Program-made: the position numbers and the translations under genes
The notes under the pieces: generated by a model
Database searches by the model: none
Told to the model about the DNA's origin: nothing
What the model saw: the letters and a program-made list of their open reading frames with translations, nothing else
Source: a virus
Reading direction: 5' to 3' (one strand)
DNA: 64,000 bases
Virus record (IMG/VR): IMGVR_UViG_3300033388_002987
Coordinates: 53,955 to 117,954 of that record
In this document: positions 1 to 64,000 of the stretch, in pieces
How the letters are laid out: every line of letters begins with the position of its first letter
Numbering within the stretch: the stretch's first letter is position 1

Positions 1-2
1 TA

Positions 3-899
3 AACCGCTTAGCTGCTACACCCGGCAAAGCCGGTTGTATCTTATTCATAGATGACTTGCACCGTGTAAACATGGCAGTAGCTCCCTACTTATACGGTCT
101 CCTTGGAGAACGTAAACTAGGCTCTTATAGACTTGACGGAAAAGTGGCTATCATGGGCGCAATGAACGACTCTGACGAAGCAGGCTTCTCAGGAGTAGAC
201 AGCCCTATTAAAGATAGAATTGGTATTTTACCAGTTCCATTCGACTTTGAATACTGGTTTGATAACTTTGGTAAACACCTACACTTCTATGTAAGTTCAT
301 TCTTAAAAACTCATTCTAGCTATGTACAAGAAGATGAATCAACTATGATTGAGCAATTTGCTACACCGCGTTCGTGGTCACACCTTGCAAATGAGTTTGA
401 ACTATACGACTTGGATTTCATCCAAGCACATACTACCTTACTTGCAAAACAAAAGGTATCTATTGCAGCTGCAAATGAACTTCAAAAACACATCGCATAC
501 GTTGAGGCAATTGACTTCACAGCTAAAATCAAAGCTAAGCAACCTATCAATATAGCTGGACTTAAACCTATTGACCAGATCTTGTATGCATACATCATTA
601 ACTATGTTACTGATATAGAAGATGCAAAATACGTTATGAGTCTTATTGATGGTAATATTGATTCAGCTAACTTCATTGGCTTCATAATAGGAGAGCTTTA
701 CAACAAGTTCATCGCTAAAGAAGGTGGCAAGCATATCAACGACGGCCTTACAATTATCTTAGAAAAATTGCTTAAATCAGATTACAACCCAGAATCTTAT
801 AATAAACCTATGAGTAAGGCTGTAAAAGAAACTTATGACAAGTTATCATTCGCTGAACACGATAAGTTGTTCGCTGTAGCGTCAGAGTTTATACATTAA
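3..899 (+). CDS. MoxR-type AAA+ ATPase (N4 gp24-like), 5'-partial
   Basis: The frame is open from the window edge (NRLAATPGKAGCILFIDDLHR), upstream of the track start at 57. Walker B-like ILFIDD, then RKLGSYRL...AIMGAMN and SPIKDR (sensor/Arg-finger region) typical of phage AAA_5 ATPases. Confidence 0.8.
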   Translation, partial: NRLAATPGKAGCILFIDDLHRVNMAVAPYLYGLLGERKLGSYRLDGKVAIMGAMNDSDEAGFSGVDSPIKDRIGILPVPFDFEYWFDNFGKHLHFYVSSFLKTHSSYVQEDESTMIEQFATPRSWSHLANEFELYDLDFIQAHTTLLAKQKVSIAAANELQKHIAYVEAIDFTAKIKAKQPINIAGLKPIDQILYAYIINYVTDIEDAKYVMSLIDGNIDSANFIGFIIGELYNKFIAKEGGKHINDGLTIILEKLLKSDYNPESYNKPMSKAVKETYDKLSFAEHDKLFAVASEFIH

Positions 900-901
900 C
901 A

Positions 902-1138
902 ATGGTTGGTAGAGTAGTACTTCCTGGTAGTACTTTAACACTACAGTGTATCATAGACGCTACTAGGTCAATGGACTACCCAAATTACGGTAAACTTAAA
1001 CGCCAGGTAGAAAGTATTCGCAATCCAATTGAACAACTCTTTCGCCTTAAAGCCCTTATTGATAATCCTATGCTTGATATTAGTACTCGTAATGCAGCTA
1101 CCTTAATACTAAAGGACTTACAAAATGGACAAATTTAA
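902..1138 (+). CDS. hypothetical protein (78 aa)
   Basis: ORF in a tightly packed, overlapping + strand run. Confidence 0.6.
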   Translation: MVGRVVLPGSTLTLQCIIDATRSMDYPNYGKLKRQVESIRNPIEQLFRLKALIDNPMLDISTRNAATLILKDLQNGQI

Positions 1139-1340
1139 ATGGAAAATATTCATTGAAGTACTAGAAAATAGCCCTACTGAACTATCACTAGACCTCTTCG
1201 AAGAGTCCCTACTAGCTCTTCCTACGGAAGACCTAAACTCAGTTGCTGAAGCACTTAAATGCACCACATCAACACCTTCAGACGTCAAAACAGCTAAGCA
1301 TGTTATAGAAATGCTGCAAATATTATGGCACTACCAGTAG
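1125..1340 (+). CDS. hypothetical protein, MDKF N-terminal family
   Basis: AAGGA RBS upstream; begins MDKFKWKIF. Confidence 0.65.
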   Translation: MDKFKWKIFIEVLENSPTELSLDLFEESLLALPTEDLNSVAEALKCTTSTPSDVKTAKHVIEMLQILWHYQ

Positions 1341-1543
1341 CGCTAGTAAATACTTTACGTAGTGGCTCTATAGGGGTTGCAGGACTTGCATTAAAGAACT
1401 ATATAATAAGTTTACAAAAGTTTGAGCAGGTATTTGTAATACAAAGTCTACTAGATAGTGATTTAAAGAAACTATGTGGTAGAAGTGGGGTATCCCTTTA
1501 TGTTAAGCATATACTACTAGATCTAAGGACTAAAAATGGGTAA
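1325..1543 (+). CDS. hypothetical protein (72 aa)
   Basis: Overlapping ORF in a packed run. Confidence 0.55.
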   Translation: MALPVALVNTLRSGSIGVAGLALKNYIISLQKFEQVFVIQSLLDSDLKKLCGRSGVSLYVKHILLDLRTKNG

Positions 1544-1727
1544 ACAGTATAACCCTTGGGACCCATGTTATCAAATGTGGAAAAGCTTTATTAATACAAC
1601 TTGCTTAGGATGCTCAAAGATGCAAATACTATTTAAAGTACAAGCCTTTAGGAATAATAAGCACCACAAATATTTAGATAACTTAGAATGTCTTGATAAA
1701 GTACTAAAAGATATTAACAATGGATAA
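1536..1727 (+). CDS. hypothetical protein (63 aa)
   Basis: AAGGA RBS upstream; overlaps both neighbours. Confidence 0.6.
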   Translation: MGKQYNPWDPCYQMWKSFINTTCLGCSKMQILFKVQAFRNNKHHKYLDNLECLDKVLKDINNG

Positions 1728-1974
1728 GTTTCAACGTGAACTAATGATAGTTACAATATGTAATACTAGCACTATTACTGAAGAGCAAGCATTAGCATTC
1801 ACTACACAGCTTGACCATGAATTTAAGCATAATGCCTATACCCTTACTTATCCTATGGTACGCCTAGCTAGACTATTAGACTACGATAAGTACCCTACTG
1901 AAGTTCATGCATTTACAACACATGTATTACTAAAAGCGGACATACAAAAATATAACAATAAAAGGGAGACTTAA
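1720..1974 (+). CDS. hypothetical protein, MDKF N-terminal family
   Basis: Begins MDKFQREL; TAATG-coupled to the next gene. Confidence 0.65.
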   Translation: MDKFQRELMIVTICNTSTITEEQALAFTTQLDHEFKHNAYTLTYPMVRLARLLDYDKYPTEVHAFTTHVLLKADIQKYNNKRET

Positions 1975-3419
1975 TGAATACACAAGACTTTATAAAAGAA
2001 GCAGAAAACCTTATCTATAAAGAAGTAGCTAAAAATACTAACCTTATTTTAGGTAAGGCCAAGACTGCCTCACTAAGTACAGGACTATTCCTTAAGCTTC
2101 CAATAGAGGTAGTAGTTGAAAAAACTAGCGAACCAGTACCTAAATTATATAAAGAACTAAAGTCTTTCATAAACTACTTTGGCGCTTACGTAATGCACGG
2201 TAATAGCTCTAAAGCTTACTTCAAATTCATGTATCATGATGAGAAAGATTTAACTGTTATATCAAATCACTTACATCGTCACGGTATGTTCTTTGCTTTT
2301 GTGTACTTACACGAAATCCAACACATAATAAGAAAGCATAACACCAGCTCGTATGAAACTATGATGACCCGTATATGTGGCGACACCGCATTCCCACATG
2401 AAATAATCAACATAGCAGAAGATCATGCTATTAACTATAGCCTTAAAGATTTATTCATAGCAGCAAAACTTAATCGTCAATGGACTCCTATTGAAGAAAT
2501 TGGTATGTACAATCAAACATACCACAACGACCAACTATCAGACATTGATATCCTTAAAGACCTATTAAAGAAGAACCCTCCAATTACTAAGACACAAATC
2601 TCAGACATGATGTCTAAGATAACATGTGACGGTAAGGAGTCACTCCAACCTACTGACCCAGGAGGTAGCACACCTGCTGCCTCGAATAACGGTAAAGTAG
2701 ATAAAACAAGTACATCGTCTGACGACGCTGACATAGCACTTTCAGACCTATCTGAGTCAATACAAGATATCATACGTACCAACACTAAAGGTACTACAGC
2801 TGGCGACCTCTTCGAACAACTATTTGATTCAATTAAAGTTGAAACAGGTTGGTTCAAGAAGATCAAAGCATCATTCAAACGTCAAGTCTACTATAAGACT
2901 CATGACTACACAACTAGCTGGGCTAACCTTAACAACACATTTAGACGTATTTACAAGTCACCTAAGAAGACCTTCATTGATAACAAGATTAATATCATAT
3001 TATCAGTGGACCACAGTGGCTCTATGAGCACTGAAGACCTTCAAAAGTTACTCTACCTAGTCGAGTCTGAGTCAAACCGTATAGCATCTCTAAAGGTACT
3101 TATACACGATACTCGTGTAATTAAAGAGTTCTTAATAGAAGATGATTATGACATAGCTAACAACCCTGAATTTAAGGAAGCCCTAGCGACTCGTTACACC
3201 TCCGGTGGAACTAGTCATAAATGTGTATTTGAACATATCCAAGACTCTAAACTAGTAGACCCTAATATGGTAATCTATATGAGCTTCTCAGATAACTATT
3301 CTGACATTGAGCAATGCTTTAAGTCTTATCCAGTAATGCGAAAGCTAACTAATTACTGGATCTGTGCTGGAGCTAATAACCCTGTATCAGTTCCTGGTAC
3401 TAATATAATGATGGTATAG
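1974..3419 (+). CDS. vWA-domain protein with HExxH metallopeptidase-like N-terminus (DUF2201-type, N4 gp25-like)
   Basis: LHEIQH zincin motif; MIDAS VDHSGS and SGGTS in the C-terminal vWA domain; the usual partner of the AAA ATPase upstream. Confidence 0.85.
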   Translation: MNTQDFIKEAENLIYKEVAKNTNLILGKAKTASLSTGLFLKLPIEVVVEKTSEPVPKLYKELKSFINYFGAYVMHGNSSKAYFKFMYHDEKDLTVISNHLHRHGMFFAFVYLHEIQHIIRKHNTSSYETMMTRICGDTAFPHEIINIAEDHAINYSLKDLFIAAKLNRQWTPIEEIGMYNQTYHNDQLSDIDILKDLLKKNPPITKTQISDMMSKITCDGKESLQPTDPGGSTPAASNNGKVDKTSTSSDDADIALSDLSESIQDIIRTNTKGTTAGDLFEQLFDSIKVETGWFKKIKASFKRQVYYKTHDYTTSWANLNNTFRRIYKSPKKTFIDNKINIILSVDHSGSMSTEDLQKLLYLVESESNRIASLKVLIHDTRVIKEFLIEDDYDIANNPEFKEALATRYTSGGTSHKCVFEHIQDSKLVDPNMVIYMSFSDNYSDIEQCFKSYPVMRKLTNYWICAGANNPVSVPGTNIMMV

Positions 3420-3421
3420 TA

Positions 3422-3688
3422 ATGGATAAGTTTAAGCTAATTATTTTAGAAAACCTTGCTAATAATACTAATCCTACCTTTGTAGGTGTAAGTACTTGCT
3501 TAGATTATTTATTAACCAAGAAGATTTGCATATGGTCAGAGACTATAGAATATCTCTCATTTAATAAACCTAGTGGTCGAACTAAGCGTATAGCGAAAGC
3601 TTTACATAGAAATACTAAAGGCCTTGTAGGGCATAGCCACTATTTAGTATTCTTTAAAAATCATATGGATAAATATTTCAAGGATTAA
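3422..3688 (+). CDS. hypothetical protein, MDKF N-terminal family
   Basis: Begins MDKFKLII; packed directly after the vWA gene. Confidence 0.6.
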   Translation: MDKFKLIILENLANNTNPTFVGVSTCLDYLLTKKICIWSETIEYLSFNKPSGRTKRIAKALHRNTKGLVGHSHYLVFFKNHMDKYFKD

Positions 3689-3689
3689 C

Positions 3690-4382
3690 ATGAACCAATT
3701 CCAATACACACTAGCTATGAATAAAATACCTACACTTAAAACTCATAAAGCGAAAGAAGAATTTGCTAGGGAGATCTACGAAGTATTAGAGCCTCATGGT
3801 AAATGCTATTCTATGGATGTTAAAGACGACAACATACAAACTATAGTAAACGGGTATAAATGCCTTTGTGTAATAATACCTTTATGTACCAGTGCTAAAG
3901 GTTTACCACAATTTATAACTACCATACATGAGAACTGTCGTATAAGTTTACTAAGACGATGCACTAATACTAATAATATTACGTACGATGAGTATATTGA
4001 TATGTTTCAATATGAGACTAATGAATTAAATTTTAGTAATGGGTACCCTAGTAGTAGACAGCCATTTATTGACTTAATTGGAACTAACATTCAACCATAT
4101 AAAATAGATCTAAATTTACGTGCAACAAATCAAGGCACTTATAGTGTACCATCATTTGATTTGTATACCCACAATCAATTACTGACTCTAGAAATGTATA
4201 AAGACCTAGCACTAAAAAGTAAAGTATTAACAGTAGTAGAAGATGAGTTAAAACGCCTTTATAGTCTAGTAGCTTCCCTAGACACTGCAGCTATGTTAAC
4301 TGACTTAGACGATATAACACGCTCAGCTAATCTAATAACTAGTACCATAAAGGCTCGCAATGAACAAGTTGGCACCATATAA
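3690..4382 (+). CDS. hypothetical protein (230 aa); N-terminus paralogous to 6066-6431
   Basis: AAGGA RBS; N-terminus MNQFQYTLAMNKIPTLKTHKAKEEF aligns with MNQFDYIVAVEKMKSLVTIKSKSIF. Confidence 0.7.
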   Translation: MNQFQYTLAMNKIPTLKTHKAKEEFAREIYEVLEPHGKCYSMDVKDDNIQTIVNGYKCLCVIIPLCTSAKGLPQFITTIHENCRISLLRRCTNTNNITYDEYIDMFQYETNELNFSNGYPSSRQPFIDLIGTNIQPYKIDLNLRATNQGTYSVPSFDLYTHNQLLTLEMYKDLALKSKVLTVVEDELKRLYSLVASLDTAAMLTDLDDITRSANLITSTIKARNEQVGTI

Positions 4383-5733
4383 GATACCATACGGACGCTA
4401 CCTGAAATCAGGTGAGTACAGACCTCCAGGTAAGAAATCACTAAAGTGGTTCACAACCCCTCACAGAACTATTCACGTCACCCGTGAGGGTGACTACCAA
4501 CAAGTAAAATACGAAGCCTTCAACCCTGGCTCACGCCATAACATCCGTCAATGGATGGAAGAGGACTTCGGCTATACATTCCCTTACTACACTCCCAAAG
4601 GTAACCCTAAAGTAGATGTAGATTCCCTAGAGAACATGCAACATCCTTCAGGTAAGCTCCTTAGACGTTACCTGAAGGTAACGAAAGACCAATCTCAAGT
4701 GGGAGGAGCCGACGGTTCACTAGTTAAAAACTACAATGAAACTCAGCGTACTGTAAAGTCAAGGACTGACACTAATGGAACGGTAACAGGCAGGTTCACT
4801 AGTAGCTCAATTAACTTAGCACAGATACCTGCACAACAAGAGTTCCGAGAACTTTTCAGGGCACCTCAAGGCTGGTCCTTCTTAGGAACAGACTTTAGTG
4901 GACAAGAGAACGTCAACCTAGCAGAAATGCTCTACCCATACGACGATGGACGCCTAGCGGACATCATCGCCTCAGGTAACAAGGACGATGGTACAGACCT
5001 TCACTCCCTAAACGCTAAAGCCTGTGGCATCTCCCGTGGAGACGCTAAACCACTTTGGTTTGGATTCCTATACGGATCCTCTCCAACCTTAACAGGCTAC
5101 ACGTTACTAAAGCATGGCTTCTTTGCTGACTACACTCCTAAAGAGTTTACTGCTATGGAGAAGAAACTTAAACGTAGAGTAATCTCGCTAGACACTGGTG
5201 AATTCTACCCAATCAAGAAAGACGCACTAGTACCATTCAATAAACAGCTTATTATACAAGCGCTCTTTGGTGCTAAAGTACAAGCAGACCTTATTGCATC
5301 AACACATGGACTTGCAAGCCTCATTAAGAACTTAACTATGACAGCTAAGGCAAATGGGTATGTAACTATGTTTGGCGGCCGCAGGGTACCTATACGTCAC
5401 GCTCACGCTACACTTAACTCACAACTACAAGGTATGGGTGCTGAAGCAATGAAGCACTACCTAGTATTCTATCACGAGGAAGCTAAGCGCCAAGGTTTAC
5501 ACCATGGCCAACACTTCAAACAAGAAGCTTGTATTTACGATGAGGTAGACTTAATAGTACGTGATGATAAACGCTTTGAAATAGCTGATATCCTCCAAGG
5601 TACTTACGAAAAGGTCTCCACACACTTAGGTATGAAATGTACTTATACAGGCGAGGTCCTCATAGGAGGTCACTCTAAAGACAAGCATGGCCCTAACGGC
5701 CTTGCTGATAACTCGTGGCAAGGATGTCACTAA
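4360..5733 (+). CDS. polA: Family A DNA polymerase, T7-like polymerase domain only (no 3'-5' exonuclease domain)
   Basis: FNPGSRHNI, TGRFTSSSINLAQIP, motif A GTDFSGQE, motif B RGDAKPLWFGFLYG, LNSQLQGMGA, motif C IYDEV. In-frame TAA at 4348-4350 and an AAGG RBS precede the ATG. Confidence 0.93.
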   Translation: MNKLAPYKIPYGRYLKSGEYRPPGKKSLKWFTTPHRTIHVTREGDYQQVKYEAFNPGSRHNIRQWMEEDFGYTFPYYTPKGNPKVDVDSLENMQHPSGKLLRRYLKVTKDQSQVGGADGSLVKNYNETQRTVKSRTDTNGTVTGRFTSSSINLAQIPAQQEFRELFRAPQGWSFLGTDFSGQENVNLAEMLYPYDDGRLADIIASGNKDDGTDLHSLNAKACGISRGDAKPLWFGFLYGSSPTLTGYTLLKHGFFADYTPKEFTAMEKKLKRRVISLDTGEFYPIKKDALVPFNKQLIIQALFGAKVQADLIASTHGLASLIKNLTMTAKANGYVTMFGGRRVPIRHAHATLNSQLQGMGAEAMKHYLVFYHEEAKRQGLHHGQHFKQEACIYDEVDLIVRDDKRFEIADILQGTYEKVSTHLGMKCTYTGEVLIGGHSKDKHGPNGLADNSWQGCH

Positions 5734-5754
5734 CATTATTTAATAGGATATAAC

Positions 5755-6069
5755 ATGATAAGTAAAGAACTATTTAGTGCAGTAACCGGTATCCAATTAG
5801 AAAATGGTTTTGCTTATGATGGGTATAGTGATTTTCATCATATTAGTAAATGGAACATCCACGAACTTGCACACAAGTGCAAGGAGTGGGCTGCTAACAA
5901 AGGTTACTATATATCGTCATTCAGTGATTATACAGAAGACTGGTTCTGTAATATTAGATTCCCTGGTAAGGTTCCGTTTAGACAAACATTTATACATTTA
6001 AATGAGCCTGAAGCTATATTCGCAGCATGCGAATATATACTAAAGGAACAAAAAAAGGAATTACCGTGA
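5755..6069 (+). CDS. conserved phage hypothetical protein (HELAHKCKEWA...EPEAIFAACEYI)
   Basis: AGGA RBS; GTGA overlap with the next gene. Confidence 0.7.
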   Translation: MISKELFSAVTGIQLENGFAYDGYSDFHHISKWNIHELAHKCKEWAANKGYYISSFSDYTEDWFCNIRFPGKVPFRQTFIHLNEPEAIFAACEYILKEQKKELP

Positions 6070-6431
6070 ACCAATTTGATTACATAGTAGCTGTCGAGAA
6101 GATGAAGTCATTAGTTACCATTAAAAGTAAATCAATCTTTATTAAGGATATAAAAATTATTTGGAGCAACGTTAAAGGCATTACACCTTATAACATCCTT
6201 CTTATGGATACAGTAATGAATGAGTTTTTACCTGAAAAGATACCAGGAGCAGCTTCCTTACGAAATGCTATAAATGAATATGCTGGAAGGCTTACAGGTG
6301 ACACCTCTATTTTAGATAACATAACTAAAACACCAGTTACTGGTAGTAATGATTACCACAGCTTCATGAGTAGCCCTGGAATCCCAGCTTATTTAAAACT
6401 AGCAGTATTAAAGGCAGAACATGGCAATTGA
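6066..6431 (+). CDS. hypothetical protein; N-terminus paralogous to 3690-4382
   Basis: GTG start at 6066 with AAGGA RBS, preferred over the track start at 6027. Confidence 0.65.
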   Translation: MNQFDYIVAVEKMKSLVTIKSKSIFIKDIKIIWSNVKGITPYNILLMDTVMNEFLPEKIPGAASLRNAINEYAGRLTGDTSILDNITKTPVTGSNDYHSFMSSPGIPAYLKLAVLKAEHGN

Positions 6432-6651
6432 TATACACTCAATGGAGCTACACGAGGTAGCTCACGAAGAAAAAGGTAATATTGAAATTACCCGCGTAGC
6501 TGGTGGGTGGCTATACTACTACTTATTTCGAAAAGAAACAATATTTGTTCCACGGCAAGATTCACAAAGCCCCATTCCCATGATCGACATCTACGGTGTG
6601 GAAAGTGTACTACGCGAAATCAAAGACATCATGTATCAAAGGACTTACTAA
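6421..6651 (+). CDS. hypothetical protein (76 aa)
   Basis: Overlapping ORF with AAGG RBS. Confidence 0.6.
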   Translation: MAIDIHSMELHEVAHEEKGNIEITRVAGGWLYYYLFRKETIFVPRQDSQSPIPMIDIYGVESVLREIKDIMYQRTY

Positions 6652-6806
6652 TGACACCAACTAAAACAGCTCAAGAAACCTTCGAGCAGATGACACCACA
6701 AGAGTTTATGCTAAACCCGCAACTACACGCTTGGTTCGTTGAAAACGATGTACAAGAGTGTTTCAAAAACCATCCGTGCAACCAAGCACGTATAAAAGGA
6801 GCCTAA
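6651..6806 (+). CDS. hypothetical protein (51 aa)
   Basis: TAATG coupling at 6649-6653 with AAGGA RBS; 3' part of track ORF 6507-6806. Confidence 0.55.
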   Translation: MTPTKTAQETFEQMTPQEFMLNPQLHAWFVENDVQECFKNHPCNQARIKGA

Positions 6807-7763
6807 ATGGCAAAGACTAATAAGAGAACTAAAAATATACTAAATAGTAACTGGAAAGATATCCTTACACGTAAAGCTGCTGGAGAGTCAACTACTAGTA
6901 TAGCACAGCTATACGGTATCTCTAAACAAGCGCTAAGTGCTAGACTTAAAAAACAAGTAGTAACTACATCAATAGCTAATCCAACTCTAAAGATACTAAC
7001 ACTAGATATCGAGAACGCACCAATGATGTCATATCACTGGGGCTTATGGCAACAAAATATAGGTCAACCAATGCGTCTAGACGGAGATCGTTCTTACATG
7101 ATGACTGTAGCTGCAAAGTGGCTACACGAAGACAAGGTACATTACTTTGAAACTCGTAATGAAGACGATTCCAGCATAACTGCTGAAATCTTAAAGCTAG
7201 TTGATGAAGCTGATATTATAGTAGGGCATAACGCCCAGAAGTTTGATATGAAGAAGATTAACGCTTACGCTATTCTTAACAAAATCCCACCACCATCCCC
7301 ATACCGTGTAGTAGACACTATGCTAATTGCTAAGAAGCACTTCGCATTTGAACGCAACACTCTAGACTACTTATCACACGCATTATGTTCTGAAACTAAA
7401 TCAGCACATAAAGAGTTCCACGGCTTTGAGCTATGGAAGGAATGTATGAAGGGCAACGACGCTGCTTGGGCCGAAATGAAGCACTACAACATCCAAGACG
7501 TTAGAGTAACAGAAGAACTATACCTAATCCTTCGCCCATGGGCTAAAGGCCACCCAAGTATTGTTACTACTACAGACTCTACTGTCCACAGATGTACATC
7601 ATGTGGTTCTAAGAACGTTAGTACTGACGGTTACTCTATAACAAATGTTAGTAAGTTCCAGAAGTACAAATGTAATGACTGTGGAAGTTTCTCACGTGGA
7701 CGTAAAAACCTAGTAAGCAAAGCAGCTAGAGAAAAGCTACTTACTCCTGTAGCTAATGGCTAA
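6807..7763 (+). CDS. DnaQ/RNase H-fold DEDD 3'-5' exonuclease with N-terminal HTH and C-terminal Zn ribbon
   Basis: LDIE, GHNAQKFD and YNIQD exonuclease motifs; CTSC...CNDC zinc ribbon; N-terminal HTH-like segment (SIAQLYGISKQALS). Confidence 0.85.
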   Translation: MAKTNKRTKNILNSNWKDILTRKAAGESTTSIAQLYGISKQALSARLKKQVVTTSIANPTLKILTLDIENAPMMSYHWGLWQQNIGQPMRLDGDRSYMMTVAAKWLHEDKVHYFETRNEDDSSITAEILKLVDEADIIVGHNAQKFDMKKINAYAILNKIPPPSPYRVVDTMLIAKKHFAFERNTLDYLSHALCSETKSAHKEFHGFELWKECMKGNDAAWAEMKHYNIQDVRVTEELYLILRPWAKGHPSIVTTTDSTVHRCTSCGSKNVSTDGYSITNVSKFQKYKCNDCGSFSRGRKNLVSKAAREKLLTPVANG

Positions 7764-7962
7764 TTATGAAAAAGCAATTAAAGCTAGGATAAAACCTATA
7801 ATCAACAAAGCTATTGAATTAATAGAACGTCAGGATGATGAGGCCTTCTTAGGAAGAATGCATATCCTTGCAGCGCAGATTCAAGGGGACGAAAGTGTTG
7901 ATGCTGCAGTAGAGCTGGCTATTCTAGCACTTACCGCAGAAGAATTTGGTAAAATTAAATAA
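7756..7962 (+). CDS. hypothetical protein (68 aa)
   Basis: Overlapping ORF. Confidence 0.6.
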   Translation: MANYEKAIKARIKPIINKAIELIERQDDEAFLGRMHILAAQIQGDESVDAAVELAILALTAEEFGKIK

Positions 7963-7971
7963 GGAAATAAA

Positions 7972-9378
7972 ATGCTAGACATCTACAAAGACAGTCTTGA
8001 AAAAGACGGGTGCTTCGACGTAACATACCCAAAGGTATTCGACGCAGCATCCAAGGTCATCCCTAGCAATATCCCAGAGAAAATGCGTATGTTAATGACC
8101 GCAACTGAACTAACAGTATTTGCTGGGCACTTACGTAAACCAATAAACTGGCATGGTGCTAAGATACCAATCAACATCATAGCCTTCCTAGTAGGAGGCT
8201 CTGGTGCCGGTAAAGGCCTTTCAATTAAGAGTATCTCCTCTATCCTAGATGGAGGCAATAAGCAAATCAACACCAACAGAGAAGCCCACGCTAAACTCCT
8301 AGCAGTAGAAGACGCTGAAACTGACGGCAAGAAAGCCACTGACTGGCGTAAGTACTACTCTAAACCTCGCGACCTTAAATCAGCAATCTCTACCCTTCCA
8401 GGAACAATGAAGCATTTAGCGGCACTGGAACGTGGTAAACAAGGTGCTGGTTACATGTACGTCGATGAAATAGGTAGTGAACTTATTAGCAACAAAGACC
8501 TCTCTGAAAACATCATTGCCCTAGCCGTTGGCTACGACACTGGTGAAATAGCCCCTAAGATCCTTAAAGACGATAATAACCAAGTTGAAGGCATCAAAAA
8601 CCTTCCATACTCTGCGTTAATGTTTGGTTCACCTATGAACATTATCTTTGATGAAGCTGTTAAACGCAAATTCAAAGAAGAGTTCTCAACTAAGCTATCT
8701 CGTAGATGCCATTTCTCCTTCATAACTGAAGAGACTAAAAGGCCTACATTCAACTCAATAGAAGAGTCTCGTGAGTATGCTAAAGCAGAACGCATGCGCG
8801 TTCAGACAGCGTCAGCTGGCTTAGAGCCTTGGTTCACCGCATTAGCATCTTCAACTACAAACATCCCTCTAGAAGTAGAAGAGGAAGTAGAAGAGTTATT
8901 CAGTGATTACCACGGCTACAATGAATGGTATGCAGATACTATCCCAAACCAATTTGCTATGACTAAACTCCACCGCTTACATTTACAATGGAAAAGCCTT
9001 AAAGTAGCGGGTGCAATAGCAATCCTAGAAGGTGTAGAAGTAATTACTAAGCAACATCTCATCGAAGCAATACGCTTCTCTGAGATTTACGCTAATGACA
9101 TTTATAACTTCGAGCAGGAACTTGAAAAGGAACCTTACGAATTATTTGCTGACTATATGATATCAATAGCTGAAAAAGGCTATGCTAATATATCCATCCA
9201 TAAGCTTCGTAAAATGGGCTTTGTAAAGGGTACTGGCTCTGCTCAGAATAAGATGATTGAACTAATTGATCTTGCTAGGTCCTACGACGATCATAACAGA
9301 TATCAATACGCGGAAGGCTACATCCACTTCTACGAAGAGGCATCTATATCAGATGCTGACAGAGATGAGCTAGCATGA
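7972..9378 (+). CDS. P-loop ATPase/helicase-like protein, N-terminal half of N4 gp43-like primase-helicase
   Basis: IPINIIAFLVGGSGAGKG (Walker A), YVDEIGS (Walker B), LMFGSP and SRRCHF resemble the gp43 N-terminal region as I recall it. Confidence 0.75.
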   Translation: MLDIYKDSLEKDGCFDVTYPKVFDAASKVIPSNIPEKMRMLMTATELTVFAGHLRKPINWHGAKIPINIIAFLVGGSGAGKGLSIKSISSILDGGNKQINTNREAHAKLLAVEDAETDGKKATDWRKYYSKPRDLKSAISTLPGTMKHLAALERGKQGAGYMYVDEIGSELISNKDLSENIIALAVGYDTGEIAPKILKDDNNQVEGIKNLPYSALMFGSPMNIIFDEAVKRKFKEEFSTKLSRRCHFSFITEETKRPTFNSIEESREYAKAERMRVQTASAGLEPWFTALASSTTNIPLEVEEEVEELFSDYHGYNEWYADTIPNQFAMTKLHRLHLQWKSLKVAGAIAILEGVEVITKQHLIEAIRFSEIYANDIYNFEQELEKEPYELFADYMISIAEKGYANISIHKLRKMGFVKGTGSAQNKMIELIDLARSYDDHNRYQYAEGYIHFYEEASISDADRDELA

Positions 9379-9527
9379 TACAATTTAATAAACTAGTAGC
9401 ATACGTTGAAAGTCGTTTGACCACTTCTGGGTTAACACTGTCAACCTATGGTAAAGGGGAAATGCTTAAACGTTTCAACAAAAAAGAATCTGAGGGTGGT
9501 TACTCTCAATACTGGAAAGAGTTATGA
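9375..9527 (+). CDS. small hypothetical protein (50 aa, MIQFNKLVAY...), not in ORF track
   Basis: ATGA overlap with the 7972-9378 stop; fills the gap. Confidence 0.5.
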   Translation: MIQFNKLVAYVESRLTTSGLTLSTYGKGEMLKRFNKKESEGGYSQYWKEL

Positions 9528-9575
9528 CAGTTGCCAAGAAACCATATACACTAATAGTTTACTAAAGGAGCCATC

Positions 9576-10469
9576 ATGCAACACGGAGTAAGCTTCTTAG
9601 AAGTAGACAACTCAGCCATTCAGCAAGCAATTGCTGATAAGGCATCAAAAGACCACATAAGTTACCTTAAGCAATCAGTTGCGTTTAATGCAGTTTATGG
9701 GTTTCAATACCAAGAAGTCAGCTTCGCAGACTTATCTAATATCCTAGATCACGACTACGGGTTTACTCCTTTCAAATATCGCTCCGTAGAAGAAGGTGCT
9801 ATCTACAACGTAGAAAAGCATCCTGAAGCATGGGGACGAGTTCGTGGACGTGACAACGTTAATGACTCAGTCACATGGCTCTGCCTCGATATAGATGAGA
9901 CAACAATCACTGATGAAGAGCTTCACCAAATACTGGGTAAGCTTAACCATCATATAGCTCGTACGTCAGATAAAACAAACCCATACAAATACCGTGTACT
10001 CTTAGAACTGGACCGTCCAGTTCATATGACTCATCATACTTGGAAACCTTTCCTACACTCAATTGGAAACCATCTAGGACTAAAGATTGATACGTTAGGA
10101 CGCTCTCAATGCTTCTACGGCTATAAAGGACGTCAAGTCCACTCAGTTATAGATCAACTACCTTTAACCACATCTACCCACTTAGAAATGGCCCACATGA
10201 AGGTAGCTGAACTAGAAGAGAAACGTGCAACTGCTCTACCACCTGAAATGGTAGATGCAGCCCTCAAAAGGCCTTTCTCAACATTCGAGTTTGCATATAA
10301 CGCAACCTCCGGAGAAGGTACAACTAAACTACTAGCTGCAATCCACCTCGCCAAAGAGATGGGAGCTAGTGGAGATTACATTATGGACTTAGTCCATTCT
10401 ATAAACAACTTCTGGGATCATCCGATGCCAGAGCATAGACTACAATCAACTGTAATGACAGCAATATAA
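9576..10469 (+). CDS. AEP-type primase/primase-polymerase, C-terminal half of N4 gp43-like protein
   Basis: WLCLDIDE (DxD motif), RTSDK...KYRVLLEL, and a C-terminal helical PriCT-like region; AAGGAG RBS. Confidence 0.75.
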   Translation: MQHGVSFLEVDNSAIQQAIADKASKDHISYLKQSVAFNAVYGFQYQEVSFADLSNILDHDYGFTPFKYRSVEEGAIYNVEKHPEAWGRVRGRDNVNDSVTWLCLDIDETTITDEELHQILGKLNHHIARTSDKTNPYKYRVLLELDRPVHMTHHTWKPFLHSIGNHLGLKIDTLGRSQCFYGYKGRQVHSVIDQLPLTTSTHLEMAHMKVAELEEKRATALPPEMVDAALKRPFSTFEFAYNATSGEGTTKLLAAIHLAKEMGASGDYIMDLVHSINNFWDHPMPEHRLQSTVMTAI

Positions 10470-10479
10470 AGGAAATCTA

Positions 10480-10692
10480 ATGGAAGAACTAATACAACCC
10501 CAAATAGGAATGACCTTATATGGTTACTGCAACGGCTACTTCGGTAGAGATGGTTATGGTGACAAACGTATTGAGGTAGTTACCTTTGACTACATAGTAG
10601 TACGCACAGATAGCGACGTTGAAATACTATCTACTAAAGACTGGGATGGTAAAATATACAAATCTTGGACAATAGACGAGGCTTATGACTAA
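10480..10692 (+). CDS. hypothetical protein (70 aa)
   Basis: AAGGA RBS; packed ORF. Confidence 0.65.
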   Translation: MEELIQPQIGMTLYGYCNGYFGRDGYGDKRIEVVTFDYIVVRTDSDVEILSTKDWDGKIYKSWTIDEAYD

Positions 10693-10915
10693 CCTACCTA
10701 AAGTAGAGTATCTCTACGGTATCAACGTAAACACTAAAGTATGGGAAACAATGCATTACAAAGAAGTACTACTTCTTAAATGTAAACTAGCTCATAACCG
10801 TATAGGAGTTATTAATGAATCTCATTATATGATAAAAGATTCTCAGAACATTAATGAGTGTGTAACAGCTATCAAGTTTAACGAGAAACTACTACTAGAA
10901 CTAAAACGTAAATAA
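10685..10915 (+). CDS. hypothetical protein (76 aa)
   Basis: Overlapping ORF. Confidence 0.6.
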   Translation: MTNLPKVEYLYGINVNTKVWETMHYKEVLLLKCKLAHNRIGVINESHYMIKDSQNINECVTAIKFNEKLLLELKRK

Positions 10916-10924
10916 GGAGAATCA

Positions 10925-11122
10925 ATGGAAATAGGAACTAAAATAGAAGCAACAGCTAAGTCAAAGCACGTAGGCCAGACAGGCACTGTTGTAGCAGACT
11001 ACTTAAACATGTTAATGGTAAAAGCCGATGATGAATCTTACCCTCTCTCATTTAAAAACAAGATAGGTGATGGTAAGTACTTCCAAGTTGACAGCAGAGC
11101 TGTCAAAGTCTTAAAGGACTAA
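10925..11122 (+). CDS. hypothetical protein, SH3/KOW-like (65 aa)
   Basis: AAGGAG RBS; pattern EIGTKIE...HVGQTGTVV. Confidence 0.6.
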   Translation: MEIGTKIEATAKSKHVGQTGTVVADYLNMLMVKADDESYPLSFKNKIGDGKYFQVDSRAVKVLKD

Positions 11123-11123
11123 T

Positions 11124-11468
11124 ATGTCTGCTAAGCATTATTTATATCGTAACTTACATACAGGTACTTTCAGCCTTAAATTTAAAGGTAAGGTAATAGC
11201 ACATCCATCTATACTAATAATGCGAGATGTGTTATTCAAAGTAAGTGCCAAAGGAAGAGCAAGAGTATTAGCCTCTAAACGTAAGAATGTACATGCTACT
11301 GTAGCAGGTACTCCTTCGTTATTACCATATACCTACACGCAAGAAGAGGTTTATTACAACCCTTATAAAACAGCTACCTTTATAAATAAGGCAACAGGGA
11401 TACCTGTACTAAGTGCAGACTTAGTACTATGCCAAGATAACAAAATATATATCCTAAAGGAACAATAA
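11124..11468 (+). CDS. conserved phage hypothetical protein (YRNLH...RKNVHA)
   Basis: AAGGA RBS; motif pattern recognised from phage proteins. Confidence 0.65.
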   Translation: MSAKHYLYRNLHTGTFSLKFKGKVIAHPSILIMRDVLFKVSAKGRARVLASKRKNVHATVAGTPSLLPYTYTQEEVYYNPYKTATFINKATGIPVLSADLVLCQDNKIYILKEQ

Positions 11469-11719
11469 TGGTAAAACTAACAACACTTAAAATAAATCAA
11501 ACAATAGTACACGATCAAGGTGCATCAACATTCTTTAGTTATGACACTCCTATCTGTACTAGAAATGCAGATGGTTCAATTACACTATATACTGACTGGG
11601 CTTATAGCCCTACAACTAGTAAGTATCGTTCTCAGTTTCTTAATGGAGAAACTACAGCACAGACAAGAGCGAAGTTATTGGTGGGTACTTACACTCTAAG
11701 GAGACCTTATGAATCCTAA
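11468..11719 (+). CDS. conserved phage hypothetical protein (SYDTPIC...YSPTTSKY)
   Basis: TAATG-coupled, AAGGA RBS. Confidence 0.65.
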   Translation: MVKLTTLKINQTIVHDQGASTFFSYDTPICTRNADGSITLYTDWAYSPTTSKYRSQFLNGETTAQTRAKLLVGTYTLRRPYES

Positions 11720-11903
11720 ATACACAGATTTACTATTTGAGTTGTTTGACTCAATTGATGGTGTAGAGGATATGGAGGCAGAGGCTGCCCTAGTATCAGA
11801 CATTCTCGACGTAATAGTAAACTATACAGTAGACGAGATATCTGATGCACAGTTAATACACCCTTCAGATATACTTGATCTAGTAAAGGAACGTTATGCC
11901 TAA
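11709..11903 (+). CDS. small acidic hypothetical protein (64 aa)
   Basis: AAGGAG RBS; overlapping ORF. Confidence 0.6.
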   Translation: MNPKYTDLLFELFDSIDGVEDMEAEAALVSDILDVIVNYTVDEISDAQLIHPSDILDLVKERYA

Positions 11904-12540
11904 AATAAGTAAAACATCTAAGATGCAAATAACAGGTAAAAAGGTTGGCTCATGGAGCCTCCCAGCTGGCAACTCTTGCCCCGGTGCCAAAGGCGCCGAG
12001 GTCTGTGAAGGCTGCTACGCCAAAAAAGGTATGTACCGTTTTCCAGTAGTTAAGAACGTACGTGAGTACAACAAACAGGACTACCATAAGGACGACTGGG
12101 TCGACCGTATGGTTAGGGAAGTTAATAAGTTTGACTATTTCAGATGGTTTGATAGTGGGGATATTGAGACGCCTGAGCTAGCTAGAAAAATAACTAAAGT
12201 AGTTGTACTAACTAAAAAGGTAAAACATTGGATACCCACCAGATCTGATAAACTAAATAAAATAGAAGGGGCTTATAGAGAAGCTCCTGCTAATTCTTTA
12301 TTTGGATTACATATGCAATTTAATGCAGTAGTACGCCCTTCAGCCGATTTCATCGGCCTCAACAACAACGAACGCCCTGGTGTAAACTCATTCGTCATCA
12401 ACAATACTACAGCCGATTTATTTGAAGCCAAGAAACAAGGCATCTACGTATGTCCTGTAGGAATAAGTCCTAATCAGAAATCTTGTGATACTTGTACTAA
12501 GTGTTATACTGATGAAAAGGTTGCTTATGTCCTCCATTAA
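11896..12540 (+). CDS. GP88-family protein (Cys-rich, possibly Fe-S/radical-SAM-like)
   Basis: WSLPAGNSCPGA...CEGCYA, FRWFDSGD and C-terminal CPV...CDTCTKC. Confidence 0.7.
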   Translation: MPKISKTSKMQITGKKVGSWSLPAGNSCPGAKGAEVCEGCYAKKGMYRFPVVKNVREYNKQDYHKDDWVDRMVREVNKFDYFRWFDSGDIETPELARKITKVVVLTKKVKHWIPTRSDKLNKIEGAYREAPANSLFGLHMQFNAVVRPSADFIGLNNNERPGVNSFVINNTTADLFEAKKQGIYVCPVGISPNQKSCDTCTKCYTDEKVAYVLH

Positions 12541-12958
12541 GGATGAGTTTATTCATATAGTAATACCATGTTATTACACTCAACGCTTTAAAACTAAAGC
12601 AGATAAAACCTTCTTAGTTGGCCAAAATTGGTACAGAAACGCACATCACTTCATTAAAAATGAAGTTAAAACGTGGTTTACTGACGACATCTTAGCTCAG
12701 TTAAAAGCTATGAATGCCCAGCCAATTAAAGGTAAGTATGAAGTAGCCTTTGAGTATTACTACAAAAATCCCTCTTCAGACTTAATGAATGTATGTGGGC
12801 TTGCCAGTAAACACGCAAACGATGCATTCGAGAAGTACGGTTTAATAGAAAACGATAACGTTAAACATTGTGTACGTGAATGTGCACATGTTGCAGAGCA
12901 AGATAAAGAAAACCCTCGCGTAGAAATCTACGTGAGAGCAGTAAAGGAAACAGAATGA
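12527..12958 (+). CDS. RusA-like Holliday junction resolvase
   Basis: DLMN...KHANDAF...GLIENDN pattern and C-terminal NPRVEI; ATG at 12527 preferred. Confidence 0.7.
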   Translation: MSSIKDEFIHIVIPCYYTQRFKTKADKTFLVGQNWYRNAHHFIKNEVKTWFTDDILAQLKAMNAQPIKGKYEVAFEYYYKNPSSDLMNVCGLASKHANDAFEKYGLIENDNVKHCVRECAHVAEQDKENPRVEIYVRAVKETE

Positions 12959-13217
12959 TAAACCTAGAAGCAATCCAGGAATGGATTAAAAGCATTGGTT
13001 ACAAAATAGAAGTAACCTTATATAGCATCTTTCAAGATGATGGGAGAAGGTAGCCTGTTAAATAAATAACAGGAGAGACTTTACAAATACAGCCACAACT
13101 TGTGTGTATAGTGCGATATTAAGGTATTACTAAATATGATACGTGACAATGCTAACAAGAAGAATAGCTCATACAAAGGCTGGACTTTAGAACACACTTT
13201 TAATAATAGGAGACAAA

Positions 13218-14024
13218 ATGGCAATAGCTGATTACTATGATGGACTGGACCAACTTCCAGAGGGAGCTTTTAAGATAAGCCCATCAGGTGTAGATAAATT
13301 TTTCTCAGACAAGACTACTTGGTACAGAGAAAATCTACTAGGTGAGGATAAGAAATTTACTGGTTCAACTAGTACTGTACTTGGGACAATTTGTCATCAT
13401 TGTGCAGAAGTAGTTGCAAATAGTATTATGGCTAATAAGCCCCATGATTCAGAGCAATTAAATAAAGATGTGGAAGAGTACTTACAACCTTACGACGGTA
13501 ACGAAGACTACGATACTCAGAAAATAAGGGATCTCTGGCGTAACATGTCAGAGCCTCTTATAAAAGAGTACGTACTTAACGCTAATACAATAGCAACAGA
13601 AGACTATATCTCTCATGAACTACTTCCAGACATCTGGGTAGGTGGCACATATGATGCTATCACATCTACTGTTCCTAACGATGACTTACACAACCCTGTT
13701 GGGCAACTAACTGTACGTGACTACAAGACAGCTTCTAGTAAGCCATCGTCATTCTCGTATGCCTACAAGCTCCAAGCCTTTACTTACGCATACATCTTAC
13801 ACCAAAAGGGTATTAAGGTCTCTCAAGTAGAGCTGTGCTACTCTGTACAGCCTACTAAGACTTTACCAGTACGTAACTTTAATTTTACTGTACCGTTTGA
13901 TAATCAGGCTTACAAATTCATTGAAGGTATTTTGTACCTAATAGCTGACTCAGTGCAATGCTTTAAGGCAATGCCTGAGTGGAGATACTTATTAGCGTGT
14001 GATTATCGTTTAAAGGTTACATAA
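13218..14024 (+). CDS. PD-(D/E)XK (Cas4/RecB-like) exonuclease
   Basis: ISPSG, GTICH, GGTYDA, VRDYKT and QAFTY motifs; AGGAG RBS. Confidence 0.85.
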   Translation: MAIADYYDGLDQLPEGAFKISPSGVDKFFSDKTTWYRENLLGEDKKFTGSTSTVLGTICHHCAEVVANSIMANKPHDSEQLNKDVEEYLQPYDGNEDYDTQKIRDLWRNMSEPLIKEYVLNANTIATEDYISHELLPDIWVGGTYDAITSTVPNDDLHNPVGQLTVRDYKTASSKPSSFSYAYKLQAFTYAYILHQKGIKVSQVELCYSVQPTKTLPVRNFNFTVPFDNQAYKFIEGILYLIADSVQCFKAMPEWRYLLACDYRLKVT

Positions 14025-14185
14025 TGTGCCTTTGTGGATGTAAAACTGCAACAATAGCTAGGTTAGTTAATACATCTACAGAAACATTTGTAGCCTCATA
14101 CAGATGTAGTAATTGTGGTACAGTGATGCAAACATACGCTGGTTTCCATGGGACACTTAAACCAATGACCACGACGAAGTCTTAA
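14024..14185 (+). CDS. small Zn-ribbon protein (53 aa, MCLCGC...CSNCG), not in ORF track
   Basis: TAATG coupling, AAGG RBS, two Cys clusters. Confidence 0.55.
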   Translation: MCLCGCKTATIARLVNTSTETFVASYRCSNCGTVMQTYAGFHGTLKPMTTTKS

Positions 14186-14231
14186 AACTCATTCAAATCA
14201 AACGCGGATAGTTCCCGCATAAGGAGCCAAT

Positions 14232-14894
14232 ATGGCAATAAAATTATTAATCAGTGGTTTTGAAAACACTGGTAAATCAACAACAGCATCTAAGATTGAT
14301 AATGCTATGGTTGTGAACTTTGATAGAAAAGAGTATGGCTTCGCTGTACCTCATATGAATATCACAAACTACGATGGTATCGATGGCCTTATAAGCACAA
14401 TTAACGAAAAGCTAGGGGTATACCAAGAAAAAGTAGGTAAACTTCCAGAAACAGTTGTCTTAGACACTGTTACACAGTTCTACACAGCTATGCAGTCCTA
14501 CAACGCTAACGCGTTTAAAGGCTTTGACATCCACTCTGCAAACGGTAAAGACACTGCTAGCCTAAACGCATACGTTGAAGACGTACTAATTGCAAACGGT
14601 GTCAACGTAGTAATCGTAGCTCACACTACTTTCGACTCTGAAACAGCTCGTCACATAATCCCGGCAAGTGGTCAATTCGGAAAATCAGGTAGTTGGTTAA
14701 GTGTAGTGAACGAGGCTGTCTTTATTGAGAAGAAGTCTGGTAAATTCATAATTCACCAACGCTCTATGAAGTTCCCTTGTCGCACAACTCTACCAGATCT
14801 TGAAGATTTAATAGATAGTGACAAGTACGATATCAACGAGCATATAGCTAAACTAACAGCTTCAAAAGTTGAAGCACAAGAGTTTATACTTTAA
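14232..14894 (+). CDS. AAA_24/Sak4-like ATPase (N4 gp44-like)
   Basis: Walker A SGFENTGKST, VVLDTVT, VIVAHT; AAGGAG RBS; adjacent to SSB. Confidence 0.8.
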   Translation: MAIKLLISGFENTGKSTTASKIDNAMVVNFDRKEYGFAVPHMNITNYDGIDGLISTINEKLGVYQEKVGKLPETVVLDTVTQFYTAMQSYNANAFKGFDIHSANGKDTASLNAYVEDVLIANGVNVVIVAHTTFDSETARHIIPASGQFGKSGSWLSVVNEAVFIEKKSGKFIIHQRSMKFPCRTTLPDLEDLIDSDKYDINEHIAKLTASKVEAQEFIL

Positions 14895-14930
14895 CAGTAT
14901 ATAACAAAATAAAACAACAAAGGATTAACA

Positions 14931-15602
14931 TTGGCATTTTTAATTGTTAAAGAAGAAAGCGTAAAACAAGAAGGCGGAAGCGGATACATCAACAAATCAG
15001 GTATCTTCGACTTAACACTAAAACATTGTGAGATTTCAAACACTAAAAATGGGGCAGTTCAAGCAAACTACTTCTTCGATAAGTGTATGTCTTACGGTAA
15101 CAACATCATTGGTACACAAGGGCAACCAACATTTGGTTACAAAATCCTAGAGGCACTAGCCGCAGTAATCGGTGAAGAAGAACTTTCAGATCCAGAGCCA
15201 ACTACAGTAACATTTAAAAAGGGTGCTAAAGAGTTATCTTGTATCCCTGAATTAAATGACATTGCTATCAAAGCATGGATCCAAGTATCTTACCGCATGT
15301 ACCAAGGTGAAATTCAAGAGAACGTTTCAGTAAGACGTTTCTACCGTGCAACTGATGGTGCTTCTGGTTCAGAAGTACAATCAGGTGAAAACATCGGAGA
15401 GCGTATTGCTAAAGATGCTGACTTTGCTACTGAAATCAAGTACGAAGACGGTGTAACTGAAGAAGCAGTTGCTATCTGGAAAAAAGCTCAGCAAGGTGGT
15501 GGCAGTGCTAAACCTACTACTGGTGGGTTTTCAGGAGCTGCTAATAAACCAAGTGGTTTCCCTACGAGTGCGTCAGCAAAGTCTGGATTTCCCGGGCAAT
15601 AA
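14931..15602 (+). CDS. single-stranded DNA-binding protein (N4 gp45-like position)
   Basis: TTG start with AAGGA RBS; follows the Sak4-like ATPase; flexible Gly/Ser/Phe-rich C-terminal tail. Confidence 0.65.
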   Translation: MAFLIVKEESVKQEGGSGYINKSGIFDLTLKHCEISNTKNGAVQANYFFDKCMSYGNNIIGTQGQPTFGYKILEALAAVIGEEELSDPEPTTVTFKKGAKELSCIPELNDIAIKAWIQVSYRMYQGEIQENVSVRRFYRATDGASGSEVQSGENIGERIAKDADFATEIKYEDGVTEEAVAIWKKAQQGGGSAKPTTGGFSGAANKPSGFPTSASAKSGFPGQ

Positions 15603-15662
15603 TTCCCAGGTTCTATTAAGGTTAATGTAGTTATACTATTACTAGTGAATTAAAGGAACCTT

Positions 15663-16310
15663 ATGAAAACATGTACAAAGTGTAATACATTAAAAGCTCT
15701 TGATGAGTATAATAACTCATCTAAAGCTAAAGATGGTAAGAAGTCTAGTTGCAGAGAGTGTGCAAAGCTATCCGAGAAATTACGTAAGCTTGCTTATGAA
15801 GTGGCTGGTAGGCCTACTACAGCTTTAAGTGGTACAAAGGTATGCACTAACTGTATGGTAGATAAGCCATACACTGAATATTACAGACGTGGAGATGCCT
15901 CTGGTAACTACAAGTCTCAATGTAAAGTATGTGTACGTCCTATACTAAATCAGTATAAACGAAATAACCCTGCAAAACGTCAAGCTCTGAAAGTAAAACG
16001 TACTGCAGCTTTAATGAATCGTACACCAAAATGGCTTACTGCAGATGATTACTGGCTAATGGAGCAAGCATATGAACATGCTATAACACAGTCTGAAAAG
16101 CATGGGATTAAGTTTCATGTAGACCATATTATACCTCTTAATGGTAAGTATGTTAGTGGGCTGCACTGTCCAGACAACTTGCAGGTAATACCATACTACG
16201 AAAACCTTAGTAAATCTAATAAGTTTACTAACGATGGTATTCTACTGTTTATTGAATCACTCACATCTACTCAATTAGCATTAGCTGAAGAAGCTAACAT
16301 TACATTATAA
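15663..16310 (+). CDS. HNH homing endonuclease with two N-terminal CxxC zinc-finger modules
   Basis: FHVDHIIPL...GLHCPDNLQVI...NLSKSN; repeated CTKC/CREC and CTNC/CKVC. Confidence 0.88.
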   Translation: MKTCTKCNTLKALDEYNNSSKAKDGKKSSCRECAKLSEKLRKLAYEVAGRPTTALSGTKVCTNCMVDKPYTEYYRRGDASGNYKSQCKVCVRPILNQYKRNNPAKRQALKVKRTAALMNRTPKWLTADDYWLMEQAYEHAITQSEKHGIKFHVDHIIPLNGKYVSGLHCPDNLQVIPYYENLSKSNKFTNDGILLFIESLTSTQLALAEEANITL

Positions 16311-16508
16311 CAACTGGCATAGAGAACTACACCTTACTTATTAAGACCAGTAATCTCTTTACCTGAGACTAAATGAGTATCTAGGATGACAGCCTGGACG
16401 TTTCCTAACAAACTACAGACAGGCACTCACAAACGATAAGCCTCTGCTCAGACGCACTATGCAGCTGAATTACGCTTGTCTTTTCAATTAAAACAACAAA
16501 GGATTCCA

Positions 16509-16682
16509 ATGAATGAATTAAATACAATAAACGACTTACTAGTAGCAGCATCTAATCAGATAGCAGCATATAATGAAAAGCCAACTAAGGCTGAATCAGG
16601 ACGTATTAGAAAAACTCTTGGTGAAATTAAAAAACAAGTAACAGGTGTTCGCGCTGCTTTAGTAGCTGCGGACAAAGTATAA
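16509..16682 (+). CDS. histone H1-like (Hc1-family) small DNA-binding protein
   Basis: ATG at 16509 with AAGGA RBS; EKPTKAESGRIRKTLGEIKK resembles the Hc1-family KGNKAAGTRARK motif. Confidence 0.55.
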   Translation: MNELNTINDLLVAASNQIAAYNEKPTKAESGRIRKTLGEIKKQVTGVRAALVAADKV

Positions 16683-16834
16683 TGGAAGTAAAAGAATACT
16701 TTAACGGCGGAGCTCGCTTCATAGGAGGAGTACCATTATTTCTATTAATGGTACTAGATGGCAACTCTGGTATAGACTTACTAGATGCAACAATTAACTG
16801 GGTAACTTCACTGGCAACAGTAATCCCACAGTAA
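16682..16834 (+). CDS. small hydrophobic protein (50 aa), not in ORF track
   Basis: TAATG coupling; MEVKEYFNGGARFIGGVPLFLLMVL... Confidence 0.5.
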   Translation: MEVKEYFNGGARFIGGVPLFLLMVLDGNSGIDLLDATINWVTSLATVIPQ

Positions 16835-16844
16835 AGGAATAACA

Positions 16845-17069
16845 ATGTATAAAGGAATGTCACTACCACAAATGGTTAAAGGTAAGTTAGTTACTTTTGA
16901 ATTTTATCGCAAACAAGAACTTTGGTATGTCACTGACGATGGGTTTAAATTCCCAGTGCCTATAGATGACACAGGGGATGGTACATTCCTTGCATCAGAT
17001 AAAGCTACCTTATTTATGAGATATATACGTAAACAATTAGAGGAAATCTCTAACGAAACTAAGGAGTAA
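16845..17069 (+). CDS. conserved phage hypothetical protein (FPVPIDDTGDGTF...LFMRYIRK)
   Basis: AAGGA RBS; recognisable conserved phage motif. Confidence 0.7.
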   Translation: MYKGMSLPQMVKGKLVTFEFYRKQELWYVTDDGFKFPVPIDDTGDGTFLASDKATLFMRYIRKQLEEISNETKE

Positions 17070-17071
17070 CA

Positions 17072-19234
17072 ATGGTAGAACTCGTAGACAATAGGCAACA
17101 CCTCATCATTAAACGTAATGGTGAAGCCGTTCCGTATGACTATATGAAAATGTATAATGTGTTATTATGGGCCTGCGAGGATAACACTACCCTTGCAGAC
17201 TCCCTAACAGATGCACTTAACATAAAAATCTATAATAGGATGCCAATATCCGTACTAGTAGACGAAGTAATTGATACAGTATCAAATATGACATCTATGA
17301 TTACACCTCAATATGACGACGTAGCTAAACGCCTTTACCTCCAAAAGATGTATAAGGAAATGTATAACATGCGACGTTGTCAGTACCCAAAGTACACTGA
17401 CGTAATTGACAGCCTTATAGATAATAATAAAATAATTGATATAACATCAATACTATCCGAAGATGAGTTAACACGTCTAGGCGATGCCATAGTCCCTGAA
17501 AGGGACTTAGCATCTACTTACCTAGGCCTTAATTTATTCTTTGACAAGTACAGCTTTAAGTTCAATGGACTACCTGTAGAACTTCTACAACACGGATTCA
17601 TGAGACTTGCAATCCAAGGCTTCTTATACGAAGATGAGGCAGAACGCGTAGACCTAATAATTCAACGCTACAACGACTTATCAACATTCGTCTACACAGA
17701 AGCAACTCCAAAATGGCTTAATAGCTTAACATCTGACGCCCAGATGGCATCTTGCTGCTTACACCAAATGCCTGACAATTCTGAAGGTATTAACAAAGTA
17801 GTAGCTGATATTGGGCAATACTCTCGCCACGGTGGTGGCAACGCAGTTGACGTCAGTACACTTAGAGCTAAAGGCTCTGCAATAGGAATAGCTGGTAAGT
17901 CCTCAGGACCAATACCTTTTATCCAAAAAGTAGAGGCTTCAATTACAGCTTATAACCAACTAGGTGCTAGACCAGGAGCATGTGTAGCAACATTTCAATG
18001 GTGGCATGCAGACGTACTTGAGCTCCTTGAGCTCAAGGACGAAGGTGGTAACGAATCTAAACGTGCTCGTAAACTTCAATACTCAATTAAACTTAACCGC
18101 ATTTTTCTCCGTAGGCTACAACAAGGTGAAGACATTACCCTGTTCGACCCTAAAGTAGCTGTCAAACTACTTACCTTATATGGAGTAGAATTTGATGAAG
18201 AATACGAACGCCTTGAAAAAGATGGTTATGGTACAACAGTAATCACAGCCGCGGAGCTTGGCTATATTATTGCTAAAATACGTGCTGAGACTGGAAACCT
18301 TTATATCTTCTTTGATGAGAACTCTAACGAGCAATCTCCATTTAAAGAAAAGATTAACCAATCAAACTTGTGTCAAGAAATACACCTCCCTACGGTCGCT
18401 GCAGAGCACCTAGGGGACGAACTAACTCTTAACTTGAGTACTCAGTCCTATGAGACTACAACGCGCTCTAAAGCAGGTCTACTAGCTCTGTGTAACTTAT
18501 CTAGTATCAATGTATCCAAATGGGCTAACATGAACTCAGATGAGCGTCATACCTCAGCTTATAACTTGCTTCGCGCAAGTGATAACCTCATAGACTGGCA
18601 ATACTACCCTGTAAAAGATGGTGAGATGTTTAATCGTAACTACCGTGCAATAGGCATAGGCCAAAACAACTTGGCTTACCACTTTGCTAGTCAAGGCATT
18701 AAGTACTCTGACCCTGAAGCATTATCGGAAATGGACTTAATTAGTTCATCTATGAAAAATGTATTCACTGAAGAATCAGCTAAGCTTGCAGGAGAACGTG
18801 GAAATTTCCCGTTCTTTCACAAGACTAACCTCACTAAGCCTTCTCGCTTTAGTACATTATTTGCAATTGCACCAACTGCTACTTCTAGTATTATTATTGG
18901 AGCAACTGAAGGTATAGAGCCTGTAGCTAATTTAATTAGCGAGAAAACAGGTACTTACTCTAACAAGCAATTAGCACCAGATTTAGTAAACTTACGTGGT
19001 GAATACGAACTAGCGTTTGATGTCCCAACTAAAGCTTTATATGATCTAGCCGCTATACGTCAAGAAGTATTACTAGACCAGGGTCAATCAATCAATACTT
19101 ATGTAACAACCACTGATAGTGCTTATGAAGTACTATCAGACATTATATATGCTGAAAAAGTTGGCCTGAAATCCCTGTACTACCTTCAATCCAAAAACTC
19201 TGAAGTGGAGGTTTGTGAATCATGTGCGAGTTAG
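17072..19234 (+). CDS. nrdA: class Ia ribonucleotide reductase alpha subunit with ATP cone
   Basis: IIKRNG ATP cone, SCCL, QSNLCQEI, LCNLSSIN, APTATSS, GLKSLYY, C-terminal CESC. Confidence 0.96.
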   Translation: MVELVDNRQHLIIKRNGEAVPYDYMKMYNVLLWACEDNTTLADSLTDALNIKIYNRMPISVLVDEVIDTVSNMTSMITPQYDDVAKRLYLQKMYKEMYNMRRCQYPKYTDVIDSLIDNNKIIDITSILSEDELTRLGDAIVPERDLASTYLGLNLFFDKYSFKFNGLPVELLQHGFMRLAIQGFLYEDEAERVDLIIQRYNDLSTFVYTEATPKWLNSLTSDAQMASCCLHQMPDNSEGINKVVADIGQYSRHGGGNAVDVSTLRAKGSAIGIAGKSSGPIPFIQKVEASITAYNQLGARPGACVATFQWWHADVLELLELKDEGGNESKRARKLQYSIKLNRIFLRRLQQGEDITLFDPKVAVKLLTLYGVEFDEEYERLEKDGYGTTVITAAELGYIIAKIRAETGNLYIFFDENSNEQSPFKEKINQSNLCQEIHLPTVAAEHLGDELTLNLSTQSYETTTRSKAGLLALCNLSSINVSKWANMNSDERHTSAYNLLRASDNLIDWQYYPVKDGEMFNRNYRAIGIGQNNLAYHFASQGIKYSDPEALSEMDLISSSMKNVFTEESAKLAGERGNFPFFHKTNLTKPSRFSTLFAIAPTATSSIIIGATEGIEPVANLISEKTGTYSNKQLAPDLVNLRGEYELAFDVPTKALYDLAAIRQEVLLDQGQSINTYVTTTDSAYEVLSDIIYAEKVGLKSLYYLQSKNSEVEVCESCAS

Positions 19235-19307
19235 CAGATAAAGCAACAACAGTTGTTTCAACATTAAGTGACTCATATGAAGTTGCTGATACATCTAAGG
19301 AGTCTAA

Positions 19308-20366
19308 GTGAATAACAACATAATAAACATAAAAACTAAGCCAACATCTAACCCACTATTTGGTGGACAAGAAGGTGGTATATTTCTTAGAACAGACAAA
19401 GTTGAATACCCAATATATAAAAGCCTCTATGAGGCTGCCTTTGGTAAGTTCTGGACTGTTAAAATGATTGACTTCTCAGCAGACTCTCTCGGATTCACTA
19501 CACTACCGGAGGTAGCACAACGAATGTTCAAGCTTAATAATGGCTACCAATCTCTAATGGACTCAGGTGTTGTAAACATCTATAATCTATTAGCAATGTC
19601 TACAACCAACCCTGAGCTTGCAATGATATACCAATATATTGCTCAAAACGAATCTATTCACGCCATCAGTTACTCTGAAGGGCTTATAGAAATGTTTGGT
19701 GATAAAGCTACGGAAGTTATAGACATCGTCTATAGCGACCCAGTAATTAAAACACGCTTACAATCCGAGGTGGATTTCGCAGAGCAATTAGACCCTAAAG
19801 ATATGCAAAGCATATTCAAGGTAGTAGTTGCTGCATATTTACTGGAACACGTAAAATTCCCTTTCAGCTTCTTCGTTACATTTAGAATCAACAACGCATA
19901 TAACAATGCCGTTAATGGTTTCTCTATGTTACTTAAAAAGATTGCTGAAGATGAAATGGAAATCCACTATCCTACGAATGCTAACGTCATCAAAGATATG
20001 ATACGCTCTGGTCTTGTAGATAAAAAGTGGGCTCAAGAGTTCATTGCTACAGAAGCTCACAAAGTTCTCCTTGGAGAACTTGAGTGGAATAAGTACCTTC
20101 AACAAGATGGTCCTATACCAGGCTACAACGAGTCAATCGGTGATGCCTTTATACTATATCAATACAACAAAGCTATACGTGATGTTGGTATTGATGTAGA
20201 GCCTGTTCGTCCTAACGATACTATAACTTGGTTTAATCACTACCGTGATATTAGCAACCAAGTTGTTGCTCAGCAGGAAATGAAGGGTAATAGTTACCAA
20301 AAAGGAATCTTAAAGAATGACCTTAATCGTTTTACTAAAGATTTAGCAAAGGATATAAATGTCTAA
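19308..20366 (+). CDS. nrdB: class I ribonucleotide reductase beta subunit
   Basis: Diiron/radical motifs LMDS, NESIHAISY, LEHVKF, DEMEIH; GTG start with AAGGAG. Confidence 0.93.
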   Translation: MNNNIINIKTKPTSNPLFGGQEGGIFLRTDKVEYPIYKSLYEAAFGKFWTVKMIDFSADSLGFTTLPEVAQRMFKLNNGYQSLMDSGVVNIYNLLAMSTTNPELAMIYQYIAQNESIHAISYSEGLIEMFGDKATEVIDIVYSDPVIKTRLQSEVDFAEQLDPKDMQSIFKVVVAAYLLEHVKFPFSFFVTFRINNAYNNAVNGFSMLLKKIAEDEMEIHYPTNANVIKDMIRSGLVDKKWAQEFIATEAHKVLLGELEWNKYLQQDGPIPGYNESIGDAFILYQYNKAIRDVGIDVEPVRPNDTITWFNHYRDISNQVVAQQEMKGNSYQKGILKNDLNRFTKDLAKDINV

Positions 20367-20682
20367 TCATTTTAATAAGCTAACGCCAGCGGAAGCTGAG
20401 CGTTTAGCAATACTTGTAGAAGAATGTGGTGAAGTAATCCACATGTGTGGGAAAATACTACGCCATGGTTATGAGTCCTATAACCCATACGACCCTAGCT
20501 GCACAACTAACAGAACACTTCTAGCTTATGAGTTAGGTGATCTAACCTACCATATTAAAGAAGTACGTGGCATGGATATGTACTCTAATGTGGTAGATGG
20601 CGCTGAGCAAATGCGTAATGAAAAGGTAAAGAAATTCACACACCACCAGGAGTATTCAAATGAAACTACCAACTCTATATAA
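20359..20682 (+). CDS. MazG-like nucleotide pyrophosphohydrolase
   Basis: EECGEV...ELGDL all-alpha NTP-PPase signature. Confidence 0.75.
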   Translation: MSNHFNKLTPAEAERLAILVEECGEVIHMCGKILRHGYESYNPYDPSCTTNRTLLAYELGDLTYHIKEVRGMDMYSNVVDGAEQMRNEKVKKFTHHQEYSNETTNSI

Positions 20683-21748
20683 AATCTCCACAACAGGTGC
20701 TACACAAATCATTGATATGGAAATTATTGATGCTGTGTACACACGTACGTGGGGACAATTAGATGGCAAGATGCAGACTAAAGCAACTACTGCTAAAGGT
20801 AAGAACCTTGGAAAATCCAATGAATCTACACCTGCAGAGCAAGCTATCTTAGAAGCTGAGGCAGTGTGGACTAAAAAGCAAAAGGCTAATTATTCCACAT
20901 CTCAATCAGCGCCTGTAGCAGTAAACCTTCCTATGAAGGTTAAGTCATTACTAGACCAAATCAAGAACGTTGTGTACCCATGTGTAAGTACTCCTAAGCT
21001 TAACGGTGTAAACAGTACTTATCGCTTAGTGAACAACATCCTAACTCTAACAAGTCGTGGTGGTGAAACTTACCATTCAATCCCTCACCTCGAAGACGAG
21101 GTTCGTGAAGCAATGACCCAACTACACTCAACTGAGCTAAATGGTGAACTGTACATCCACGGAGAACATCTCCAAGATATCACATCAGCAGTAAAAAAGC
21201 CTAAGGAGTTATCTAAACGTCTAACGTTTAATATCTTCGACATAGCTGACTCTACTGCTGATTATGAAACTCGTCGTGAACTTATGCTTGATGCAGAGGC
21301 TATACTACTTGAAGATTCTAAAGTTCTATACCTTACTGGCCTAGACTGTGATTCGATGTATGACATCGAAGTGCACTACAACCAATGTATGGAAGCAGGA
21401 CTTGAGGGTACTGTTGTAAAGAACCTTAACGGTCTTTATAAATACAATACTAGAAGTACTGCTCAATTCAAGTACAAGAAAACTCAGGATGCTGAGTTCT
21501 TAGTATGTGGCTATGAGATTGACAAGAATGGACATGCTGTATTTAAGTGTGTAGTAGACTCCTTCACTTTTAAGGTAAAACTTAAAGGTACTAACGAAGA
21601 ACGATTAGCAATGGCAGCTGACGCTGACAACTACATCGGGAAACACTTAAAGGTTGAATACGAGATGCTGTCGAAAGATGGAATCCCGTTAAAACCAGTC
21701 GGTATTATTTTTAGAAAGGTAGACGAGAATGGTGAAGCAATTGAGTAA
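20660..21748 (+). CDS. ATP-dependent DNA ligase
   Basis: Motif I PKLNG, III NGELY, IIIa FDI, IV EGTVVK, V FKYKK, C-terminal OB fold. Confidence 0.9.
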   Translation: MKLPTLYKISTTGATQIIDMEIIDAVYTRTWGQLDGKMQTKATTAKGKNLGKSNESTPAEQAILEAEAVWTKKQKANYSTSQSAPVAVNLPMKVKSLLDQIKNVVYPCVSTPKLNGVNSTYRLVNNILTLTSRGGETYHSIPHLEDEVREAMTQLHSTELNGELYIHGEHLQDITSAVKKPKELSKRLTFNIFDIADSTADYETRRELMLDAEAILLEDSKVLYLTGLDCDSMYDIEVHYNQCMEAGLEGTVVKNLNGLYKYNTRSTAQFKYKKTQDAEFLVCGYEIDKNGHAVFKCVVDSFTFKVKLKGTNEERLAMAADADNYIGKHLKVEYEMLSKDGIPLKPVGIIFRKVDENGEAIE

Positions 21749-22316
21749 TCCAGTACTAATCCTGACAGGCTTCTCCGGAGCCGGTAAGGATACAATAGCA
21801 GAAGCTTTGCGTGCAAAAGGTTACCACTCAGTCATACCTCACTCAACACGCCCTATGCGTGATGGTGAGTGTGAAGGTAATCCTTACAACTTTATAACAC
21901 ACGATAAGTTTTATTCTATGATAGACAGTAACCAATTCGCTGAACATAATAACTACACTACCATGTTCAATGGTGTCTCAGAACAACAGTACTATGGTAC
22001 ATCATACACAGCCTTAGAGGCGTTCAGTAACACTGTACTCACATGTGGTGTGCAGAGTTCTATCGCCTTGAAAGATAACCTTGAAGGTAGTGCTACACTA
22101 GTCTTTATAACAGTACCTGATGACGTGCGTGAAGAACGTGCACGTGTGAGAGGCTCATTCGACAAGGTTGAATGGGACAATCGTATGACACAAGACCGTG
22201 CCTTCCGAAAACAAACTAATATAGATGAGCTATCAGATATACAGGTTTCAAACGTTGGCATAATCGACGAGGTAGTTACAGCTATCTTAAAACAACTACC
22301 TAACAAAGGAAACTAA
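21729..22316 (+). CDS. gmk: guanylate kinase-like NMP kinase
   Basis: GFSGAGKDT P-loop, HSTRPMRDGECEGNPYNF and YYGT. Confidence 0.82.
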   Translation: MVKQLSNPVLILTGFSGAGKDTIAEALRAKGYHSVIPHSTRPMRDGECEGNPYNFITHDKFYSMIDSNQFAEHNNYTTMFNGVSEQQYYGTSYTALEAFSNTVLTCGVQSSIALKDNLEGSATLVFITVPDDVREERARVRGSFDKVEWDNRMTQDRAFRKQTNIDELSDIQVSNVGIIDEVVTAILKQLPNKGN

Positions 22317-22928
22317 ATGGAAGAAATAATGATGCCAATGGCTGGACCAGCTAAGCACTCAGTTTGGGACAATTATGTTCCTATACTACAAAGAGATAGG
22401 CACACTGATGTGTACCTATCTGACACTATAGAAGGACCACAAGAGTACAATCACTTATGTCACATCTTATACTCAGCGCACAAAGGTGATACAATCGCCT
22501 TACACATCAACAATGGTGGTGGCTATGTAGATGCTGGCTTCATGATAATTGATGCTATCAAAGCCTCTAAAGCAGTCGTCACAGCTAAACTAACAGGTAC
22601 TGTTGGCTCAATATCTACTATGATCACACTAGCGTGTGATGAGCTTGAGATGGCTGACAACACTGGTTGGTTATCACATAACTACTCCGGTGGAGTACAA
22701 GGTAAAGGTGGAGAAATGAAAGCCCAAATGGAATTCATGGCAGCAGAACTTGCAGCTACCTTTACTAGTATACACACAGGATTCTTCACAGACGACGAAA
22801 TCAGCAACATCATCGACGATAAAGACATGTGGATGAATAAAACTGAAGTAGTCGGTCGCTGGAATGCTCGTAAGAAAAAGGACCTAAAAGCTCTAAAAGA
22901 GATTGAGGCTACCAGGAAGGCTAAATAA
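22317..22928 (+). CDS. clpP: ClpP-like serine protease
   Basis: INNGGG; candidate catalytic triad Ser (VGSIST), His (LSHNY), Asp (DKDMW). Confidence 0.82.
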   Translation: MEEIMMPMAGPAKHSVWDNYVPILQRDRHTDVYLSDTIEGPQEYNHLCHILYSAHKGDTIALHINNGGGYVDAGFMIIDAIKASKAVVTAKLTGTVGSISTMITLACDELEMADNTGWLSHNYSGGVQGKGGEMKAQMEFMAAELAATFTSIHTGFFTDDEISNIIDDKDMWMNKTEVVGRWNARKKKDLKALKEIEATRKAK

Positions 22929-23155
22929 TGTTTGATAATACGGAATATGTATTTCCTCCAAAAAGGTATATTGACCCTTCAGACCTTGTAAAGGATCTTG
23001 ATACCAGTGCACAAAACTGGGCAAGAGCCTTTATGGGTACTATAGCAAGAGGTCATTTCACTCGTAATGACATAGACGAAGGTCTTATGATAAGTTGGTT
23101 TGCCAGTGCTATTGAAACTACAAAAGATGCTGTGCATAGCGAGAGGACTAAATAG
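22928..23155 (+). CDS. hypothetical protein (75 aa)
   Basis: TAATG-coupled. Confidence 0.6.
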   Translation: MFDNTEYVFPPKRYIDPSDLVKDLDTSAQNWARAFMGTIARGHFTRNDIDEGLMISWFASAIETTKDAVHSERTK

Positions 23156-24532
23156 ATGCAATACCTATGTCTTGATACTAACATTCCACTATTAGATGCT
23201 AATCACATACTAGAACTAGGCTCTCAGCCAGATACTATAATAGTACTTCCTGAAACGGTCCTAGATGAGCTAGACGCTAAGAAGTCTGGCCTAGGTGAAC
23301 TTGCCTACCAGGCACGTTCCTTTGGCCGTATGATTGCTAGTTGTGAGCATCCTGAGCGTGCTAAGCACGACAACATGATAATATCTAAATTCAAGCATAA
23401 TAATGTATCCATATGGATTGTTTCCCTAGATAAATATCCTGATTTCAAAGATGTGGCTTCTAACGTCCTCAACGATAGAAAGATAATAGAAGTAGCTTTG
23501 CAATTTGCTGGGCACTATCAACCTGTTACCTTTGTATCAAATGATGTAATGTGCCGTATACGTGCTGACTCTCTAGGTCTTAAAGTAACTGATTTCAAAG
23601 TAGTCGACAAGGTCGATTACGAGTTCACTAAAACCCTAGAAGTCTCCGAAGGAACCTTTAGAACCCTTCATAATAGAAGCATCTTAGAAGTAGACCCTCA
23701 GCATTTGATAGAACATTACAACTACAAGTTTACTACGCCTGCCTCCGCGCAAGTAAAACTTGCTTCGATTAATAACGATACAATAAACATCTTAGGAAAA
23801 GATTCAGAACAAGAGCTTCGTCGTCAAGACGTTAATCCCTCTAATGCTGATCAATTATTGTTGTCTCGTGCTATTCAAGATCCCACTATGGATATGATTG
23901 TATGTGAAGCCAAAGCCGGGTCAGGTAAAACTCTAGTAAGTATCTCTAATGCAATACGCCTTGTAAAGACTAATACTCCTTATAAATCAATTGTGTACGT
24001 TAGAGTATCAGTTAACGATGTTGAAAAGATCGAGGAAGTAGGATTTCTACCTGGTACAGCTGATGAGAAGAATGCTGTCTATTTCCATCCTTTATATGAC
24101 TCCTTAGACTATATTGCTCGCAGTAAGTTCAAAGGCAAGTCTATGAAGTCTAAAGACTTAGACGCTAAGGTTGAAGAAGAAGTTGCAAAGCTTATTGAAG
24201 ACTGTAGCATCTCAGCAATGACTGGTTTAGGTATGCGTGGACGAACGTTCAACGACACTGTTTTCATCTTTGATGAAATAGGTAATGCCTCTAAACCATC
24301 ACTTCAAAAAATCCTTACACGTATTGGTAAAAACTGTAAAGCTATTATCATTGGGTCTAACAACCAAATAGATAATCCTAATATGACTAAGTTCACCAAT
24401 GGGCTTAGCGTAATACTAAATGACTGTGCAACTCAAACTGGTGGTATCAACAAACATGTTGTGCCATTAGAAAGAGTAGTAAGGTCGGACTTCGCAGAGT
24501 ATGCGGAGAATCTATTTAGTAAGGAGGTCTAA
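23156..24532 (+). CDS. phoH: PIN-PhoH protein
   Basis: PIN motif LDTN...ELD...NDRKI; Walker A AKAGSGKT, RGRTF, FDEIGN, GSNNQID. Confidence 0.92.
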   Translation: MQYLCLDTNIPLLDANHILELGSQPDTIIVLPETVLDELDAKKSGLGELAYQARSFGRMIASCEHPERAKHDNMIISKFKHNNVSIWIVSLDKYPDFKDVASNVLNDRKIIEVALQFAGHYQPVTFVSNDVMCRIRADSLGLKVTDFKVVDKVDYEFTKTLEVSEGTFRTLHNRSILEVDPQHLIEHYNYKFTTPASAQVKLASINNDTINILGKDSEQELRRQDVNPSNADQLLLSRAIQDPTMDMIVCEAKAGSGKTLVSISNAIRLVKTNTPYKSIVYVRVSVNDVEKIEEVGFLPGTADEKNAVYFHPLYDSLDYIARSKFKGKSMKSKDLDAKVEEEVAKLIEDCSISAMTGLGMRGRTFNDTVFIFDEIGNASKPSLQKILTRIGKNCKAIIIGSNNQIDNPNMTKFTNGLSVILNDCATQTGGINKHVVPLERVVRSDFAEYAENLFSKEV

Positions 24533-24849
24533 TGGGAGTACTAGTAATAGCACTAGGCTTTGCCGTGCTATTTCAATTCATTATTCTACGCATCAAGTGG
24601 AATAAGGGGCACTACGCAGACGTAGGTGTTGATATACTAATGCTTGCTATCTTAAATAGTGTCTTTGGTGGGTCCATACTAGGGGTTATAAGTGCTACAG
24701 CTGGATCAACGCTGATAAGCCTTTACCTAATATGGTATCCTATAAAGCTTTTCGACGATAGTCGTAAACAACAGGATGGTAGTAGTTCACCTCCTTCACA
24801 AACTCAAGCTCAGTCAATGGCTGATAAGTTTGATAGTTTGTTCAATTAA
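24532..24849 (+). CDS. putative membrane protein
   Basis: Two to three hydrophobic segments; AAGGAGG RBS. Confidence 0.65.
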   Translation: MGVLVIALGFAVLFQFIILRIKWNKGHYADVGVDILMLAILNSVFGGSILGVISATAGSTLISLYLIWYPIKLFDDSRKQQDGSSSPPSQTQAQSMADKFDSLFN

Positions 24850-24864
24850 ATCAAAGGAATGCAT

Positions 24865-25152
24865 ATGGCATTTAAAGAATACAGAAGTGACGACGTAGCA
24901 GCTTACGTAGATGCCTCAGTTTCCAGTTTACTGGAAATGTTAGAGGCTGCACTAGCTGACGATAAGCCTTCAGAAAATGTAGAGGAAACTCCTACAGTAG
25001 ACCCAACATCTGATACATTAGGAAATAAGGCTAGGACACTTGTACATAAAACACTAGACCAGCTACTTTCTGGTGATATAGTCCTGGAAAACGCACAAGA
25101 ATTAATCGCTACTATACAAGCTGTACGTGATGTACAAACAGTAGGCAACTAA
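24865..25152 (+). CDS. hypothetical protein
   Basis: ATG at 24865 is properly spaced from AAAGGA (track start 24859 overlaps the RBS). Confidence 0.6.
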   Translation: MAFKEYRSDDVAAYVDASVSSLLEMLEAALADDKPSENVEETPTVDPTSDTLGNKARTLVHKTLDQLLSGDIVLENAQELIATIQAVRDVQTVGN

Positions 25153-25625
25153 TGTCTACTTTAATAGAAGACATACACACCTTCAACGAGAAAGCAGACT
25201 TATTAGGTAAAGGAATGGATTCCTTCATGGAAACAGCCTTTATCTTAGAAGAAGCAGTGGAAGGCTATGAAGACGTATTTAATATGCCTGAAGACCCTAA
25301 AGCTCCTGTAGTAACAGCTCGCTCATGGGCCCTAGGCTTCCTTAACCAAGTTAAAGAAGCTAAAGAGTCTCGTGGGTTACCAATGCCGGCCGAAGTTGAC
25401 GAAGTCGACAAGGCAATAGATGGCGTTGTTTTCAACATAGGTAAACTAGCTAAGATGGACTTATCAGTAGACCAAATTGAACGTATGTTCAAAGTGGTCT
25501 CAGGATGTAACATGGCTAAACTAGATGGCCCTAAGGATGAGCATGGTAAACAGCTTAAACCAGAGGGTTGGACAGGCCCTGAACCAGAACTTCAAAAGAT
25601 TCTGGATGAACGTAAGGACACATAA
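25152..25625 (+). CDS. MazG/PRA-PH-like NTP pyrophosphohydrolase (dUTPase-like)
   Basis: LEEAVE, DEVDKAID, NMAK...GKQLKPEGW motif set. Confidence 0.75.
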   Translation: MSTLIEDIHTFNEKADLLGKGMDSFMETAFILEEAVEGYEDVFNMPEDPKAPVVTARSWALGFLNQVKEAKESRGLPMPAEVDEVDKAIDGVVFNIGKLAKMDLSVDQIERMFKVVSGCNMAKLDGPKDEHGKQLKPEGWTGPEPELQKILDERKDT

Positions 25626-25822
25626 TGGCACCAGCCGATACAATAATAGACGACCCCATCCTAAACGAGGAGTCTCAACCAGCTGATGCAGAACTAGCTA
25701 GAGGTCTTAAACTAACCTCCCAGGCTATGATGCGTAAGAAGGCGGAAGCAAGTGAAAAAGCATTAAAAGGCTTATACGTAGACTGGGCTTTCGATAAGCT
25801 TAATCTAACTGAATATCGTTAG
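25625..25822 (+). CDS. hypothetical protein (65 aa)
   Basis: TAATG-coupled, AAGGA RBS. Confidence 0.6.
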   Translation: MAPADTIIDDPILNEESQPADAELARGLKLTSQAMMRKKAEASEKALKGLYVDWAFDKLNLTEYR

Positions 25823-25826
25823 GTAT

Positions 25827-25851
25827 ATAGGACTCTCATAGAGGGTCTTAT
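25827..25851 (+). terminator. stem-loop, probable intrinsic terminator
   Basis: ATAGGACTCTC-ATA-GAGGGTCTTAT, an 11-bp stem with G-U pairs immediately after a stop codon. Confidence 0.55.
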
Positions 25852-25951
25852 TATACTTGACATAAACCTTAAGGTACGAAACTATGACTATATGTTAAGG
25901 TACTACTAAGTTACTTCCATTATAATAAGGCTTCATTCAAAGGAAGGTATT

Positions 25952-26722
25952 ATGCCAAAACTAAAAACCACAGAAGAGTTCATAGCAGATGCTATAAAAG
26001 TTCACGGAATTACCTATGACTACAGTAATGTATCTTATAGTAATTCTCATACGAAGGTTGACATTATATGTAGCATACATGGTGTATTCAGTATGAAACC
26101 GTGTAACCACACTACCTCAAAGCAAGGGTGTGCTAAGTGTGCTGGTAACATACAGCTAACTACTACTGAGTTTATTGAGAAGGCAGTTGCTGTGCACGGT
26201 AACAAGTACAGTTATGACAAAGTAGAGTATACTACTTCACATAACACAGTGACTATAGAATGTAACGTGCATGGTGATTTTGAGCAGCAAGCGTATGTAC
26301 ATTTACAAGGGCATGGCTGTCACCCGTGTGGTTCTAAAGAAGCAGGTTTAAAAAATCAATATAACCCTGATATATGGACATATAGAGGGTGGGACGAGGC
26401 TGGTAGAAGTTCTAAAAACTTTACTGGGTACTCTATGTATATACTGAGATGTATTGGTAAGGATGAAGAATTTTTTAAAATTGGGAAAACATTTATGCCT
26501 TTAAATAGGCGCTTTTCTGGTCCCACTGCACTGCCTTACACGTGGAGTAGCCTACACAGTATTACAGGTGACTCCTTGTACATAAGTACACTAGAGGAGT
26601 ACCTCCACCGAGAGTTACGCAATTTCAAGTATGTACCTGCAAAACCATTTAACGGATGTAAAGAGTGTTACAATGCAGACATACTTGATAACTACATAAA
26701 ATTAATTGATAAATTTAAATAA
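25952..26722 (+). CDS. putative homing endonuclease: two DUF723-like Zn-binding repeats plus GIY-YIG/T5orf172-like C-terminus
   Basis: Two repeats of TTxEFIxxAxxVHGxxYxY...ICxxHGxF...GCxxC; YILR...FKIGKT...RRF. Confidence 0.75.
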   Translation: MPKLKTTEEFIADAIKVHGITYDYSNVSYSNSHTKVDIICSIHGVFSMKPCNHTTSKQGCAKCAGNIQLTTTEFIEKAVAVHGNKYSYDKVEYTTSHNTVTIECNVHGDFEQQAYVHLQGHGCHPCGSKEAGLKNQYNPDIWTYRGWDEAGRSSKNFTGYSMYILRCIGKDEEFFKIGKTFMPLNRRFSGPTALPYTWSSLHSITGDSLYISTLEEYLHRELRNFKYVPAKPFNGCKECYNADILDNYIKLIDKFK

Positions 26723-26731
26723 GGAACCTAT

Positions 26732-28195
26732 ATGGGGTTAACACCACAACAACAGGAAGCAGTTGACGCTGTATGTAAGGAGGGCCCGCAGCTAGTTAAG
26801 ATTAAGGCAGTGGCTGGGTCAGGTAAGACACACACATTAATTGAAATAGCTAAAACGCTGGATCCTACTTCTGGATTATATTTGGCATATAATCGTGCAA
26901 TCAGCGAGGAAGCCGCTCAAAAGTTCAAAGGTACTAAAATCAAGTGCTCAACAATACACTCCCTCGCCTACGGCTCAGTCGTACGCCAGTACGGCCTTAA
27001 AGTAGGCTTCTTTGGTGTACGTAACGTGCAACCAGCTACTGAGAGTTATCCAGTACGTAAAAAGGTCGTAGACCTTTTAGAAGTCTTTTTCCTATCAGAG
27101 TATACTGATATTGTACAGTTCTTTACTGACAAAGGTACACCTACTCATATTCAAGATGTATGTATAGAAAACTTAAACCTAATGACTACTGGTAAGATAT
27201 CATGTAGTCATAGCTTCTACCTTAAACTATTTCATATTTATATGGCAACTGGTGAGATAGAAACACCTGAAGTAGACTTACTTCTAGTAGACGAAGCAGG
27301 GGATATCACACCACTTACTTTAGATATCTTTAGACTTATTAAAGCTCCTAAAAAGGTTGCTGTTGGTGATCCTATGCAAAATATCTACAGCTTTAATAAT
27401 ACTATTAATGCCTTTACAGAACTTCAAGGTGAAGGTGTTGAGATTGAGTTAACTGAATCATTCAGGGTATCTCACTTAATAGCATCTAGAGTTGGGGAAT
27501 TTGTTTGTAAGCACTTAGATTCTGACTTTCACTTTACTGGTCGTATATATCACCCACAAGCAGTGGCTGATACTAAGGCTTATATTGCTAGAAATAACTC
27601 TGGGCTACTTGAAGAGATGCTCAGACTAAAGCATGAAGATATTCCCTTTCATACAACTAGACGTATTGATACTATTCTAGAGTTGCCAATTATCTTAGCT
27701 AACCTTGGTAGTGGTAATCCTATTGAAGGTTACCAATATAAACACCTTGAAAAGTTACGTAGTGACTGGGAAAAGACTCCAATGCTACAAACTGTACATA
27801 GTACTGTGGGAAAATACGTACTTGCATCGTCTAAGGATGATGACGATATTATGCGTGCCTTTAATGTAGTAATGCGTTATGGCCCTGGAGAGTTAAATAG
27901 ACTAGTTAAGTATGCTAAGGACTGTGCTAAAAAAGAATGTTCTCTAACACTTACCACAGCTCACTCTTCTAAAGGCCTTGAGTTTGGTGAAGTTGAGATT
28001 GCACCAGATCTTAATGAAAAGGTAGCTGACTCTTTATATAAAATTACGTTTGAATATAAGCACTACAATGCTGTTACATCTGACGCTAAAATAGCTGAGC
28101 TTAAAGAAGAGCTGCGTTTAGGGTATGTTGCAGCAACTAGAGCCATGATAACGCTTACTAATGCTACTTTTCTACCTCAGGGAATAATTTCTTAA
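26732..28195 (+). CDS. SF1 UvrD/Rep-like helicase
   Basis: AVAGSGKT, VDEAGD, VGDPMQNIY, LTESFR, TAHSSKGLEF, YVAATRA. Confidence 0.92.
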   Translation: MGLTPQQQEAVDAVCKEGPQLVKIKAVAGSGKTHTLIEIAKTLDPTSGLYLAYNRAISEEAAQKFKGTKIKCSTIHSLAYGSVVRQYGLKVGFFGVRNVQPATESYPVRKKVVDLLEVFFLSEYTDIVQFFTDKGTPTHIQDVCIENLNLMTTGKISCSHSFYLKLFHIYMATGEIETPEVDLLLVDEAGDITPLTLDIFRLIKAPKKVAVGDPMQNIYSFNNTINAFTELQGEGVEIELTESFRVSHLIASRVGEFVCKHLDSDFHFTGRIYHPQAVADTKAYIARNNSGLLEEMLRLKHEDIPFHTTRRIDTILELPIILANLGSGNPIEGYQYKHLEKLRSDWEKTPMLQTVHSTVGKYVLASSKDDDDIMRAFNVVMRYGPGELNRLVKYAKDCAKKECSLTLTTAHSSKGLEFGEVEIAPDLNEKVADSLYKITFEYKHYNAVTSDAKIAELKEELRLGYVAATRAMITLTNATFLPQGIIS

Positions 28196-28206
28196 TAGGT
28201 TCGGTA

Positions 28207-28463
28207 TGTGAATAGCTCTAATTAATGTGAATAAGATGTGAATAACTTTAACTTAAAGGATTATCATGATGCCTGATAACTACGAATTATGTAGAATTAT
28301 AGAAGACCTCCAAACCATATTTACGTTCGAAGAGATTATAAGTATGATTAACGAAAGTGCAGTTGCTTAATTTTTATACAACTGACTGCCTAATTTTTAT
28401 ACAACTAATTGGTGTAGTATTTGCACAACTTAATGTGAATAACCACCATACCGATGTGAATAA
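28207..28463. promoter_or_regulatory. cluster of DnaA-box-like 9-mers
   Basis: TGTGAATAA (= TTATTCACA on the - strand) at 28226, 28237, 28434 and 28455; 8/9 matches to TTWTNCACA at 28207, 28372, 28395 and 28419. Confidence 0.7.
28266..28370 (+). CDS. 34-aa peptide between the two DnaA-box clusters, not in ORF track
   Basis: AAAGGA RBS 5 nt before ATG; MMPDNYELCRIIEDLQTIFTFEEIISMINESAVA. Confidence 0.5.
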   Translation: MMPDNYELCRIIEDLQTIFTFEEIISMINESAVA

Positions 28464-28484
28464 CTGTTCAATAAACAGGCAGTA

Positions 28485-31400
28485 CTAGCTACCTAATAAA
28501 TAAGTAGTAGGTATCTCGTGCCCTGATGGGCTTACTACTTCCCACATTCGTTCAAATACTTTGAACGGATTATAAGTATTAAGTCCTTTATCAAAGAAAC
28601 TTGCATCAAGTACATCTGCAGTATCACCAGTAACGAACTGTTGGAAAGCAATATCAGCACCTACTCTAGCAGGATTCTCTTTAACAAATTTAGCAACTAC
28701 TTTTTGAATTCTCACAAAGTACTTCACAAAAAACCATGTACCCATAGCATCCCCATATCTAATATGCTTCTCTAAAGGAGCTTCGTAGTTTACGTAATTA
28801 TCAATAGCATTACGCATAGCCTTAGCTCTAATCTTTACATTAACATCTTCAGGTATCTTATCTCTTACCTTCTCAGCTGCTTCGCTAGCTGATAATCCTT
28901 TATTAGCATACTTATTAACTTCCGATGCCAGCTTTTCAGTAGCATACTTCGTTTGTTGTGCATCAATTTCATTGTAATACTGAGCATACCTAAAATAGAA
29001 GTCACTCACTTGAGTGGCTTTTAATAACATATGATAAGGCTTAGTCTTCTGTGTTAAGAACAAGTGCTGAGCAATACTATTTAATGTTTCATTAGGTATT
29101 ACTTTATTACCAATTTCTTGTAACCAATTAGTAACTTTATTATTCTCATTAGCTGTACTAACATCCTCAACTATAGACTGATACAGCCCAGCATCCATCA
29201 ATGGTGCTACTGTATTATTAGCTACGCTCGCTGTAAGCTCACGTATTCTAGCGTCTACATCTCTAGCTCCACCCTTTTTAGCTCTTATTAAATTACCCAA
29301 CTCTCTCTTATCAAGCTCATATGCCTTTAACTCTTTAGCTGCTGTTAGCATTAGCTTAAGCCCTTTAACCGGATGCACTCCAACATATAAAAGTATCTTA
29401 AAGTTTGACCATACATTACCAAGCAGTACTTCAGGTGTCTTAATAACAATATTACCTTTAGCAATTTGCATTGTATCTTGCCATACACTTTCTATATGTC
29501 TTAGTTTCTTTTTATACTTTAATGGAAGGTTATCAAATACTTTAGCTTGTGATAAACTCCAGTCATCTTCTCCAAAAGCAATAGTTAATAATTTCTTATT
29601 AATAATAATCTTATCACTACCAAACTTCTTCGAAGCATAAGCTCTGGTTGCCTTAGGTAATCTAGCCCATAATTCTTCATAACCATTCTTAGGTGTTTTG
29701 ATATCTATATCATAATCATCACCAGTTAAATCACTGCCTTCTATTGTAATAAACTCTTTCTTACTTTTTTCATTGTAGTTATTTTCATAATCATCAAATA
29801 ATATATCAATAGTACTTTCATTATGTCTGGTAGTAGCATCTGCAGTACCCATTGTACCCCATGACTTAGCTAGGTTTTCGGTTCCTCTAGTTTCCATGTC
29901 TAAGAATTGCTTCTTATCAGTTATACTCATAGTAACTCTAAAATCAACCACTTCGCCTTGACTATTATAAATTGGGCTCATACCAAGAGAGTTTCTATCA
30001 GCCTTAAATTGTGCTAATGTAGCTTTAAATAATGTATTAAACTTTGCTCTCTTCTTAATTTTATCCCATTCTTTCACATCAGCGTCAGACTCTGCATGAA
30101 TAATATCCATTAAACTAAGGCCTCTAGATTTCTTATCTTGTAGTCCTAGTGCTCCATTAGCTCTCTTGACAGCAGGTTCACCTGTCTTAAACATACCATA
30201 GTTACGTAAGTTGCCAGGTAAATCTTTTACCTCTTTTAATAATACATACCCTTGCGCTTCAAGGTTAGCTTTCTGGCTCATAGGATGAAACTCAAGTACA
30301 TTATCAGACTTATAAGTTTCTTTGACATAACCCTTAATACGCTTATGCAAGTTACTTCTCATTTCTTCAGTTGATGCTACTTGTAGCCCAATAGATGAGT
30401 CAATAAACCCATTAACGCCTTTCATAACTTGCTTAGTATAAGCATCACGACTTAACGGCTTATCTAATGTAAGTTTATACCTCTCTTTAGCCTTACCCCA
30501 TAACGTTTGAGAGTAATCTATATAACTCTCTCCTGTCATAAAGTCTCTTAAGGTGTTTTTAGCACTATCTGCTGTAGCATCTAAGGCCTTATAGCTAATA
30601 AGTTGGTCTATTTGCTTAATAGTCTCGTCAGTTGCAGATTTTATAGCACCACCAAACCCATCAGCTATATTAGCTGCATTAGTAGCAGTCCCTACACCAG
30701 TTACCATATAAGCCACTTGTGACTCTATATCTGCTAACTGCTGTGGTGATAGCCCTTGGCTTAGCTCATCTATCTTAGTTTGTACCTTACTAGAATCCTT
30801 TAGAAGCTCTAGGAGCTCTTCAGCAGTTAACCCTAGGCTTTGTATGTCTGTACGTAGAACAACGTCTGTAAGTGACTCGTTGTTACCTAGATTAAGTATA
30901 TCATTATTGATACCAATTCCTTCGAACCAATCTTTATCAGATTGTGCTAACACGTCTTCATACGTCTTCTCACGCATCTCATCAACTGCCTTAGTAAGTT
31001 TTAATATAGCATCAGCTAATTGATTGTAAGCCCCCTTCTGTGTTAGAAAGTCTCTACCTATACTTCTAATCATTCCTTGCTCTAATAACCCTACAGCCTC
31101 AAACATAGCGTTAGTAGTCTTAGCATATGACTCTGCTACGGCTCTACTAGCCTTCGCACCCTTAGTCAGCTGATTCATCTTATACACAGTAGGCATTGCT
31201 AATATAATCCTCAGCATGTTATTCATAATGTCATAAACATCTTTAGATAATACTACTGCAAAGTTTCCTGTATTAGTCTTATCATTAGCCTTACCTATTA
31301 GCTTATCCATTTTTTTCTTTAGACTAACAAACTCAGTAAGGTCTTCAGTACTTAGTACACCATTACCTTTAGACTCAATAGTCTCATCCAGTGCTCCTCC

Positions 31401-32783
31401 TAGAGTAATCAATGGCTTAGTAATTTGACGTAGGCTTTTATTAGACATCTCTATAACCTCTTGAGCCTTCTCCATACCTTTATTAATAGTTTCCATAGTC
31501 TGACTACCAGCAACCTTCTCAGTAGCCTGGTAGTTAGCTCGCATAAGCTTGAATACAAGGTCAGCACCTTCAGTAGTAACATCTCCACTACCTTTACGCT
31601 TAGCAAATCCCACTATTCTCTCTATTATATTAAGTAACATCTTACGTAACTTATCAATGACAGTATCACTATCTTTAACAGTATTAGTAGTAACGGCATT
31701 AATGTCTCTCATACCCTCTCTAAACATAGCATTAGTTGTAATAGCAGCCATGAACTCATGCAGTCCATTACCATGAGTGTCGTTGAATATATAATCCCAC
31801 TTATCTTGTGCTTGCTTCTTCTGGTACTCAGTATAAACAACTCCATCATTGATACCTGGTAACAATGTCTCCCAAGTAGACTCTTTAGTAGCCTTAGCAT
31901 ATAAGTCTTTTAGATCTCTCTTGAACGCAATAATATCAACGTCTTTAGCTATGTTTTTACTATTACTCATAACAAAGTCCATAACAGCATGTATTGACTC
32001 ATGCACATACACTTCCTGATTCGTCATTGAAAAATTATTTCTAAACTCAGCTGCAGGCCCATGTAAATCAAGTCTTACTTCAAGGCTGTCATTATTAGGG
32101 TCGTAATGCCCTTGTGCCTCAATCACACTATCCAGTGTACTCCTCTTAAGAGTTACATCTTTATCTTTAAAATCATTAACCATATTTCTAATAGTATTCA
32201 ATGTAGTAGTAAGTAAGTTACTATGTGCCTCATTAAAGTTTTCACCCATATTAGCTTTATCAAGCTCTATGAATGCTTCATTAAGCTTAACAGTCTTATC
32301 AACACTACCATCAGTATCAATATAATACTCTTCAAACTCAAGGTGTGATATAGGCTCTGTAACACCTCTACTTCCAATAGTTATACGTCTAGTAAGCTTT
32401 ACAAGACTCTCACCCTTAGCATTTCGATAGCCATGGGCTATCTCTGCATTAAGTAATTTAGCAAAGTTATCATTACTCTTATTATTATTGAATTGGTCAG
32501 TAAGTAGCTGTACTTCTTTACTTACTTCGATATAAGGTTGCTTATCTTTAGTAAGTGGAATAGCTTGACTGGCATTAGCTCTAATAGAGGCCGTCATGTC
32601 TTTAGCATCAAACACTTCCTGCTCTGATAAGTCTTTAGCTCTGTCTACTACTTGCTCAGCTAGCTCGTAGGCCTTAACTTTAATAGCCGGGCCACCGAGG
32701 TCCGGGCTTGTCTTCTTTAACTCTACTATTGCTCTCTTAGCAATATCATCTACCATTAGCTGCCTTGCTCTACACTTTGCCAT
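28485..32783 (-). CDS. large ejection protein, part 3 of the split virion RNAP locus (N4 gp50 C-terminal-like), with zincin motif
   Basis: 1432 aa; HESIH...HEFMA zincin-like motif; AAGGA RBS; single Cys at residue 4. Confidence 0.7.
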   Translation of the reverse strand: MAKCRARQLMVDDIAKRAIVELKKTSPDLGGPAIKVKAYELAEQVVDRAKDLSEQEVFDAKDMTASIRANASQAIPLTKDKQPYIEVSKEVQLLTDQFNNNKSNDNFAKLLNAEIAHGYRNAKGESLVKLTRRITIGSRGVTEPISHLEFEEYYIDTDGSVDKTVKLNEAFIELDKANMGENFNEAHSNLLTTTLNTIRNMVNDFKDKDVTLKRSTLDSVIEAQGHYDPNNDSLEVRLDLHGPAAEFRNNFSMTNQEVYVHESIHAVMDFVMSNSKNIAKDVDIIAFKRDLKDLYAKATKESTWETLLPGINDGVVYTEYQKKQAQDKWDYIFNDTHGNGLHEFMAAITTNAMFREGMRDINAVTTNTVKDSDTVIDKLRKMLLNIIERIVGFAKRKGSGDVTTEGADLVFKLMRANYQATEKVAGSQTMETINKGMEKAQEVIEMSNKSLRQITKPLITLGGALDETIESKGNGVLSTEDLTEFVSLKKKMDKLIGKANDKTNTGNFAVVLSKDVYDIMNNMLRIILAMPTVYKMNQLTKGAKASRAVAESYAKTTNAMFEAVGLLEQGMIRSIGRDFLTQKGAYNQLADAILKLTKAVDEMREKTYEDVLAQSDKDWFEGIGINNDILNLGNNESLTDVVLRTDIQSLGLTAEELLELLKDSSKVQTKIDELSQGLSPQQLADIESQVAYMVTGVGTATNAANIADGFGGAIKSATDETIKQIDQLISYKALDATADSAKNTLRDFMTGESYIDYSQTLWGKAKERYKLTLDKPLSRDAYTKQVMKGVNGFIDSSIGLQVASTEEMRSNLHKRIKGYVKETYKSDNVLEFHPMSQKANLEAQGYVLLKEVKDLPGNLRNYGMFKTGEPAVKRANGALGLQDKKSRGLSLMDIIHAESDADVKEWDKIKKRAKFNTLFKATLAQFKADRNSLGMSPIYNSQGEVVDFRVTMSITDKKQFLDMETRGTENLAKSWGTMGTADATTRHNESTIDILFDDYENNYNEKSKKEFITIEGSDLTGDDYDIDIKTPKNGYEELWARLPKATRAYASKKFGSDKIIINKKLLTIAFGEDDWSLSQAKVFDNLPLKYKKKLRHIESVWQDTMQIAKGNIVIKTPEVLLGNVWSNFKILLYVGVHPVKGLKLMLTAAKELKAYELDKRELGNLIRAKKGGARDVDARIRELTASVANNTVAPLMDAGLYQSIVEDVSTANENNKVTNWLQEIGNKVIPNETLNSIAQHLFLTQKTKPYHMLLKATQVSDFYFRYAQYYNEIDAQQTKYATEKLASEVNKYANKGLSASEAAEKVRDKIPEDVNVKIRAKAMRNAIDNYVNYEAPLEKHIRYGDAMGTWFFVKYFVRIQKVVAKFVKENPARVGADIAFQQFVTGDTADVLDASFFDKGLNTYNPFKVFERMWEVVSPSGHEIPTTYLLGS

Positions 32784-32791
32784 TGGGTTCC

Positions 32792-35700
32792 TTACTTACA
32801 GTTTTTTATTTTATTAGTTGTTCTAGCCACTTCCCCAGCTATGAACTTATGACTAAACACGTCTGACGCTATGTCACCACTAACAACCTCTCTAACTTTA
32901 TTGCCTTCAGCAATAGCTACATCCTTATCACTAACTGCTTCTAGTCTTACTTTAGGTAACGTAGGCCCATTCATCCAAGATTTTTTAAGTCTCTCAGTCC
33001 ATACAATTCTAGGACCAGTGCCTGTTAATGCCTTTGCGTTGACTTGCTTAATCTCTTTAACATCTTTCTTAACCTGCTCTTGCTCTAAAACCATCGCAGT
33101 AAATGAGTCTACTAAGTAATCATGCATAGTACCTTTACGTTTACCTTGCATTCCTAACATAGTTAGTACAGTATCTATTAACACATCAAGTGCGTTAGTA
33201 AAGTATTCTTTAGGATTAGCAGGTTTTATACTGGCTAGCATTTTAATAACTTTAGGGTTGCTCATACCTTCTGCTAAGAATTCTTCCTTACTCTGCATCC
33301 ATAGTGCATCCATATCTGGGTCTGGTAACATATTAAATACTTCCCAGAATAAATCTTCAACTCTTTTAGTTAACTTGTCTTCAGGGTGTGCCTGCATATA
33401 CGCAACAGACCCAGCGTGTACTAACTCATGAAATCTAACGTACTCAGCATCTTGCTCATTAATGTATTTACTTATAATCTTATAATTTTCATCTGTTAGC
33501 TCTTTAACATCAGCTACTTCTTTTGTTGTTGACGTTGGTTTCAAGTCTTTACTATAATGGCTACTAAGTGCCTCTTTTACAACTTCACCATTAAGGTCTC
33601 CAAGTACTATAGTATTAGTATCCTTAGTGTATTGTCCTAGTATAATCTTACCTAAGTACCCTTCTGTAAACTGTCTAGTAATAAACTCAGGGTCTTCTAC
33701 TATACGTGTTCCCATTACATCCATTATCTTAGCTGAGTACATATCACTCATTTGCTTGTACTGGCCATATGCTGCAGAGTGGAAAGGGTTCCCTTTTCTA
33801 GCTAGGTCAACTGGTGATATATGAAAGTTAGTTATGTCAGATCCTTTATTATCCGACAGTATACCAGAATCCATAGCATTGTCAATTGGTGATACAAACT
33901 CGTTAGGGTATGACTCCGTTGATGACCCTACCACTGGTCTAGGTATAGTAGTCTTTTCCTTAAGCTTAACGTTAGGCTCTTGCCTAGTGTAAGTCTCTCC
34001 CACTCTATCATAATGTGCACCTTCGTAAGCTGCATGCTCAAATCTTATATCCTCATTTAGCAACTCAGTTCTAGCTGTCTCTGACTCATCATGCAGTTTA
34101 ACTAAATCTTGTTGTATACTCTCTACAGTACTAGCTTTATCTTTATCTGATGTACTTTCCTTAACATACTCAGCGTCAACAGCTTTAATGTCTTCTTTAC
34201 TAGCAGCATTAATACTGCTGTTAACACTATTTAATATCTCAGTAACCATACTATACTTAGTAGATACTTGTGCCGTACCTTTATTATATAATTTAGTCCC
34301 TTCAGTAACTTTATCAATAGCAAGTACATTAGCATCATGCACACCAAGCCCCTCAACCTCACTTAATACTAATGACTGTATAGAACCATCTATAAAGTGA
34401 ATTGGCACAACAGCACCAGATGCAAATGATTCAACCATCTTGTATCTCTTAGCTTGCCCACTTAATCTCTTATTATCTGCAAGTCTTACATTAGCTTGGC
34501 CAGACTCTTTAACCCCTTTGAGCAAGTCATAGTTAACTGCCTCGTTACCAAATATCATCATCTTACTTTTAGCATCACCTAATACAGTCTTAATTGCAGG
34601 CAGTGACTCTTCTAACGTCCCAATTATCTCATTAATCTCTGAGTCTTTCAAATGTCTACCAAGTTCTTTTTGTTTATTATCTACAGCTTTATCAAGCTTC
34701 TGTTTAAACAGTCTAAACATCATAGTAAATGAGTTATTTATCTTACGCCCAGCCTCTATATAATCTCCGTATGTCTCAGTAAACGTTTCTTCTAAAGCAG
34801 TACCAACACTAGCTTTAATATTATTACGTATATTATCAGCAAGTACCTCTGGTATTGTATACTTCTTACGTTGAGCTTCTGACATTTCTTGTACTTTCTT
34901 AGCCTCATTTAATGCTAACTGTATAGTAGCTTTACTACCATCTGCAGCTACCCATCCATCTTTAGTATTTTTCATACTGACACCGGAGTCTTTAATTATA
35001 GCTATTACTTGAGCTACATCTTGAGTACTTGAAATATTAGTATATAAACTCTCAATAGCATCATCAGCTATCGTACTTATAATCTTAGGTAGTCCAGAAC
35101 CATAATTAAATACCATAAACGGGTTCTTCATAAAGTTTCTACTAATAGTTTTTATAGCCTCATCTACACCAGTACTTAACGCTAACTCGGTAGCTCTCTT
35201 GTTGGCACGTACGTACCAACTACGTCTATCACCCTTAGGTAGGTTATCCTCAATAGTTTTGGCAATCTTAGGCAGCTTACGCGTCATTACCTCAGCAGGT
35301 GTATTATACGCATCAGTATAGCCGGCTTGCTCAGCCTGTCTACCATAACTAGTATTCTCATTAAAATCAAAGAATACTCCGCCTTTAGCTAGGAAGTTCT
35401 TAACATCTTTAATAATAGGCATTTGCAATATCTTAAGTATAAACCCTGACGTAACTGCATCTGTCTCAATAGGTAACTTAGACTCAAAACCAACTAATGT
35501 TTTATTCTTAGCTTCGTATTTATTAGTAGCTCTTAGCTCGGCAAGCCCACCTATAGTGTGCTCTATATCATGTGACCAGCCATTATCTTGCACCTCTATA
35601 AGTATCTCTAAGTCAGTTTTACCATCAGTAATCATCTTATCAAGTTTGGTCTTAAGTTCACTCCATTCTTTAAGTGCGTTAGCCTTTGACTTCTTATCTA

Positions 35701-38620
35701 TATCAACACCAAACGCCATAGCTAACGCTAACCTATGATCATCCATAAGCTCTTCTGTCACAGTAGCAGCCTCTATAGTAATAGCAAACCTATGTAGCTT
35801 CTTACCTTGAGGATTAAATGTATTAGAGTCTAATATGAATCTACCATTCTTAACAAATTTGTAAGGGAAGTACATCTCTGTCACACCAGACTCCTGCATC
35901 TGCTTGTGCCAATCTTCTAAGAAATCCATATCACTTTCTATAGCAAAGTTCTTACCATTAACACTTGGCTTAATAAGGTCATGTACTGTATTAGGGTCAA
36001 CCCATCCTAGTAACACTCTTAACTGTTGTTTACCTTCTTCAGTCTTTGTCATCTCAAAGTAAGAGTCCATATAACCATCAGTCCATTCCCAGCTAGTAGC
36101 CTCTTGCTTATTAACTGCTTCTACAGTCTTAGTAGCTGTATCATAATGCTTACCAATATCTGAGGAGTTACGTACAGTACGCTCTCTCAACGGTGCAGTA
36201 GTAGAAGGATATCTCATAGAAGTCTCTGTACCAAGTACTTTATTAGCATATCTACTACCAATACTTAACAGTTTATTCTTTCTAGGATTATCAAACCAAT
36301 CGTTAGCACCAGTAAACTTAAAGTGGCCAACACTCACATCAACACCTTCTTGCTCACCAAATATCTCCGATGATTTCTTAACACCTGTCTCTATTAACTT
36401 ATTATCTTCCATAGCAGCAAGTGCAGTAAGTCCTAACTCAGTTTTGAACTTAGCTTCCGTAACTTCTCTATTCTCACCTTCAACATCTTTAATCTTAAGC
36501 CCAAGGTTCTTATATATAATACTACCAATACTATTAGCGGCTGTTGATGTTAATCCATCAATATCCCCAACTCTTTCACGCTCTTCTTTAGTTAAAGAAT
36601 CCTCTACATTCTTACCAAGTAATCTATTTATATCTTCATCAGTCCTTTTACTTGCTCTTAAACTTCCATAGTTAACCATCCAATCATTGATAGCTAATGC
36701 CATTGCAGTAATAACTTCCTTAGGAAGTGTATAGTTACCAGGCTCTCCTTGTAATAGTAACCTCGTAAGAGATTGGTATGCTTCGGACGGTGTATTACTT
36801 GTAACATCTAAGTCAGATATCCATCTTTGATCAAGTCCTTGTTTAACGAATCTTCTTATGTACTTCTCAGTAGTATTAGTAAGCTTCTTAGCACCATCTA
36901 AATACTTAGCTTCTAAACCTTCTCCAACAGTTTGTTTTATAGCTTCAAAACCTTCTCCAAATATATTAGCAACAACATTTAAGTTATTGTATACCTTCTT
37001 AACAGTAAAGAAATCTGAAAGTCTTACAGCTTCAGCATCTTTCTTAAACCTTCTAGCAGGCTTATTTGCTAATAGTCTATCACCAATAGTACCTTCAAGA
37101 CCTAACTCAGAAAGTACCTTATCAGCTCTCTTCTCAAGCTTAATAATTTCTTTACTAGTTTTAATTCGCTCAGTAATAGTCTCGGTAGCTTTTGCATCTT
37201 CTAACCATTTAATATCTTCACGGATAGCAGCTAACTCTTTATTAAGCTCTGCAGTATTTATTGTTGTAGTTATAGGCTCTTTTACCTTAACTTCAGTTAC
37301 TTCCTCAACAGGTGCTTGTGCTTCAGCATCTAGACGCTCTGCTTCAGCTATATCGTCAGCACTATAGTCTTCGTACTTCTCTATACCATCCTTAGTCTTA
37401 GTAATAAAAGCTTCGTCTCTAGCTTTATCCTGAGCATCTTCAGTACCACCAATATCCGCATTATCTTTAGTAGCAGCTTTTACTTTCTCTACTTGAGTAT
37501 TAGGCTTACCTAATCTGTACTTATACGTCTTACCATTTTTAAGTTCAGCTCTTACTTCGTCTAGGAACTTAGTAACTTCAGCTCTTTTCTTAGCAGTCCA
37601 TGGCTTAAGCTCAGCGTGCTCTTTAGCTAATTTATTAACTTTATTTTTAACGGCAACCTTTAACTTAGAAGTATCTATACTAAAAGTATCTTTAAACTTT
37701 GATTCTTTTTTAGGTTTAGTTTTTTCAGGAGTAGTAGTATCTTTTTCTGAAATTTCAGCAACCTTTGGTGCCTGCTCGTCCAACATCTTTAAATTAGCAT
37801 CTAATAGAACATCAAATAGATTATTGAGCTCTTCACCTTTAAATCCTAATATCTGTAATACATTATTAAGAACAACTTCATACATATTACTAAGTCTACT
37901 AATTGGCTTACCAGGAACTACACTCATAAGTTCTTTCATAAATTCTGGGTTTGATAACGCCTCTGCCAGAAACTCATCAACATTAGTTTCCCAATATGTG
38001 CTCTTAAACTTTAACTTATCTTTATTAGTAAGTAGGTAAGTGTAAATATCCTCTATACGCTTAGTAGCTGGCTCGTTTGGGTTAGAGCTCATGTACTCTA
38101 TAGCACCTGCGTGTACAAGCTCATGCAGCAGAAAGTGTGTCCCTCTAGCCTCTTTAATCTGGTTAAATACGTTTTCTACTTCAGCATCCAGCCTACGAGT
38201 CATATCCTCTTCAGTCTGTAACGTACCAACGCCGTCTAGTGTTCCATCAGTAACTTGCTTATAGAAGTCAATAGCTATCTGCTTCTTAACATCCACATCA
38301 ACTACACTAGCAACTTCAACGCCTTTACCAACACTAAATCTGGCAGGGCTAAATTGCTTAATACCAGTACGTATTTGGCCTAAAGTATATGCAACGCTGT
38401 CTGTGAACTTAACCCCAGTAACATCTCTTATAAGACTACCAAAGCCCTCACTAAACTCTTGTAAGCTAGTATCACTAGCAGACTTCCCTGCAGTTTTTAC
38501 TACAAGCTTACCAAACAGTTTTTCAGCTACTTTAGCGTTATTAAGTATTCTTTCAATCTTCACCCTAGCAGCGGGTGTGCCTTGTAGTAGTGCAATAGCC
38601 TCTTTTAGTTGACAAGCCAC
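32792..38620 (-). CDS. N4-like virion RNA polymerase (single-subunit, T7 superfamily) catalytic chain flanked by two zincin-like domains
   Basis: NGRF (T/DxxGR-like), motif A ETDAVTSG, motif B RNFMKNPFMVFNYGSG (RxxxKx7YG), motif C GVHDAN; HELVH...EFLAE occurs twice. Confidence 0.88.
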   Translation of the reverse strand: MACQLKEAIALLQGTPAARVKIERILNNAKVAEKLFGKLVVKTAGKSASDTSLQEFSEGFGSLIRDVTGVKFTDSVAYTLGQIRTGIKQFSPARFSVGKGVEVASVVDVDVKKQIAIDFYKQVTDGTLDGVGTLQTEEDMTRRLDAEVENVFNQIKEARGTHFLLHELVHAGAIEYMSSNPNEPATKRIEDIYTYLLTNKDKLKFKSTYWETNVDEFLAEALSNPEFMKELMSVVPGKPISRLSNMYEVVLNNVLQILGFKGEELNNLFDVLLDANLKMLDEQAPKVAEISEKDTTTPEKTKPKKESKFKDTFSIDTSKLKVAVKNKVNKLAKEHAELKPWTAKKRAEVTKFLDEVRAELKNGKTYKYRLGKPNTQVEKVKAATKDNADIGGTEDAQDKARDEAFITKTKDGIEKYEDYSADDIAEAERLDAEAQAPVEEVTEVKVKEPITTTINTAELNKELAAIREDIKWLEDAKATETITERIKTSKEIIKLEKRADKVLSELGLEGTIGDRLLANKPARRFKKDAEAVRLSDFFTVKKVYNNLNVVANIFGEGFEAIKQTVGEGLEAKYLDGAKKLTNTTEKYIRRFVKQGLDQRWISDLDVTSNTPSEAYQSLTRLLLQGEPGNYTLPKEVITAMALAINDWMVNYGSLRASKRTDEDINRLLGKNVEDSLTKEERERVGDIDGLTSTAANSIGSIIYKNLGLKIKDVEGENREVTEAKFKTELGLTALAAMEDNKLIETGVKKSSEIFGEQEGVDVSVGHFKFTGANDWFDNPRKNKLLSIGSRYANKVLGTETSMRYPSTTAPLRERTVRNSSDIGKHYDTATKTVEAVNKQEATSWEWTDGYMDSYFEMTKTEEGKQQLRVLLGWVDPNTVHDLIKPSVNGKNFAIESDMDFLEDWHKQMQESGVTEMYFPYKFVKNGRFILDSNTFNPQGKKLHRFAITIEAATVTEELMDDHRLALAMAFGVDIDKKSKANALKEWSELKTKLDKMITDGKTDLEILIEVQDNGWSHDIEHTIGGLAELRATNKYEAKNKTLVGFESKLPIETDAVTSGFILKILQMPIIKDVKNFLAKGGVFFDFNENTSYGRQAEQAGYTDAYNTPAEVMTRKLPKIAKTIEDNLPKGDRRSWYVRANKRATELALSTGVDEAIKTISRNFMKNPFMVFNYGSGLPKIISTIADDAIESLYTNISSTQDVAQVIAIIKDSGVSMKNTKDGWVAADGSKATIQLALNEAKKVQEMSEAQRKKYTIPEVLADNIRNNIKASVGTALEETFTETYGDYIEAGRKINNSFTMMFRLFKQKLDKAVDNKQKELGRHLKDSEINEIIGTLEESLPAIKTVLGDAKSKMMIFGNEAVNYDLLKGVKESGQANVRLADNKRLSGQAKRYKMVESFASGAVVPIHFIDGSIQSLVLSEVEGLGVHDANVLAIDKVTEGTKLYNKGTAQVSTKYSMVTEILNSVNSSINAASKEDIKAVDAEYVKESTSDKDKASTVESIQQDLVKLHDESETARTELLNEDIRFEHAAYEGAHYDRVGETYTRQEPNVKLKEKTTIPRPVVGSSTESYPNEFVSPIDNAMDSGILSDNKGSDITNFHISPVDLARKGNPFHSAAYGQYKQMSDMYSAKIMDVMGTRIVEDPEFITRQFTEGYLGKIILGQYTKDTNTIVLGDLNGEVVKEALSSHYSKDLKPTSTTKEVADVKELTDENYKIISKYINEQDAEYVRFHELVHAGSVAYMQAHPEDKLTKRVEDLFWEVFNMLPDPDMDALWMQSKEEFLAEGMSNPKVIKMLASIKPANPKEYFTNALDVLIDTVLTMLGMQGKRKGTMHDYLVDSFTAMVLEQEQVKKDVKEIKQVNAKALTGTGPRIVWTERLKKSWMNGPTLPKVRLEAVSDKDVAIAEGNKVREVVSGDIASDVFSHKFIAGEVARTTNKIKNCK

Positions 38621-38808
38621 TACGAGTTACCTAACAACTTAGACAGCTCTTTCTCTGCAAGTGCTTTGATAATAGAATTGACAGGTTGTTGGACACTATC
38701 ATAGGTACGGCTAGTTCCATTGTGATGCTCTTTAACTATCAATACTCTCTCTTCCAGAGGAAGAGAAGGTGAAACATATAAGTACCCAGGATTTTCTATA
38801 AATGTCAT
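38620..38808 (-). CDS. 62-aa protein wedged within the vRNAP locus
   Basis: TAATG overlap with the upstream gene, TAGTG overlap with the downstream gene; AAGGA RBS. Confidence 0.6.
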   Translation of the reverse strand: MTFIENPGYLYVSPSLPLEERVLIVKEHHNGTSRTYDSVQQPVNSIIKALAEKELSKLLGNS

Positions 38809-41800
38809 TAACAGTCCTTCATGTCTATATTATTTTTAGCTAACAGTTGCTGTAACCCTTTACTAGATTTAACTAGTAACATTACATTATCTCTAATTGT
38901 GGCATTATACTCAGATTCAGTATCTTTCGCAACACTGAGTATTTCGTTAACTGGTTTTGCTCTAGCCTTTTTCTTAGCTTTTTCTATCTTAACATCTAAA
39001 GCATCAAGCTCTTTATTAGTCTCATCCAACTCATCTTGTGTAGCAATAGGGTCAGCCTCCACAGGAGCCTCTTTAGTCTCAACAGGAGTACTTACCTTAG
39101 AAGTTTCTTTTGGAGCCTCCCCTGGTCTAATCATATTCCTTATAGATGTATCCTCAGCACCAGTAGGATCTTCTATAAAGTTGTCTTCAAATCCATATCT
39201 ACTATATAACCGTACAAGACGACTTAAAGTACCTACCTCAGGATCTGCTGTCAAAAGTATATCACTATCACCAAAGTTCTCTATAACCTTGGAAAGCAGT
39301 TTACTTGCAAGGCCCTTACCTCTACTGTCAGCACCTACAAATAGTTTACTCAAAGTAATGTCACCATTATCGCTTTGTACGATGTGTGCTGTGGCATTAC
39401 CACCTATACTGTAAATTGTAGTATCACCTTTTTTAGTGATCTTAATAGCCTCCACAAGAGCCTTCGTATCCTCTTTAGAAGTACTTACCTCAGTATCTTC
39501 TTTTGGAGCCTTCTTGACCTCTTTCTGTGACTTTGGTGACGCAGTCTTACCATTAGCAATTCGCTCAAGTTTATCTAACTCAACTTGCTCTTTCTTCATA
39601 ACCTCTGCAAGATTAGCAACTATTGCCACACCCTTATAAGGTCTACCAGCAAGCATTACTTTAATATCATTAGAAGTATTAACAGCTACAGACCTAGCTG
39701 CAGCCTTCGTATCCTCATCCCAAGTCTTCATTATCTTTATATTAGGGTTAACATCTTTAGCACCAACAACCCAAGGCATACCTTGCTCTACATCCCACTC
39801 TTCAACTGCACTAACAAACGTAGCAATCTTACTACGCTGACTTGCAACAAAGTTATTAATCTTTTCAGTGGCATTAGCATTAGGACCTTTAAGTAGCTGA
39901 TTAGCAAACTGTAAAACCCCAAGGCCAAACCTACCACCACCAATTAGTTTCTCTCTAGTAACATCGTATAACGTACTAACAGATGTCTTCTTAAGCTCAA
40001 GTAAATCAACTTGCATCTGATTTAATTCAGCCATAGCAGCTTCATCCTCAAGCACGCTATTTATATGTTTTAACGAGGCAGACGAGCTACCTATAATCTG
40101 AGCTACTTTAGTATCTAAATCAATATCTTTACTATTAATAATACTATCAAGCTCTTTACTACTAGTAGCAGTAGACAGTGCTGTCAACTGTCTTATCTTA
40201 GCATCCACAGCCTTAAGTCTTAGTGGGCCAGCTCCTGCATCCTTTAACTCTTGACGCATCTCTGTCATAGCATTAATACCAGTAGCAACAGCCTCTAACA
40301 TACCAGGCATATAATCAGTAGTATCACCGCCAGCTTCTCTAGCAACAAGCTCTGCAGTGTAATCCTTTATTTGCTGTACGCCATCGGCGTGCATATTATC
40401 AAAGTCTTTACTAATAGCTTGTAAGCCTTCAAACTGCTTCTCATTAAGGCTCTCTAAGTCTTCTAAAGACTCACCTTCAACAGAGTAAGTAGCCATATCT
40501 GCTTCTTCTAAAGCAATAGCAGATGCTTTATCAACATCTTTAGGTACAGCTCCCCCAGTAGTACTTACATCGTAAGTATCTACATTAAGGTCACCTTGAT
40601 CTCTATTACGTTGCTTGTTAGCTTCATCAATACCATCTAGGTCTGGATTAGCTTTTTTAGCAGCAGTTACTGTGTCGTGGCCTGGTCTTACAGCTTCCTT
40701 AGCTTTAGTAGCTAGGTTTTTAGCTTTGTCAACTGCAGCTTCAGTCTTACCCCCAACTATCTCAGCACCTCTACCTAGTACCTCACCACCACCTTTAAGG
40801 GCAGCACCCATACCGAATCCAATAGCAGCTTGATGTGCAGTCTCAGGATCAGTAACTATATCAAGTACAGACCTCTCACCTTCTTTTTGTGTGGCAATAG
40901 CCTCACTTACAGCTTCAGCTCCCTCTTGTAAGAACTCTCCACCACCTGATTTAGTAATTCTTTTAATAACACCACTCTTAGTGCCATCAGCAGTTTTCTT
41001 TACTATATCACTGATACCAGATTTTATCAGTAACTTCTCTGGCACTAGTACAGCTATCTCGGTAAAGAATGTCTGAGCAAGTTTACCTTTACTCATTGGT
41101 TTATTATTATTCTTTTCATACTCTTCAGCGTAGTTTGATGTTCTAGTAGCAGCAACTACTGCAGGTCCACCTGGAATACCTAGTGACAATATCTCACCAG
41201 CACTACCTGCAAGGATTCTGTCTAGTTGGCTCATACCATGTGCAAGTGACTTAATATAGTCAACAGGGTTATCTGCGTTCTTCCATAACTCAGCAGACTC
41301 TTGCATAGCAGTATTATGCTCATTAATAGTTTCTTCAGATACACCAAACTCTCTTTGAGCTGTAGTAGTATCACGAATACCTTCTATTGTTTTACGTGAA
41401 TCTTCATCTATAAAAATACCTGCTTTACCATCACCACCTAATGACTTCTCAACTTCAGATGCCCAAGCATCATACTTAGCAATATTCTCTTTACCTACCA
41501 GGTTCTCTAACATATTAACAGTATCAGCACCAAATTTAGCTACAGCAGCTTGCGCTATATCAATAGTCTCACCGATTCGGCCTTCGGAATCTGACTTAAT
41601 CAATGATGCATACGCTTCAGTACTTGATGCTTTTGTAGGAGTTAGCGGCATTTTACCAATACTAGTTATTCCATCTACAACTGTATCATCTGGTAGTGAG
41701 TACTTACCACCAATAGTACTTATCACACCTAAGTTTCTACCATAGTTATTACGTGGACTTTTATCAAAAGGATTAGGATTAACTTCTTGGTAACTCTCAA

Positions 41801-42221
41801 CTATTGCAGGCAAGTTACTGTAGGATGTCCCAGCTCCTAATATCTCTTTAGCAGAAGCTGCTTGAGCATTACCAGCAGCAAACACATCTTGCACTGATGC
41901 AGGCCTACCCAATTCAACAGATAATAGTGCTTGTTGTTCTTGGATCCTGTTTACGTTACGTGGGTTATTGAACCAAGATTGGCCCTTTGTAGTTTCGTAT
42001 GTATCTATCCCAAGAGCTCTTGTAGAGCTAGGGTCATCACGTAATGTATATGTGTCTGCATCATAGATATCAGATACAACATCTAGTTTATTACGTTTTT
42101 TAGCAGTTCGTTCTTGTAGTTTCGCAAACTTATCGTCGGCTATAGAAGTGGGATTAATAGCTGCAACTTCTGCATCTATGTTAGATAGGTATTGGTTAAA
42201 GTCAAAATTAGCCACGTACAT
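38808..42221 (-). CDS. large ejection protein, part 1 of the split vRNAP locus, with SNase-like and GNAT domains
   Basis: 1137 aa (GTG at 42215 may be the true start, given RBS spacing); DADT/RALGIDTYE/YGR nuclease motifs; RGKGLA...LYSRYGF GNAT motifs; only Cys is the last residue. Confidence 0.72.
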   Translation of the reverse strand: MYVANFDFNQYLSNIDAEVAAINPTSIADDKFAKLQERTAKKRNKLDVVSDIYDADTYTLRDDPSSTRALGIDTYETTKGQSWFNNPRNVNRIQEQQALLSVELGRPASVQDVFAAGNAQAASAKEILGAGTSYSNLPAIVESYQEVNPNPFDKSPRNNYGRNLGVISTIGGKYSLPDDTVVDGITSIGKMPLTPTKASSTEAYASLIKSDSEGRIGETIDIAQAAVAKFGADTVNMLENLVGKENIAKYDAWASEVEKSLGGDGKAGIFIDEDSRKTIEGIRDTTTAQREFGVSEETINEHNTAMQESAELWKNADNPVDYIKSLAHGMSQLDRILAGSAGEILSLGIPGGPAVVAATRTSNYAEEYEKNNNKPMSKGKLAQTFFTEIAVLVPEKLLIKSGISDIVKKTADGTKSGVIKRITKSGGGEFLQEGAEAVSEAIATQKEGERSVLDIVTDPETAHQAAIGFGMGAALKGGGEVLGRGAEIVGGKTEAAVDKAKNLATKAKEAVRPGHDTVTAAKKANPDLDGIDEANKQRNRDQGDLNVDTYDVSTTGGAVPKDVDKASAIALEEADMATYSVEGESLEDLESLNEKQFEGLQAISKDFDNMHADGVQQIKDYTAELVAREAGGDTTDYMPGMLEAVATGINAMTEMRQELKDAGAGPLRLKAVDAKIRQLTALSTATSSKELDSIINSKDIDLDTKVAQIIGSSSASLKHINSVLEDEAAMAELNQMQVDLLELKKTSVSTLYDVTREKLIGGGRFGLGVLQFANQLLKGPNANATEKINNFVASQRSKIATFVSAVEEWDVEQGMPWVVGAKDVNPNIKIMKTWDEDTKAAARSVAVNTSNDIKVMLAGRPYKGVAIVANLAEVMKKEQVELDKLERIANGKTASPKSQKEVKKAPKEDTEVSTSKEDTKALVEAIKITKKGDTTIYSIGGNATAHIVQSDNGDITLSKLFVGADSRGKGLASKLLSKVIENFGDSDILLTADPEVGTLSRLVRLYSRYGFEDNFIEDPTGAEDTSIRNMIRPGEAPKETSKVSTPVETKEAPVEADPIATQDELDETNKELDALDVKIEKAKKKARAKPVNEILSVAKDTESEYNATIRDNVMLLVKSSKGLQQLLAKNNIDMKDC

Positions 42222-42269
42222 CCTTTAAATTAATAAAGGATTATACACTAATTAAATGCTTATTACAAG

Positions 42270-43727
42270 CTATGGTGCTAGTGCAGTACCAGCGGCAGTA
42301 GATAGACTAAGGATATCGCCTAGGTCCCAATACCCCTGCTGTGCGTATCTAGCTTTAGCACGTGCAACAAACTTCTTCTTATCAGAAGTATTCATTTTAT
42401 TAATAGTAGATTCATTAGTTACTAAGAACTTATCAACTGCATCCACATCTTCAGCATCTGTGCTAGTAAGTCCTGAATATAGCTCAGTGGCTACACTAAA
42501 CTTACCATTACCACTAGCTTTCTTAGATTGCTTAGTGGCCCATGCCTTTGCAGCATCAACTGTACTAATACCCCTAGGCATTTTAGGAAAGATTTCTCTA
42601 TACCCACTTACAGTCTTCGCATCTCCAATAACGCCAGCTTTGTACTTAGCCATTGCTAATTGCTCGCTGATAGTTGGTCCTTTAGATTTAGGGAATACCT
42701 CATCCATTTTACTAAGTGCATCAAGCTTAGCTGTTCCACTGATATTATTGTTACCCATGATAGCAGCTCTAAGAGCCTTCTCTTGGTCAGCAAGAGGTAT
42801 ATCAGCAGTCCCTGCTTTGACAGCTTTGACTTCTTTAATTAGGTCAGGAACAGTTTCTACTTTACCAACATTGTTAAGTCTATTACTCAACTCACCAAGG
42901 CCAGATTCAGCTAAAGCTTTCTGGTGTGCTTCATCACTTCTAACCTCAGCAGCTTTAACAGCTTCTGGTGAAAGTGGGGTAACTCCTGTACCAACTCTGT
43001 CAGGAGCAACAGGGTTCAACTCATCTCTTACACCTTGCTTATCCTTCTTACCGAATGATGTTCCAAATAAATTATTAGATGCATCACCTAAGAACTGTCC
43101 TACAGTACTAACAGCGTTTGGAACAGTTAATTGATTAAGCATACGTTGGCCAGTAGCATCTATTTCATAAGGCTTTCCAGAATGCACATTATTAATCATA
43201 TTACGAAGCGCGTTAGAACGTTGCTTATGTTGTTGTGAAACTTCACGTGGAGCAACAGGCACCTGCACAGGATTGTTAAACTTATCAAATGCTATAGCGT
43301 AGTCTTCACCTTTCTTAGTAATCTCACTATCCAGCACTTCCTGCTTAGCAGTTAGAGCAGCATTCCGAGCAATGATTGCCTCACGCTCAGCTTTGTTACC
43401 TTTTACAGCTTCTATTCCAGCAGTAGGTTTAGTCTTAACTACACCAGCAAGCGCAGCAGCCAATGCTTTATCACTAGCAACTTTAGTTGCATAAGTATCA
43501 GCAGCTCTACCCTCTTGTGCTTGCTGTATACCAAGTAAGCTTTCAGCTCTTTGGTTAGTAACTACTTGTTGTGCTAGTCTATTCTTCTCTCTTTGCTCAG
43601 CAGCAAGTCTATCTTGAATAGCCCCTACTCCTGAAGTGAATCCAGAAAAACCTCTCTGAGCATTAGCTAAAGCTTGATTAGAGCCTCCAAAGTTAACACT
43701 TACTGGATTCCATCTTGGTTGTGCCAT
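42270..43727 (-). CDS. internal virion/ejection protein (N4 gp51-like position)
   Basis: Ala/Gln/Gly-rich, Cys-free, syntenic upstream of vRNAP. Confidence 0.6.
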   Translation of the reverse strand: MAQPRWNPVSVNFGGSNQALANAQRGFSGFTSGVGAIQDRLAAEQREKNRLAQQVVTNQRAESLLGIQQAQEGRAADTYATKVASDKALAAALAGVVKTKPTAGIEAVKGNKAEREAIIARNAALTAKQEVLDSEITKKGEDYAIAFDKFNNPVQVPVAPREVSQQHKQRSNALRNMINNVHSGKPYEIDATGQRMLNQLTVPNAVSTVGQFLGDASNNLFGTSFGKKDKQGVRDELNPVAPDRVGTGVTPLSPEAVKAAEVRSDEAHQKALAESGLGELSNRLNNVGKVETVPDLIKEVKAVKAGTADIPLADQEKALRAAIMGNNNISGTAKLDALSKMDEVFPKSKGPTISEQLAMAKYKAGVIGDAKTVSGYREIFPKMPRGISTVDAAKAWATKQSKKASGNGKFSVATELYSGLTSTDAEDVDAVDKFLVTNESTINKMNTSDKKKFVARAKARYAQQGYWDLGDILSLSTAAGTALAP

Positions 43728-43729
43728 AA

Positions 43730-44242
43730 TTATCCTACCTTAGACGTATCTACATATTTTCTAGTAGTAGCAGCTTTAGAAGCAGCAATCTGATCAGCTG
43801 TCATAGCTCCACCACCAAGTGCTAACCCAACATCTGCAGCATTCTGAATCTGTTGATTAATAAGTTGTCCCTGTGTCCCAATATTTCTATTAGCAAGTCC
43901 TTTTTCAAAGTCAAATTGATCTTCTGCAAGTCCAAGAGTTTTATATCCTGTATATGCACTAGCAAGAGAACCAAGTCCTTGTGCTACGTCAAGCGCATCT
44001 CCTAACCCAAATCCGCCACCAGCATCTTGTGCCCCATATCCTTCATTAACAACAGACTGCAAACCACCAGAGCCTTTTAAATTGGTAAATGATTGATTTA
44101 CACCAGCTTGCTCCCCAGGTGTAAGTTTCATGAATGCGGCCTGATCTAATCCTTGGCTACCTAAGAACTGTCCAAAATCAGTACTATTATCCCCAAATCC
44201 GAACATGCCTAAGCCTCTAGATGTTAATGTATTCTCTGCCAT
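43730..44242 (-). CDS. small internal virion/ejection protein (N4 gp52-like position)
   Basis: Gly/Ala-rich, Cys-free; AGGAG RBS; synteny. Confidence 0.6.
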   Translation of the reverse strand: MAENTLTSRGLGMFGFGDNSTDFGQFLGSQGLDQAAFMKLTPGEQAGVNQSFTNLKGSGGLQSVVNEGYGAQDAGGGFGLGDALDVAQGLGSLASAYTGYKTLGLAEDQFDFEKGLANRNIGTQGQLINQQIQNAADVGLALGGGAMTADQIAASKAATTRKYVDTSKVG

Positions 44243-44273
44243 ACTATCTCCTACTTTTTAAATTAATTCCGTC

Positions 44274-44282
44274 ATTATATCA
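44274..44282 (-). promoter_or_regulatory. extended -10 sigma70-type promoter
   Basis: TGATATAAT on the - strand, 32 nt upstream of the 44242 start. Confidence 0.55.
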
Positions 44283-44294
44283 TAAAGATGTAAC

Positions 44295-46583
44295 TTATAC
44301 CATACTAAGTTTTAATTTAGCATCAAAGTAATCTTTACATTTATCATCATAACTAAACAATACATCGTTATTATACTGTATACCTACTGCTTTATAAATC
44401 ATTAAATCTACACTTTCTATATATGGACTAACTTCAGTAGTAGCTAATCCAGCAACATACTCCACACTCAAATACTTATCTAAGTTATCTTGTTTATCCT
44501 CAAACTCATCCATACGTGTATCAAACAAAGAGGCGAATATATCAGTCTCTCTTTCAAGGGCTTCATAACCTTCGGCTGTTTGCATATTAAGAGCTTGCGC
44601 ACTGACTGATAATGTTGTTGCTGTCATTGTCAGTATATTAGCATCTGTAAATCCACCTTCAAATCCCCCACCTACATAGATAGAGGCAGCTATAACAGCA
44701 ACTGTTCCTAAGGCCCTTAAGAATTCATTATCAGTAAGTTTAAATAGCATCTCTAATGCTAGTTGTATTGCCATACCCGCAGCAATATTAATAGCAAGCT
44801 GTATAAGTATATCTACAAACTTACCTCCAAGGCCTGTAACTATAGTTAAAATAACCATTATAACAAACCCAGCTATTTGCATAAATGAGCCAAATGCTTC
44901 TGTCTCATAATATTCCAAGTGTGTTACATTAGCAGCATATGTAGACACTAACATACTCTTCATTAGTAACTCTGACTGTTCTATAGGAGACAGTGAAGAG
45001 GTAAAGAAATATGAAATAGGTACAAAGAACTCAGGTGCTGAGACATTAAATGCCTTAACACCCCACAGTCCTTCTCTATCAATAGCAGTAACACTATTAA
45101 GTTCTCCTATCACTATCTGCGTGTAATATTCTTCGACTCCTTGAAACTGCATAGTAAGAGTAGACCCTACTACATTATGAGTATAATTCCCCACAGGCCC
45201 GATCACTCCAGATACCACTGTTCTAGTTTGACTTGTCCATGCCATAGCATGATTCATAGTATGCTCTTGAAAAGTAGCTACGAAATCATTATTACCATCT
45301 GTGTCTATAAGTCCTGAGTCATCATACATAAAGTTAAACATTTGAAATAATGTTCTAGATACTACTTTAGAAGTATCAGAAGGCTTAACTCCAAAGTGTA
45401 TGAAAGCATCCTCAACGTTATCAATAGTAGGACTAGCCACTAGTCCTTCGGTAAATGTTTCTAAATCAACTCCAAGTATCTCAGTCATAGCTTCAGTGTC
45501 ACTGAGTAAAGCAGATCCTACTAGATCAATAGTATTTACCGTATTAGCTCTCAAAGTTATAACTGGTAACATCTCTAACTCTCCTATATACGTGTTAGAA
45601 GAATCGAGTGTAGGGTGTAAAGCTAACTCTGGGCTATATACCCAATAAAACCACTCACCAAGGACAGTAGTATAATATTTAACAATATAGAACTGTAGTG
45701 GAGAGTATGCCGGTTCATGCAGTACTACTAAGTGTTCCCCTACTACAGTAGTAGGGCCTACAACCACTATATCAACTGAATCAACTACTGTGCCTATAGG
45801 GACAACTTCATCAATATTACTAAGCTCTATAGTAACATCACTTACAACACCTGAAATAGTACTTTCTACTAACGTTCTCTCAGAAACAACTGTATTTACA
45901 TTATCAGTAGTAACATCTATATTAGTAACTACAACAGTTGTTGTAGTAGTAATAGTTGTGGTAATATCTTCTGATGTACTAATAGTTATATCGTACTCAT
46001 TAGTAGTATAGTTATAGTCAATAGTATCTACATTATATGTAAATCCATTATACAGTAGATTATTATTGTAAGGGGTATATCCATACAGTGTTTGTAACTC
46101 AAACCCTACATATTCTTCCTTAGTGGGAACCTGTAACTTAGAGTCTATAATAGTTACATCAAGTCCAGTCTCTACATCTATTATAGTTTTAAGTATAGTA
46201 TTATCTAAGATTCTAGCACTGATATTAGACTCCGGTAACCCGTAAATAGCTGTATCTCTACCGTACTTAAAGTATCCGTTAATCCTACTTCTAGCAACAC
46301 TTGATATTTTCATGAGTTTTTCTATTACAGTAGCATCTGGATCAGCTTGATGATCTAATGCTAATCTAGACATCCATGAGTCTATATCATCATCAGTCAT
46401 CATCCGCTGAGTAACAACCTCAACATCTATAACATCCTCATCCTTTATTCCAAATAAACTAAACGTAAACTCAGCTACAGCATCTAAAGACGAAGGCCAC
46501 ACTACCGCTAATATTTGACCTAGTAGTGGTCCAACAATAACAACTGATATAATCTTAGTAATCGCTTTTACAAAACTACTCAC
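44295..46583 (-). CDS. structural/ejection protein with hydrophobic N-terminus and C-terminal TM-like helices (N4 gp53-like position)
   Basis: 762 aa, GTG start overlapping the upstream stop; hydrophobic segments FMQIAGFVIMVILTIVTGLG and LGTVAVIAASIYVGG; Thr/Val-rich beta region. Confidence 0.62.
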   Translation of the reverse strand: MSSFVKAITKIISVVIVGPLLGQILAVVWPSSLDAVAEFTFSLFGIKDEDVIDVEVVTQRMMTDDDIDSWMSRLALDHQADPDATVIEKLMKISSVARSRINGYFKYGRDTAIYGLPESNISARILDNTILKTIIDVETGLDVTIIDSKLQVPTKEEYVGFELQTLYGYTPYNNNLLYNGFTYNVDTIDYNYTTNEYDITISTSEDITTTITTTTTVVVTNIDVTTDNVNTVVSERTLVESTISGVVSDVTIELSNIDEVVPIGTVVDSVDIVVVGPTTVVGEHLVVLHEPAYSPLQFYIVKYYTTVLGEWFYWVYSPELALHPTLDSSNTYIGELEMLPVITLRANTVNTIDLVGSALLSDTEAMTEILGVDLETFTEGLVASPTIDNVEDAFIHFGVKPSDTSKVVSRTLFQMFNFMYDDSGLIDTDGNNDFVATFQEHTMNHAMAWTSQTRTVVSGVIGPVGNYTHNVVGSTLTMQFQGVEEYYTQIVIGELNSVTAIDREGLWGVKAFNVSAPEFFVPISYFFTSSLSPIEQSELLMKSMLVSTYAANVTHLEYYETEAFGSFMQIAGFVIMVILTIVTGLGGKFVDILIQLAINIAAGMAIQLALEMLFKLTDNEFLRALGTVAVIAASIYVGGGFEGGFTDANILTMTATTLSVSAQALNMQTAEGYEALERETDIFASLFDTRMDEFEDKQDNLDKYLSVEYVAGLATTEVSPYIESVDLMIYKAVGIQYNNDVLFSYDDKCKDYFDAKLKLSMV

Positions 46584-47052
46584 TAGTAAACCCTAATTGG
46601 TTATATAGCTTTGTGAATTTAGTAGTCATATCACTTATCTTAATTACTAATGGAGTTCCGTGATTATGATAGTTACGTATGCTATACCCTACAGTAAGAG
46701 ACTTTAAATAGACAGCATCATCTGTATGAGGTACTACAAGTATTTTGTGGGAAGGAAACTGTGTAAACACTTCGTAAAACATTGCAACAGAAGCTATAGG
46801 ATCACCCCCCCAAATACTTATACCTTCTCCATGTTTCTCAATAATCGTTGTATATATAAACCCAACAAGTTTACCATCATTCATAACTTTATATGCATAC
46901 CCATTCTCAATACTATTAATCATCCTATTCTTATATGTTAACTCATCCATATCATAAGTCACATCAGAAATATACGTGTAGTGTATATCTACATCACTTA
47001 TCTGTGCAGGAGCAACAGTATACTCTTTACCGTACTTAGTAGTATAAACCAT
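46576..47052 (-). CDS. GNAT-like acyltransferase (putative)
   Basis: TVAPAQISDV (beta1/alpha1), YKVMNDGKLVGFIY (beta2-3), C-terminal KLYNQLGF; lacks a clear R/QxxGxG CoA-binding motif. Confidence 0.55.
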   Translation of the reverse strand: MVYTTKYGKEYTVAPAQISDVDIHYTYISDVTYDMDELTYKNRMINSIENGYAYKVMNDGKLVGFIYTTIIEKHGEGISIWGGDPIASVAMFYEVFTQFPSHKILVVPHTDDAVYLKSLTVGYSIRNYHNHGTPLVIKISDMTTKFTKLYNQLGFTSE

Positions 47053-47924
47053 TATTGAGCCTTACCGTTCTTATGAAGTACACACGAGCCATAGAACCCA
47101 CCTAGTCCAGAGGCAACACATAAAACACTAGTTTGCACTCTCACATCATCAATAGCCATACAAAGTTCTAGTACAGCACTTACACCTTGTGCGTGTCCTA
47201 CCTCATCTTTATAATACAGAACTTCTTTACCTCGAACTAGCTCTTCCTCTGCTGCATTATTAGAGGCTGTTCTAGTGCCATGTGGCTTAACTACATCACA
47301 TGGTGTACTAACAAGAGCATAACCTTCTACTGTAGTATTAAACGGGTTACGGTCATACCTATACGCCCATTTAGTATCTGTCACTTCTAGAGGTGTTACT
47401 GTATTGCTGAGCACTATAATAGCTATGCCATCTGCTACAGTAATAGGTATACCATGCTCTTTAAATATTCGCAATGTATTAAAGCTTGTGCGCTCTTCTG
47501 CAATAATAATAACTTCCTCACAGACACCGTCATTTAAAAGTCTTTGAGCTTCATAAATACTATGCATACTGCTAGCACATGTATTACTGTTTATATTAGC
47601 GTACACAACTAATTCATTATTTTCCATTTCACCTATCCACTGGTGCATACTATAAGCTGTAGACTCCTTAATAATTATAGAAGGTTTCGTGTAAGTAACA
47701 GTGCCTACATAGCGACTATTTACCGAAACTATATCTCTACTCTCTGATTGGTGAATATTAAATCCTCCAGCATACAGCACAGCTGTAGGCTTTGATAAAG
47801 TTATCTGGTTTATTAGATTTAAGTACTGCTTAGTAGTGAAATCTACCCTGTTTATATTATCAATCTCTAAGTGATCACCACAATTTATTGTAGCCTTTAT
47901 ATACTCGTAATGTTTGATATACAT
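47052..47924 (-). CDS. minimal beta-ketoacyl-ACP synthase (FabB/FabF-like thiolase fold)
   Basis: NTCASS (catalytic Cys), ADGIAIIVL (GEGA-like), PHGTRT (His), KDEVGHAQG (Lys/His), SGLGG C-terminal motif. Confidence 0.88.
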   Translation of the reverse strand: MYIKHYEYIKATINCGDHLEIDNINRVDFTTKQYLNLINQITLSKPTAVLYAGGFNIHQSESRDIVSVNSRYVGTVTYTKPSIIIKESTAYSMHQWIGEMENNELVVYANINSNTCASSMHSIYEAQRLLNDGVCEEVIIIAEERTSFNTLRIFKEHGIPITVADGIAIIVLSNTVTPLEVTDTKWAYRYDRNPFNTTVEGYALVSTPCDVVKPHGTRTASNNAAEEELVRGKEVLYYKDEVGHAQGVSAVLELCMAIDDVRVQTSVLCVASGLGGFYGSCVLHKNGKAQ

Positions 47925-48148
47925 TTATCTACCATCTCTTTAATAGTAATATTTGAAAAATCTACTGTTGCGAATGGGTCAGTCTTAATAGGGATATCTC
48001 CAAAGTAGTTATATTTGTCATCCAGCTCCATGAACAGTACAGTAACCCCAAAGCTATCAAGGTTAGCATCGGTTAATATGTTAGCTAAGGTAACTCTATT
48101 ACCTTTTTCTTCTCGAATCTTAGAGTTAATAAACTCTAAAACTTCCAT
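47897..48148 (-). CDS. acyl carrier protein
   Basis: 83 aa; DANLDSFGVTVLFMELDDKY matches the ACP phosphopantetheine site consensus DLGxDSLDxxELxxxLEExF; ends TIKEMVDKC (helix IV-like). Confidence 0.82.
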   Translation of the reverse strand: MEVLEFINSKIREEKGNRVTLANILTDANLDSFGVTVLFMELDDKYNYFGDIPIKTDPFATVDFSNITIKEMVDKCISNITSI

Positions 48149-48612
48149 TAAATCTCTCCAATAGGGTCAGTAGTAACAGTAATTCCAAGCCCATCCATAG
48201 CGTCTTTCATAACACTATCAACAACATTAACTTTAATCGTATCTGGTATTGCATTAGCATCTTGTGCAACAGAATAAGCAACTGACCAACTATCAAGTGT
48301 TTGCTTAAGTAACTTCTGCTTAGCATCATCATCAAAGCCTTTAGCTTGTCTAATAGCTAGTGCAGTCTGAGCTTCAGTAAGATTAACTTTCTCTTCTGTA
48401 ATAGCCTCTTGCATAGCAAATCCTATACCATTCTGGAATGCAGCAGGTATCATCGCTGTATAAATCTCACCAGCAGCTTCTCTAGTAAGTTCATTATTAA
48501 CAATCGCTTCATCAACGTGAGCTCTTGCTAACTTTAGCAAATCACCTACGTAACCTCCATCATCTATTGTTGCAGTACCTACAACGCTTTCCCATGTAAT
48601 ATCAACAGCCAT
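48148..48612 (-). CDS. virion structural protein (N4 gp54-like)
   Basis: GDLLKLARAHV...ITREAAGEIY and TEAQTAL...KGFDDDAKQK patterns; synteny; AAGGA RBS. Confidence 0.65.
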   Translation of the reverse strand: MAVDITWESVVGTATIDDGGYVGDLLKLARAHVDEAIVNNELTREAAGEIYTAMIPAAFQNGIGFAMQEAITEEKVNLTEAQTALAIRQAKGFDDDAKQKLLKQTLDSWSVAYSVAQDANAIPDTIKVNVVDSVMKDAMDGLGITVTTDPIGEI

Positions 48613-48633
48613 TTATAATCCTTTTAGTATTTA

Positions 48634-48657
48634 ATAGAAGGCTCGTAAGCCCTCTAT
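48634..48657 (-). terminator. stem-loop with UACG loop after the gp55-like gene
   Basis: ATAGAGGGCT-TACG-AGCCTTCTAT on the - strand (10 bp, one G-U); weak U tract. Confidence 0.55.
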
Positions 48658-48662
48658 AATTA

Positions 48663-49229
48663 CTAAGCCAGTTTACTATTTCTCATCTTCTGTTGGTTAG
48701 CCAACTCTTCAAACTCTTTATCAGTTAATGGGTCTACTGGTATAACAACAAATCTCTTACGCATATTCTGTGAAGCACCACCACCAGCTTTTGGTGTATG
48801 AATAGTCATATGAGACTCTTTAAGATTACTAATAGCACCTCTACGTACGTATTGAGGCTCACCACTTAAATCTATCCAATCAGTCTGTCTACCAAGTAAT
48901 CTATTACCCCATGACACTGATACCATCTCATCTTTAGTTTGAGACTCTTGCATATCACGAACAATTACACGTTCCTTTCTGAACAAGTCATCACGTTGAA
49001 GTTGCGCAGCGGTACGCTGTGCTTTCTTCGTAGATACTTTAACTTCTTCAGACTCACTTAAATCAACACCGTTAATCTCAGCTTGCTTAGCTTTAAATGT
49101 ATTAAGCACCTCTAAATATTCTGTTTTGTTTGGTTTGCCGAATGTTTTCGGATTCTCTACTTTTAAATCAAAATCTTCACAAAGCTCTTTTAGCTCAGCA
49201 TTTGTCATGTCTTTAAATTCTTTACTCAT
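48663..49229 (-). CDS. N4 gp55-like protein with N-terminal HeH/LEM-like motif
   Basis: ATG at 49229 with AAAGGA RBS, preferred over the track start at 49286; MTNAELKELCEDF; RVIVRDM...VSWGN...W...GEP. Confidence 0.68.
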   Translation of the reverse strand: MSKEFKDMTNAELKELCEDFDLKVENPKTFGKPNKTEYLEVLNTFKAKQAEINGVDLSESEEVKVSTKKAQRTAAQLQRDDLFRKERVIVRDMQESQTKDEMVSVSWGNRLLGRQTDWIDLSGEPQYVRRGAISNLKESHMTIHTPKAGGGASQNMRKRFVVIPVDPLTDKEFEELANQQKMRNSKLA

Positions 49230-49337
49230 TGTTATTTCCTTTGTATGGTTAGGATAGTTGGACGATTCCAAGGGACCTAGTGCCAAGTTGGGTTAATAGC
49301 TCAATAGCTACACATAAGTTGTAACGAGATTGTACTG

Positions 49338-50114
49338 TTATTCCTTTAGGTTGTCAAGGTATGTGGTGATTTCCTTTACTTGTGTATCTGCTAAGTTGAA
49401 CCACTCACCATGTGAGTTACACTCTTTGTATTTTATATGTAGAGACTTCTCTACTTGCTTAGCGTCACCAACATATTGTGAGTATACTAGCGTCAAAGGT
49501 ACTGGCGATGAGGTAACTAACTTCTTGAACCTACCTTCGACATTACTAGACATACCTATCTTATAAGTATTGTTATACTTAATAACATAGATATAATCAG
49601 GTGTACGTTTACTAGCCGTTATTGTAAGAGCTGTCTTTAGAGTGCTGTATTGTGCGATAGTCAGTACCTGCACAACTGTTTTAGTATTCCTAATAGTTCC
49701 TGATATTATTGTAGCAGTGGTTGTGTCTCCAAACTTCCCAGTTCGCTGTAGCGCTTTAAGTCTTCTAATAATATTAGAATGTGGCTGACTAAACTCGGTA
49801 GCAAGTATAAACGTATGTAGTGTGTCAACTGGTACACCTGCAGTATAATCAGTACCAGCTATCCTACTGCTATGTACCCTAGGATCACCGACCTTAGGCA
49901 TAAACGTCATTGTCTGTTTATTTGCAATAGTACCGTTAATAGTGTACGAAACTTTACTATGAGTATCACGTAACTCCTTATAGCACTCATACATATCATC
50001 TTTAAACTCAGTCATGGAGTTCCAGTCAACTGTAATAGTAGTATCTTTTTTAAGTAAGTTGTATTTTTCTTGGAATGCTCTGTAGTATGGAAGGGTAGTA
50101 GGTAATGGGTTCAT
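49338..50114 (-). CDS. T5orf172/GIY-YIG-like endonuclease with Rha-like segment
   Basis: YIYVIKYNNTYKIGMSSNVEGRFKKL...EKSLHIKY...GEWF; LATEFSQPHSNIIRRL. Confidence 0.75.
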   Translation of the reverse strand: MNPLPTTLPYYRAFQEKYNLLKKDTTITVDWNSMTEFKDDMYECYKELRDTHSKVSYTINGTIANKQTMTFMPKVGDPRVHSSRIAGTDYTAGVPVDTLHTFILATEFSQPHSNIIRRLKALQRTGKFGDTTTATIISGTIRNTKTVVQVLTIAQYSTLKTALTITASKRTPDYIYVIKYNNTYKIGMSSNVEGRFKKLVTSSPVPLTLVYSQYVGDAKQVEKSLHIKYKECNSHGEWFNLADTQVKEITTYLDNLKE

Positions 50115-50183
50115 GGAACCTCCTTAAATTAATAAGGAAGTATACCATGAAAAGTTAGTTTGTGCAAGTAACTATGTTACAGA

Positions 50184-51515
50184 TTAAACTAATGGAGCTG
50201 TACATGCAACTTGCATGATTCTTTCAGCTTTGTATATAAGTGTACCGAAGTACCAAGATATACTCATTGAACCCTGCTTACCAAATGGATCGTTGTGTGC
50301 ATCAGCCTTAGGCATTGCAGTCTTAATTGCAGATGAATCACCTTCGAAACCGACAGTTGCAAATGAATCAGAACCAACAAATAATACTGGGAAAACATCA
50401 AATGCTTCAACAGTAGATTGACCAGCTTGGTATGAACTGTGGTAACCAGCAATATCATCAGCTGAATCAGCAACACCATCAACAGCACCAACACCACGAT
50501 ATTTCATCATGTTATCAACTTCAATAAAACGGAAACGACCTATCTTACCAATTTCACCCATTGCAGTAGTACCAGCATCAGCATAAGCTTCGATTGGAAC
50601 CCATACGTTTACTGAGTTATGTTGCATATCTTCTAACATTGGAGTAAGTTCTTGACCTACGTAAACGTAGTAAGCTTTACCAACAACTTTAGTATCAATT
50701 TTAGTTGAACCAGAGATTAGTTTAGTATCACGTGGTACTAAAAGACGTTTAAGTTCTTGCTCCATAATACGTAAATCAGCGTAAGTTAACTCAGCAACTC
50801 TATTACAAGTAATAAGAGATGTAGCAACAGTACCAGCGAATGAGCGATTAACTTCAGATGCAGTTAAAAGGTCAGCTTGAACTTGTGCTTCATAAAGGTC
50901 ACCTTTAGCTTCACCAAGTGCTTTAGTTTTACCAGCAAGGATACCTACTCTTGAATCCATATCAATAGACTTTTGAGTGAATTTAGTATGAATACCAAAC
51001 TCGTTAACATTACCACGAACAGTCACAGACTTAGTGTTAACACCATTAACATTACCACCCTCTTCTGAAAGAGTTGGGAAAGAACCAGAAACAACAGCGA
51101 AATCAGCGTCACCACCATAAATTGCACCAGCACCATCTTTAGTAGATGTAGTTGTAGCTATAGCGTCAGCAACTACAAGAGCAGCAGCATAGTTAGCATG
51201 GTCACGTACTTCAGTTGAACCTACTAGAGAACCAGCAGCGTTATAAGAGTATATAACTTGACCAACAACAGTTGCAGTAGTAGCATCAACACCACCATCT
51301 AAACGGTTAAGTTCGTGTAAAATTGGGAACTGACGTTCTTTAACAATTTCGTCACCATAGTGTTTAGGTTGAGTTAATCTATCACCTAATTGTGTAAATA
51401 CTCTTTTCTTAGCTGCTTCTTTAATAGCACCTTTAGACCAGAATTTGTCGTTATATTGTTCGTCGATACCAGTAGTTGTTACACCACCATCATTAAATAA
51501 TGAGTTATTAGCCAT
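50184..51515 (-). CDS. major capsid protein, N4 gp56-like
   Basis: QPKHYGDEI, LSEEGGNVNGV, FTQKSIDMD, LVPRDTKLISGSTKIDTK, YADAG...GEIGKIGRFRFIEV, DPFGKQGSMSISWYFG. Confidence 0.95.
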   Translation of the reverse strand: MANNSLFNDGGVTTTGIDEQYNDKFWSKGAIKEAAKKRVFTQLGDRLTQPKHYGDEIVKERQFPILHELNRLDGGVDATTATVVGQVIYSYNAAGSLVGSTEVRDHANYAAALVVADAIATTTSTKDGAGAIYGGDADFAVVSGSFPTLSEEGGNVNGVNTKSVTVRGNVNEFGIHTKFTQKSIDMDSRVGILAGKTKALGEAKGDLYEAQVQADLLTASEVNRSFAGTVATSLITCNRVAELTYADLRIMEQELKRLLVPRDTKLISGSTKIDTKVVGKAYYVYVGQELTPMLEDMQHNSVNVWVPIEAYADAGTTAMGEIGKIGRFRFIEVDNMMKYRGVGAVDGVADSADDIAGYHSSYQAGQSTVEAFDVFPVLFVGSDSFATVGFEGDSSAIKTAMPKADAHNDPFGKQGSMSISWYFGTLIYKAERIMQVACTAPLV

Positions 51516-51577
51516 TTTAAATTACCTTTAAATAAATTGTTTTAGGGGTGAAGTATTCCTAGGAACAAGTCCTAGTA

Positions 51578-52966
51578 CTAATTTCTACCGCCTGACATTA
51601 AATACTCCATATGAGCATCTAACTCCTCGCCTTCTAGCTTCATTGGGTCAAATTTAACCTTAGGCTTTGCCTTAGGCTTCTTCTTACTCATTGATGCAGC
51701 TTTCTTGCGCTGTTGTGTTATCTTAGCTTCACGCTTAGCAGCCTTCTCTTTATACTCTTCGTCCTTCCTAGCCTGTTCTATCTTAGCTTTCTCAGTTTTA
51801 ACTGATGGAGCTTTCTTAACAGCCTTCTTAGGTTCAGGAGCTTCCTGTTCTGCAACAGGTGCAGGGCTACTAGCTTGCTCAGCTTGTAACTCTTTAACGG
51901 CTGCACGGTACTTTGAAATTGAATTCATTGTACCAAATGCACCATTATAGTCTAACCTACTCATTTCAGCAATCTTATCTTGAACATTCTCAAATGCTCC
52001 AGACTCAATGTGACTAAGTAAATCATTTCGTACGGCATCGTTAGAAACAAACTCTTGGAAGCTTTCGCCATCCCAGTCCTTCCCTACAACTTGTCGTACT
52101 CTATCTTCAACACCTGAAGCCTTAGCTCTCTCCATTACATCTTCAATAACAAGAGATTCTTGAGTAGCTACATTGGATTTACCACTGTAGTCAATCTTCT
52201 CCATATCAAGATCCATTGGGTCAATACTCAATGACTGCAAATGTTGCTTAATAGCTTCCTTATCTCCATCGATAAGGTTCATTGCTAAATCGAATTTAGC
52301 CTGATCGTCCAGCATACCTCTATCTTTAAGAGGAGACATAAATGGGCGATACTGCTTAAAGCCTGCCATCTTTTCAGAAAAACCACCAGCCATTTGTTGT
52401 GACTGTATAATCTTATCTGGATCTGAAAAGCCTTTCACTTTTTTACCATTAACAACGAATTCTCTGTTTACAACAGAATCATAGAATTTTTTATAATCGA
52501 TTTCATCAGTAGTCTCAGATTCAGTGCCGTCGCCTTCATCCTCTGTGTCTGTGTCATCTTCTGATTCCTCATCAGTGTCTTCGTCCTCTGAATCATCTGC
52601 TTCGTCAGCATCTTTATCTTCGTCCTCTACATCACCGTTTTCATCATCTGAATCATTATCATCTACTAGAGAGTCTTCTTCCTCATCGTCTTCTTCGTCT
52701 TCCGAGTCTTCATCAAGCTCACCGTCGCCAGCTTCATCAAGGTCTTCATCATCTTCAGAATCTTCTTCTTGGTCTGTGTCCTCTTGGTCATCATTGTCAT
52801 CTTGGTTGTCGTCTTCAGCAGTATCTGCTTCATCTTCAACACCTTCATTAGTATCAGACTCTTGGTCTTCTACTTCAGCCTCTTCTTCGAACGTTCCATA
52901 CAGCATTGAATCAAATACATCTTGATCAAATTCTGCTTCTGTCTCTTCGTTAGTGTTATCTGCCAT
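51578..52966 (-). CDS. N4 gp57-like (scaffold-type) protein with long Asp/Glu-rich N-terminus
   Basis: About 150 aa acidic tract; VNGKKV...QMAGGFSEKM; position immediately upstream of the capsid gene. Confidence 0.75.
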   Translation of the reverse strand: MADNTNEETEAEFDQDVFDSMLYGTFEEEAEVEDQESDTNEGVEDEADTAEDDNQDDNDDQEDTDQEEDSEDDEDLDEAGDGELDEDSEDEEDDEEEDSLVDDNDSDDENGDVEDEDKDADEADDSEDEDTDEESEDDTDTEDEGDGTESETTDEIDYKKFYDSVVNREFVVNGKKVKGFSDPDKIIQSQQMAGGFSEKMAGFKQYRPFMSPLKDRGMLDDQAKFDLAMNLIDGDKEAIKQHLQSLSIDPMDLDMEKIDYSGKSNVATQESLVIEDVMERAKASGVEDRVRQVVGKDWDGESFQEFVSNDAVRNDLLSHIESGAFENVQDKIAEMSRLDYNGAFGTMNSISKYRAAVKELQAEQASSPAPVAEQEAPEPKKAVKKAPSVKTEKAKIEQARKDEEYKEKAAKREAKITQQRKKAASMSKKKPKAKPKVKFDPMKLEGEELDAHMEYLMSGGRN

Positions 52967-52968
52967 AA

Positions 52969-53346
52969 TTATTCTCCGTCAGCATAATCAGCTGTTATTT
53001 CTCTGCGAAGCTCTTCGTTCATCTGGATTTCCCCAAGTGCTCTCTCCGCTTCTATCGTAATAGTTCCTACAAAATCTGCAGTACCAACATAGCTCTTGAA
53101 GTCACTAATAGACCCAAGTTTTAACTGAATTTCTTCAGTAGTATATGTACTAGCACCAGTAGGATCAGTTAAGATCTTAAATAACCTTCTTGCTTCTTCG
53201 TCAAAATAACCATTTAGAATAACATCTATGAAATCAGGATTCTTCATTAGTTTACCTAATTTAGTCCCACGTTCAATTGCTGCATTACTTTTAGCTATTG
53301 CAGCGTCTATAGCTTTTAGTGTTTCTTTCAGATTGGAAGTATCCAT
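52969..53346 (-). CDS. N4 gp58-like protein
   Basis: KLMKNPDFIDVILNGYFDEEARRL; synteny. Confidence 0.7.
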   Translation of the reverse strand: MDTSNLKETLKAIDAAIAKSNAAIERGTKLGKLMKNPDFIDVILNGYFDEEARRLFKILTDPTGASTYTTEEIQLKLGSISDFKSYVGTADFVGTITIEAERALGEIQMNEELRREITADYADGE

Positions 53347-53430
53347 TGTCTGATCCTTTAATGTGGTTGTGCTAACATTGCCACGGTATACCAGCTTTTT
53401 AGAGCGTCAGTCTATTGGCTCTAGTACTTA

Positions 53431-53712
53431 TTAAGGTTGTACTATAACACCCATTGTTGCTAGCGATACTAGTAACGCATTGAAATCTGAAACAATACCA
53501 GCTACATCAGTAGCAGTACTATTAGCAATTGACTCATCACCAAGATTACTTACAGCAGTTAAATCACTAGCTGTTAGAACTTCATACGTGCCATCAGCAT
53601 TTTGAATAGAAATACTTGCAGGAATATCTACACCTCTTCCAGATGTATCTATGTTTATAGTGAGACCGCCAGTCATTGTCCCGTTTGAATATTTAATGTG
53701 TTGTAAACTCAT
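53431..53712 (-). CDS. head-fibre/decoration-like small protein
   Basis: C-terminal ANSTATDVAGIVSDFNALLVSL head-fibre-type motif. Confidence 0.55.
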   Translation of the reverse strand: MSLQHIKYSNGTMTGGLTINIDTSGRGVDIPASISIQNADGTYEVLTASDLTAVSNLGDESIANSTATDVAGIVSDFNALLVSLATMGVIVQP

Positions 53713-53781
53713 TTAAGCTTTCCTTTATTTTTATTGATAGGAGTATATATAACTACTCCTTAAGTTTCCCTTAAATACTAA

Positions 53782-54225
53782 CTAAATAGTACCTAAACCT
53801 CCGTAAGCTGCCTGATCTCTAGTAGTTTGCTCTTGAGCCATACCCATAGCAGCTTGTGCTACACTAGGATCTAGCTCACCAGCTTGTATCATCTGAGCTA
53901 TTTGCTCTTGGCCAATCTGGCCTTCTAGTATACCACCGGCTAATTGCTGTGCTTGAACTTCTTGAGGCATGATAGGTGATTGCTGTTGTCTCATCATATC
54001 ACCAAGCCCTTGCATTATCTCAGCTTCTGCTTGAGCCTTACCGGCTTGTGCGCCTGCTTGTAATGTTTGAGCTTGTTTTAATTGAGCTTCACCATTAATA
54101 TTAGCAGTAGTAGCATCTAGCCCAGCATTAGACTGGTAATACGGATTCTGAGCAGTTTGCTGCTGAGGAGCTCCTAAGCCTTGTTGTGAAACTCTTGACG
54201 GGTGCTGTGGTAAATCTTGTGGCAT
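53782..54225 (-). CDS. Gln/Ala/Gly-rich hypothetical protein
   Basis: TAATG-coupled to the GIY-YIG gene; AAGGA RBS. Confidence 0.65.
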   Translation of the reverse strand: MPQDLPQHPSRVSQQGLGAPQQQTAQNPYYQSNAGLDATTANINGEAQLKQAQTLQAGAQAGKAQAEAEIMQGLGDMMRQQQSPIMPQEVQAQQLAGGILEGQIGQEQIAQMIQAGELDPSVAQAAMGMAQEQTTRDQAAYGGLGTI

Positions 54226-54941
54226 TAGTTATCCTTCTTTCTAGTTTTAGCTATATCTATAGCATCATTCTCATCAGCAACTACGTGCCAATCATACATA
54301 CTCTTTCGAGTGCCTTTTATTATTTTATCTAAATTCATAATACTATTTAAACTATACTTCAAACGAAGTTCAGTAGCAGTACCTATAAATACACAGCCAT
54401 TTATGTGCTTAAAGATCAGTGGTACATCCTGTAGGTACACTAGTCCGGAATTAGGGACGCCTTCTAAAGTGTAACCTTCCGTATGTGTACGCTCCCCAAG
54501 TGCTACTTTTTTTATATTTGCTATATGCAGACCAAGAGATTCTGCTAATTCAGAAATATACCCAGACATAGTTGGAAGGAATTCATGAGTTAATGTAAGT
54601 ATTCCAAACTCTTCATCCTTAGTGGAACTAATATAGTTGGAACCTCCGTTAGTTAAATTATAGCCATTTTCAAATGCATCATATTTCTTAATGAAGTAGT
54701 TCTCTAAAATATTGGCCTCTTCAATGGTATCTATCATATCAGCAAGTATTGAGTGTTCCCAGTTTAATGTGCCGTAGAATCTAATGGCTCTATGAAAGTG
54801 TAGTTCACTACCAGCATTGGAGGCTTGTACGTACTCTGTCCATCTAATACCTGCTCCACGCTTAGTCAAACCTATATAGCTTTTACCAGATTTATTGGAA
54901 GTACACTTATAAATAACCCACTGTTGACATTTAGATCTCAT
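54225..54941 (-). CDS. GIY-YIG homing endonuclease with two C-terminal NUMOD-like repeats
   Basis: VIYKCT...SYIGLT...RW...FHRAIRFYG...LENYFI...NGYN; start overlaps the portal stop. Confidence 0.85.
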   Translation of the reverse strand: MRSKCQQWVIYKCTSNKSGKSYIGLTKRGAGIRWTEYVQASNAGSELHFHRAIRFYGTLNWEHSILADMIDTIEEANILENYFIKKYDAFENGYNLTNGGSNYISSTKDEEFGILTLTHEFLPTMSGYISELAESLGLHIANIKKVALGERTHTEGYTLEGVPNSGLVYLQDVPLIFKHINGCVFIGTATELRLKYSLNSIMNLDKIIKGTRKSMYDWHVVADENDAIDIAKTRKKDN

Positions 54942-57114
54942 TAATTACCTTGGATGGTACATTAACTACAGCTTTCTTCATACGCTCTATACCCGCTTTA
55001 GTATTCGCAGCATACTCTTGATCTTCAACATCCTCTAAACGTTGCTGGCCAGTTTGTACTCTTAAAAATTGGCTATCCAATATATCTGTCTCACTTCTTA
55101 GTTTCTCACTAGTAGCAATAGCTTGCTCTGCCTTAGCAAGTTTAAGCTCATTATCACCATTACTGTTCTCTTCAGTTCTAGAAATTCTCTCATATATCTT
55201 ACTATCGTAATCTTCAAGCTGTTTCATCGCTAACGCGTTCTTTAACTTCTGCTCTTCTAACTGCAACGCCATAAGTTCTTGTTGCATTGGGTTAGGTTCA
55301 GGAGCGTAGTTCTGTACTTGTTCAGCTAAGTCATCTAACTTCCATAGCTCAGCAAGCTTTACATAGTGCATCTTAACTATCTCTTGGTCCATACTTGCAG
55401 CATTAGTCTGCATAAGCTTCATTATCTTAGTAGCTTGGTCATCATCCTTCTCAGGAGTACTAACTTGTATCTTTAAGTCAAATTTCCCCTCAAGGTCATC
55501 TCTCTTAATAGTAACAAACTCACTATCAGTAACAGCTACCACTTCCTCTTCAGTAAGGAACACCTGATTCATACTAATAGTCATTCTAGCCATATCTACA
55601 AATAACATATCACTTAAACGTCTTAGTATGCTAAGTTCTCTTTTAGCAGTAGCGTCCATAGAATCTCTATCTTGCTTACTACCATTCATCTTAGCTCCGC
55701 CAGGGCCATTAAAAGGTTTAGTACCTGTTAGTTCATTAGCATCAGCAGTTTGCCAGTTAATAACCTCAAACGGTGTATTACCTATAGCTTGTGTATCTTG
55801 TCTATAAATAGCAGTCTTCGGATTAAATCCTGAACGATAATAAACTGTATTACCTTTCTCATAACTATTTCTTTGAGCAGGACTTGGGAAGAAGTTCTCA
55901 TCAATGAACTCCTGTCCAACGGCATGTCTAGTAGTAACATCATGTATAGCTCTAGTCATCTTACCAATAGACTCTTGGTTCTCTTTAAGCAGCTCAGCAT
56001 CAGGCTCACCATGAACTGATTTCTTAACAGGCATATAAGTAGCAATACTGAATGGAAGTCTTCCATGTGGAAAAGGATTCTCTTCAAGTCTGATAAGTGT
56101 CTTACCAACCCAAGTAGCAACAATACTAACTAAAGTACCATCCCCATTAACATCCCAATAACCCCAGTACTCATACGCACGCATTCTCTTACGTGCCTTA
56201 TCTTTAAACTTAAAGTTATTAGACTCAGATGACTTGTAAGGGTCTTCTTGTTCTTCCTCACCTTCTAAATCGGTATCAATAAAATCTAAGTTATGGTAAA
56301 TACCATACTCAGTACCATCTTCATCTTTACTGTACTCTTCTGATTTTAAATCAGAATAAGAAGTGTCATACTCATGAATAACAAATAGCGCATCAGCTGC
56401 TACACCATCACAAGTAGGATCAATAGTAACATTAGCATTAATACATACTTCATAAGATGGTTGATTTTTAGTAGTTACCTCTTTTTCAACTATAACAGTT
56501 TTAGTACCAACTTGTACAGGTTCTCCAGTCTCAAGCATAGCTTGTGCCTGTTCTTGAGACATCTGCCCAGCTCCAACAGCTTGTTGCATCAATATTAAAG
56601 ATTCTTCTGGAGTAGCATATATAGGCTGCTCTTCTTCCACATCTCTAAGTTCTGTTTCAGTATCCCAGCCAGTCTTAACTATAACAGTACCTTCATCAAC
56701 TACTGTTCTCACAATATCCGATACAAGCTTAGTTTTCTGTACTTTAGTATTCCACTGGTTATTAAGCACTAACCCGTTCTGTTTAGCAGCTTCTATATCT
56801 AGGTTTGTTGTAGGAGATACTTTGTATAAGTTACTAGTACTAAGGAATGGATCTTCTAAGGCAGGGTACTTCCACTCATTTTGTTTACGAACAAGCTTAG
56901 GCCTAGCAGTAGACTTACCAAGACCTTTAACAGTAATCTCTTTACCACCGTTCCTGGTCTCTTCCCATTCTGTAAGTTTTTCCTTAAACTCCGACTGCCC
57001 TGCTTCGGCACTAGTGTAGTCATTATTAAGGTCAGCATACGTGGGAGCGTTATTCCATTTCGGTTGTAGCTTAGTTTTCTTAGGCGTATTGTCTACGTCA
57101 ATCTCTTCTGCCAT
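54931..57114 (-). CDS. portal protein, N4 gp59-like
   Basis: ARPKLVRKQNEWKYPALEDPFLS, NVTIDPTC, AYEYWGYWD, RLEENPFPHGRLPF, RRELSILRRL. Confidence 0.93.
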   Translation of the reverse strand: MAEEIDVDNTPKKTKLQPKWNNAPTYADLNNDYTSAEAGQSEFKEKLTEWEETRNGGKEITVKGLGKSTARPKLVRKQNEWKYPALEDPFLSTSNLYKVSPTTNLDIEAAKQNGLVLNNQWNTKVQKTKLVSDIVRTVVDEGTVIVKTGWDTETELRDVEEEQPIYATPEESLILMQQAVGAGQMSQEQAQAMLETGEPVQVGTKTVIVEKEVTTKNQPSYEVCINANVTIDPTCDGVAADALFVIHEYDTSYSDLKSEEYSKDEDGTEYGIYHNLDFIDTDLEGEEEQEDPYKSSESNNFKFKDKARKRMRAYEYWGYWDVNGDGTLVSIVATWVGKTLIRLEENPFPHGRLPFSIATYMPVKKSVHGEPDAELLKENQESIGKMTRAIHDVTTRHAVGQEFIDENFFPSPAQRNSYEKGNTVYYRSGFNPKTAIYRQDTQAIGNTPFEVINWQTADANELTGTKPFNGPGGAKMNGSKQDRDSMDATAKRELSILRRLSDMLFVDMARMTISMNQVFLTEEEVVAVTDSEFVTIKRDDLEGKFDLKIQVSTPEKDDDQATKIMKLMQTNAASMDQEIVKMHYVKLAELWKLDDLAEQVQNYAPEPNPMQQELMALQLEEQKLKNALAMKQLEDYDSKIYERISRTEENSNGDNELKLAKAEQAIATSEKLRSETDILDSQFLRVQTGQQRLEDVEDQEYAANTKAGIERMKKAVVNVPSKVINEI

Positions 57115-57138
57115 TACATTCCTTTTATTATTGGTGTC

Positions 57139-57167
57139 ATTATACTTAACTTAAATAGTAAAGTCAA
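57139..57167 (-). promoter_or_regulatory. sigma70-type late promoter for the portal operon
   Basis: TTGACT-17 nt-TATAAT on the - strand, 24 nt upstream of the portal start. Confidence 0.75.
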
Positions 57168-57207
57168 TATTACTTACCAGTTATGTATCTGTAGTTAGTA
57201 GGCACTC

Positions 57208-57747
57208 TCATATATAAAAGTCCGGAGTCCTACTTGTAGTAGCATTTCTATCAACTTCATAATGCGCATCAAGCATAAAGCCAAAAGCGCCCCCTGTATA
57301 CGTGCCATCAAGATATGTACACTTACTAATAACAATAGTATCAGGCTCTGGTGTTACTAATGAGTTAGTAGCTTCTAATATCATATGTTCACCAGCTACC
57401 TCAGTACCATCAGCTATGTAAGTTAAGTCAATAGTAGTTGTTGTAGACAGTATACTGTCACCTTGGTGATGCCCTTTTGAAATATTATATTGGATCCTCC
57501 ATATTAGTGTCTGACCAGCACTCATTGTAGTAATAGGTGCCCAGTGCACATGCATAAATATTTGGCCATTAGGCTTTATATCATGATTAATATGATGCTT
57601 TACTACAAGTGACTCATTATTTGTAAAATGGTATGCATAAAGACCATTACCAACATCCTCAAACGCTGGCTCTGTAATACCTGCTGCACTTGAATGTACA
57701 AATTGAGCTACGTTATCTCTCCAACCTTCTTCATTATATAATCCCAT
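57208..57747 (-). CDS. putative virion (tail-associated) protein
   Basis: 179 aa beta-rich protein in the tail cluster; AAGGAG RBS. Confidence 0.55.
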   Translation of the reverse strand: MGLYNEEGWRDNVAQFVHSSAAGITEPAFEDVGNGLYAYHFTNNESLVVKHHINHDIKPNGQIFMHVHWAPITTMSAGQTLIWRIQYNISKGHHQGDSILSTTTTIDLTYIADGTEVAGEHMILEATNSLVTPEPDTIVISKCTYLDGTYTGGAFGFMLDAHYEVDRNATTSRTPDFYI

Positions 57748-57756
57748 AAATTCTCC

Positions 57757-58746
57757 TTAGTACGGTGTTTTTTCTATTGTTACTGATGCAGTATGTATAG
57801 TTATTTCAGTCCCATTACTTTTAACGTATAAATGAATATCATCATTAACATTAAAACTTGACATGAATGAATACTGAAAAGTGACAGTTGCTAATGTACC
57901 TTTTCCAACTTCTGATGCATGAAATCCTGTAGGTAGATTATCTACATATAATTCTACCTCACATATATCATTAATAGGTATATTAGCAGTAATAACCCCA
58001 TAAACTTTGTATATACCTACAGATTCTATAAGCATACTACTAGTAGGTATATCATAACTAATATCAGTTCCCCCATTATCAACAACTGCTGATGTCATCC
58101 ACAGTAACTTTTCAGCGACATCACCAACTAGCACCTGTGGTGCTAGAGGAGAAGTAGTAGCAATACTAATTGCTGACGGTGTAGTGTTTACTTGTTGACT
58201 AAGTGAAGAAATGAGAGCACTTAGGCTGCCCTCAACCCATGCACCCCATACAGCTACACCAACTTTCTGTCTTATATACTCTTTACCGTCAGACGTCTCT
58301 ATGAGCCTCTGAACAATGATATCTGTTCCACCAGTAACTTCAGTAGTTACAGTTAGTTCACCACTAGTTAAGCTAAACGGTAAGTTGTTTACGTCTGTAA
58401 CATTATACATACCAGCAATGTATAACCCTGTATCATCAATATTATTAGTACTAACTACTGTAGTGAGCTCACCACGTACTTTATTCGCTGTAATAGCTGT
58501 AGTATTAACCTTACGATTAGCCTCTACCTCATCAATAGCTGTTGTAGTAGTTACTGCTGCTATTCCTTCAGTAGATGTAAATGTCACATCATCTGCACTA
58601 ACATCAATCCAGGCAACATCATAATCAGTACCTGTCTGCTTAGCTAGAACTTGCTTAGTAACACCACCTGGATGTGTACTAGCCCCTGGAGTACCTGGTG
58701 CACCTTGTGGACCTGCTACTATAACCTCTGTAACTGTAATTCCCAT
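57757..58746 (-). CDS. tail fibre/minor tail protein
   Basis: Short collagen-like GPQGAPGTPG, GGVTKQVLAKQTGTDYDVAW fibre motif, TNF/C1q-like C-terminus. Confidence 0.65.
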   Translation of the reverse strand: MGITVTEVIVAGPQGAPGTPGASTHPGGVTKQVLAKQTGTDYDVAWIDVSADDVTFTSTEGIAAVTTTTAIDEVEANRKVNTTAITANKVRGELTTVVSTNNIDDTGLYIAGMYNVTDVNNLPFSLTSGELTVTTEVTGGTDIIVQRLIETSDGKEYIRQKVGVAVWGAWVEGSLSALISSLSQQVNTTPSAISIATTSPLAPQVLVGDVAEKLLWMTSAVVDNGGTDISYDIPTSSMLIESVGIYKVYGVITANIPINDICEVELYVDNLPTGFHASEVGKGTLATVTFQYSFMSSFNVNDDIHLYVKSNGTEITIHTASVTIEKTPY

Positions 58747-59159
58747 TATTTAACCCTTCCGCTTATACTTCTTGAAATTGTAAAGTCTCCTGATAAAATA
58801 GTAGTAATCTCATCAGCTCCTAAATGTGTATTATGTAATTCTATATCATAGTATGCAGTAAGTTTCTTACGTTCTTTGCTATCGTAGTTAAGTATAGCAA
58901 CAGTGTCATCACTAGAGAACTTAATCTCTATAGTGTACGTTTGTGTGTTTACATCATACACAAATGTAGTACCTTCTTGTTCTGGAACTATAAAGGCATC
59001 ATCCAGAGCTTTCCGTTTAATCCCCATAACAATAGAGACATCAGTAGATACATCAATAACAGCCCCGTCCTCGTCTTTTACTACTAATCTGATAAACTCA
59101 GTATCACCAGCTATAAAATGTATTGGATAATTAACCTCTTTAACCTTATTAAATGCCAT
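58746..59159 (-). CDS. BppU-like tail adaptor/Ig-fold protein
   Basis: FIAGDT...KDEDGAVIDV...YYDIEL...TILSGDFTI pattern. Confidence 0.6.
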   Translation of the reverse strand: MAFNKVKEVNYPIHFIAGDTEFIRLVVKDEDGAVIDVSTDVSIVMGIKRKALDDAFIVPEQEGTTFVYDVNTQTYTIEIKFSSDDTVAILNYDSKERKKLTAYYDIELHNTHLGADEITTILSGDFTISRSISGRVK

Positions 59160-59171
59160 TTACTAATCTCC

Positions 59172-59609
59172 TTATATTATCTGAAGGGTGATATCCTCAC
59201 CTCGTCCAATTGCTTCTATTACTTGGGTATACAGTTCTATGTAGTTTAATACACTTCTACCAACTGATTGAGTGTTACCAAATACACAGCTATTACCAAT
59301 AAGTATACATCCATCAGTATCCTTATTAGTATTACCTGTATGGATATACACCCATTCAAAGCCTGGAACATCTTGTAACCATAACATCCCATGATGTTTA
59401 TTACCGTACTTATTAGTATACTTACTATGCATTCCACCAGTAGCACGTAATTTAACCTGATACTCACCAGCAGGTATCCTAGTCTCTCCAGGAATCTTAA
59501 TATCATTATGAGTGTCCTCTAAAGTAAACCCATTAAACAATCCATTCACATGCATAGTCCCGATAGTACTGCGTCCATTATCATTTAACCTAAGTAACTG
59601 TAAAAACAT
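59172..59609 (-). CDS. DUF5675-family protein, putative endolysin (L,D-peptidase-like)
   Basis: STIG...FTLED...KIPGETRIPAGEY...DVPGF..VYIHTGN...TDGCILIG. Confidence 0.75.
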   Translation of the reverse strand: MFLQLLRLNDNGRSTIGTMHVNGLFNGFTLEDTHNDIKIPGETRIPAGEYQVKLRATGGMHSKYTNKYGNKHHGMLWLQDVPGFEWVYIHTGNTNKDTDGCILIGNSCVFGNTQSVGRSVLNYIELYTQVIEAIGRGEDITLQII

Positions 59610-60103
59610 TACTGCACTTTACTAAGTTCAGATAATGCACCATAGTTCCTGTTAAGTAATCCGCTATGTTCTATCAATTTATCATCCACATACTTATCTC
59701 TGATAACACTAGCAGAGGCATGTGAAGTACTGGCATTATCAAGTTTATGTATTTGCTGTGTGGCATATACTCCAAAGATTATAGCATATGTTACAAGGGA
59801 ACCTAGTACCCACTTTAACACCCAATTAGGTAGCTTATTGCGAGATTCCTCTACTATATCACCTAACTTATCAGCATTATCCCTGATATTAGTATGTACC
59901 CTACCAAAAGACTCTTTAAGATTCTCATCTATATTATTAACACGCTCCATTAATACATTTTGGGTTGAAAGTACATCTATAATATCCTCCATCTTTCTAT
60001 TAGTGGTCCCAACAGCTTCTGCTAAATGTTCTATAGATTGACTCATAACTTCTATATGCTTATCATGAGTAAATACTAGATCTTTAACCTCTTCGTCTTT
60101 CAT
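59609..60103 (-). CDS. putative holin/lysis membrane protein (coiled coil plus one TM)
   Basis: Heptad region followed by WVLKWVLGSLVTYAIIFGVYA; TAATG-coupled to the endolysin candidate. Confidence 0.5.
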   Translation of the reverse strand: MKDEEVKDLVFTHDKHIEVMSQSIEHLAEAVGTTNRKMEDIIDVLSTQNVLMERVNNIDENLKESFGRVHTNIRDNADKLGDIVEESRNKLPNWVLKWVLGSLVTYAIIFGVYATQQIHKLDNASTSHASASVIRDKYVDDKLIEHSGLLNRNYGALSELSKVQ

Positions 60104-60199
60104 GCCTTACCTTTGTTATTTTATACTTCCAATACTACTCAAGCAGTTTAAAAGTATTTGTATTCTACCATATTCTAAAGCAAACTCAATTAAAGTTTA

Positions 60200-60433
60200 C
60201 TAACTTCTCCACCGCTTAAGCATAAGCTTAGTATGTAGTATCCAGCAAAAACATTGAGCAACTACAGCAATACCTGTGCCAAACATTATATGCTTACTCC
60301 AAAGACATTTAGTAAATGCACTAAAACTACACTTTACATCATGCACCTTACAGCACGGCCATATGTCAACTAGCACACCACTCCAGTTAATCCATCTCTC
60401 AAAAAATAAACTACAGTAATCTTCTTGAATCAT
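60200..60433 (-). CDS. small phospholipase A2-like (CCxxHD) protein
   Basis: DYCSLF...PCCKVHD; hydrophobic C-terminus; ATGA overlap with the upstream gene. Confidence 0.5.
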   Translation of the reverse strand: MIQEDYCSLFFERWINWSGVLVDIWPCCKVHDVKCSFSAFTKCLWSKHIMFGTGIAVVAQCFCWILHTKLMLKRWRS

Positions 60434-60729
60434 TTACTAAGCTCTACTTGTATAGCTGCAAATACTTCTAATGCTACACTCACAGTAGGTGATGGGTTAA
60501 CATCTAATCCTAAATGTACTATTAATTCTTGTAGAGTACTTGCCATTAGATTTAACTGTGTGTCTCTATCTGCTATACTACCAGTAATTGCTATTTCCTT
60601 GTTGGCACTTTCTTTACTTTTAGTAGTAGACACTAGTGTAGCCGTTTGAGGCTTTACTAGGAAGCTTGCGCTTCCGTCAATATTTTTACTTCGTTCTCTA
60701 GGATTATTTATATATTCTACGGCACTCAT
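60430..60729 (-). CDS. hypothetical protein (99 aa), possible tail-fibre-associated protein
   Basis: Directly follows the large receptor-binding protein. Confidence 0.6.
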   Translation of the reverse strand: MSAVEYINNPRERSKNIDGSASFLVKPQTATLVSTTKSKESANKEIAITGSIADRDTQLNLMASTLQELIVHLGLDVNPSPTVSVALEVFAAIQVELSK

Positions 60730-60730
60730 C

Positions 60731-63700
60731 TTATGACTCCTCAGTTAATGCTATATAGATATTTTCAGTTTTAGTATCTATATCTTTGTGGGTAGGTTTA
60801 TGTGCTATCTGAGTACCCTTTACTGCACTCATTTCATTCGCTTCGTAAAGCTCTTTGATTAGTAAATCTTCAGGAGTATCTTTAGCTATTGCTAGAAATA
60901 TGTAAGTACCGCCATTGCTATTTGAGTTTGATACATCAGCAAGATGAGTAAACCCAGTTGAAGTTAAATCTATATAATCATTCCAAAGTGCATTTTCAAT
61001 ATCAGATGCACTAGCTTTCAGCCCTCCTTCGTTTCTAGCAGAATCAATTATTAACCAATCACTAACACCATCAGTTCTCTTAATCATAACCCAAGCTGGT
61101 TCAAAACCACAATCAACTACATTACCAGTAGCACCAGTACCAGTATAACTACCTACTTTACATAGTCCTTCTACTGATGTGAATAGGTAAGCAATCATGT
61201 TACTTCCACTGTTGTTAGGATAATCTGTTGCAGACACAGTGAATGTATCTACACCATAGCCTATATCGAAGCCACCAGTAGTTACCGCTTGTGTTGTATC
61301 TAGGTACATATAATCACCAGTATCAGAGTTAGGTATATAAGTACCTTGTACTACCCAATTACCAGTACCACCATCTCTCTTTTTAATTATAGAAAGGACT
61401 TCACCGCTAAGGTCTAATCCACTTCCAACTGTTCCAACCGCACCAGTACCAACATAACTTGCTACACTCATAAAACTATTAGCCATAGTATTACTTGTAA
61501 TAGAACCAGCAGTGTTAGTAGGATTTTTAATAGGTAGTGAAGCACACCAAGCTACAAATGTTATAGAGTTTTCGTTTCCATTCACTTCACTGCCTAAATC
61601 TATACTAGATGCGTTAAAAGAAGTTAAAGAAGCTGCAACATTAACCTCTACATCTGTGTTGTCAGTTCTTAATCTATTTAAAGCTCCTCTTGTTGAGTCA
61701 TATATAAAGTTAGGTCTTGTTCCATTTCTTGATTTAATCCAACTAAAATCTACTCCACTAGTTATGCTAGTCATATCTATTGTCTGTGTAGCTCCATTAC
61801 CAGTATAAAGTACAGTCTCAAACTCATCATTAACATGAACTGCATTACCCTCTAAAGTAGCACCAATTTTCTTAATTAATGAAGTAGAGTTAACCCAATT
61901 ATCAAATGTTAAGTCCATACCTACATTGTCCGCTTCGCATACAAAAGTAGGAGTAAAAATTTGTTGATGTGGTAGGGTTGTTTTGCCTCTATTGTGGTAG
62001 TCAGTCTTTTCTTGGGCAGTCCATAAACCACTTATTATTTCAACTTGGTCTAGTGAGCCTCCATAGAAATATCCAAGTCCAGCTGCTCCTTCACCACAAC
62101 CAATTTTAGTTAAGTATGTTGATGTAACACTAATTGCACTAACTCCAATTGAAGATGCTACTAGAATATCATCAATGTATAATCTTAGAGAATCTACATC
62201 TCTTTCTGCCACTAATGAGTGTTCAACATTATCATCATATAACACTCCACTATTAGCACCAATATCAACTGTTGCCAATCCTACAACAAACCTAAATCCA
62301 GAAGCAGCACCAGTGTACTCTCCTATTGATATTGTATTAGAGTCACCAGTTCTTCCTGATTGAAAAATAAAGCTATTTGTTATATTGGAATGTTTAAATT
62401 TCATAGCTATTGTAAAGTTACCAGTGCCAAACTCACAAATTTCCGAGCCAATAGTATAATTAGATGTTGTTCCGTTAAATATGGCTCTTTGACCTAAATT
62501 ACTATCCTCATAAGCTACATCAGTTTGTGTGCCATTATACACACCAGTTGCATCAGCAACATTACTATCTAACATATATACAGCTAATTTACCAGTAGTA
62601 TAACTAGGGTCATTATAACTAGCACCAGTAGCAGTAATCTCTGCCATTGTCTCACCATCAGCACCTATATATAGCTTATCAGTAGCTAAGATTTCTCCGT
62701 TGACTATAAGGTTTCCAGTAGATTCTATAAGTTCCATTTCACCAATACCAAGATATGAAGCATCACCATTGTTTGCAGTCACAACTATTCTATAATAGCT
62801 ATATGTAGCTTCATTGTCGAATTCAAAATATTGAACTACATCATTCACCCAATTAGTAATTCCAACTTGTGTGTCTAGTATAACTTCTTCACCAGTAAAT
62901 GCACCAGTATTTGAACCTTCAATAGTCCAATCTTTAGGCATCCTATCTGTAAGGTTTATGTATGTTAATAGTGAGTATCTATTAATAGCTTTATCTGTAT
63001 TGAAGTAATATTGTAACCATCCAGTAGTTACAGCATCAGTCATCCATCCATTAGATGCACCTCCATCATCTGCTAAAACCTCCCAAGCTAGTGAAGTGGC
63101 CTCTTCTGTACTTGCACTTGCTGTTCCATTCGTTCCTACATTAGCACTATGAGTTTCTACTGCATCAACTGTACCATAAGGGATACTACCCAACACATTA
63201 GGTAACTCACTTATACTATAAGCATTAACTTGTGTACCACTCCAGTCACCAGTATTCAATGCAGTAGTAGGAGTAAAAGATTGACCGTGAGTATGTGATG
63301 TACCAGTAACAGTAACAGTAAACCATCCGCTATTAGAAGCACCATCAGTTAAATAAATACTATCTCCAGCAGTTACAGATACACTTGTCGTCAATGTTGT
63401 AGCATCAGCAGAAGTAAATACATTAGTACCATCTTGCTTGTCTATTTTAACTGACTCAAAAGAAGCTTCAGAAAGACTTACTTGTGCTTCAATATATTCC
63501 ATAGAGCCTATAGCTAATAATCCATCCCCATTATTTGCTGATACATTGATTCTATAGTATGCAAATGATGTACTATTAGAGAATGTAAAAGTGCGAGTTT
63601 CTGTAGTCCATCCAGTTTGATTTGTAACAGTATCTACAACAACTTCCTCACCAGTAAATGCACCAGTATTTGAACCTTCAATAGTCCAATCTTTAGGTAG

Positions 63701-64000
63701 TCGTGCAGGAACAGTTCCAAGTAGCGTGTTACTAGATACAGTATATTTATTGTAAACTTTTGTAGATTCAGGATTCCATACCACCCATCCAGTTGAAGAA
63801 GCCAAAGTTAGCCAATAATATGTATCTCCAATGCCTACATCATTAAACATTAAGTAAGGCTCATATGAAGAACTTTGAACTGTAGATGCACTTAAGACTC
63901 CACTCGGAGCAGTATTACTAGTCATTGTTGGTACATCATCAATAGTGCTACCATTACTAGTACCATCTCCACCTATCATAGTAGCTAGTAAACCTTCGTC
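60731..64000 (-). CDS. multi-domain tail fibre/receptor-binding protein, probably 5'-partial
   Basis: The frame is open to the window edge. Two F5/8-type (discoidin-like) modules (PKDWTIEGSN...YYRI), a LamG/ConA-like domain, and a C-terminal LYTGNG...WIKSR...YTGTG module. Confidence 0.75.
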   Translation of the reverse strand, partial: DEGLLATMIGGDGTSNGSTIDDVPTMTSNTAPSGVLSASTVQSSSYEPYLMFNDVGIGDTYYWLTLASSTGWVVWNPESTKVYNKYTVSSNTLLGTVPARLPKDWTIEGSNTGAFTGEEVVVDTVTNQTGWTTETRTFTFSNSTSFAYYRINVSANNGDGLLAIGSMEYIEAQVSLSEASFESVKIDKQDGTNVFTSADATTLTTSVSVTAGDSIYLTDGASNSGWFTVTVTGTSHTHGQSFTPTTALNTGDWSGTQVNAYSISELPNVLGSIPYGTVDAVETHSANVGTNGTASASTEEATSLAWEVLADDGGASNGWMTDAVTTGWLQYYFNTDKAINRYSLLTYINLTDRMPKDWTIEGSNTGAFTGEEVILDTQVGITNWVNDVVQYFEFDNEATYSYYRIVVTANNGDASYLGIGEMELIESTGNLIVNGEILATDKLYIGADGETMAEITATGASYNDPSYTTGKLAVYMLDSNVADATGVYNGTQTDVAYEDSNLGQRAIFNGTTSNYTIGSEICEFGTGNFTIAMKFKHSNITNSFIFQSGRTGDSNTISIGEYTGAASGFRFVVGLATVDIGANSGVLYDDNVEHSLVAERDVDSLRLYIDDILVASSIGVSAISVTSTYLTKIGCGEGAAGLGYFYGGSLDQVEIISGLWTAQEKTDYHNRGKTTLPHQQIFTPTFVCEADNVGMDLTFDNWVNSTSLIKKIGATLEGNAVHVNDEFETVLYTGNGATQTIDMTSITSGVDFSWIKSRNGTRPNFIYDSTRGALNRLRTDNTDVEVNVAASLTSFNASSIDLGSEVNGNENSITFVAWCASLPIKNPTNTAGSITSNTMANSFMSVASYVGTGAVGTVGSGLDLSGEVLSIIKKRDGGTGNWVVQGTYIPNSDTGDYMYLDTTQAVTTGGFDIGYGVDTFTVSATDYPNNSGSNMIAYLFTSVEGLCKVGSYTGTGATGNVVDCGFEPAWVMIKRTDGVSDWLIIDSARNEGGLKASASDIENALWNDYIDLTSTGFTHLADVSNSNSNGGTYIFLAIAKDTPEDLLIKELYEANEMSAVKGTQIAHKPTHKDIDTKTENIYIALTEES
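62889..62938. repeat. 50-nt exact direct repeat, copy 1
   Basis: TCACCAGTAAATGCACCAGTATTTGAACCTTCAATAGTCCAATCTTTAGG, identical to 63648-63697. Confidence 0.9.
63648..63697. repeat. 50-nt exact direct repeat, copy 2
   Basis: Identical to 62889-62938; encodes PKDWTIEGSNTGAFTGE. Confidence 0.9.

Follow-up and report, generated by a model that had tools for sequence, protein, structure and literature searches.

The virion RNA polymerase (vRNAP) of Schitoviridae such as phage N4 (gp50) and Pseudomonas phage DEV (gp71) is one chain of about 3,400-3,500 aa that contains no cysteine. In N4 it consists of folded units on flexible linkers, among which a C1 subdomain with an HExxH motif has been described, and the tail channel is about 35 Å (PMC13434306). 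Cysteine suppression in the ejection proteins of Schitoviridae has also been published (PMC11445570). A vRNAP in two genes is known from the cultured, N4-like Alteromonas phages AltAD45-P1 to P4, which have genomes of about 100 kb; PCR confirmed the split, and gels showed both polypeptides (Bacteriophage 2013, PMC3821669). The authors of that work regarded the cysteines of the two polypeptides as a sign of non-injection and did not note their location at the facing ends (PMC3821669). In another family, a disulfide between gp27 Cys1715 and gp26 Cys5 was seen by cryo-EM in the pre-ejectosome of cyanophage A4 (Anabaena phage A-4L), where it was treated as a local stabiliser and no general rule was stated (PNAS 2025, PMC12002296).

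The DNA analysed here is a stretch of 64,000 nucleotides from a virus record (IMG/VR record IMGVR_UViG_3300033388_002987), hereafter called the window, and all positions refer to it. By its RNA polymerase domain and C-terminal domain (CTD), the locus shown in Table 1 can be assigned to a distant N4-like (Schitoviridae) vRNAP, here not encoded as one polypeptide. It resembles the loci of N4 and DEV in these two homologous domains, in the gene order, and in the cysteine-free neighbours related to gp51 and gp52 (gp72 and gp73 in DEV). In contrast to the single cysteine-free chain of N4 and DEV, the window has three chains of 4,511 aa in all with cysteine-tipped breaks, and in addition it carries a GNAT domain and duplicated HExxH modules. 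The three-piece breaks are conserved in relatives.

Table 1. Features of the divided vRNAP locus and its neighbours in the window.
Feature	Position	Strand	Remarks
Part 1, N-terminal piece of split vRNAP	38808-42221	-	1137 aa ORF
GNAT acetyltransferase domain, accessory cargo domain in part 1 (residues 938-1013)	39183-39410	-	Pfam Acetyltransf_10
Orphan ORF of 62 aa separating parts 1 and 2, no Cys	38620-38808	-	TAATG and TAGTG stop/start overlaps
Part 2, middle piece, 1942 aa	32792-38620	-	GTG start; module X1, RNA polymerase domain, module X2
HELVH motif, module X1 (part 2 residues 166-170)	38111-38125	-	
HELVH motif, module X2 (part 2 residues 1731-1735)	33416-33430	-	
Part 3, C-terminal-domain piece, 1432 aa	28485-32783	-	phrog_2206
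HESIH motif, zincin-like module near part 3 start (residues 261-265)	31989-32003	-	
Cys-free ejection protein of 485 aa, gp51-like	42270-43727	-	assigned by its position beside the gp52-like gene
Cys-free ejection protein of 170 aa, gp52-like	43730-44242	-	phrog_2646, E 9e-12

Part 2 matched the virion RNA polymerase family phrog_2206 at profile positions 785-2268 (E 5e-99), and part 3 matched it at positions 2254-3379 (E 2e-109). A tblastn search matched 315 records of N4-like phages; a megablast search of the locus against the phage collection returned no match. Precomputed Pfam tags on part 2 were vRNAP_dom_2 and N4_RNAP_helical, while a fresh Pfam scan of this piece at E 0.01 was empty. 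No solved structure was matched by sequence with the A1 alignment profile (part 2), and the A2 profile (part 3) matched the N4 vRNAP structures 9pnr (E 5e-34) and 11fw (E 3e-40). The gp52-like protein showed a weak BLASTP match to N4 gp52 (E 8e-4), and the gp51-like protein has 26-33% identity (BLASTP) to the gene at the same position in three relatives. Based on this homology and on the gene order beside the gp51- and gp52-like genes, the vRNAP of the window would be packaged and ejected.

Part 1 is homologous to the N-terminal portions of the fused first pieces in relatives. Its start is more probably the GTG at 42215, two codons further in, giving a predicted protein of 1135 aa, because relatives start M-A-N-F-D-F there; the choice leaves the cysteine picture unchanged. 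Similarly, the N-terminus M-A-C-Q-L-K-E-A is assigned to part 2 because relatives begin likewise, at ATG. The GNAT domain of part 1 was recognised barely past the curated cut-off (E 5e-5). Modules X1 and X2 of part 2 are paralogues (BLASTP E 3e-24), and X2 is likely the counterpart of the C1 subdomain of N4; the AlphaFold model of the C-terminal module of part 2 was too poor for use (mean pLDDT 44.9). In part 3, H261, E262, H265 and E343 are invariant alignment columns. Residues 157-429 of the part 3 model aligned with residues 2374-2592 of N4 gp50 (VIA-align, Z 10.8, rmsd 4.1 Å, 187 aligned residues), and Foldseek with the N-terminal model of part 3 gave no match at E 0.001.

The 62-aa ORF that separates part 1 from part 2, which was absent from the preliminary description of this DNA, matched nothing in Pfam or PHROG. 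Small orphan ORFs occupy the break between parts 1 and 2 (break A) both in the window and in the related locus L005, and neither the 62-aa ORF nor the two small ORFs of L005 have homologues among the other related loci.

The three minus-strand ORFs (1137, 1942 and 1432 aa) contain only four cysteines in 4,511 residues, compared with about 37 expected when the window-wide cysteine frequency of ORFs (0.81%) is applied to this length. All four lie no more than four residues from a terminus that faces a gene junction. The sole cysteine of part 1 is its last residue, Cys1137 (codon 38811-38813), in the tail M-K-D-C; part 2 has only Cys3 (38612-38614) and Cys1941 (32798-32800), and part 3 only Cys4 (32772-32774). 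These positions and the total of 4 in 4,511 aa, with no internal cysteine, agree with the count given in the preliminary description, and the absence of cysteine that it reported from the 485-aa and 170-aa neighbours, and from the vRNAP of N4, was borne out by the ORFs of the window and by the GenBank record of N4, respectively; gp51 and gp52 in that record have no cysteine either. The three pieces thus show the cysteine suppression of Schitoviridae vRNAP. Under random placement, the probability that all four cysteines fall within the 16 junction-end positions is (16/4511)^4, roughly 2e-10. In alignments A1 and A4 the column of part 2 Cys1941 does not vary, and Cys4 of part 3 is invariant in alignments of 18 and of 14 sequences.

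The arrangement recurs wherever the protein is broken. We compared 18 genomes, namely the window, 15 metagenomic relatives (22-60% identity), AltAD45-P1 and cyanophage A4. At 26 of 26 breaks a cysteine lies 0-4 residues from the C-terminus of the upstream piece and another at residue 3-5 of the downstream piece. The window and the metagenomic relatives account for 24 of these breaks, all with cysteine on both sides, and their 16 loci have three internal cysteines in 65,795 aa and none at the outer termini. A first piece has one cysteine (C-terminal), a middle piece two (one at each end) and a last piece one (N-terminal). AltAD45-P1, with two pieces instead of three, carries one cysteine in its first piece, three residues from the end, and Cys4 in its second, and none besides. 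The last piece of L005 has no cysteine at its called start; when it is read from an ATG further upstream, which has a good ribosome-binding site, it begins M-S-C-K. One apparent break in L013 (644/1463) most likely reflects a frameshift in a run of A and not a true split, and was excluded from the tally. We found no paper that states such a rule for break ends, though cysteine suppression in these proteins has already been published.

Forms that are not broken follow the opposite pattern. No cysteine occurs in N4 gp50 or in full-length fused representatives (3661, 3817 and 4409 aa), and in relatives in which the N-terminal domain (NTD) is fused to the RNA polymerase the fusion point has none. 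The check that the preliminary description had proposed, conservation of the terminal cysteines in split as opposed to fused relatives, hence came out in its favour. A phmmer search with residues 1-600 of part 3 against 1.84 billion representatives yielded 47 matches, of which 34 have a single cysteine, at residue 3-10; these homologues comprise 70,841 aa with 36 cysteines in total, 35 of which fall within the first 13 residues. Twelve of the 47 are cysteine-free: three are fused forms and fragments make up most of the rest, while the full-size pieces P0049 and P0056 are possible exceptions. Two part 1 homologues (P0062 and P0063) have one cysteine each, near the C-terminus.

These data bear on the explanation by chance or inheritance, that the cysteines are neutral leftovers of one ancestral split or by-products of the start and stop context. 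The loci are not phylogenetically independent, and many breaks between the RNA polymerase and the CTD may stem from one ancient split; in addition, all four cysteine codons of the window are TGT. However, the break sites differ among genomes: NTD/RNA polymerase in L001-L003, L014 and L015, RNA polymerase/CTD, GNAT/X1, and RNA polymerase/extra piece in L012 and L013. The gene spacing at cysteine-tipped breaks ranges from -11 nt to +4.6 kb, and most breaks have no intervening gene. This variation in position and spacing rules out a nucleotide-level artefact of a single junction. The cysteines thus recur at several non-homologous breaks, as well as in the unrelated proteins of cyanophage A4, and they are kept down to 19-27% identity in proteins otherwise purged of cysteine. 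The chance of the pattern at 24 breaks at background cysteine frequency is about 1e-63, a value that ignores the kinship among loci. Chance or inherited baggage is therefore hardly credible as an explanation.

The best-supported reading, drawn from sequence and from the likeness to cyanophage A4, is that the pieces are joined head to tail by disulfides, and we consider it probable, if well short of certain. As all 26 breaks follow the rule, the split pieces are probably tied into one thread for injection. In cyanophage A4, gp27 (1717 aa) has only Cys1715 and gp26 (1114 aa) only Cys5, so the two phages are alike in having adjacent giant internal or ejection proteins whose sole facing cysteines lie at the upstream C-terminus and the downstream N-terminus. 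Unlike the window phage, A4 belongs to Saffermanviridae, and in the A4 paper no RNA polymerase is described as part of the particle (PMC12002296). Profile HMMs of the N-terminal CTD module and the X modules of the window found no match in A4 gp26 or gp27 at E 1. The pairing of C-terminal with N-terminal cysteines, as put forward in the preliminary description, is strongly supported by the 26 breaks, the 1-2-1 counts and the A4 disulfide; the later events that it envisaged, namely bond formation in the window phage, passage as a single thread and reductive release, would take place as set out below.

The locus encodes an N4-type vRNAP, predicted to be ejected as a "beads-on-a-string" protein, that is divided over three polypeptides. 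Each piece is kept free of cysteine, like all Schitoviridae ejection proteins, except for one cysteine per broken end. During assembly the pieces might dock end to end, and once the particle has reached oxidising surroundings two inter-chain disulfides could form, one between Cys1137 of part 1 and Cys3 of part 2 and the other between Cys1941 of part 2 and Cys4 of part 3. The product would be one chain with hardly any branching, its stubs being just 0-4 residues long, packaged and then expelled via the tail like the single-chain protein of N4, and the reducing cytoplasm could reopen the links. Since virions assemble in a reducing cytoplasm, the bonds would have to close once the virion has been released, or else within some protected site. 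Moreover, cysteine avoidance in ejection proteins is thought to be an escape from periplasmic oxidation, so a disulfide chain would need shielding by the ejection tunnel. The cysteine-free 62-aa ORF would break the rule if it were a fourth piece. In the part 3 model a helix spans residues 3-25 (block pLDDT about 90) with Cys4 at its start, and a predicted complex between residues 1-600 of part 3 and residues 1560-1942 of part 2 scored 0.29 against a mark of 0.32, a value that we count neither for nor against the pairing.

The same bonds might form and yet act as static rivets, merely stabilising the protein body packed inside the capsid, with the pieces ejected separately or the bond irrelevant to threading. 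The A4 authors read their bond in this way, as stabilising a helix inserted in a cleft of the pre-ejectosome ring. A rivet between folded domains, however, does not need cysteines at the extreme termini (0-4 residues from the C-terminus and residue 3-5), whereas minimal stubs for passage through a channel do, and the 1-2-1 counts lead to a linear chain and not to a lattice. We regard this alternative as unlikely, though it deserves consideration.

Two other roles for the cysteines had been offered in the preliminary description as alternatives to the disulfide chain. In the first, two terminal cysteines and the histidines of a nearby HExxH module would hold the ends together via zinc. There is an HExxH at each break of the window, in X1 after break A and, at the break between parts 2 and 3 (break B), in X2 before it and in the part 3 module after it; the last is zincin-like and aligned at Z about 8 with anthrax lethal factor, in the catalytic domain of this zincin protease. 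But every terminus at the 26 breaks has one cysteine and CxxC is missing, and a lone cysteine per end cannot build a zinc site. At the NTD/RNA polymerase breaks of L001, L002, L014 and L015 there is no HExxH for many hundreds of residues or in either piece, fused forms retain the HExxH yet lack the cysteines, and the A4 pieces are disulfide-bonded without any HExxH. A zinc clasp is accordingly disfavoured and appears improbable.

In the second, the terminal cysteines would be lipidated or acylated, either by the GNAT domain or by an ACP/KS-like module of the phage, leading to membrane anchoring. Part 1 does contain a GNAT domain, the vRNAP of N4 is membrane-associated, and an ACP/KS/GNAT-like trio had been claimed at 46576-48148. 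The ORFs at 47052-47924 (putative ACP/KS) and 46576-47052 (putative GNAT), two of the trio, matched no Pfam family at E 0.001. Among the loci with gene tables (L004-L015), all of which have the cysteine pairs, L005 is alone in carrying a GNAT domain, and none of the related loci has a homologue of the putative trio. Acylation also leaves unexplained why the outer termini are free of cysteine and why the cysteines are lost upon fusion. With the proposed enzymes missing from nearly all relatives that have the cysteine pairs, we consider this role very improbable, even more so than zinc.

Joining of the pieces by peptide bonds was also considered. No Hint or intein family was detected by Pfam in any piece, and since merely 0-4 residues follow the C-terminal cysteine and 2-4 precede the N-terminal one, intein halves and protein trans-splicing were ruled out; joining of the native-ligation type was rejected because an intein sequence is missing. 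Phage genes may be split by inserted genes, with the halves reassembling non-covalently, e.g. nrdA of Aeromonas phage Aeh1. Splits of this type resemble the window in that a large essential protein is made in consecutive pieces that work together; we know of no covalent re-joining or terminal cysteine signature for such split phage genes.

For N4-like phages, how a polymerase of 3,500 residues leaves by a channel of about 35 Å is a question that split vRNAPs sharpen, because the pieces need to be co-packaged and delivered in order. A cysteine pair at each break would be a simple and testable answer, in which the string is restored covalently, and it would overturn the published view that a split vRNAP with cysteines is not injected. 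More tentatively, and with rather less confidence than in the disulfide chain itself, cysteine-tipped ends might be a general plug-in coupling for phage protein injection, in which any protein free of cysteine but for one at each end could serve as a link in a disulfide-joined chain that leaves through the tail. This would explain the added cargo, such as the helicase-bearing piece (in the middle in L013, first in L015), the peptidase-like domains of L014 and the GNAT domain of the window, and unrelated podophages, A4 for example, would have evolved such a device too. Should the rule hold, it may help annotation by separating genuine breaks from sequencing frameshifts and by recognising ejected cargo. 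It would also represent a natural, redox-reversible concatenation of proteins, and possibly a handle with which foreign cargo could be loaded in phage particles.

Translation of the three genes for the split virion RNA polymerase (vRNAP) placed Cys only at the ends that face the gene junctions, in agreement with the preliminary description. The sole Cys of part 1 is its final residue, 1137, part 2 has Cys at residues 3 and 1941 and no others, and the sole Cys of part 3 is residue 4. Since Cys accounts for 0.81% of the crude ORF set of the entire window, ~37 would be expected in the 4,511 residues of parts 1-3; in the same set, the plus-strand replication genes mostly contain about 1-2% or more. 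The two upstream neighbours of the vRNAP pieces (485 and 170 aa), called gp51-like and gp52-like from position, PHROG match and a weak BLAST match, have zero Cys, and N4 gp50, gp51 and gp52 also have none; both the neighbours and N4 vRNAP had been described as Cys-free.

Parts 2 and 3 match the PHROG N4-type virion RNA polymerase family at profile positions 785-2268 (E 5e-99) and 2254-3379 (E 2e-109), respectively. The only family match of part 1 is a GNAT domain, and part 1 is homologous to N-terminal portions of larger first pieces in relatives. Its start is probably a GTG two codons past the first ATG, as in the public gene call, and the N-terminus of its relatives, M-A-N-F-D-F, matches the GTG start. 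Identity to known phages is about 25% at most, and elsewhere the window encodes an SU10-type portal and a block of genes for replication and nucleotide metabolism. On these PHROG matches, the low identity and the remaining gene content, the phage is judged to be a distant relative of N4 (Schitoviridae-like) whose vRNAP is divided into three pieces.

Features of the window and of related vRNAP loci (L013-L015)
Feature	Coordinates	Strand	Remark
vRNAP part 1	38808-42221	-	1137 aa
First ATG to probable GTG start of part 1	42213-42221	-	
vRNAP part 2	32792-38620	-	1942 aa, GTG start
vRNAP part 3	28485-32783	-	1432 aa
HExxH motif, module X1 of part 2	38111-38125	-	
HExxH motif, module X2 of part 2	33416-33430	-	
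HExxH motif of part 3	31989-32003	-	
Cys-free ORF between parts 1 and 2	38620-38808	-	62 aa; fills the gap exactly, TAATG and TAGTG overlaps
Putative ACP/KS trio	46576-48148	-	
phrog_2220 protein	44295-46583	-	762 aa
T5orf172/MUG113 gene	49338-50114	-	inside structural block
T5orf172/MUG113 gene	25952-26722	+	beside helicase
Partial family A DNA polymerase domain only	4360-5733	+	457 aa
Frame change at A-run	L013:1900-2040		644-aa/1463-aa ORF boundary
Cys-tipped middle piece	L013:6374-9481		AAA_19/AAA_30/UvrD_C_2 helicase matches
Cys-tipped first piece	L014:4344-10001		Peptidase_M15_3 and cpYpsA domains
Cys-tipped first piece	L015:2-5344		PIF1-like helicase
Three intervening genes	L015:5341-10004		one encodes 1343 aa with 16 Cys

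With part 2 as query, 5.8 billion proteins yielded 11 relatives (27-60% identity), in all of which Cys is restricted to the last 1-5 residues, plus residue 3 in those starting M-A-C or M-G-C. The window was then compared with 15 loci, namely the contigs of ten of these relatives, two more distant pieces and three IMG/VR loci. Cys lies on both sides of all 24 breaks, with one per first piece, two per middle piece and one per last piece, while outer termini have none and only 3 internal Cys occur in 65,795 residues. The breaks separate the N-terminal domain (NTD), RNAP and C-terminal domain (CTD) from one another in L001-L003, NTD from a fused RNAP-CTD in L014 and L015, and a fused NTD-RNAP from CTD in six loci; the window and L005 are split between GNAT and X1, and in L012 and L013 RNAP and CTD are separated by an additional, Cys-tipped middle piece. 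Where NTD and RNAP are fused, the fusion point has no Cys; in the comparison proposed in the preliminary description, terminal Cys are kept in split relatives and absent in fused ones. Part 3 residues 1-600, used as query for phmmer in an exhaustive search, yielded 47 representatives, of which 34 carry one Cys, at residue 3-10, another carries two Cys, and 12 are Cys-free; three of the latter are full-length fused proteins (3661-4409 aa), the others are mostly fragments, and P0049 and P0056, full-size pieces without Cys, are possible exceptions.

With phages AltAD45-P1 and A4 added, 26 breaks were available. The C-side Cys is trailed by 0-4 residues, with Lys/Arg no more than two residues away at 21 breaks, and the N-side Cys is at residue 3-5. 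The second residue is small (A, S, G, T or P) at 23 of the 26, and the initiator Met is probably removed from such pieces. Genes at the breaks are spaced by -11 nt to +11 nt, and by 187 nt in the window, 611 nt in L005 and 4.6 kb in L015. The pattern is far beyond chance, a coincidental origin being negligible even with breaks that are partly non-independent events. The conserved flanks, K-D-C-stop then M-A-C-Q-L-K-E-A at break A (parts 1/2) and K-x-C-K-stop then M-A-x-C at break B (parts 2/3), are distinct and could confer pairing specificity. In L013, one ORF boundary has an out-of-frame Cys ahead of the stop; it was rejected as a true break and is probably an assembly error, an example of how the Cys rule can help to separate genuine breaks from frameshifts.

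Cys suppression has been reported across 191 Schitoviridae ejection operons, with a periplasm rationale (DEV paper, PMC11445570). N4 vRNAP consists of folded units with flexible linkers that must pass a ~35 Å tail, possibly by unfolding (2026 N4 structure, PMC13434306). The vRNAP of AltAD45 is encoded by two genes, as confirmed by PCR and gels, and its authors saw cysteines and inferred that injection of this protein is unlikely (PMC3821669); by our computation, the AltAD45-P1 Cys lie exactly at the facing ends, like those of the window. In cyanophage A4, a disulfide between gp27 Cys1715 and gp26 Cys5 was demonstrated (PMC12002296), and in the GenBank record these are the sole Cys of each protein, 3 residues from the gp27 C-terminus and at residue 5 of gp26. 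The literature already covers Cys suppression and one structural disulfide. For split virion polymerases in general, the break-end rule seems not to have been published, and no statement of it was found.

The preliminary description had proposed that the pieces are rejoined head to tail by disulfides. Given the Cys positions, their conservation, the per-piece counts, the loss upon fusion and the A4 precedent of a facing terminal pair, this is the best-supported reading, still unproven. The vRNAP pieces would dock end to end, and upon oxidation each facing Cys pair would close as a disulfide, restoring a single, nearly unbranched chain that would be packaged and expelled as N4 gp50 is; the cytoplasm would later reduce the links. 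We infer that the disulfides form in the window phage, that the pieces are threaded as a single chain and that reduction releases them. The extreme terminal placement of the Cys would suit a narrow channel in which side stubs must be minimal. A disulfide serving as a static rivet, with no role in threading, seems unlikely to us. Acylation of the Cys by the GNAT domain or the putative ACP/KS trio, an earlier alternative, is very improbable, since almost every Cys-retaining relative lacks them. Of the three ORFs in the trio, those of 290 and 158 aa match no Pfam family at E 0.001, and no homologue of any of the three was detected in 18 related loci. Intein-like splicing was rejected, as no intein sequence is present.

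Part 2 carries paralogous HExxH modules at residues 166 (X1) and 1731 (X2; mutual E 3e-24), and a third opens part 3 at residue 261, with H, E, H and a downstream E invariant. A zinc clasp at the breaks, also suggested earlier, is nevertheless quite improbable: each end offers one Cys, some breaks have no HExxH nearby, and A4 has none at all. In the predicted model of part 3 residues 1-450 (mean pLDDT 71), the N-terminal helix is confidently predicted and Cys4 falls in its first turn. In structural alignment, model residues 157-429 pair best with N4 gp50 2374-2592, the start of the C2 subdomain, where the equivalent motif is degenerate (Z 10.8, rmsd 4.1 Å); zincin proteases are the next-best matches, and the fold is zincin-like (Z about 8 to the anthrax lethal factor catalytic domain). 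Profile alignment is consistent with this placement, which together tentatively put break B close to the C1/C2 boundary of the N4 CTD, X2 being the likely C1 counterpart.

The 62-aa ORF in break A, which the preliminary description does not mention, has no family match, and no homologue among relatives. L005 has two unrelated small ORFs there (132 and 74 aa), and L012 and L013 have none; such ORFs may be variable fillers or relics of whatever produced the split. Upstream of the gp52-like gene, the 762-aa protein contains one Cys, located 13 residues before the C-terminus. At its position, L004 encodes a protein without detectable sequence similarity, with a terminal Cys plus a second, and other loci show scattered Cys in an inconsistent pattern. 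T5orf172/MUG113 domains, common in mobile or nuclease-like phage genes, occur in two window genes and in a gene directly after vRNAP in L005.

In L015, the first piece (Cys at its end) and the RNAP-CTD piece (Cys at its start) have three genes between them, indicating that Cys partners need not be adjacent genes. The enzymes added on Cys-tipped pieces of L013, L014 and L015 suggest modular cargo of the chain, and the modelled HExxH module of part 3 may be an active metallopeptidase borne on the ejected chain.

Follow-up and report, generated by a model that had tools for sequence, protein, structure and literature searches.

A candidate acyl carrier protein, mini-ketosynthase and GNAT cassette at the tail tube/plug junction of an N4-like phage

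Three small genes that read as an acyl carrier protein (ACP), a ketosynthase (KS) and a GNAT-fold protein lie between two tail genes of a phage, raising the question of what acyl chemistry would do in a virion operon. The window, the whole stretch of 64,000 nucleotides that was analysed, belongs to the complete genome (117,954 bp; 118-kb) of an uncultured N4-like phage. In N4, gp54 is the tail tube and gp53 is the tail plug (PMC13434306). The gene order in the window is gp54-like, ACP, KS, GNAT and gp53-like, and the features are as follows.

48148..48612, minus strand: gp54-like tail-tube gene, 154 aa, the upstream neighbour (phrog_2050 virion structural protein, E 5e-14)
47897..48148, minus strand: ACP-like gene, 83 aa, with LDS31FG at the expected phosphopantetheine site
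47052..47924, minus strand: mini-ketosynthase gene, 290 aa, KAS I/II type, with Cys116-His215-His244 and Lys239
46576..47052, minus strand: GNAT-fold gene, 158 aa, without the canonical pyrophosphate loop, in the IVP-A position
44295..46583, minus strand: gp53-like tail-plug gene, 762 aa, GTG start (phrog_2220, E 1e-24)
42270..44242, minus strand: 170-aa and 485-aa genes that correspond, by position only, to N4 gp52 (outer-membrane pore) and gp51 (periplasmic tunnel) (gene order compared with N4 and relatives)

The three cassette ORFs lie where the earlier note had placed them, and the translational coupling that it described was read again from the sequence at each junction. The stop codon of the gp54-like gene overlaps the ACP start in TAATG, the ACP and KS reading frames overlap by 28 nt, the junction between the KS gene and the third gene is TAATG, and the GNAT stop codon overlaps the GTG start of the gp53-like gene by 8 nt (GTGAGTAG). 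From these overlaps alone, the cassette may be co-transcribed with the late structural genes. As judged from the sequence, the three genes are real and under selection. The gp53-like plug has a hydrophobic segment in its N-terminal ~45 aa (46449-46583) and hydrophobic helices in its C-terminal part, and its gene was matched by tblastn to the plug genes of phages V19 and R22Y.

Identity of the cassette proteins

The LDSFG motif of the ACP was confirmed. D30-S31 was invariant in the alignment of 33 homologues, and LDS31FG, at the site where ACPs have a DSL-type motif (the start of helix II), aligned with IDSLG of NodF. The ACP family profile matched dozens of solved ACPs at E 2e-5 to 1e-2 with the DS aligned, the best solved match being NodF (1fh1, E 2.4e-5). 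The window ACP itself had no match to PF00550 at E<=1, and Pfam membership was not found by sequence; the homologue in V19 reached 20.7 bits with a cut-off of 20.8. The Pfam gathering thresholds were missed by all cassette proteins of the window. At the level of sequence, the 83-aa protein was confirmed as ACP-like and as a candidate phosphopantetheine carrier.

For the KS, 189 homologues were detected at E<=1e-3. C116, H215, K239 and H244 were invariant in 33 diverse sequences, down to 44% identity, and the catalytic motifs first read from the window were found as NTCASS, HGTRT (HGTGT in most relatives) and GHAQG. The KS family profile matched FabF at E 6e-5, with the HGTGT and GH motifs aligned. 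The AF2 model (pLDDT 93.9) has a thiolase fold; a Foldseek search, one of the checks proposed earlier, returned FabB, FabF and act KS at E 1e-11, and structural comparison (VIA) with 7f28 gave a Z of 27.8 and an rmsd of 2.5 Å over 262 of the 290 residues, with FabF, FabB and PKS KS domains tied. The window KS did not qualify as a member of PF00109 or PF02801 and had just sub-threshold FabH-family matches (18.2 bits vs 26.6). KAS I/II enzymes are homodimers of ~400-aa subunits that perform decarboxylative condensation. The thiolase fold is shared over the whole chain with KAS I/II (FabB, FabF) and with the type II PKS KS (ApeO, act KS) at Z 27-28 and rmsd 2.4-2.5 Å over ~262 residues, and the Cys-His-His triad, the Lys, HGTGT and GHxxGA are common to the phage KS and FabB, FabF and PKS KS. 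However, the phage protein is ~120 residues shorter than FabF, with loops and insertions trimmed, and, unlike bacterial KAS I/II, it falls below the Pfam thresholds and is phage-only. The alignment and the model confirmed the 290-aa KS as a stripped-down protein with intact catalytic residues and a predicted condensing enzyme. With its full catalytic set, this mini-ketosynthase also merits attention as a minimal condensing enzyme.

The AF2 model of the third protein (pLDDT 95.6) has the element order expected of the GNAT fold, beta1-alpha1-alpha2-beta2-4-alpha3-beta5-alpha4-beta6. A Foldseek check gave GNATs at E 1.7e-5, all Atlas structure matches were GNATs, and the family profile matched the solved GNAT 3bln at E 0.0025, while a Pfam search gave a match for none of 33 family members. 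In structural comparison (VIA), the Z to Ard1 was 10.9 (rmsd 3.4 Å, 132 residues), and FeeM was among the neighbours at Z 8.9. The structure searches thus returned generic GNATs, N-terminal acetyltransferases and FeeM being among the tied matches, and because all matches were tied within ~2 Z, no specific relationship could be singled out. No toxin-activating acyltransferases (HlyC/ApxC, PF02794) were present among the best 50 structural neighbours or as a Pfam match, nor were CurA-type GNATs present among the best 50 structural neighbours listed.

The CoA loop reported as missing is indeed absent. The beta4-alpha3 loop reads W81-G-G-D-P-I-A-S instead of the motif A sequence Q/R-x-x-G-x-G/A; elsewhere in the family it reads K/G-D-x-I in the close clade and R-R-K-P in the distant clade. 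The alignment of 33 GNAT homologues contained zero invariant residues, and catalysis is therefore not assured. The GNAT diverges much faster than the KS, with a mean column identity of 21% vs 57%. Complex prediction of the GNAT with the ACP gave a score of 0.36, compared with 0.00 for the best of three controls, which weakly supports pairing. For comparison, 58 of 80 solved complexes and 2 of 110 mismatched pairs scored high enough to reach the mark, but with scores of <=0.60 just 7 of the 80 solved complexes did so, together with both passing mismatches. At least 97% of the contacts agreed between prediction runs, and the partner pLDDT was at least 77.

Conservation of the cassette and the IVP-A slot

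A synteny search of phage genomes, also proposed in the earlier note, found the order ACP, KS, ~160-aa protein and plug to be kept in ~45 metagenomic loci, which reach down to 32% KS identity; an ACP-KS fusion was found in one locus. At the same tube/plug junction, two cultured schitoviruses of Alteromonas, V19 and R22Y, encode the ACP and the GNAT but no KS (hhalign 99.2% each). The ACP and GNAT genes remain neighbours in these two KS-less phages and also in loci L003 and L017, which have a permuted gene order. Some module-bearing loci (L020, L045 and possibly L047) have a third gene that does not encode a GNAT. In the unrelated 57-kb podovirus MW202545.1, ACP and KS genes are located directly upstream of the ejection genes and are followed by a 639-aa protein, two further proteins and an SLT-domain internal virion protein. 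The KS of this phage passes PF02801 (58.2 bits) and PF00109 (28.4 bits) and matches the window KS family at 99% in hhalign. The ACP, KS and GNAT were all absent from five classical Schitoviridae, including N4. More distant ACP and mini-KS pairs adjoin fatty-acid desaturases and therefore point to a lipid product in those lineages. A trio that was sporadic and unlinked to structural genes would have spoken against the original proposal, which withstood this test because the trio is conserved, with its linkage kept in relatives and in a second podovirus lineage.

The position of the GNAT gene recalls the podoviral IVP-A proteins (T7 gp13, P22 gp14), described in 2016 as acetyltransferase-like non-structural assembly proteins heading the ejection operon (PMC4819975). 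The likeness extends to size (138-151 aa vs 158 aa for the phage GNAT), to an acetyltransferase-like fold in both, and to location, since the gene order compared with T7 and P22 places a small gene after the tail tube/nozzle gene and before the plug/ejection genes. The IVP-A genes of T7 and P22 differ in having no neighbouring ACP or ketosynthase. Homology was not detected by hhalign, in which the GNAT family had a probability of 0.4% against the profile of T7 gp13 (PF11090) and 0.2% against that of P22 gp14 (PF11039). To our knowledge, the IVP-A slot has been unexplained since T7 genetics, and for the T7 IVP-A a role as an assembly factor is all that is known.

The ACP of phage R22Y (gp30 of vB_AmeP-R22Y) was published as an auxiliary metabolic gene, and its GNAT partner and structural context were not remarked (PMC11705849). 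It is homologous to the window ACP, occupies the same tube/plug junction of a schitovirus and is followed by a homologous GNAT, but R22Y and V19, in contrast to the window phage, have no ketosynthase. The earlier statement that no described phage system resembles this one holds in part: the literature searched contained no ACP-dependent acylation pathway that is made by a phage and linked to virion morphogenesis, but the IVP-A slot (PMC4819975) and the R22Y ACP (PMC11705849) had already been described.

Proposed function and alternative explanations

On the gene arrangement and the protein models, there is about an even chance that the cassette provides the phage with an ACP-dependent acyl-transfer pathway of its own, which would be expressed along with the late structural genes and would serve tail/ejectosome morphogenesis or entry and not host metabolism. 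A search of the complete 117,954-bp genome found no PPTase, FabD, acyl-ACP synthetase/AMP-binding or further PP-binding gene, and neither a thioesterase nor a further PKS gene. The reliance on host loading enzymes that had been proposed from the window is upheld, PPTase and FabD being absent beyond the window as well. In the proposed pathway, a host PPTase would form the holo-ACP, which host FabD would malonylate. The mini-ketosynthase would load Cys116 with an acyl primer drawn from the host and condense this primer with the malonyl-ACP, leaving a 3-oxoacyl chain irreversibly on the phage ACP. The GNAT in the IVP-A-like slot would then take the chain over from the ACP and attach it to an amine acceptor of, or needed by, the plug/ejection apparatus encoded downstream. 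In V19 and R22Y, acylation of the phage ACP would therefore fall to host enzymes, as the ketosynthase is absent. Of the interpretation in the earlier note, the assignment of the three genes, their coupling, the absence of the CoA loop and the need for host loading enzymes hold up; the order of the acyl relay and a protein as its acceptor are proposals, and the comparison with HlyC found no support among the best 50 structural neighbours.

A comparable division of labour exists in rhizobia, in which NodF, NodE and NodA are a dedicated ACP, a KAS II-like synthase and an N-acyltransferase that acylate a sugar amine. Each system combines an ACP and a C-H-H ketosynthase of its own with an N-acyltransferase, a putative one in the phage, and each would draw on PPTase, FabD and reductases of the housekeeping kind; as noted above, no solved sequence matched the phage ACP better than NodF. 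The differences are that NodE is of full length (~400 aa), that the NodA acceptor is a chito-oligosaccharide and that the phage cassette is in a virion operon. GNATs that depend on carrier proteins are an established class, including GdvG, FeeM, CurA, GphF and SbzI (PMC11685415). In GdvG/AprG (goadvionin; acylates a ribosomal peptide), the selidamide maturases, FeeM and SbzI, the acyl group comes from a carrier protein and not from CoA (PMC11685415, PMC8784127). The phage GNAT resembles this class in adjoining an ACP gene and lacking the CoA pyrophosphate loop, whereas the GdvG/FeeM/SbzI enzymes belong to bacterial secondary metabolism and have large PKS or FAS partners.

The acyl acceptor is possibly the N-terminus of the plug, for which there is partial support. 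It is a tentative and rather unlikely proposal that the phage adds a fatty-acyl group to its own tail plug or to an ejection protein, the simplest site being the free amine at the plug N-terminus, through its private ACP, KS and the GNAT in the IVP-A position. The same machinery might instead act on a small molecule or envelope component, such as an amino acid, polyamine, lipid head group or cell-wall amine, to give an N-acyl product that acts late, for example in lysis, membrane remodelling at assembly sites, exclusion or signalling. The presence of FeeM, an N-acyl amino acid synthase, among the structural neighbours (Z 8.9), the NodF match together with the sugar amine acylated by the Nod enzymes, and the lipid-making implied by the desaturase neighbours of the distant pairs all favour such an acceptor, as does the finding that no plug acceptor site is conserved throughout all lineages examined. 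This explanation, which is considered unlikely, leaves unexplained both the occupancy of the IVP-A slot and the exact tube/plug or nozzle/ejection junction kept in three lineages. It is distinctly less probable that the GNAT-fold protein has no catalytic role and acts, like IVP-A, as an assembly chaperone for plug/ejection proteins, with the ACP, with or without the KS, in an unrelated role or as an assembly cofactor. The lack of an invariant residue and of the CoA loop and the far faster evolution of the GNAT than of the KS (21% vs 57%) speak for a chaperone, but the invariant ACP serine and the full KS catalytic set argue for chemistry, and the pairing of ACP and GNAT survives KS loss or permutation.

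Two further explanations assign the cassette to known metabolic schemes. GNAT-like decarboxylases acting on carrier-protein-bound malonate are known (PMC11685415), and GNAT, ACP and KS are the gene content of such loading modules, so that the GNAT could be an upstream loader/decarboxylase in the style of CurA/GphF that places an acetyl starter on the ACP for extension by the KS to a mini-polyketide, the release enzyme being located elsewhere or belonging to the host. This is very improbable, because the KS-less V19 and R22Y would stop at acetyl-ACP, for which they would have no use, and because the genome has no thioesterase and no further PKS gene. Least probable of all is that these are ordinary auxiliary metabolic genes that boost or redirect host fatty-acid synthesis. 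The printed annotation of R22Y gp30 (PMC11705849) and the membership of the ACP and KS in fatty-acid-synthesis families agree with that view, but the proteins are highly derived (a KS 120 aa shorter than FabF, no Pfam matches) and phage-private, there is no reductase or dehydratase, and the genes are fixed within the tail/ejection operon with overlapping frames and GNAT pairing.

The question is directly testable in the Alteromonas phages V19 and R22Y, which are in culture and encode the ACP and GNAT core. If the acyl-transfer pathway exists, tail/ejectosome assembly includes a further step, of post-translational or lipid chemistry, the IVP-A slot gains a testable function, and the printed label of the R22Y ACP as an auxiliary metabolic gene would need correcting. 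Non-enveloped animal viruses have N-myristoylated membrane-penetration proteins. Acylation of the plug or ejection protein, if true, would be the bacterial-virus counterpart of these proteins and would suggest that T7 and P22 IVP-A proteins either have genuine acyltransferases as ancestors or remain such enzymes today.

Genomic setting of the cassette

The window forms the final 64 kb of a viral record that is complete at 117,954 bp and bears direct terminal repeats. The phage is N4-like, and its N4 gp56-type capsid protein shares ~33% identity with cultured Schitoviridae. The structural genes lie on the minus strand. The features below include the three cassette ORFs, which were read in the window.

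28485-42221, minus strand: virion RNA polymerase locus, split into three large genes (1137, 1942 and 1432 aa)
46576-47052, minus strand: GNAT-fold ORF
47052-47924, minus strand: ketosynthase (KS) ORF
47897-48148, minus strand: acyl carrier protein (ACP) ORF

The earlier note had described this trio as overlapping ORFs between the gp54-like and gp53-like genes, and direct reading of all four junctions bears this out. The gp54-like gene and the ACP ORF meet at TAATG, the ACP and KS ORFs overlap by 28 nt, the KS and GNAT ORFs meet at a second TAATG, and GTGAGTAG joins the GNAT ORF to the gp53-like gene, which starts with GTG. The 154-aa protein upstream of the cassette matches phrog_2050, and the 762-aa protein downstream matches phrog_2220. 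In N4 the tail tube is formed by gp54 and is closed by a hydrophobic knot of gp53, the tail plug; the membrane-active ejection proteins are gp52 and gp51 (PMC13434306). Counts from a promoter/terminator scan did not differ from those in shuffles. The three cassette genes are real, selected and linked, and the original observation of them was correct.

At 49338-50114 of the window (minus strand), between the capsid gene and a 207-aa structural gene, lies a gene for a 258-aa protein in which Pfam detects a T5orf172/MUG113 domain (E 1e-15). It resembles an insertion of the homing-endonuclease type into the late operon.

Identities of the three proteins

None of the window cassette proteins passed the threshold against Pfam or PHROGs, the returns being weak FabH-family matches and the function-unknown PHROGs 28189 and 35856. 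Family profiles and structure models were therefore used.

The first gene encodes an ACP-like protein with a predicted phosphopantetheine site, as had been proposed. D30-S31 is invariant across 33 ACP homologues, and the ACP profile matches solved structures of NodF (E 2.4e-5) and of dozens of ACPs and D-alanyl carrier proteins; in these alignments the DS falls on the phosphopantetheine serine. A search of the complete genome for ACPS, Acyl_transf_1 (FabD), AMP-binding and a second PP-binding domain gave no match, so that priming and loading of the phage ACP would fall to host enzymes. This agrees with the suggestion, made from the window, that a PPTase and FabD are missing and the host must load the ACP.

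A search of a collection of 5.8 billion proteins recovered 189 KS homologues at E<=1e-3, and an exhaustive profile search yielded 516 representatives at the same threshold, 39 of these at E<=1e-30. C116 (NTCASS), H215 (HGTGT), K239 and H244 (GHTQGAS) are invariant in 33 diverse members, upholding the proposed Cys-His-His triad. The family profile matches FabF (E 6e-5) with the catalytic motifs aligned. The AlphaFold model (pLDDT 93.9) aligns structurally with solved KAS II, FabB and PKS ketosynthases (Z 26-28, rmsd ~2.5 A, ~262 of 290 residues), and the alignment covers the full length of the 400-residue targets (Foldseek E 1e-11). The invariant catalytic residues, the profile match and the whole-length superposition indicate that the KS, as modelled, is a condensing enzyme of the C-H-H type whose thiolase fold is complete and whose loops are trimmed.

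The window KS had no match among GenBank phages at either the DNA or the protein level. KS matches in Enterococcus, Listeria and Staphylococcus "phages" are bacterial fab operons in unverified assemblies rather than phage genes. One such record, L048 (OR846615.1, 'Enterococcus phage Efs 1-1-1' NODE_29), carries an ORF series sized like a bacterial fab operon, with sizes resembling FabH, ACP, FabD, FabG, FabF, AccB, FabZ, AccC, AccD and AccA. The record is apparently host DNA deposited under a phage name, and its KS match is therefore not counted as a phage ketosynthase.

The third protein evolves fast; its family has a mean column identity of 21% and no invariant residues, and no member has a Pfam match. 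The model has a GNAT fold (pLDDT 95.6; Foldseek E 1.7e-5), and its β4-α3 loop reads WGGDPIAS, unlike the pyrophosphate loop Q/RxxGxG/A, confirming a GNAT-like protein that lacks the CoA pyrophosphate motif. Comparison by VIA gave Z 10.9 to Ard1, 10.6 to RimI and 8.9 to FeeM; these scores are tied, and therefore no GNAT subfamily can be assigned. BFVD and ESM Atlas searches returned generic GNAT neighbours only. The likeness to HlyC suggested earlier finds no support in Pfam or among the best structural neighbours listed by the fold searches, and a PPTase identity was rejected because the fold is that of a GNAT. A predicted GNAT+ACP complex scored 0.36, against 0.00 for the best of three controls. 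Of 80 solved complexes 58 attained the mark, as did 2 of 110 mismatches; both of these mismatches, but only 7 of the 80 complexes, had scores no higher than 0.60. At least 97% of contacts agreed between runs, with partner pLDDT of at least 77. The prediction lends weak support to a pairing of the GNAT with the ACP.

Distribution and the plug N-terminus

Among phage genomes the proposed synteny recurs: ~45 loci fetched via the KS (identity down to 32%) show the order ACP (~80 aa), KS (~285 aa), ~160-aa protein and a 700-930-aa plug homologue. In every N4-like locus tested, family HMMs confirmed both the ACP and the GNAT. The GNAT gene is relocated upstream of the ACP gene in two loci (L003 and L017), and by family HMMs the third gene differs in two others (L020 and L045). 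In one lineage the ACP and mini-ketosynthase are fused in a 363-aa protein (L043:5767-6858, plus strand, and protein P0142), a Rosetta-stone connection of one to the other. Two cultured schitoviruses of Alteromonas, V19 and R22Y, have ACP and GNAT at the same tube/plug junction without the ketosynthase (hhalign 99.2% each). Five classical Schitoviridae (N4, PT15-A5, Littlefix, 12VC501 and 1.097.O) have none of the three genes, and gp53 directly follows gp54.

A different 57-kb podovirus, MW202545.1, has an ACP-like ORF with DIDSLD and a 314-aa KS that scores above threshold for PF02801 and PF00109 and is joined to the window KS family at 99% probability. Its third gene (146 aa) was assigned to no family by hhalign, Pfam, PHROGs or PDB. 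The trio is flanked immediately by a virion structural gene on one side and, on the other, by an ejection module, a series of large proteins of which the last is an internal virion protein with an SLT domain.

Other phages carry more distantly related pairs of an ACP-like ORF and a mini-ketosynthase, joined to fatty-acid desaturases (PF00487, PF03405) in place of a GNAT (L056:3090-5318; L054:173-1908); in one of them a T-even GP38 adhesin gene is nearby. These pairs suggest that acyl-chain cassettes form a broader family in phages.

In most module-bearing loci the downstream protein begins M-G or M-S, continues into a Val/Asp/Ile-rich helix and often has a W-x-x-I-x-x-P-[IV]-L-E motif. An HMM trained on its N-terminal 40 residues in 16 N4-like loci was searched against 2,229 N-termini (all loci and the genome). 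In held-out lineages, E <0.1 was obtained only for the ORF directly downstream of the cassette, and the earliest unrelated ORF appeared at E >1.

Matches of the N-terminal HMM
MW202545.1: E 5e-8
L043: E 5e-5
L036-39: E 2e-4
R22Y: E 2e-3
V19: E 1e-2
L031: E 0.03

L013, L014, L020, L034, L042 and L045 were undetected, and the five classical Schitoviridae plugs did not match. Classical plugs share the N-terminus MG[LW]FSSK, unlike the Val/Asp-rich one of cassette-bearing phages, in the following genes.

L061:19538-22195 (N4 gp53)
L060:2353-4524
L051:2880-4964
L050:2745-5045

The N-terminal segment is compositionally biased. A universal acceptor tag was rejected, as Gly2 is not conserved (Ser2 in the window; Pro, Ala or Asn in others) and the HMM misses several module-bearing lineages. 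The association of cassette and plug N-terminal segment is real but partial. It would fit a plug N-terminus that acts as substrate or docking element, and equally well gene-block co-inheritance. The plug itself as acyl acceptor is a novel but somewhat unlikely reading and not the main claim.

Interpretation and alternatives

NodF/NodE/NodA are the textbook three-part analogue. The favoured reading, held with about even confidence, is that the cassette encodes an acyl-transfer pathway of the phage's own that depends on the ACP and serves entry or the morphogenesis of the tail or ejectosome. A small molecule or envelope component as the acceptor is somewhat unlikely. Carrier-protein-dependent GNATs are an established class comprising GdvG, FeeM, the CurA and GphF loaders and SbzI (PMC11685415); a role of the phage GNAT as loader is considered very unlikely.

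The first gene of podoviral ejection operons, immediately following the tubular tail B gene, is IVP-A (Hardies et al., PMC4819975). This small gene for a non-structural assembly protein (T7 gp13, P22 gp14 and epsilon15 homologues) is acetyltransferase-like by HHpred (PMC4819975), and it occupies the same slot as the window GNAT. With profiles built in this analysis, hhalign gave the GNAT probabilities of 0.4% (T7 gp13) and 0.2% (P22 gp14), so that no homology to either is detectable; the T7 gp13 profile found no solved relative. The GNAT therefore resembles IVP-A in position and fold, as an analogue that cannot be shown to belong to the family. That it acts as a non-catalytic IVP-A-like chaperone is improbable. 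The R22Y ACP was labelled an auxiliary metabolic gene in its paper, where the partner gene and context are unmentioned (PMC11705849); a plain metabolic booster is the least probable of these explanations.

A published survey covering N4-like viruses makes no mention of the three genes. The kinds of enzyme are known; the context of the cassette is undescribed in the literature searched. Two cultured phages, V19 and R22Y, allow the acyl-transfer reading of its function to be tested directly.
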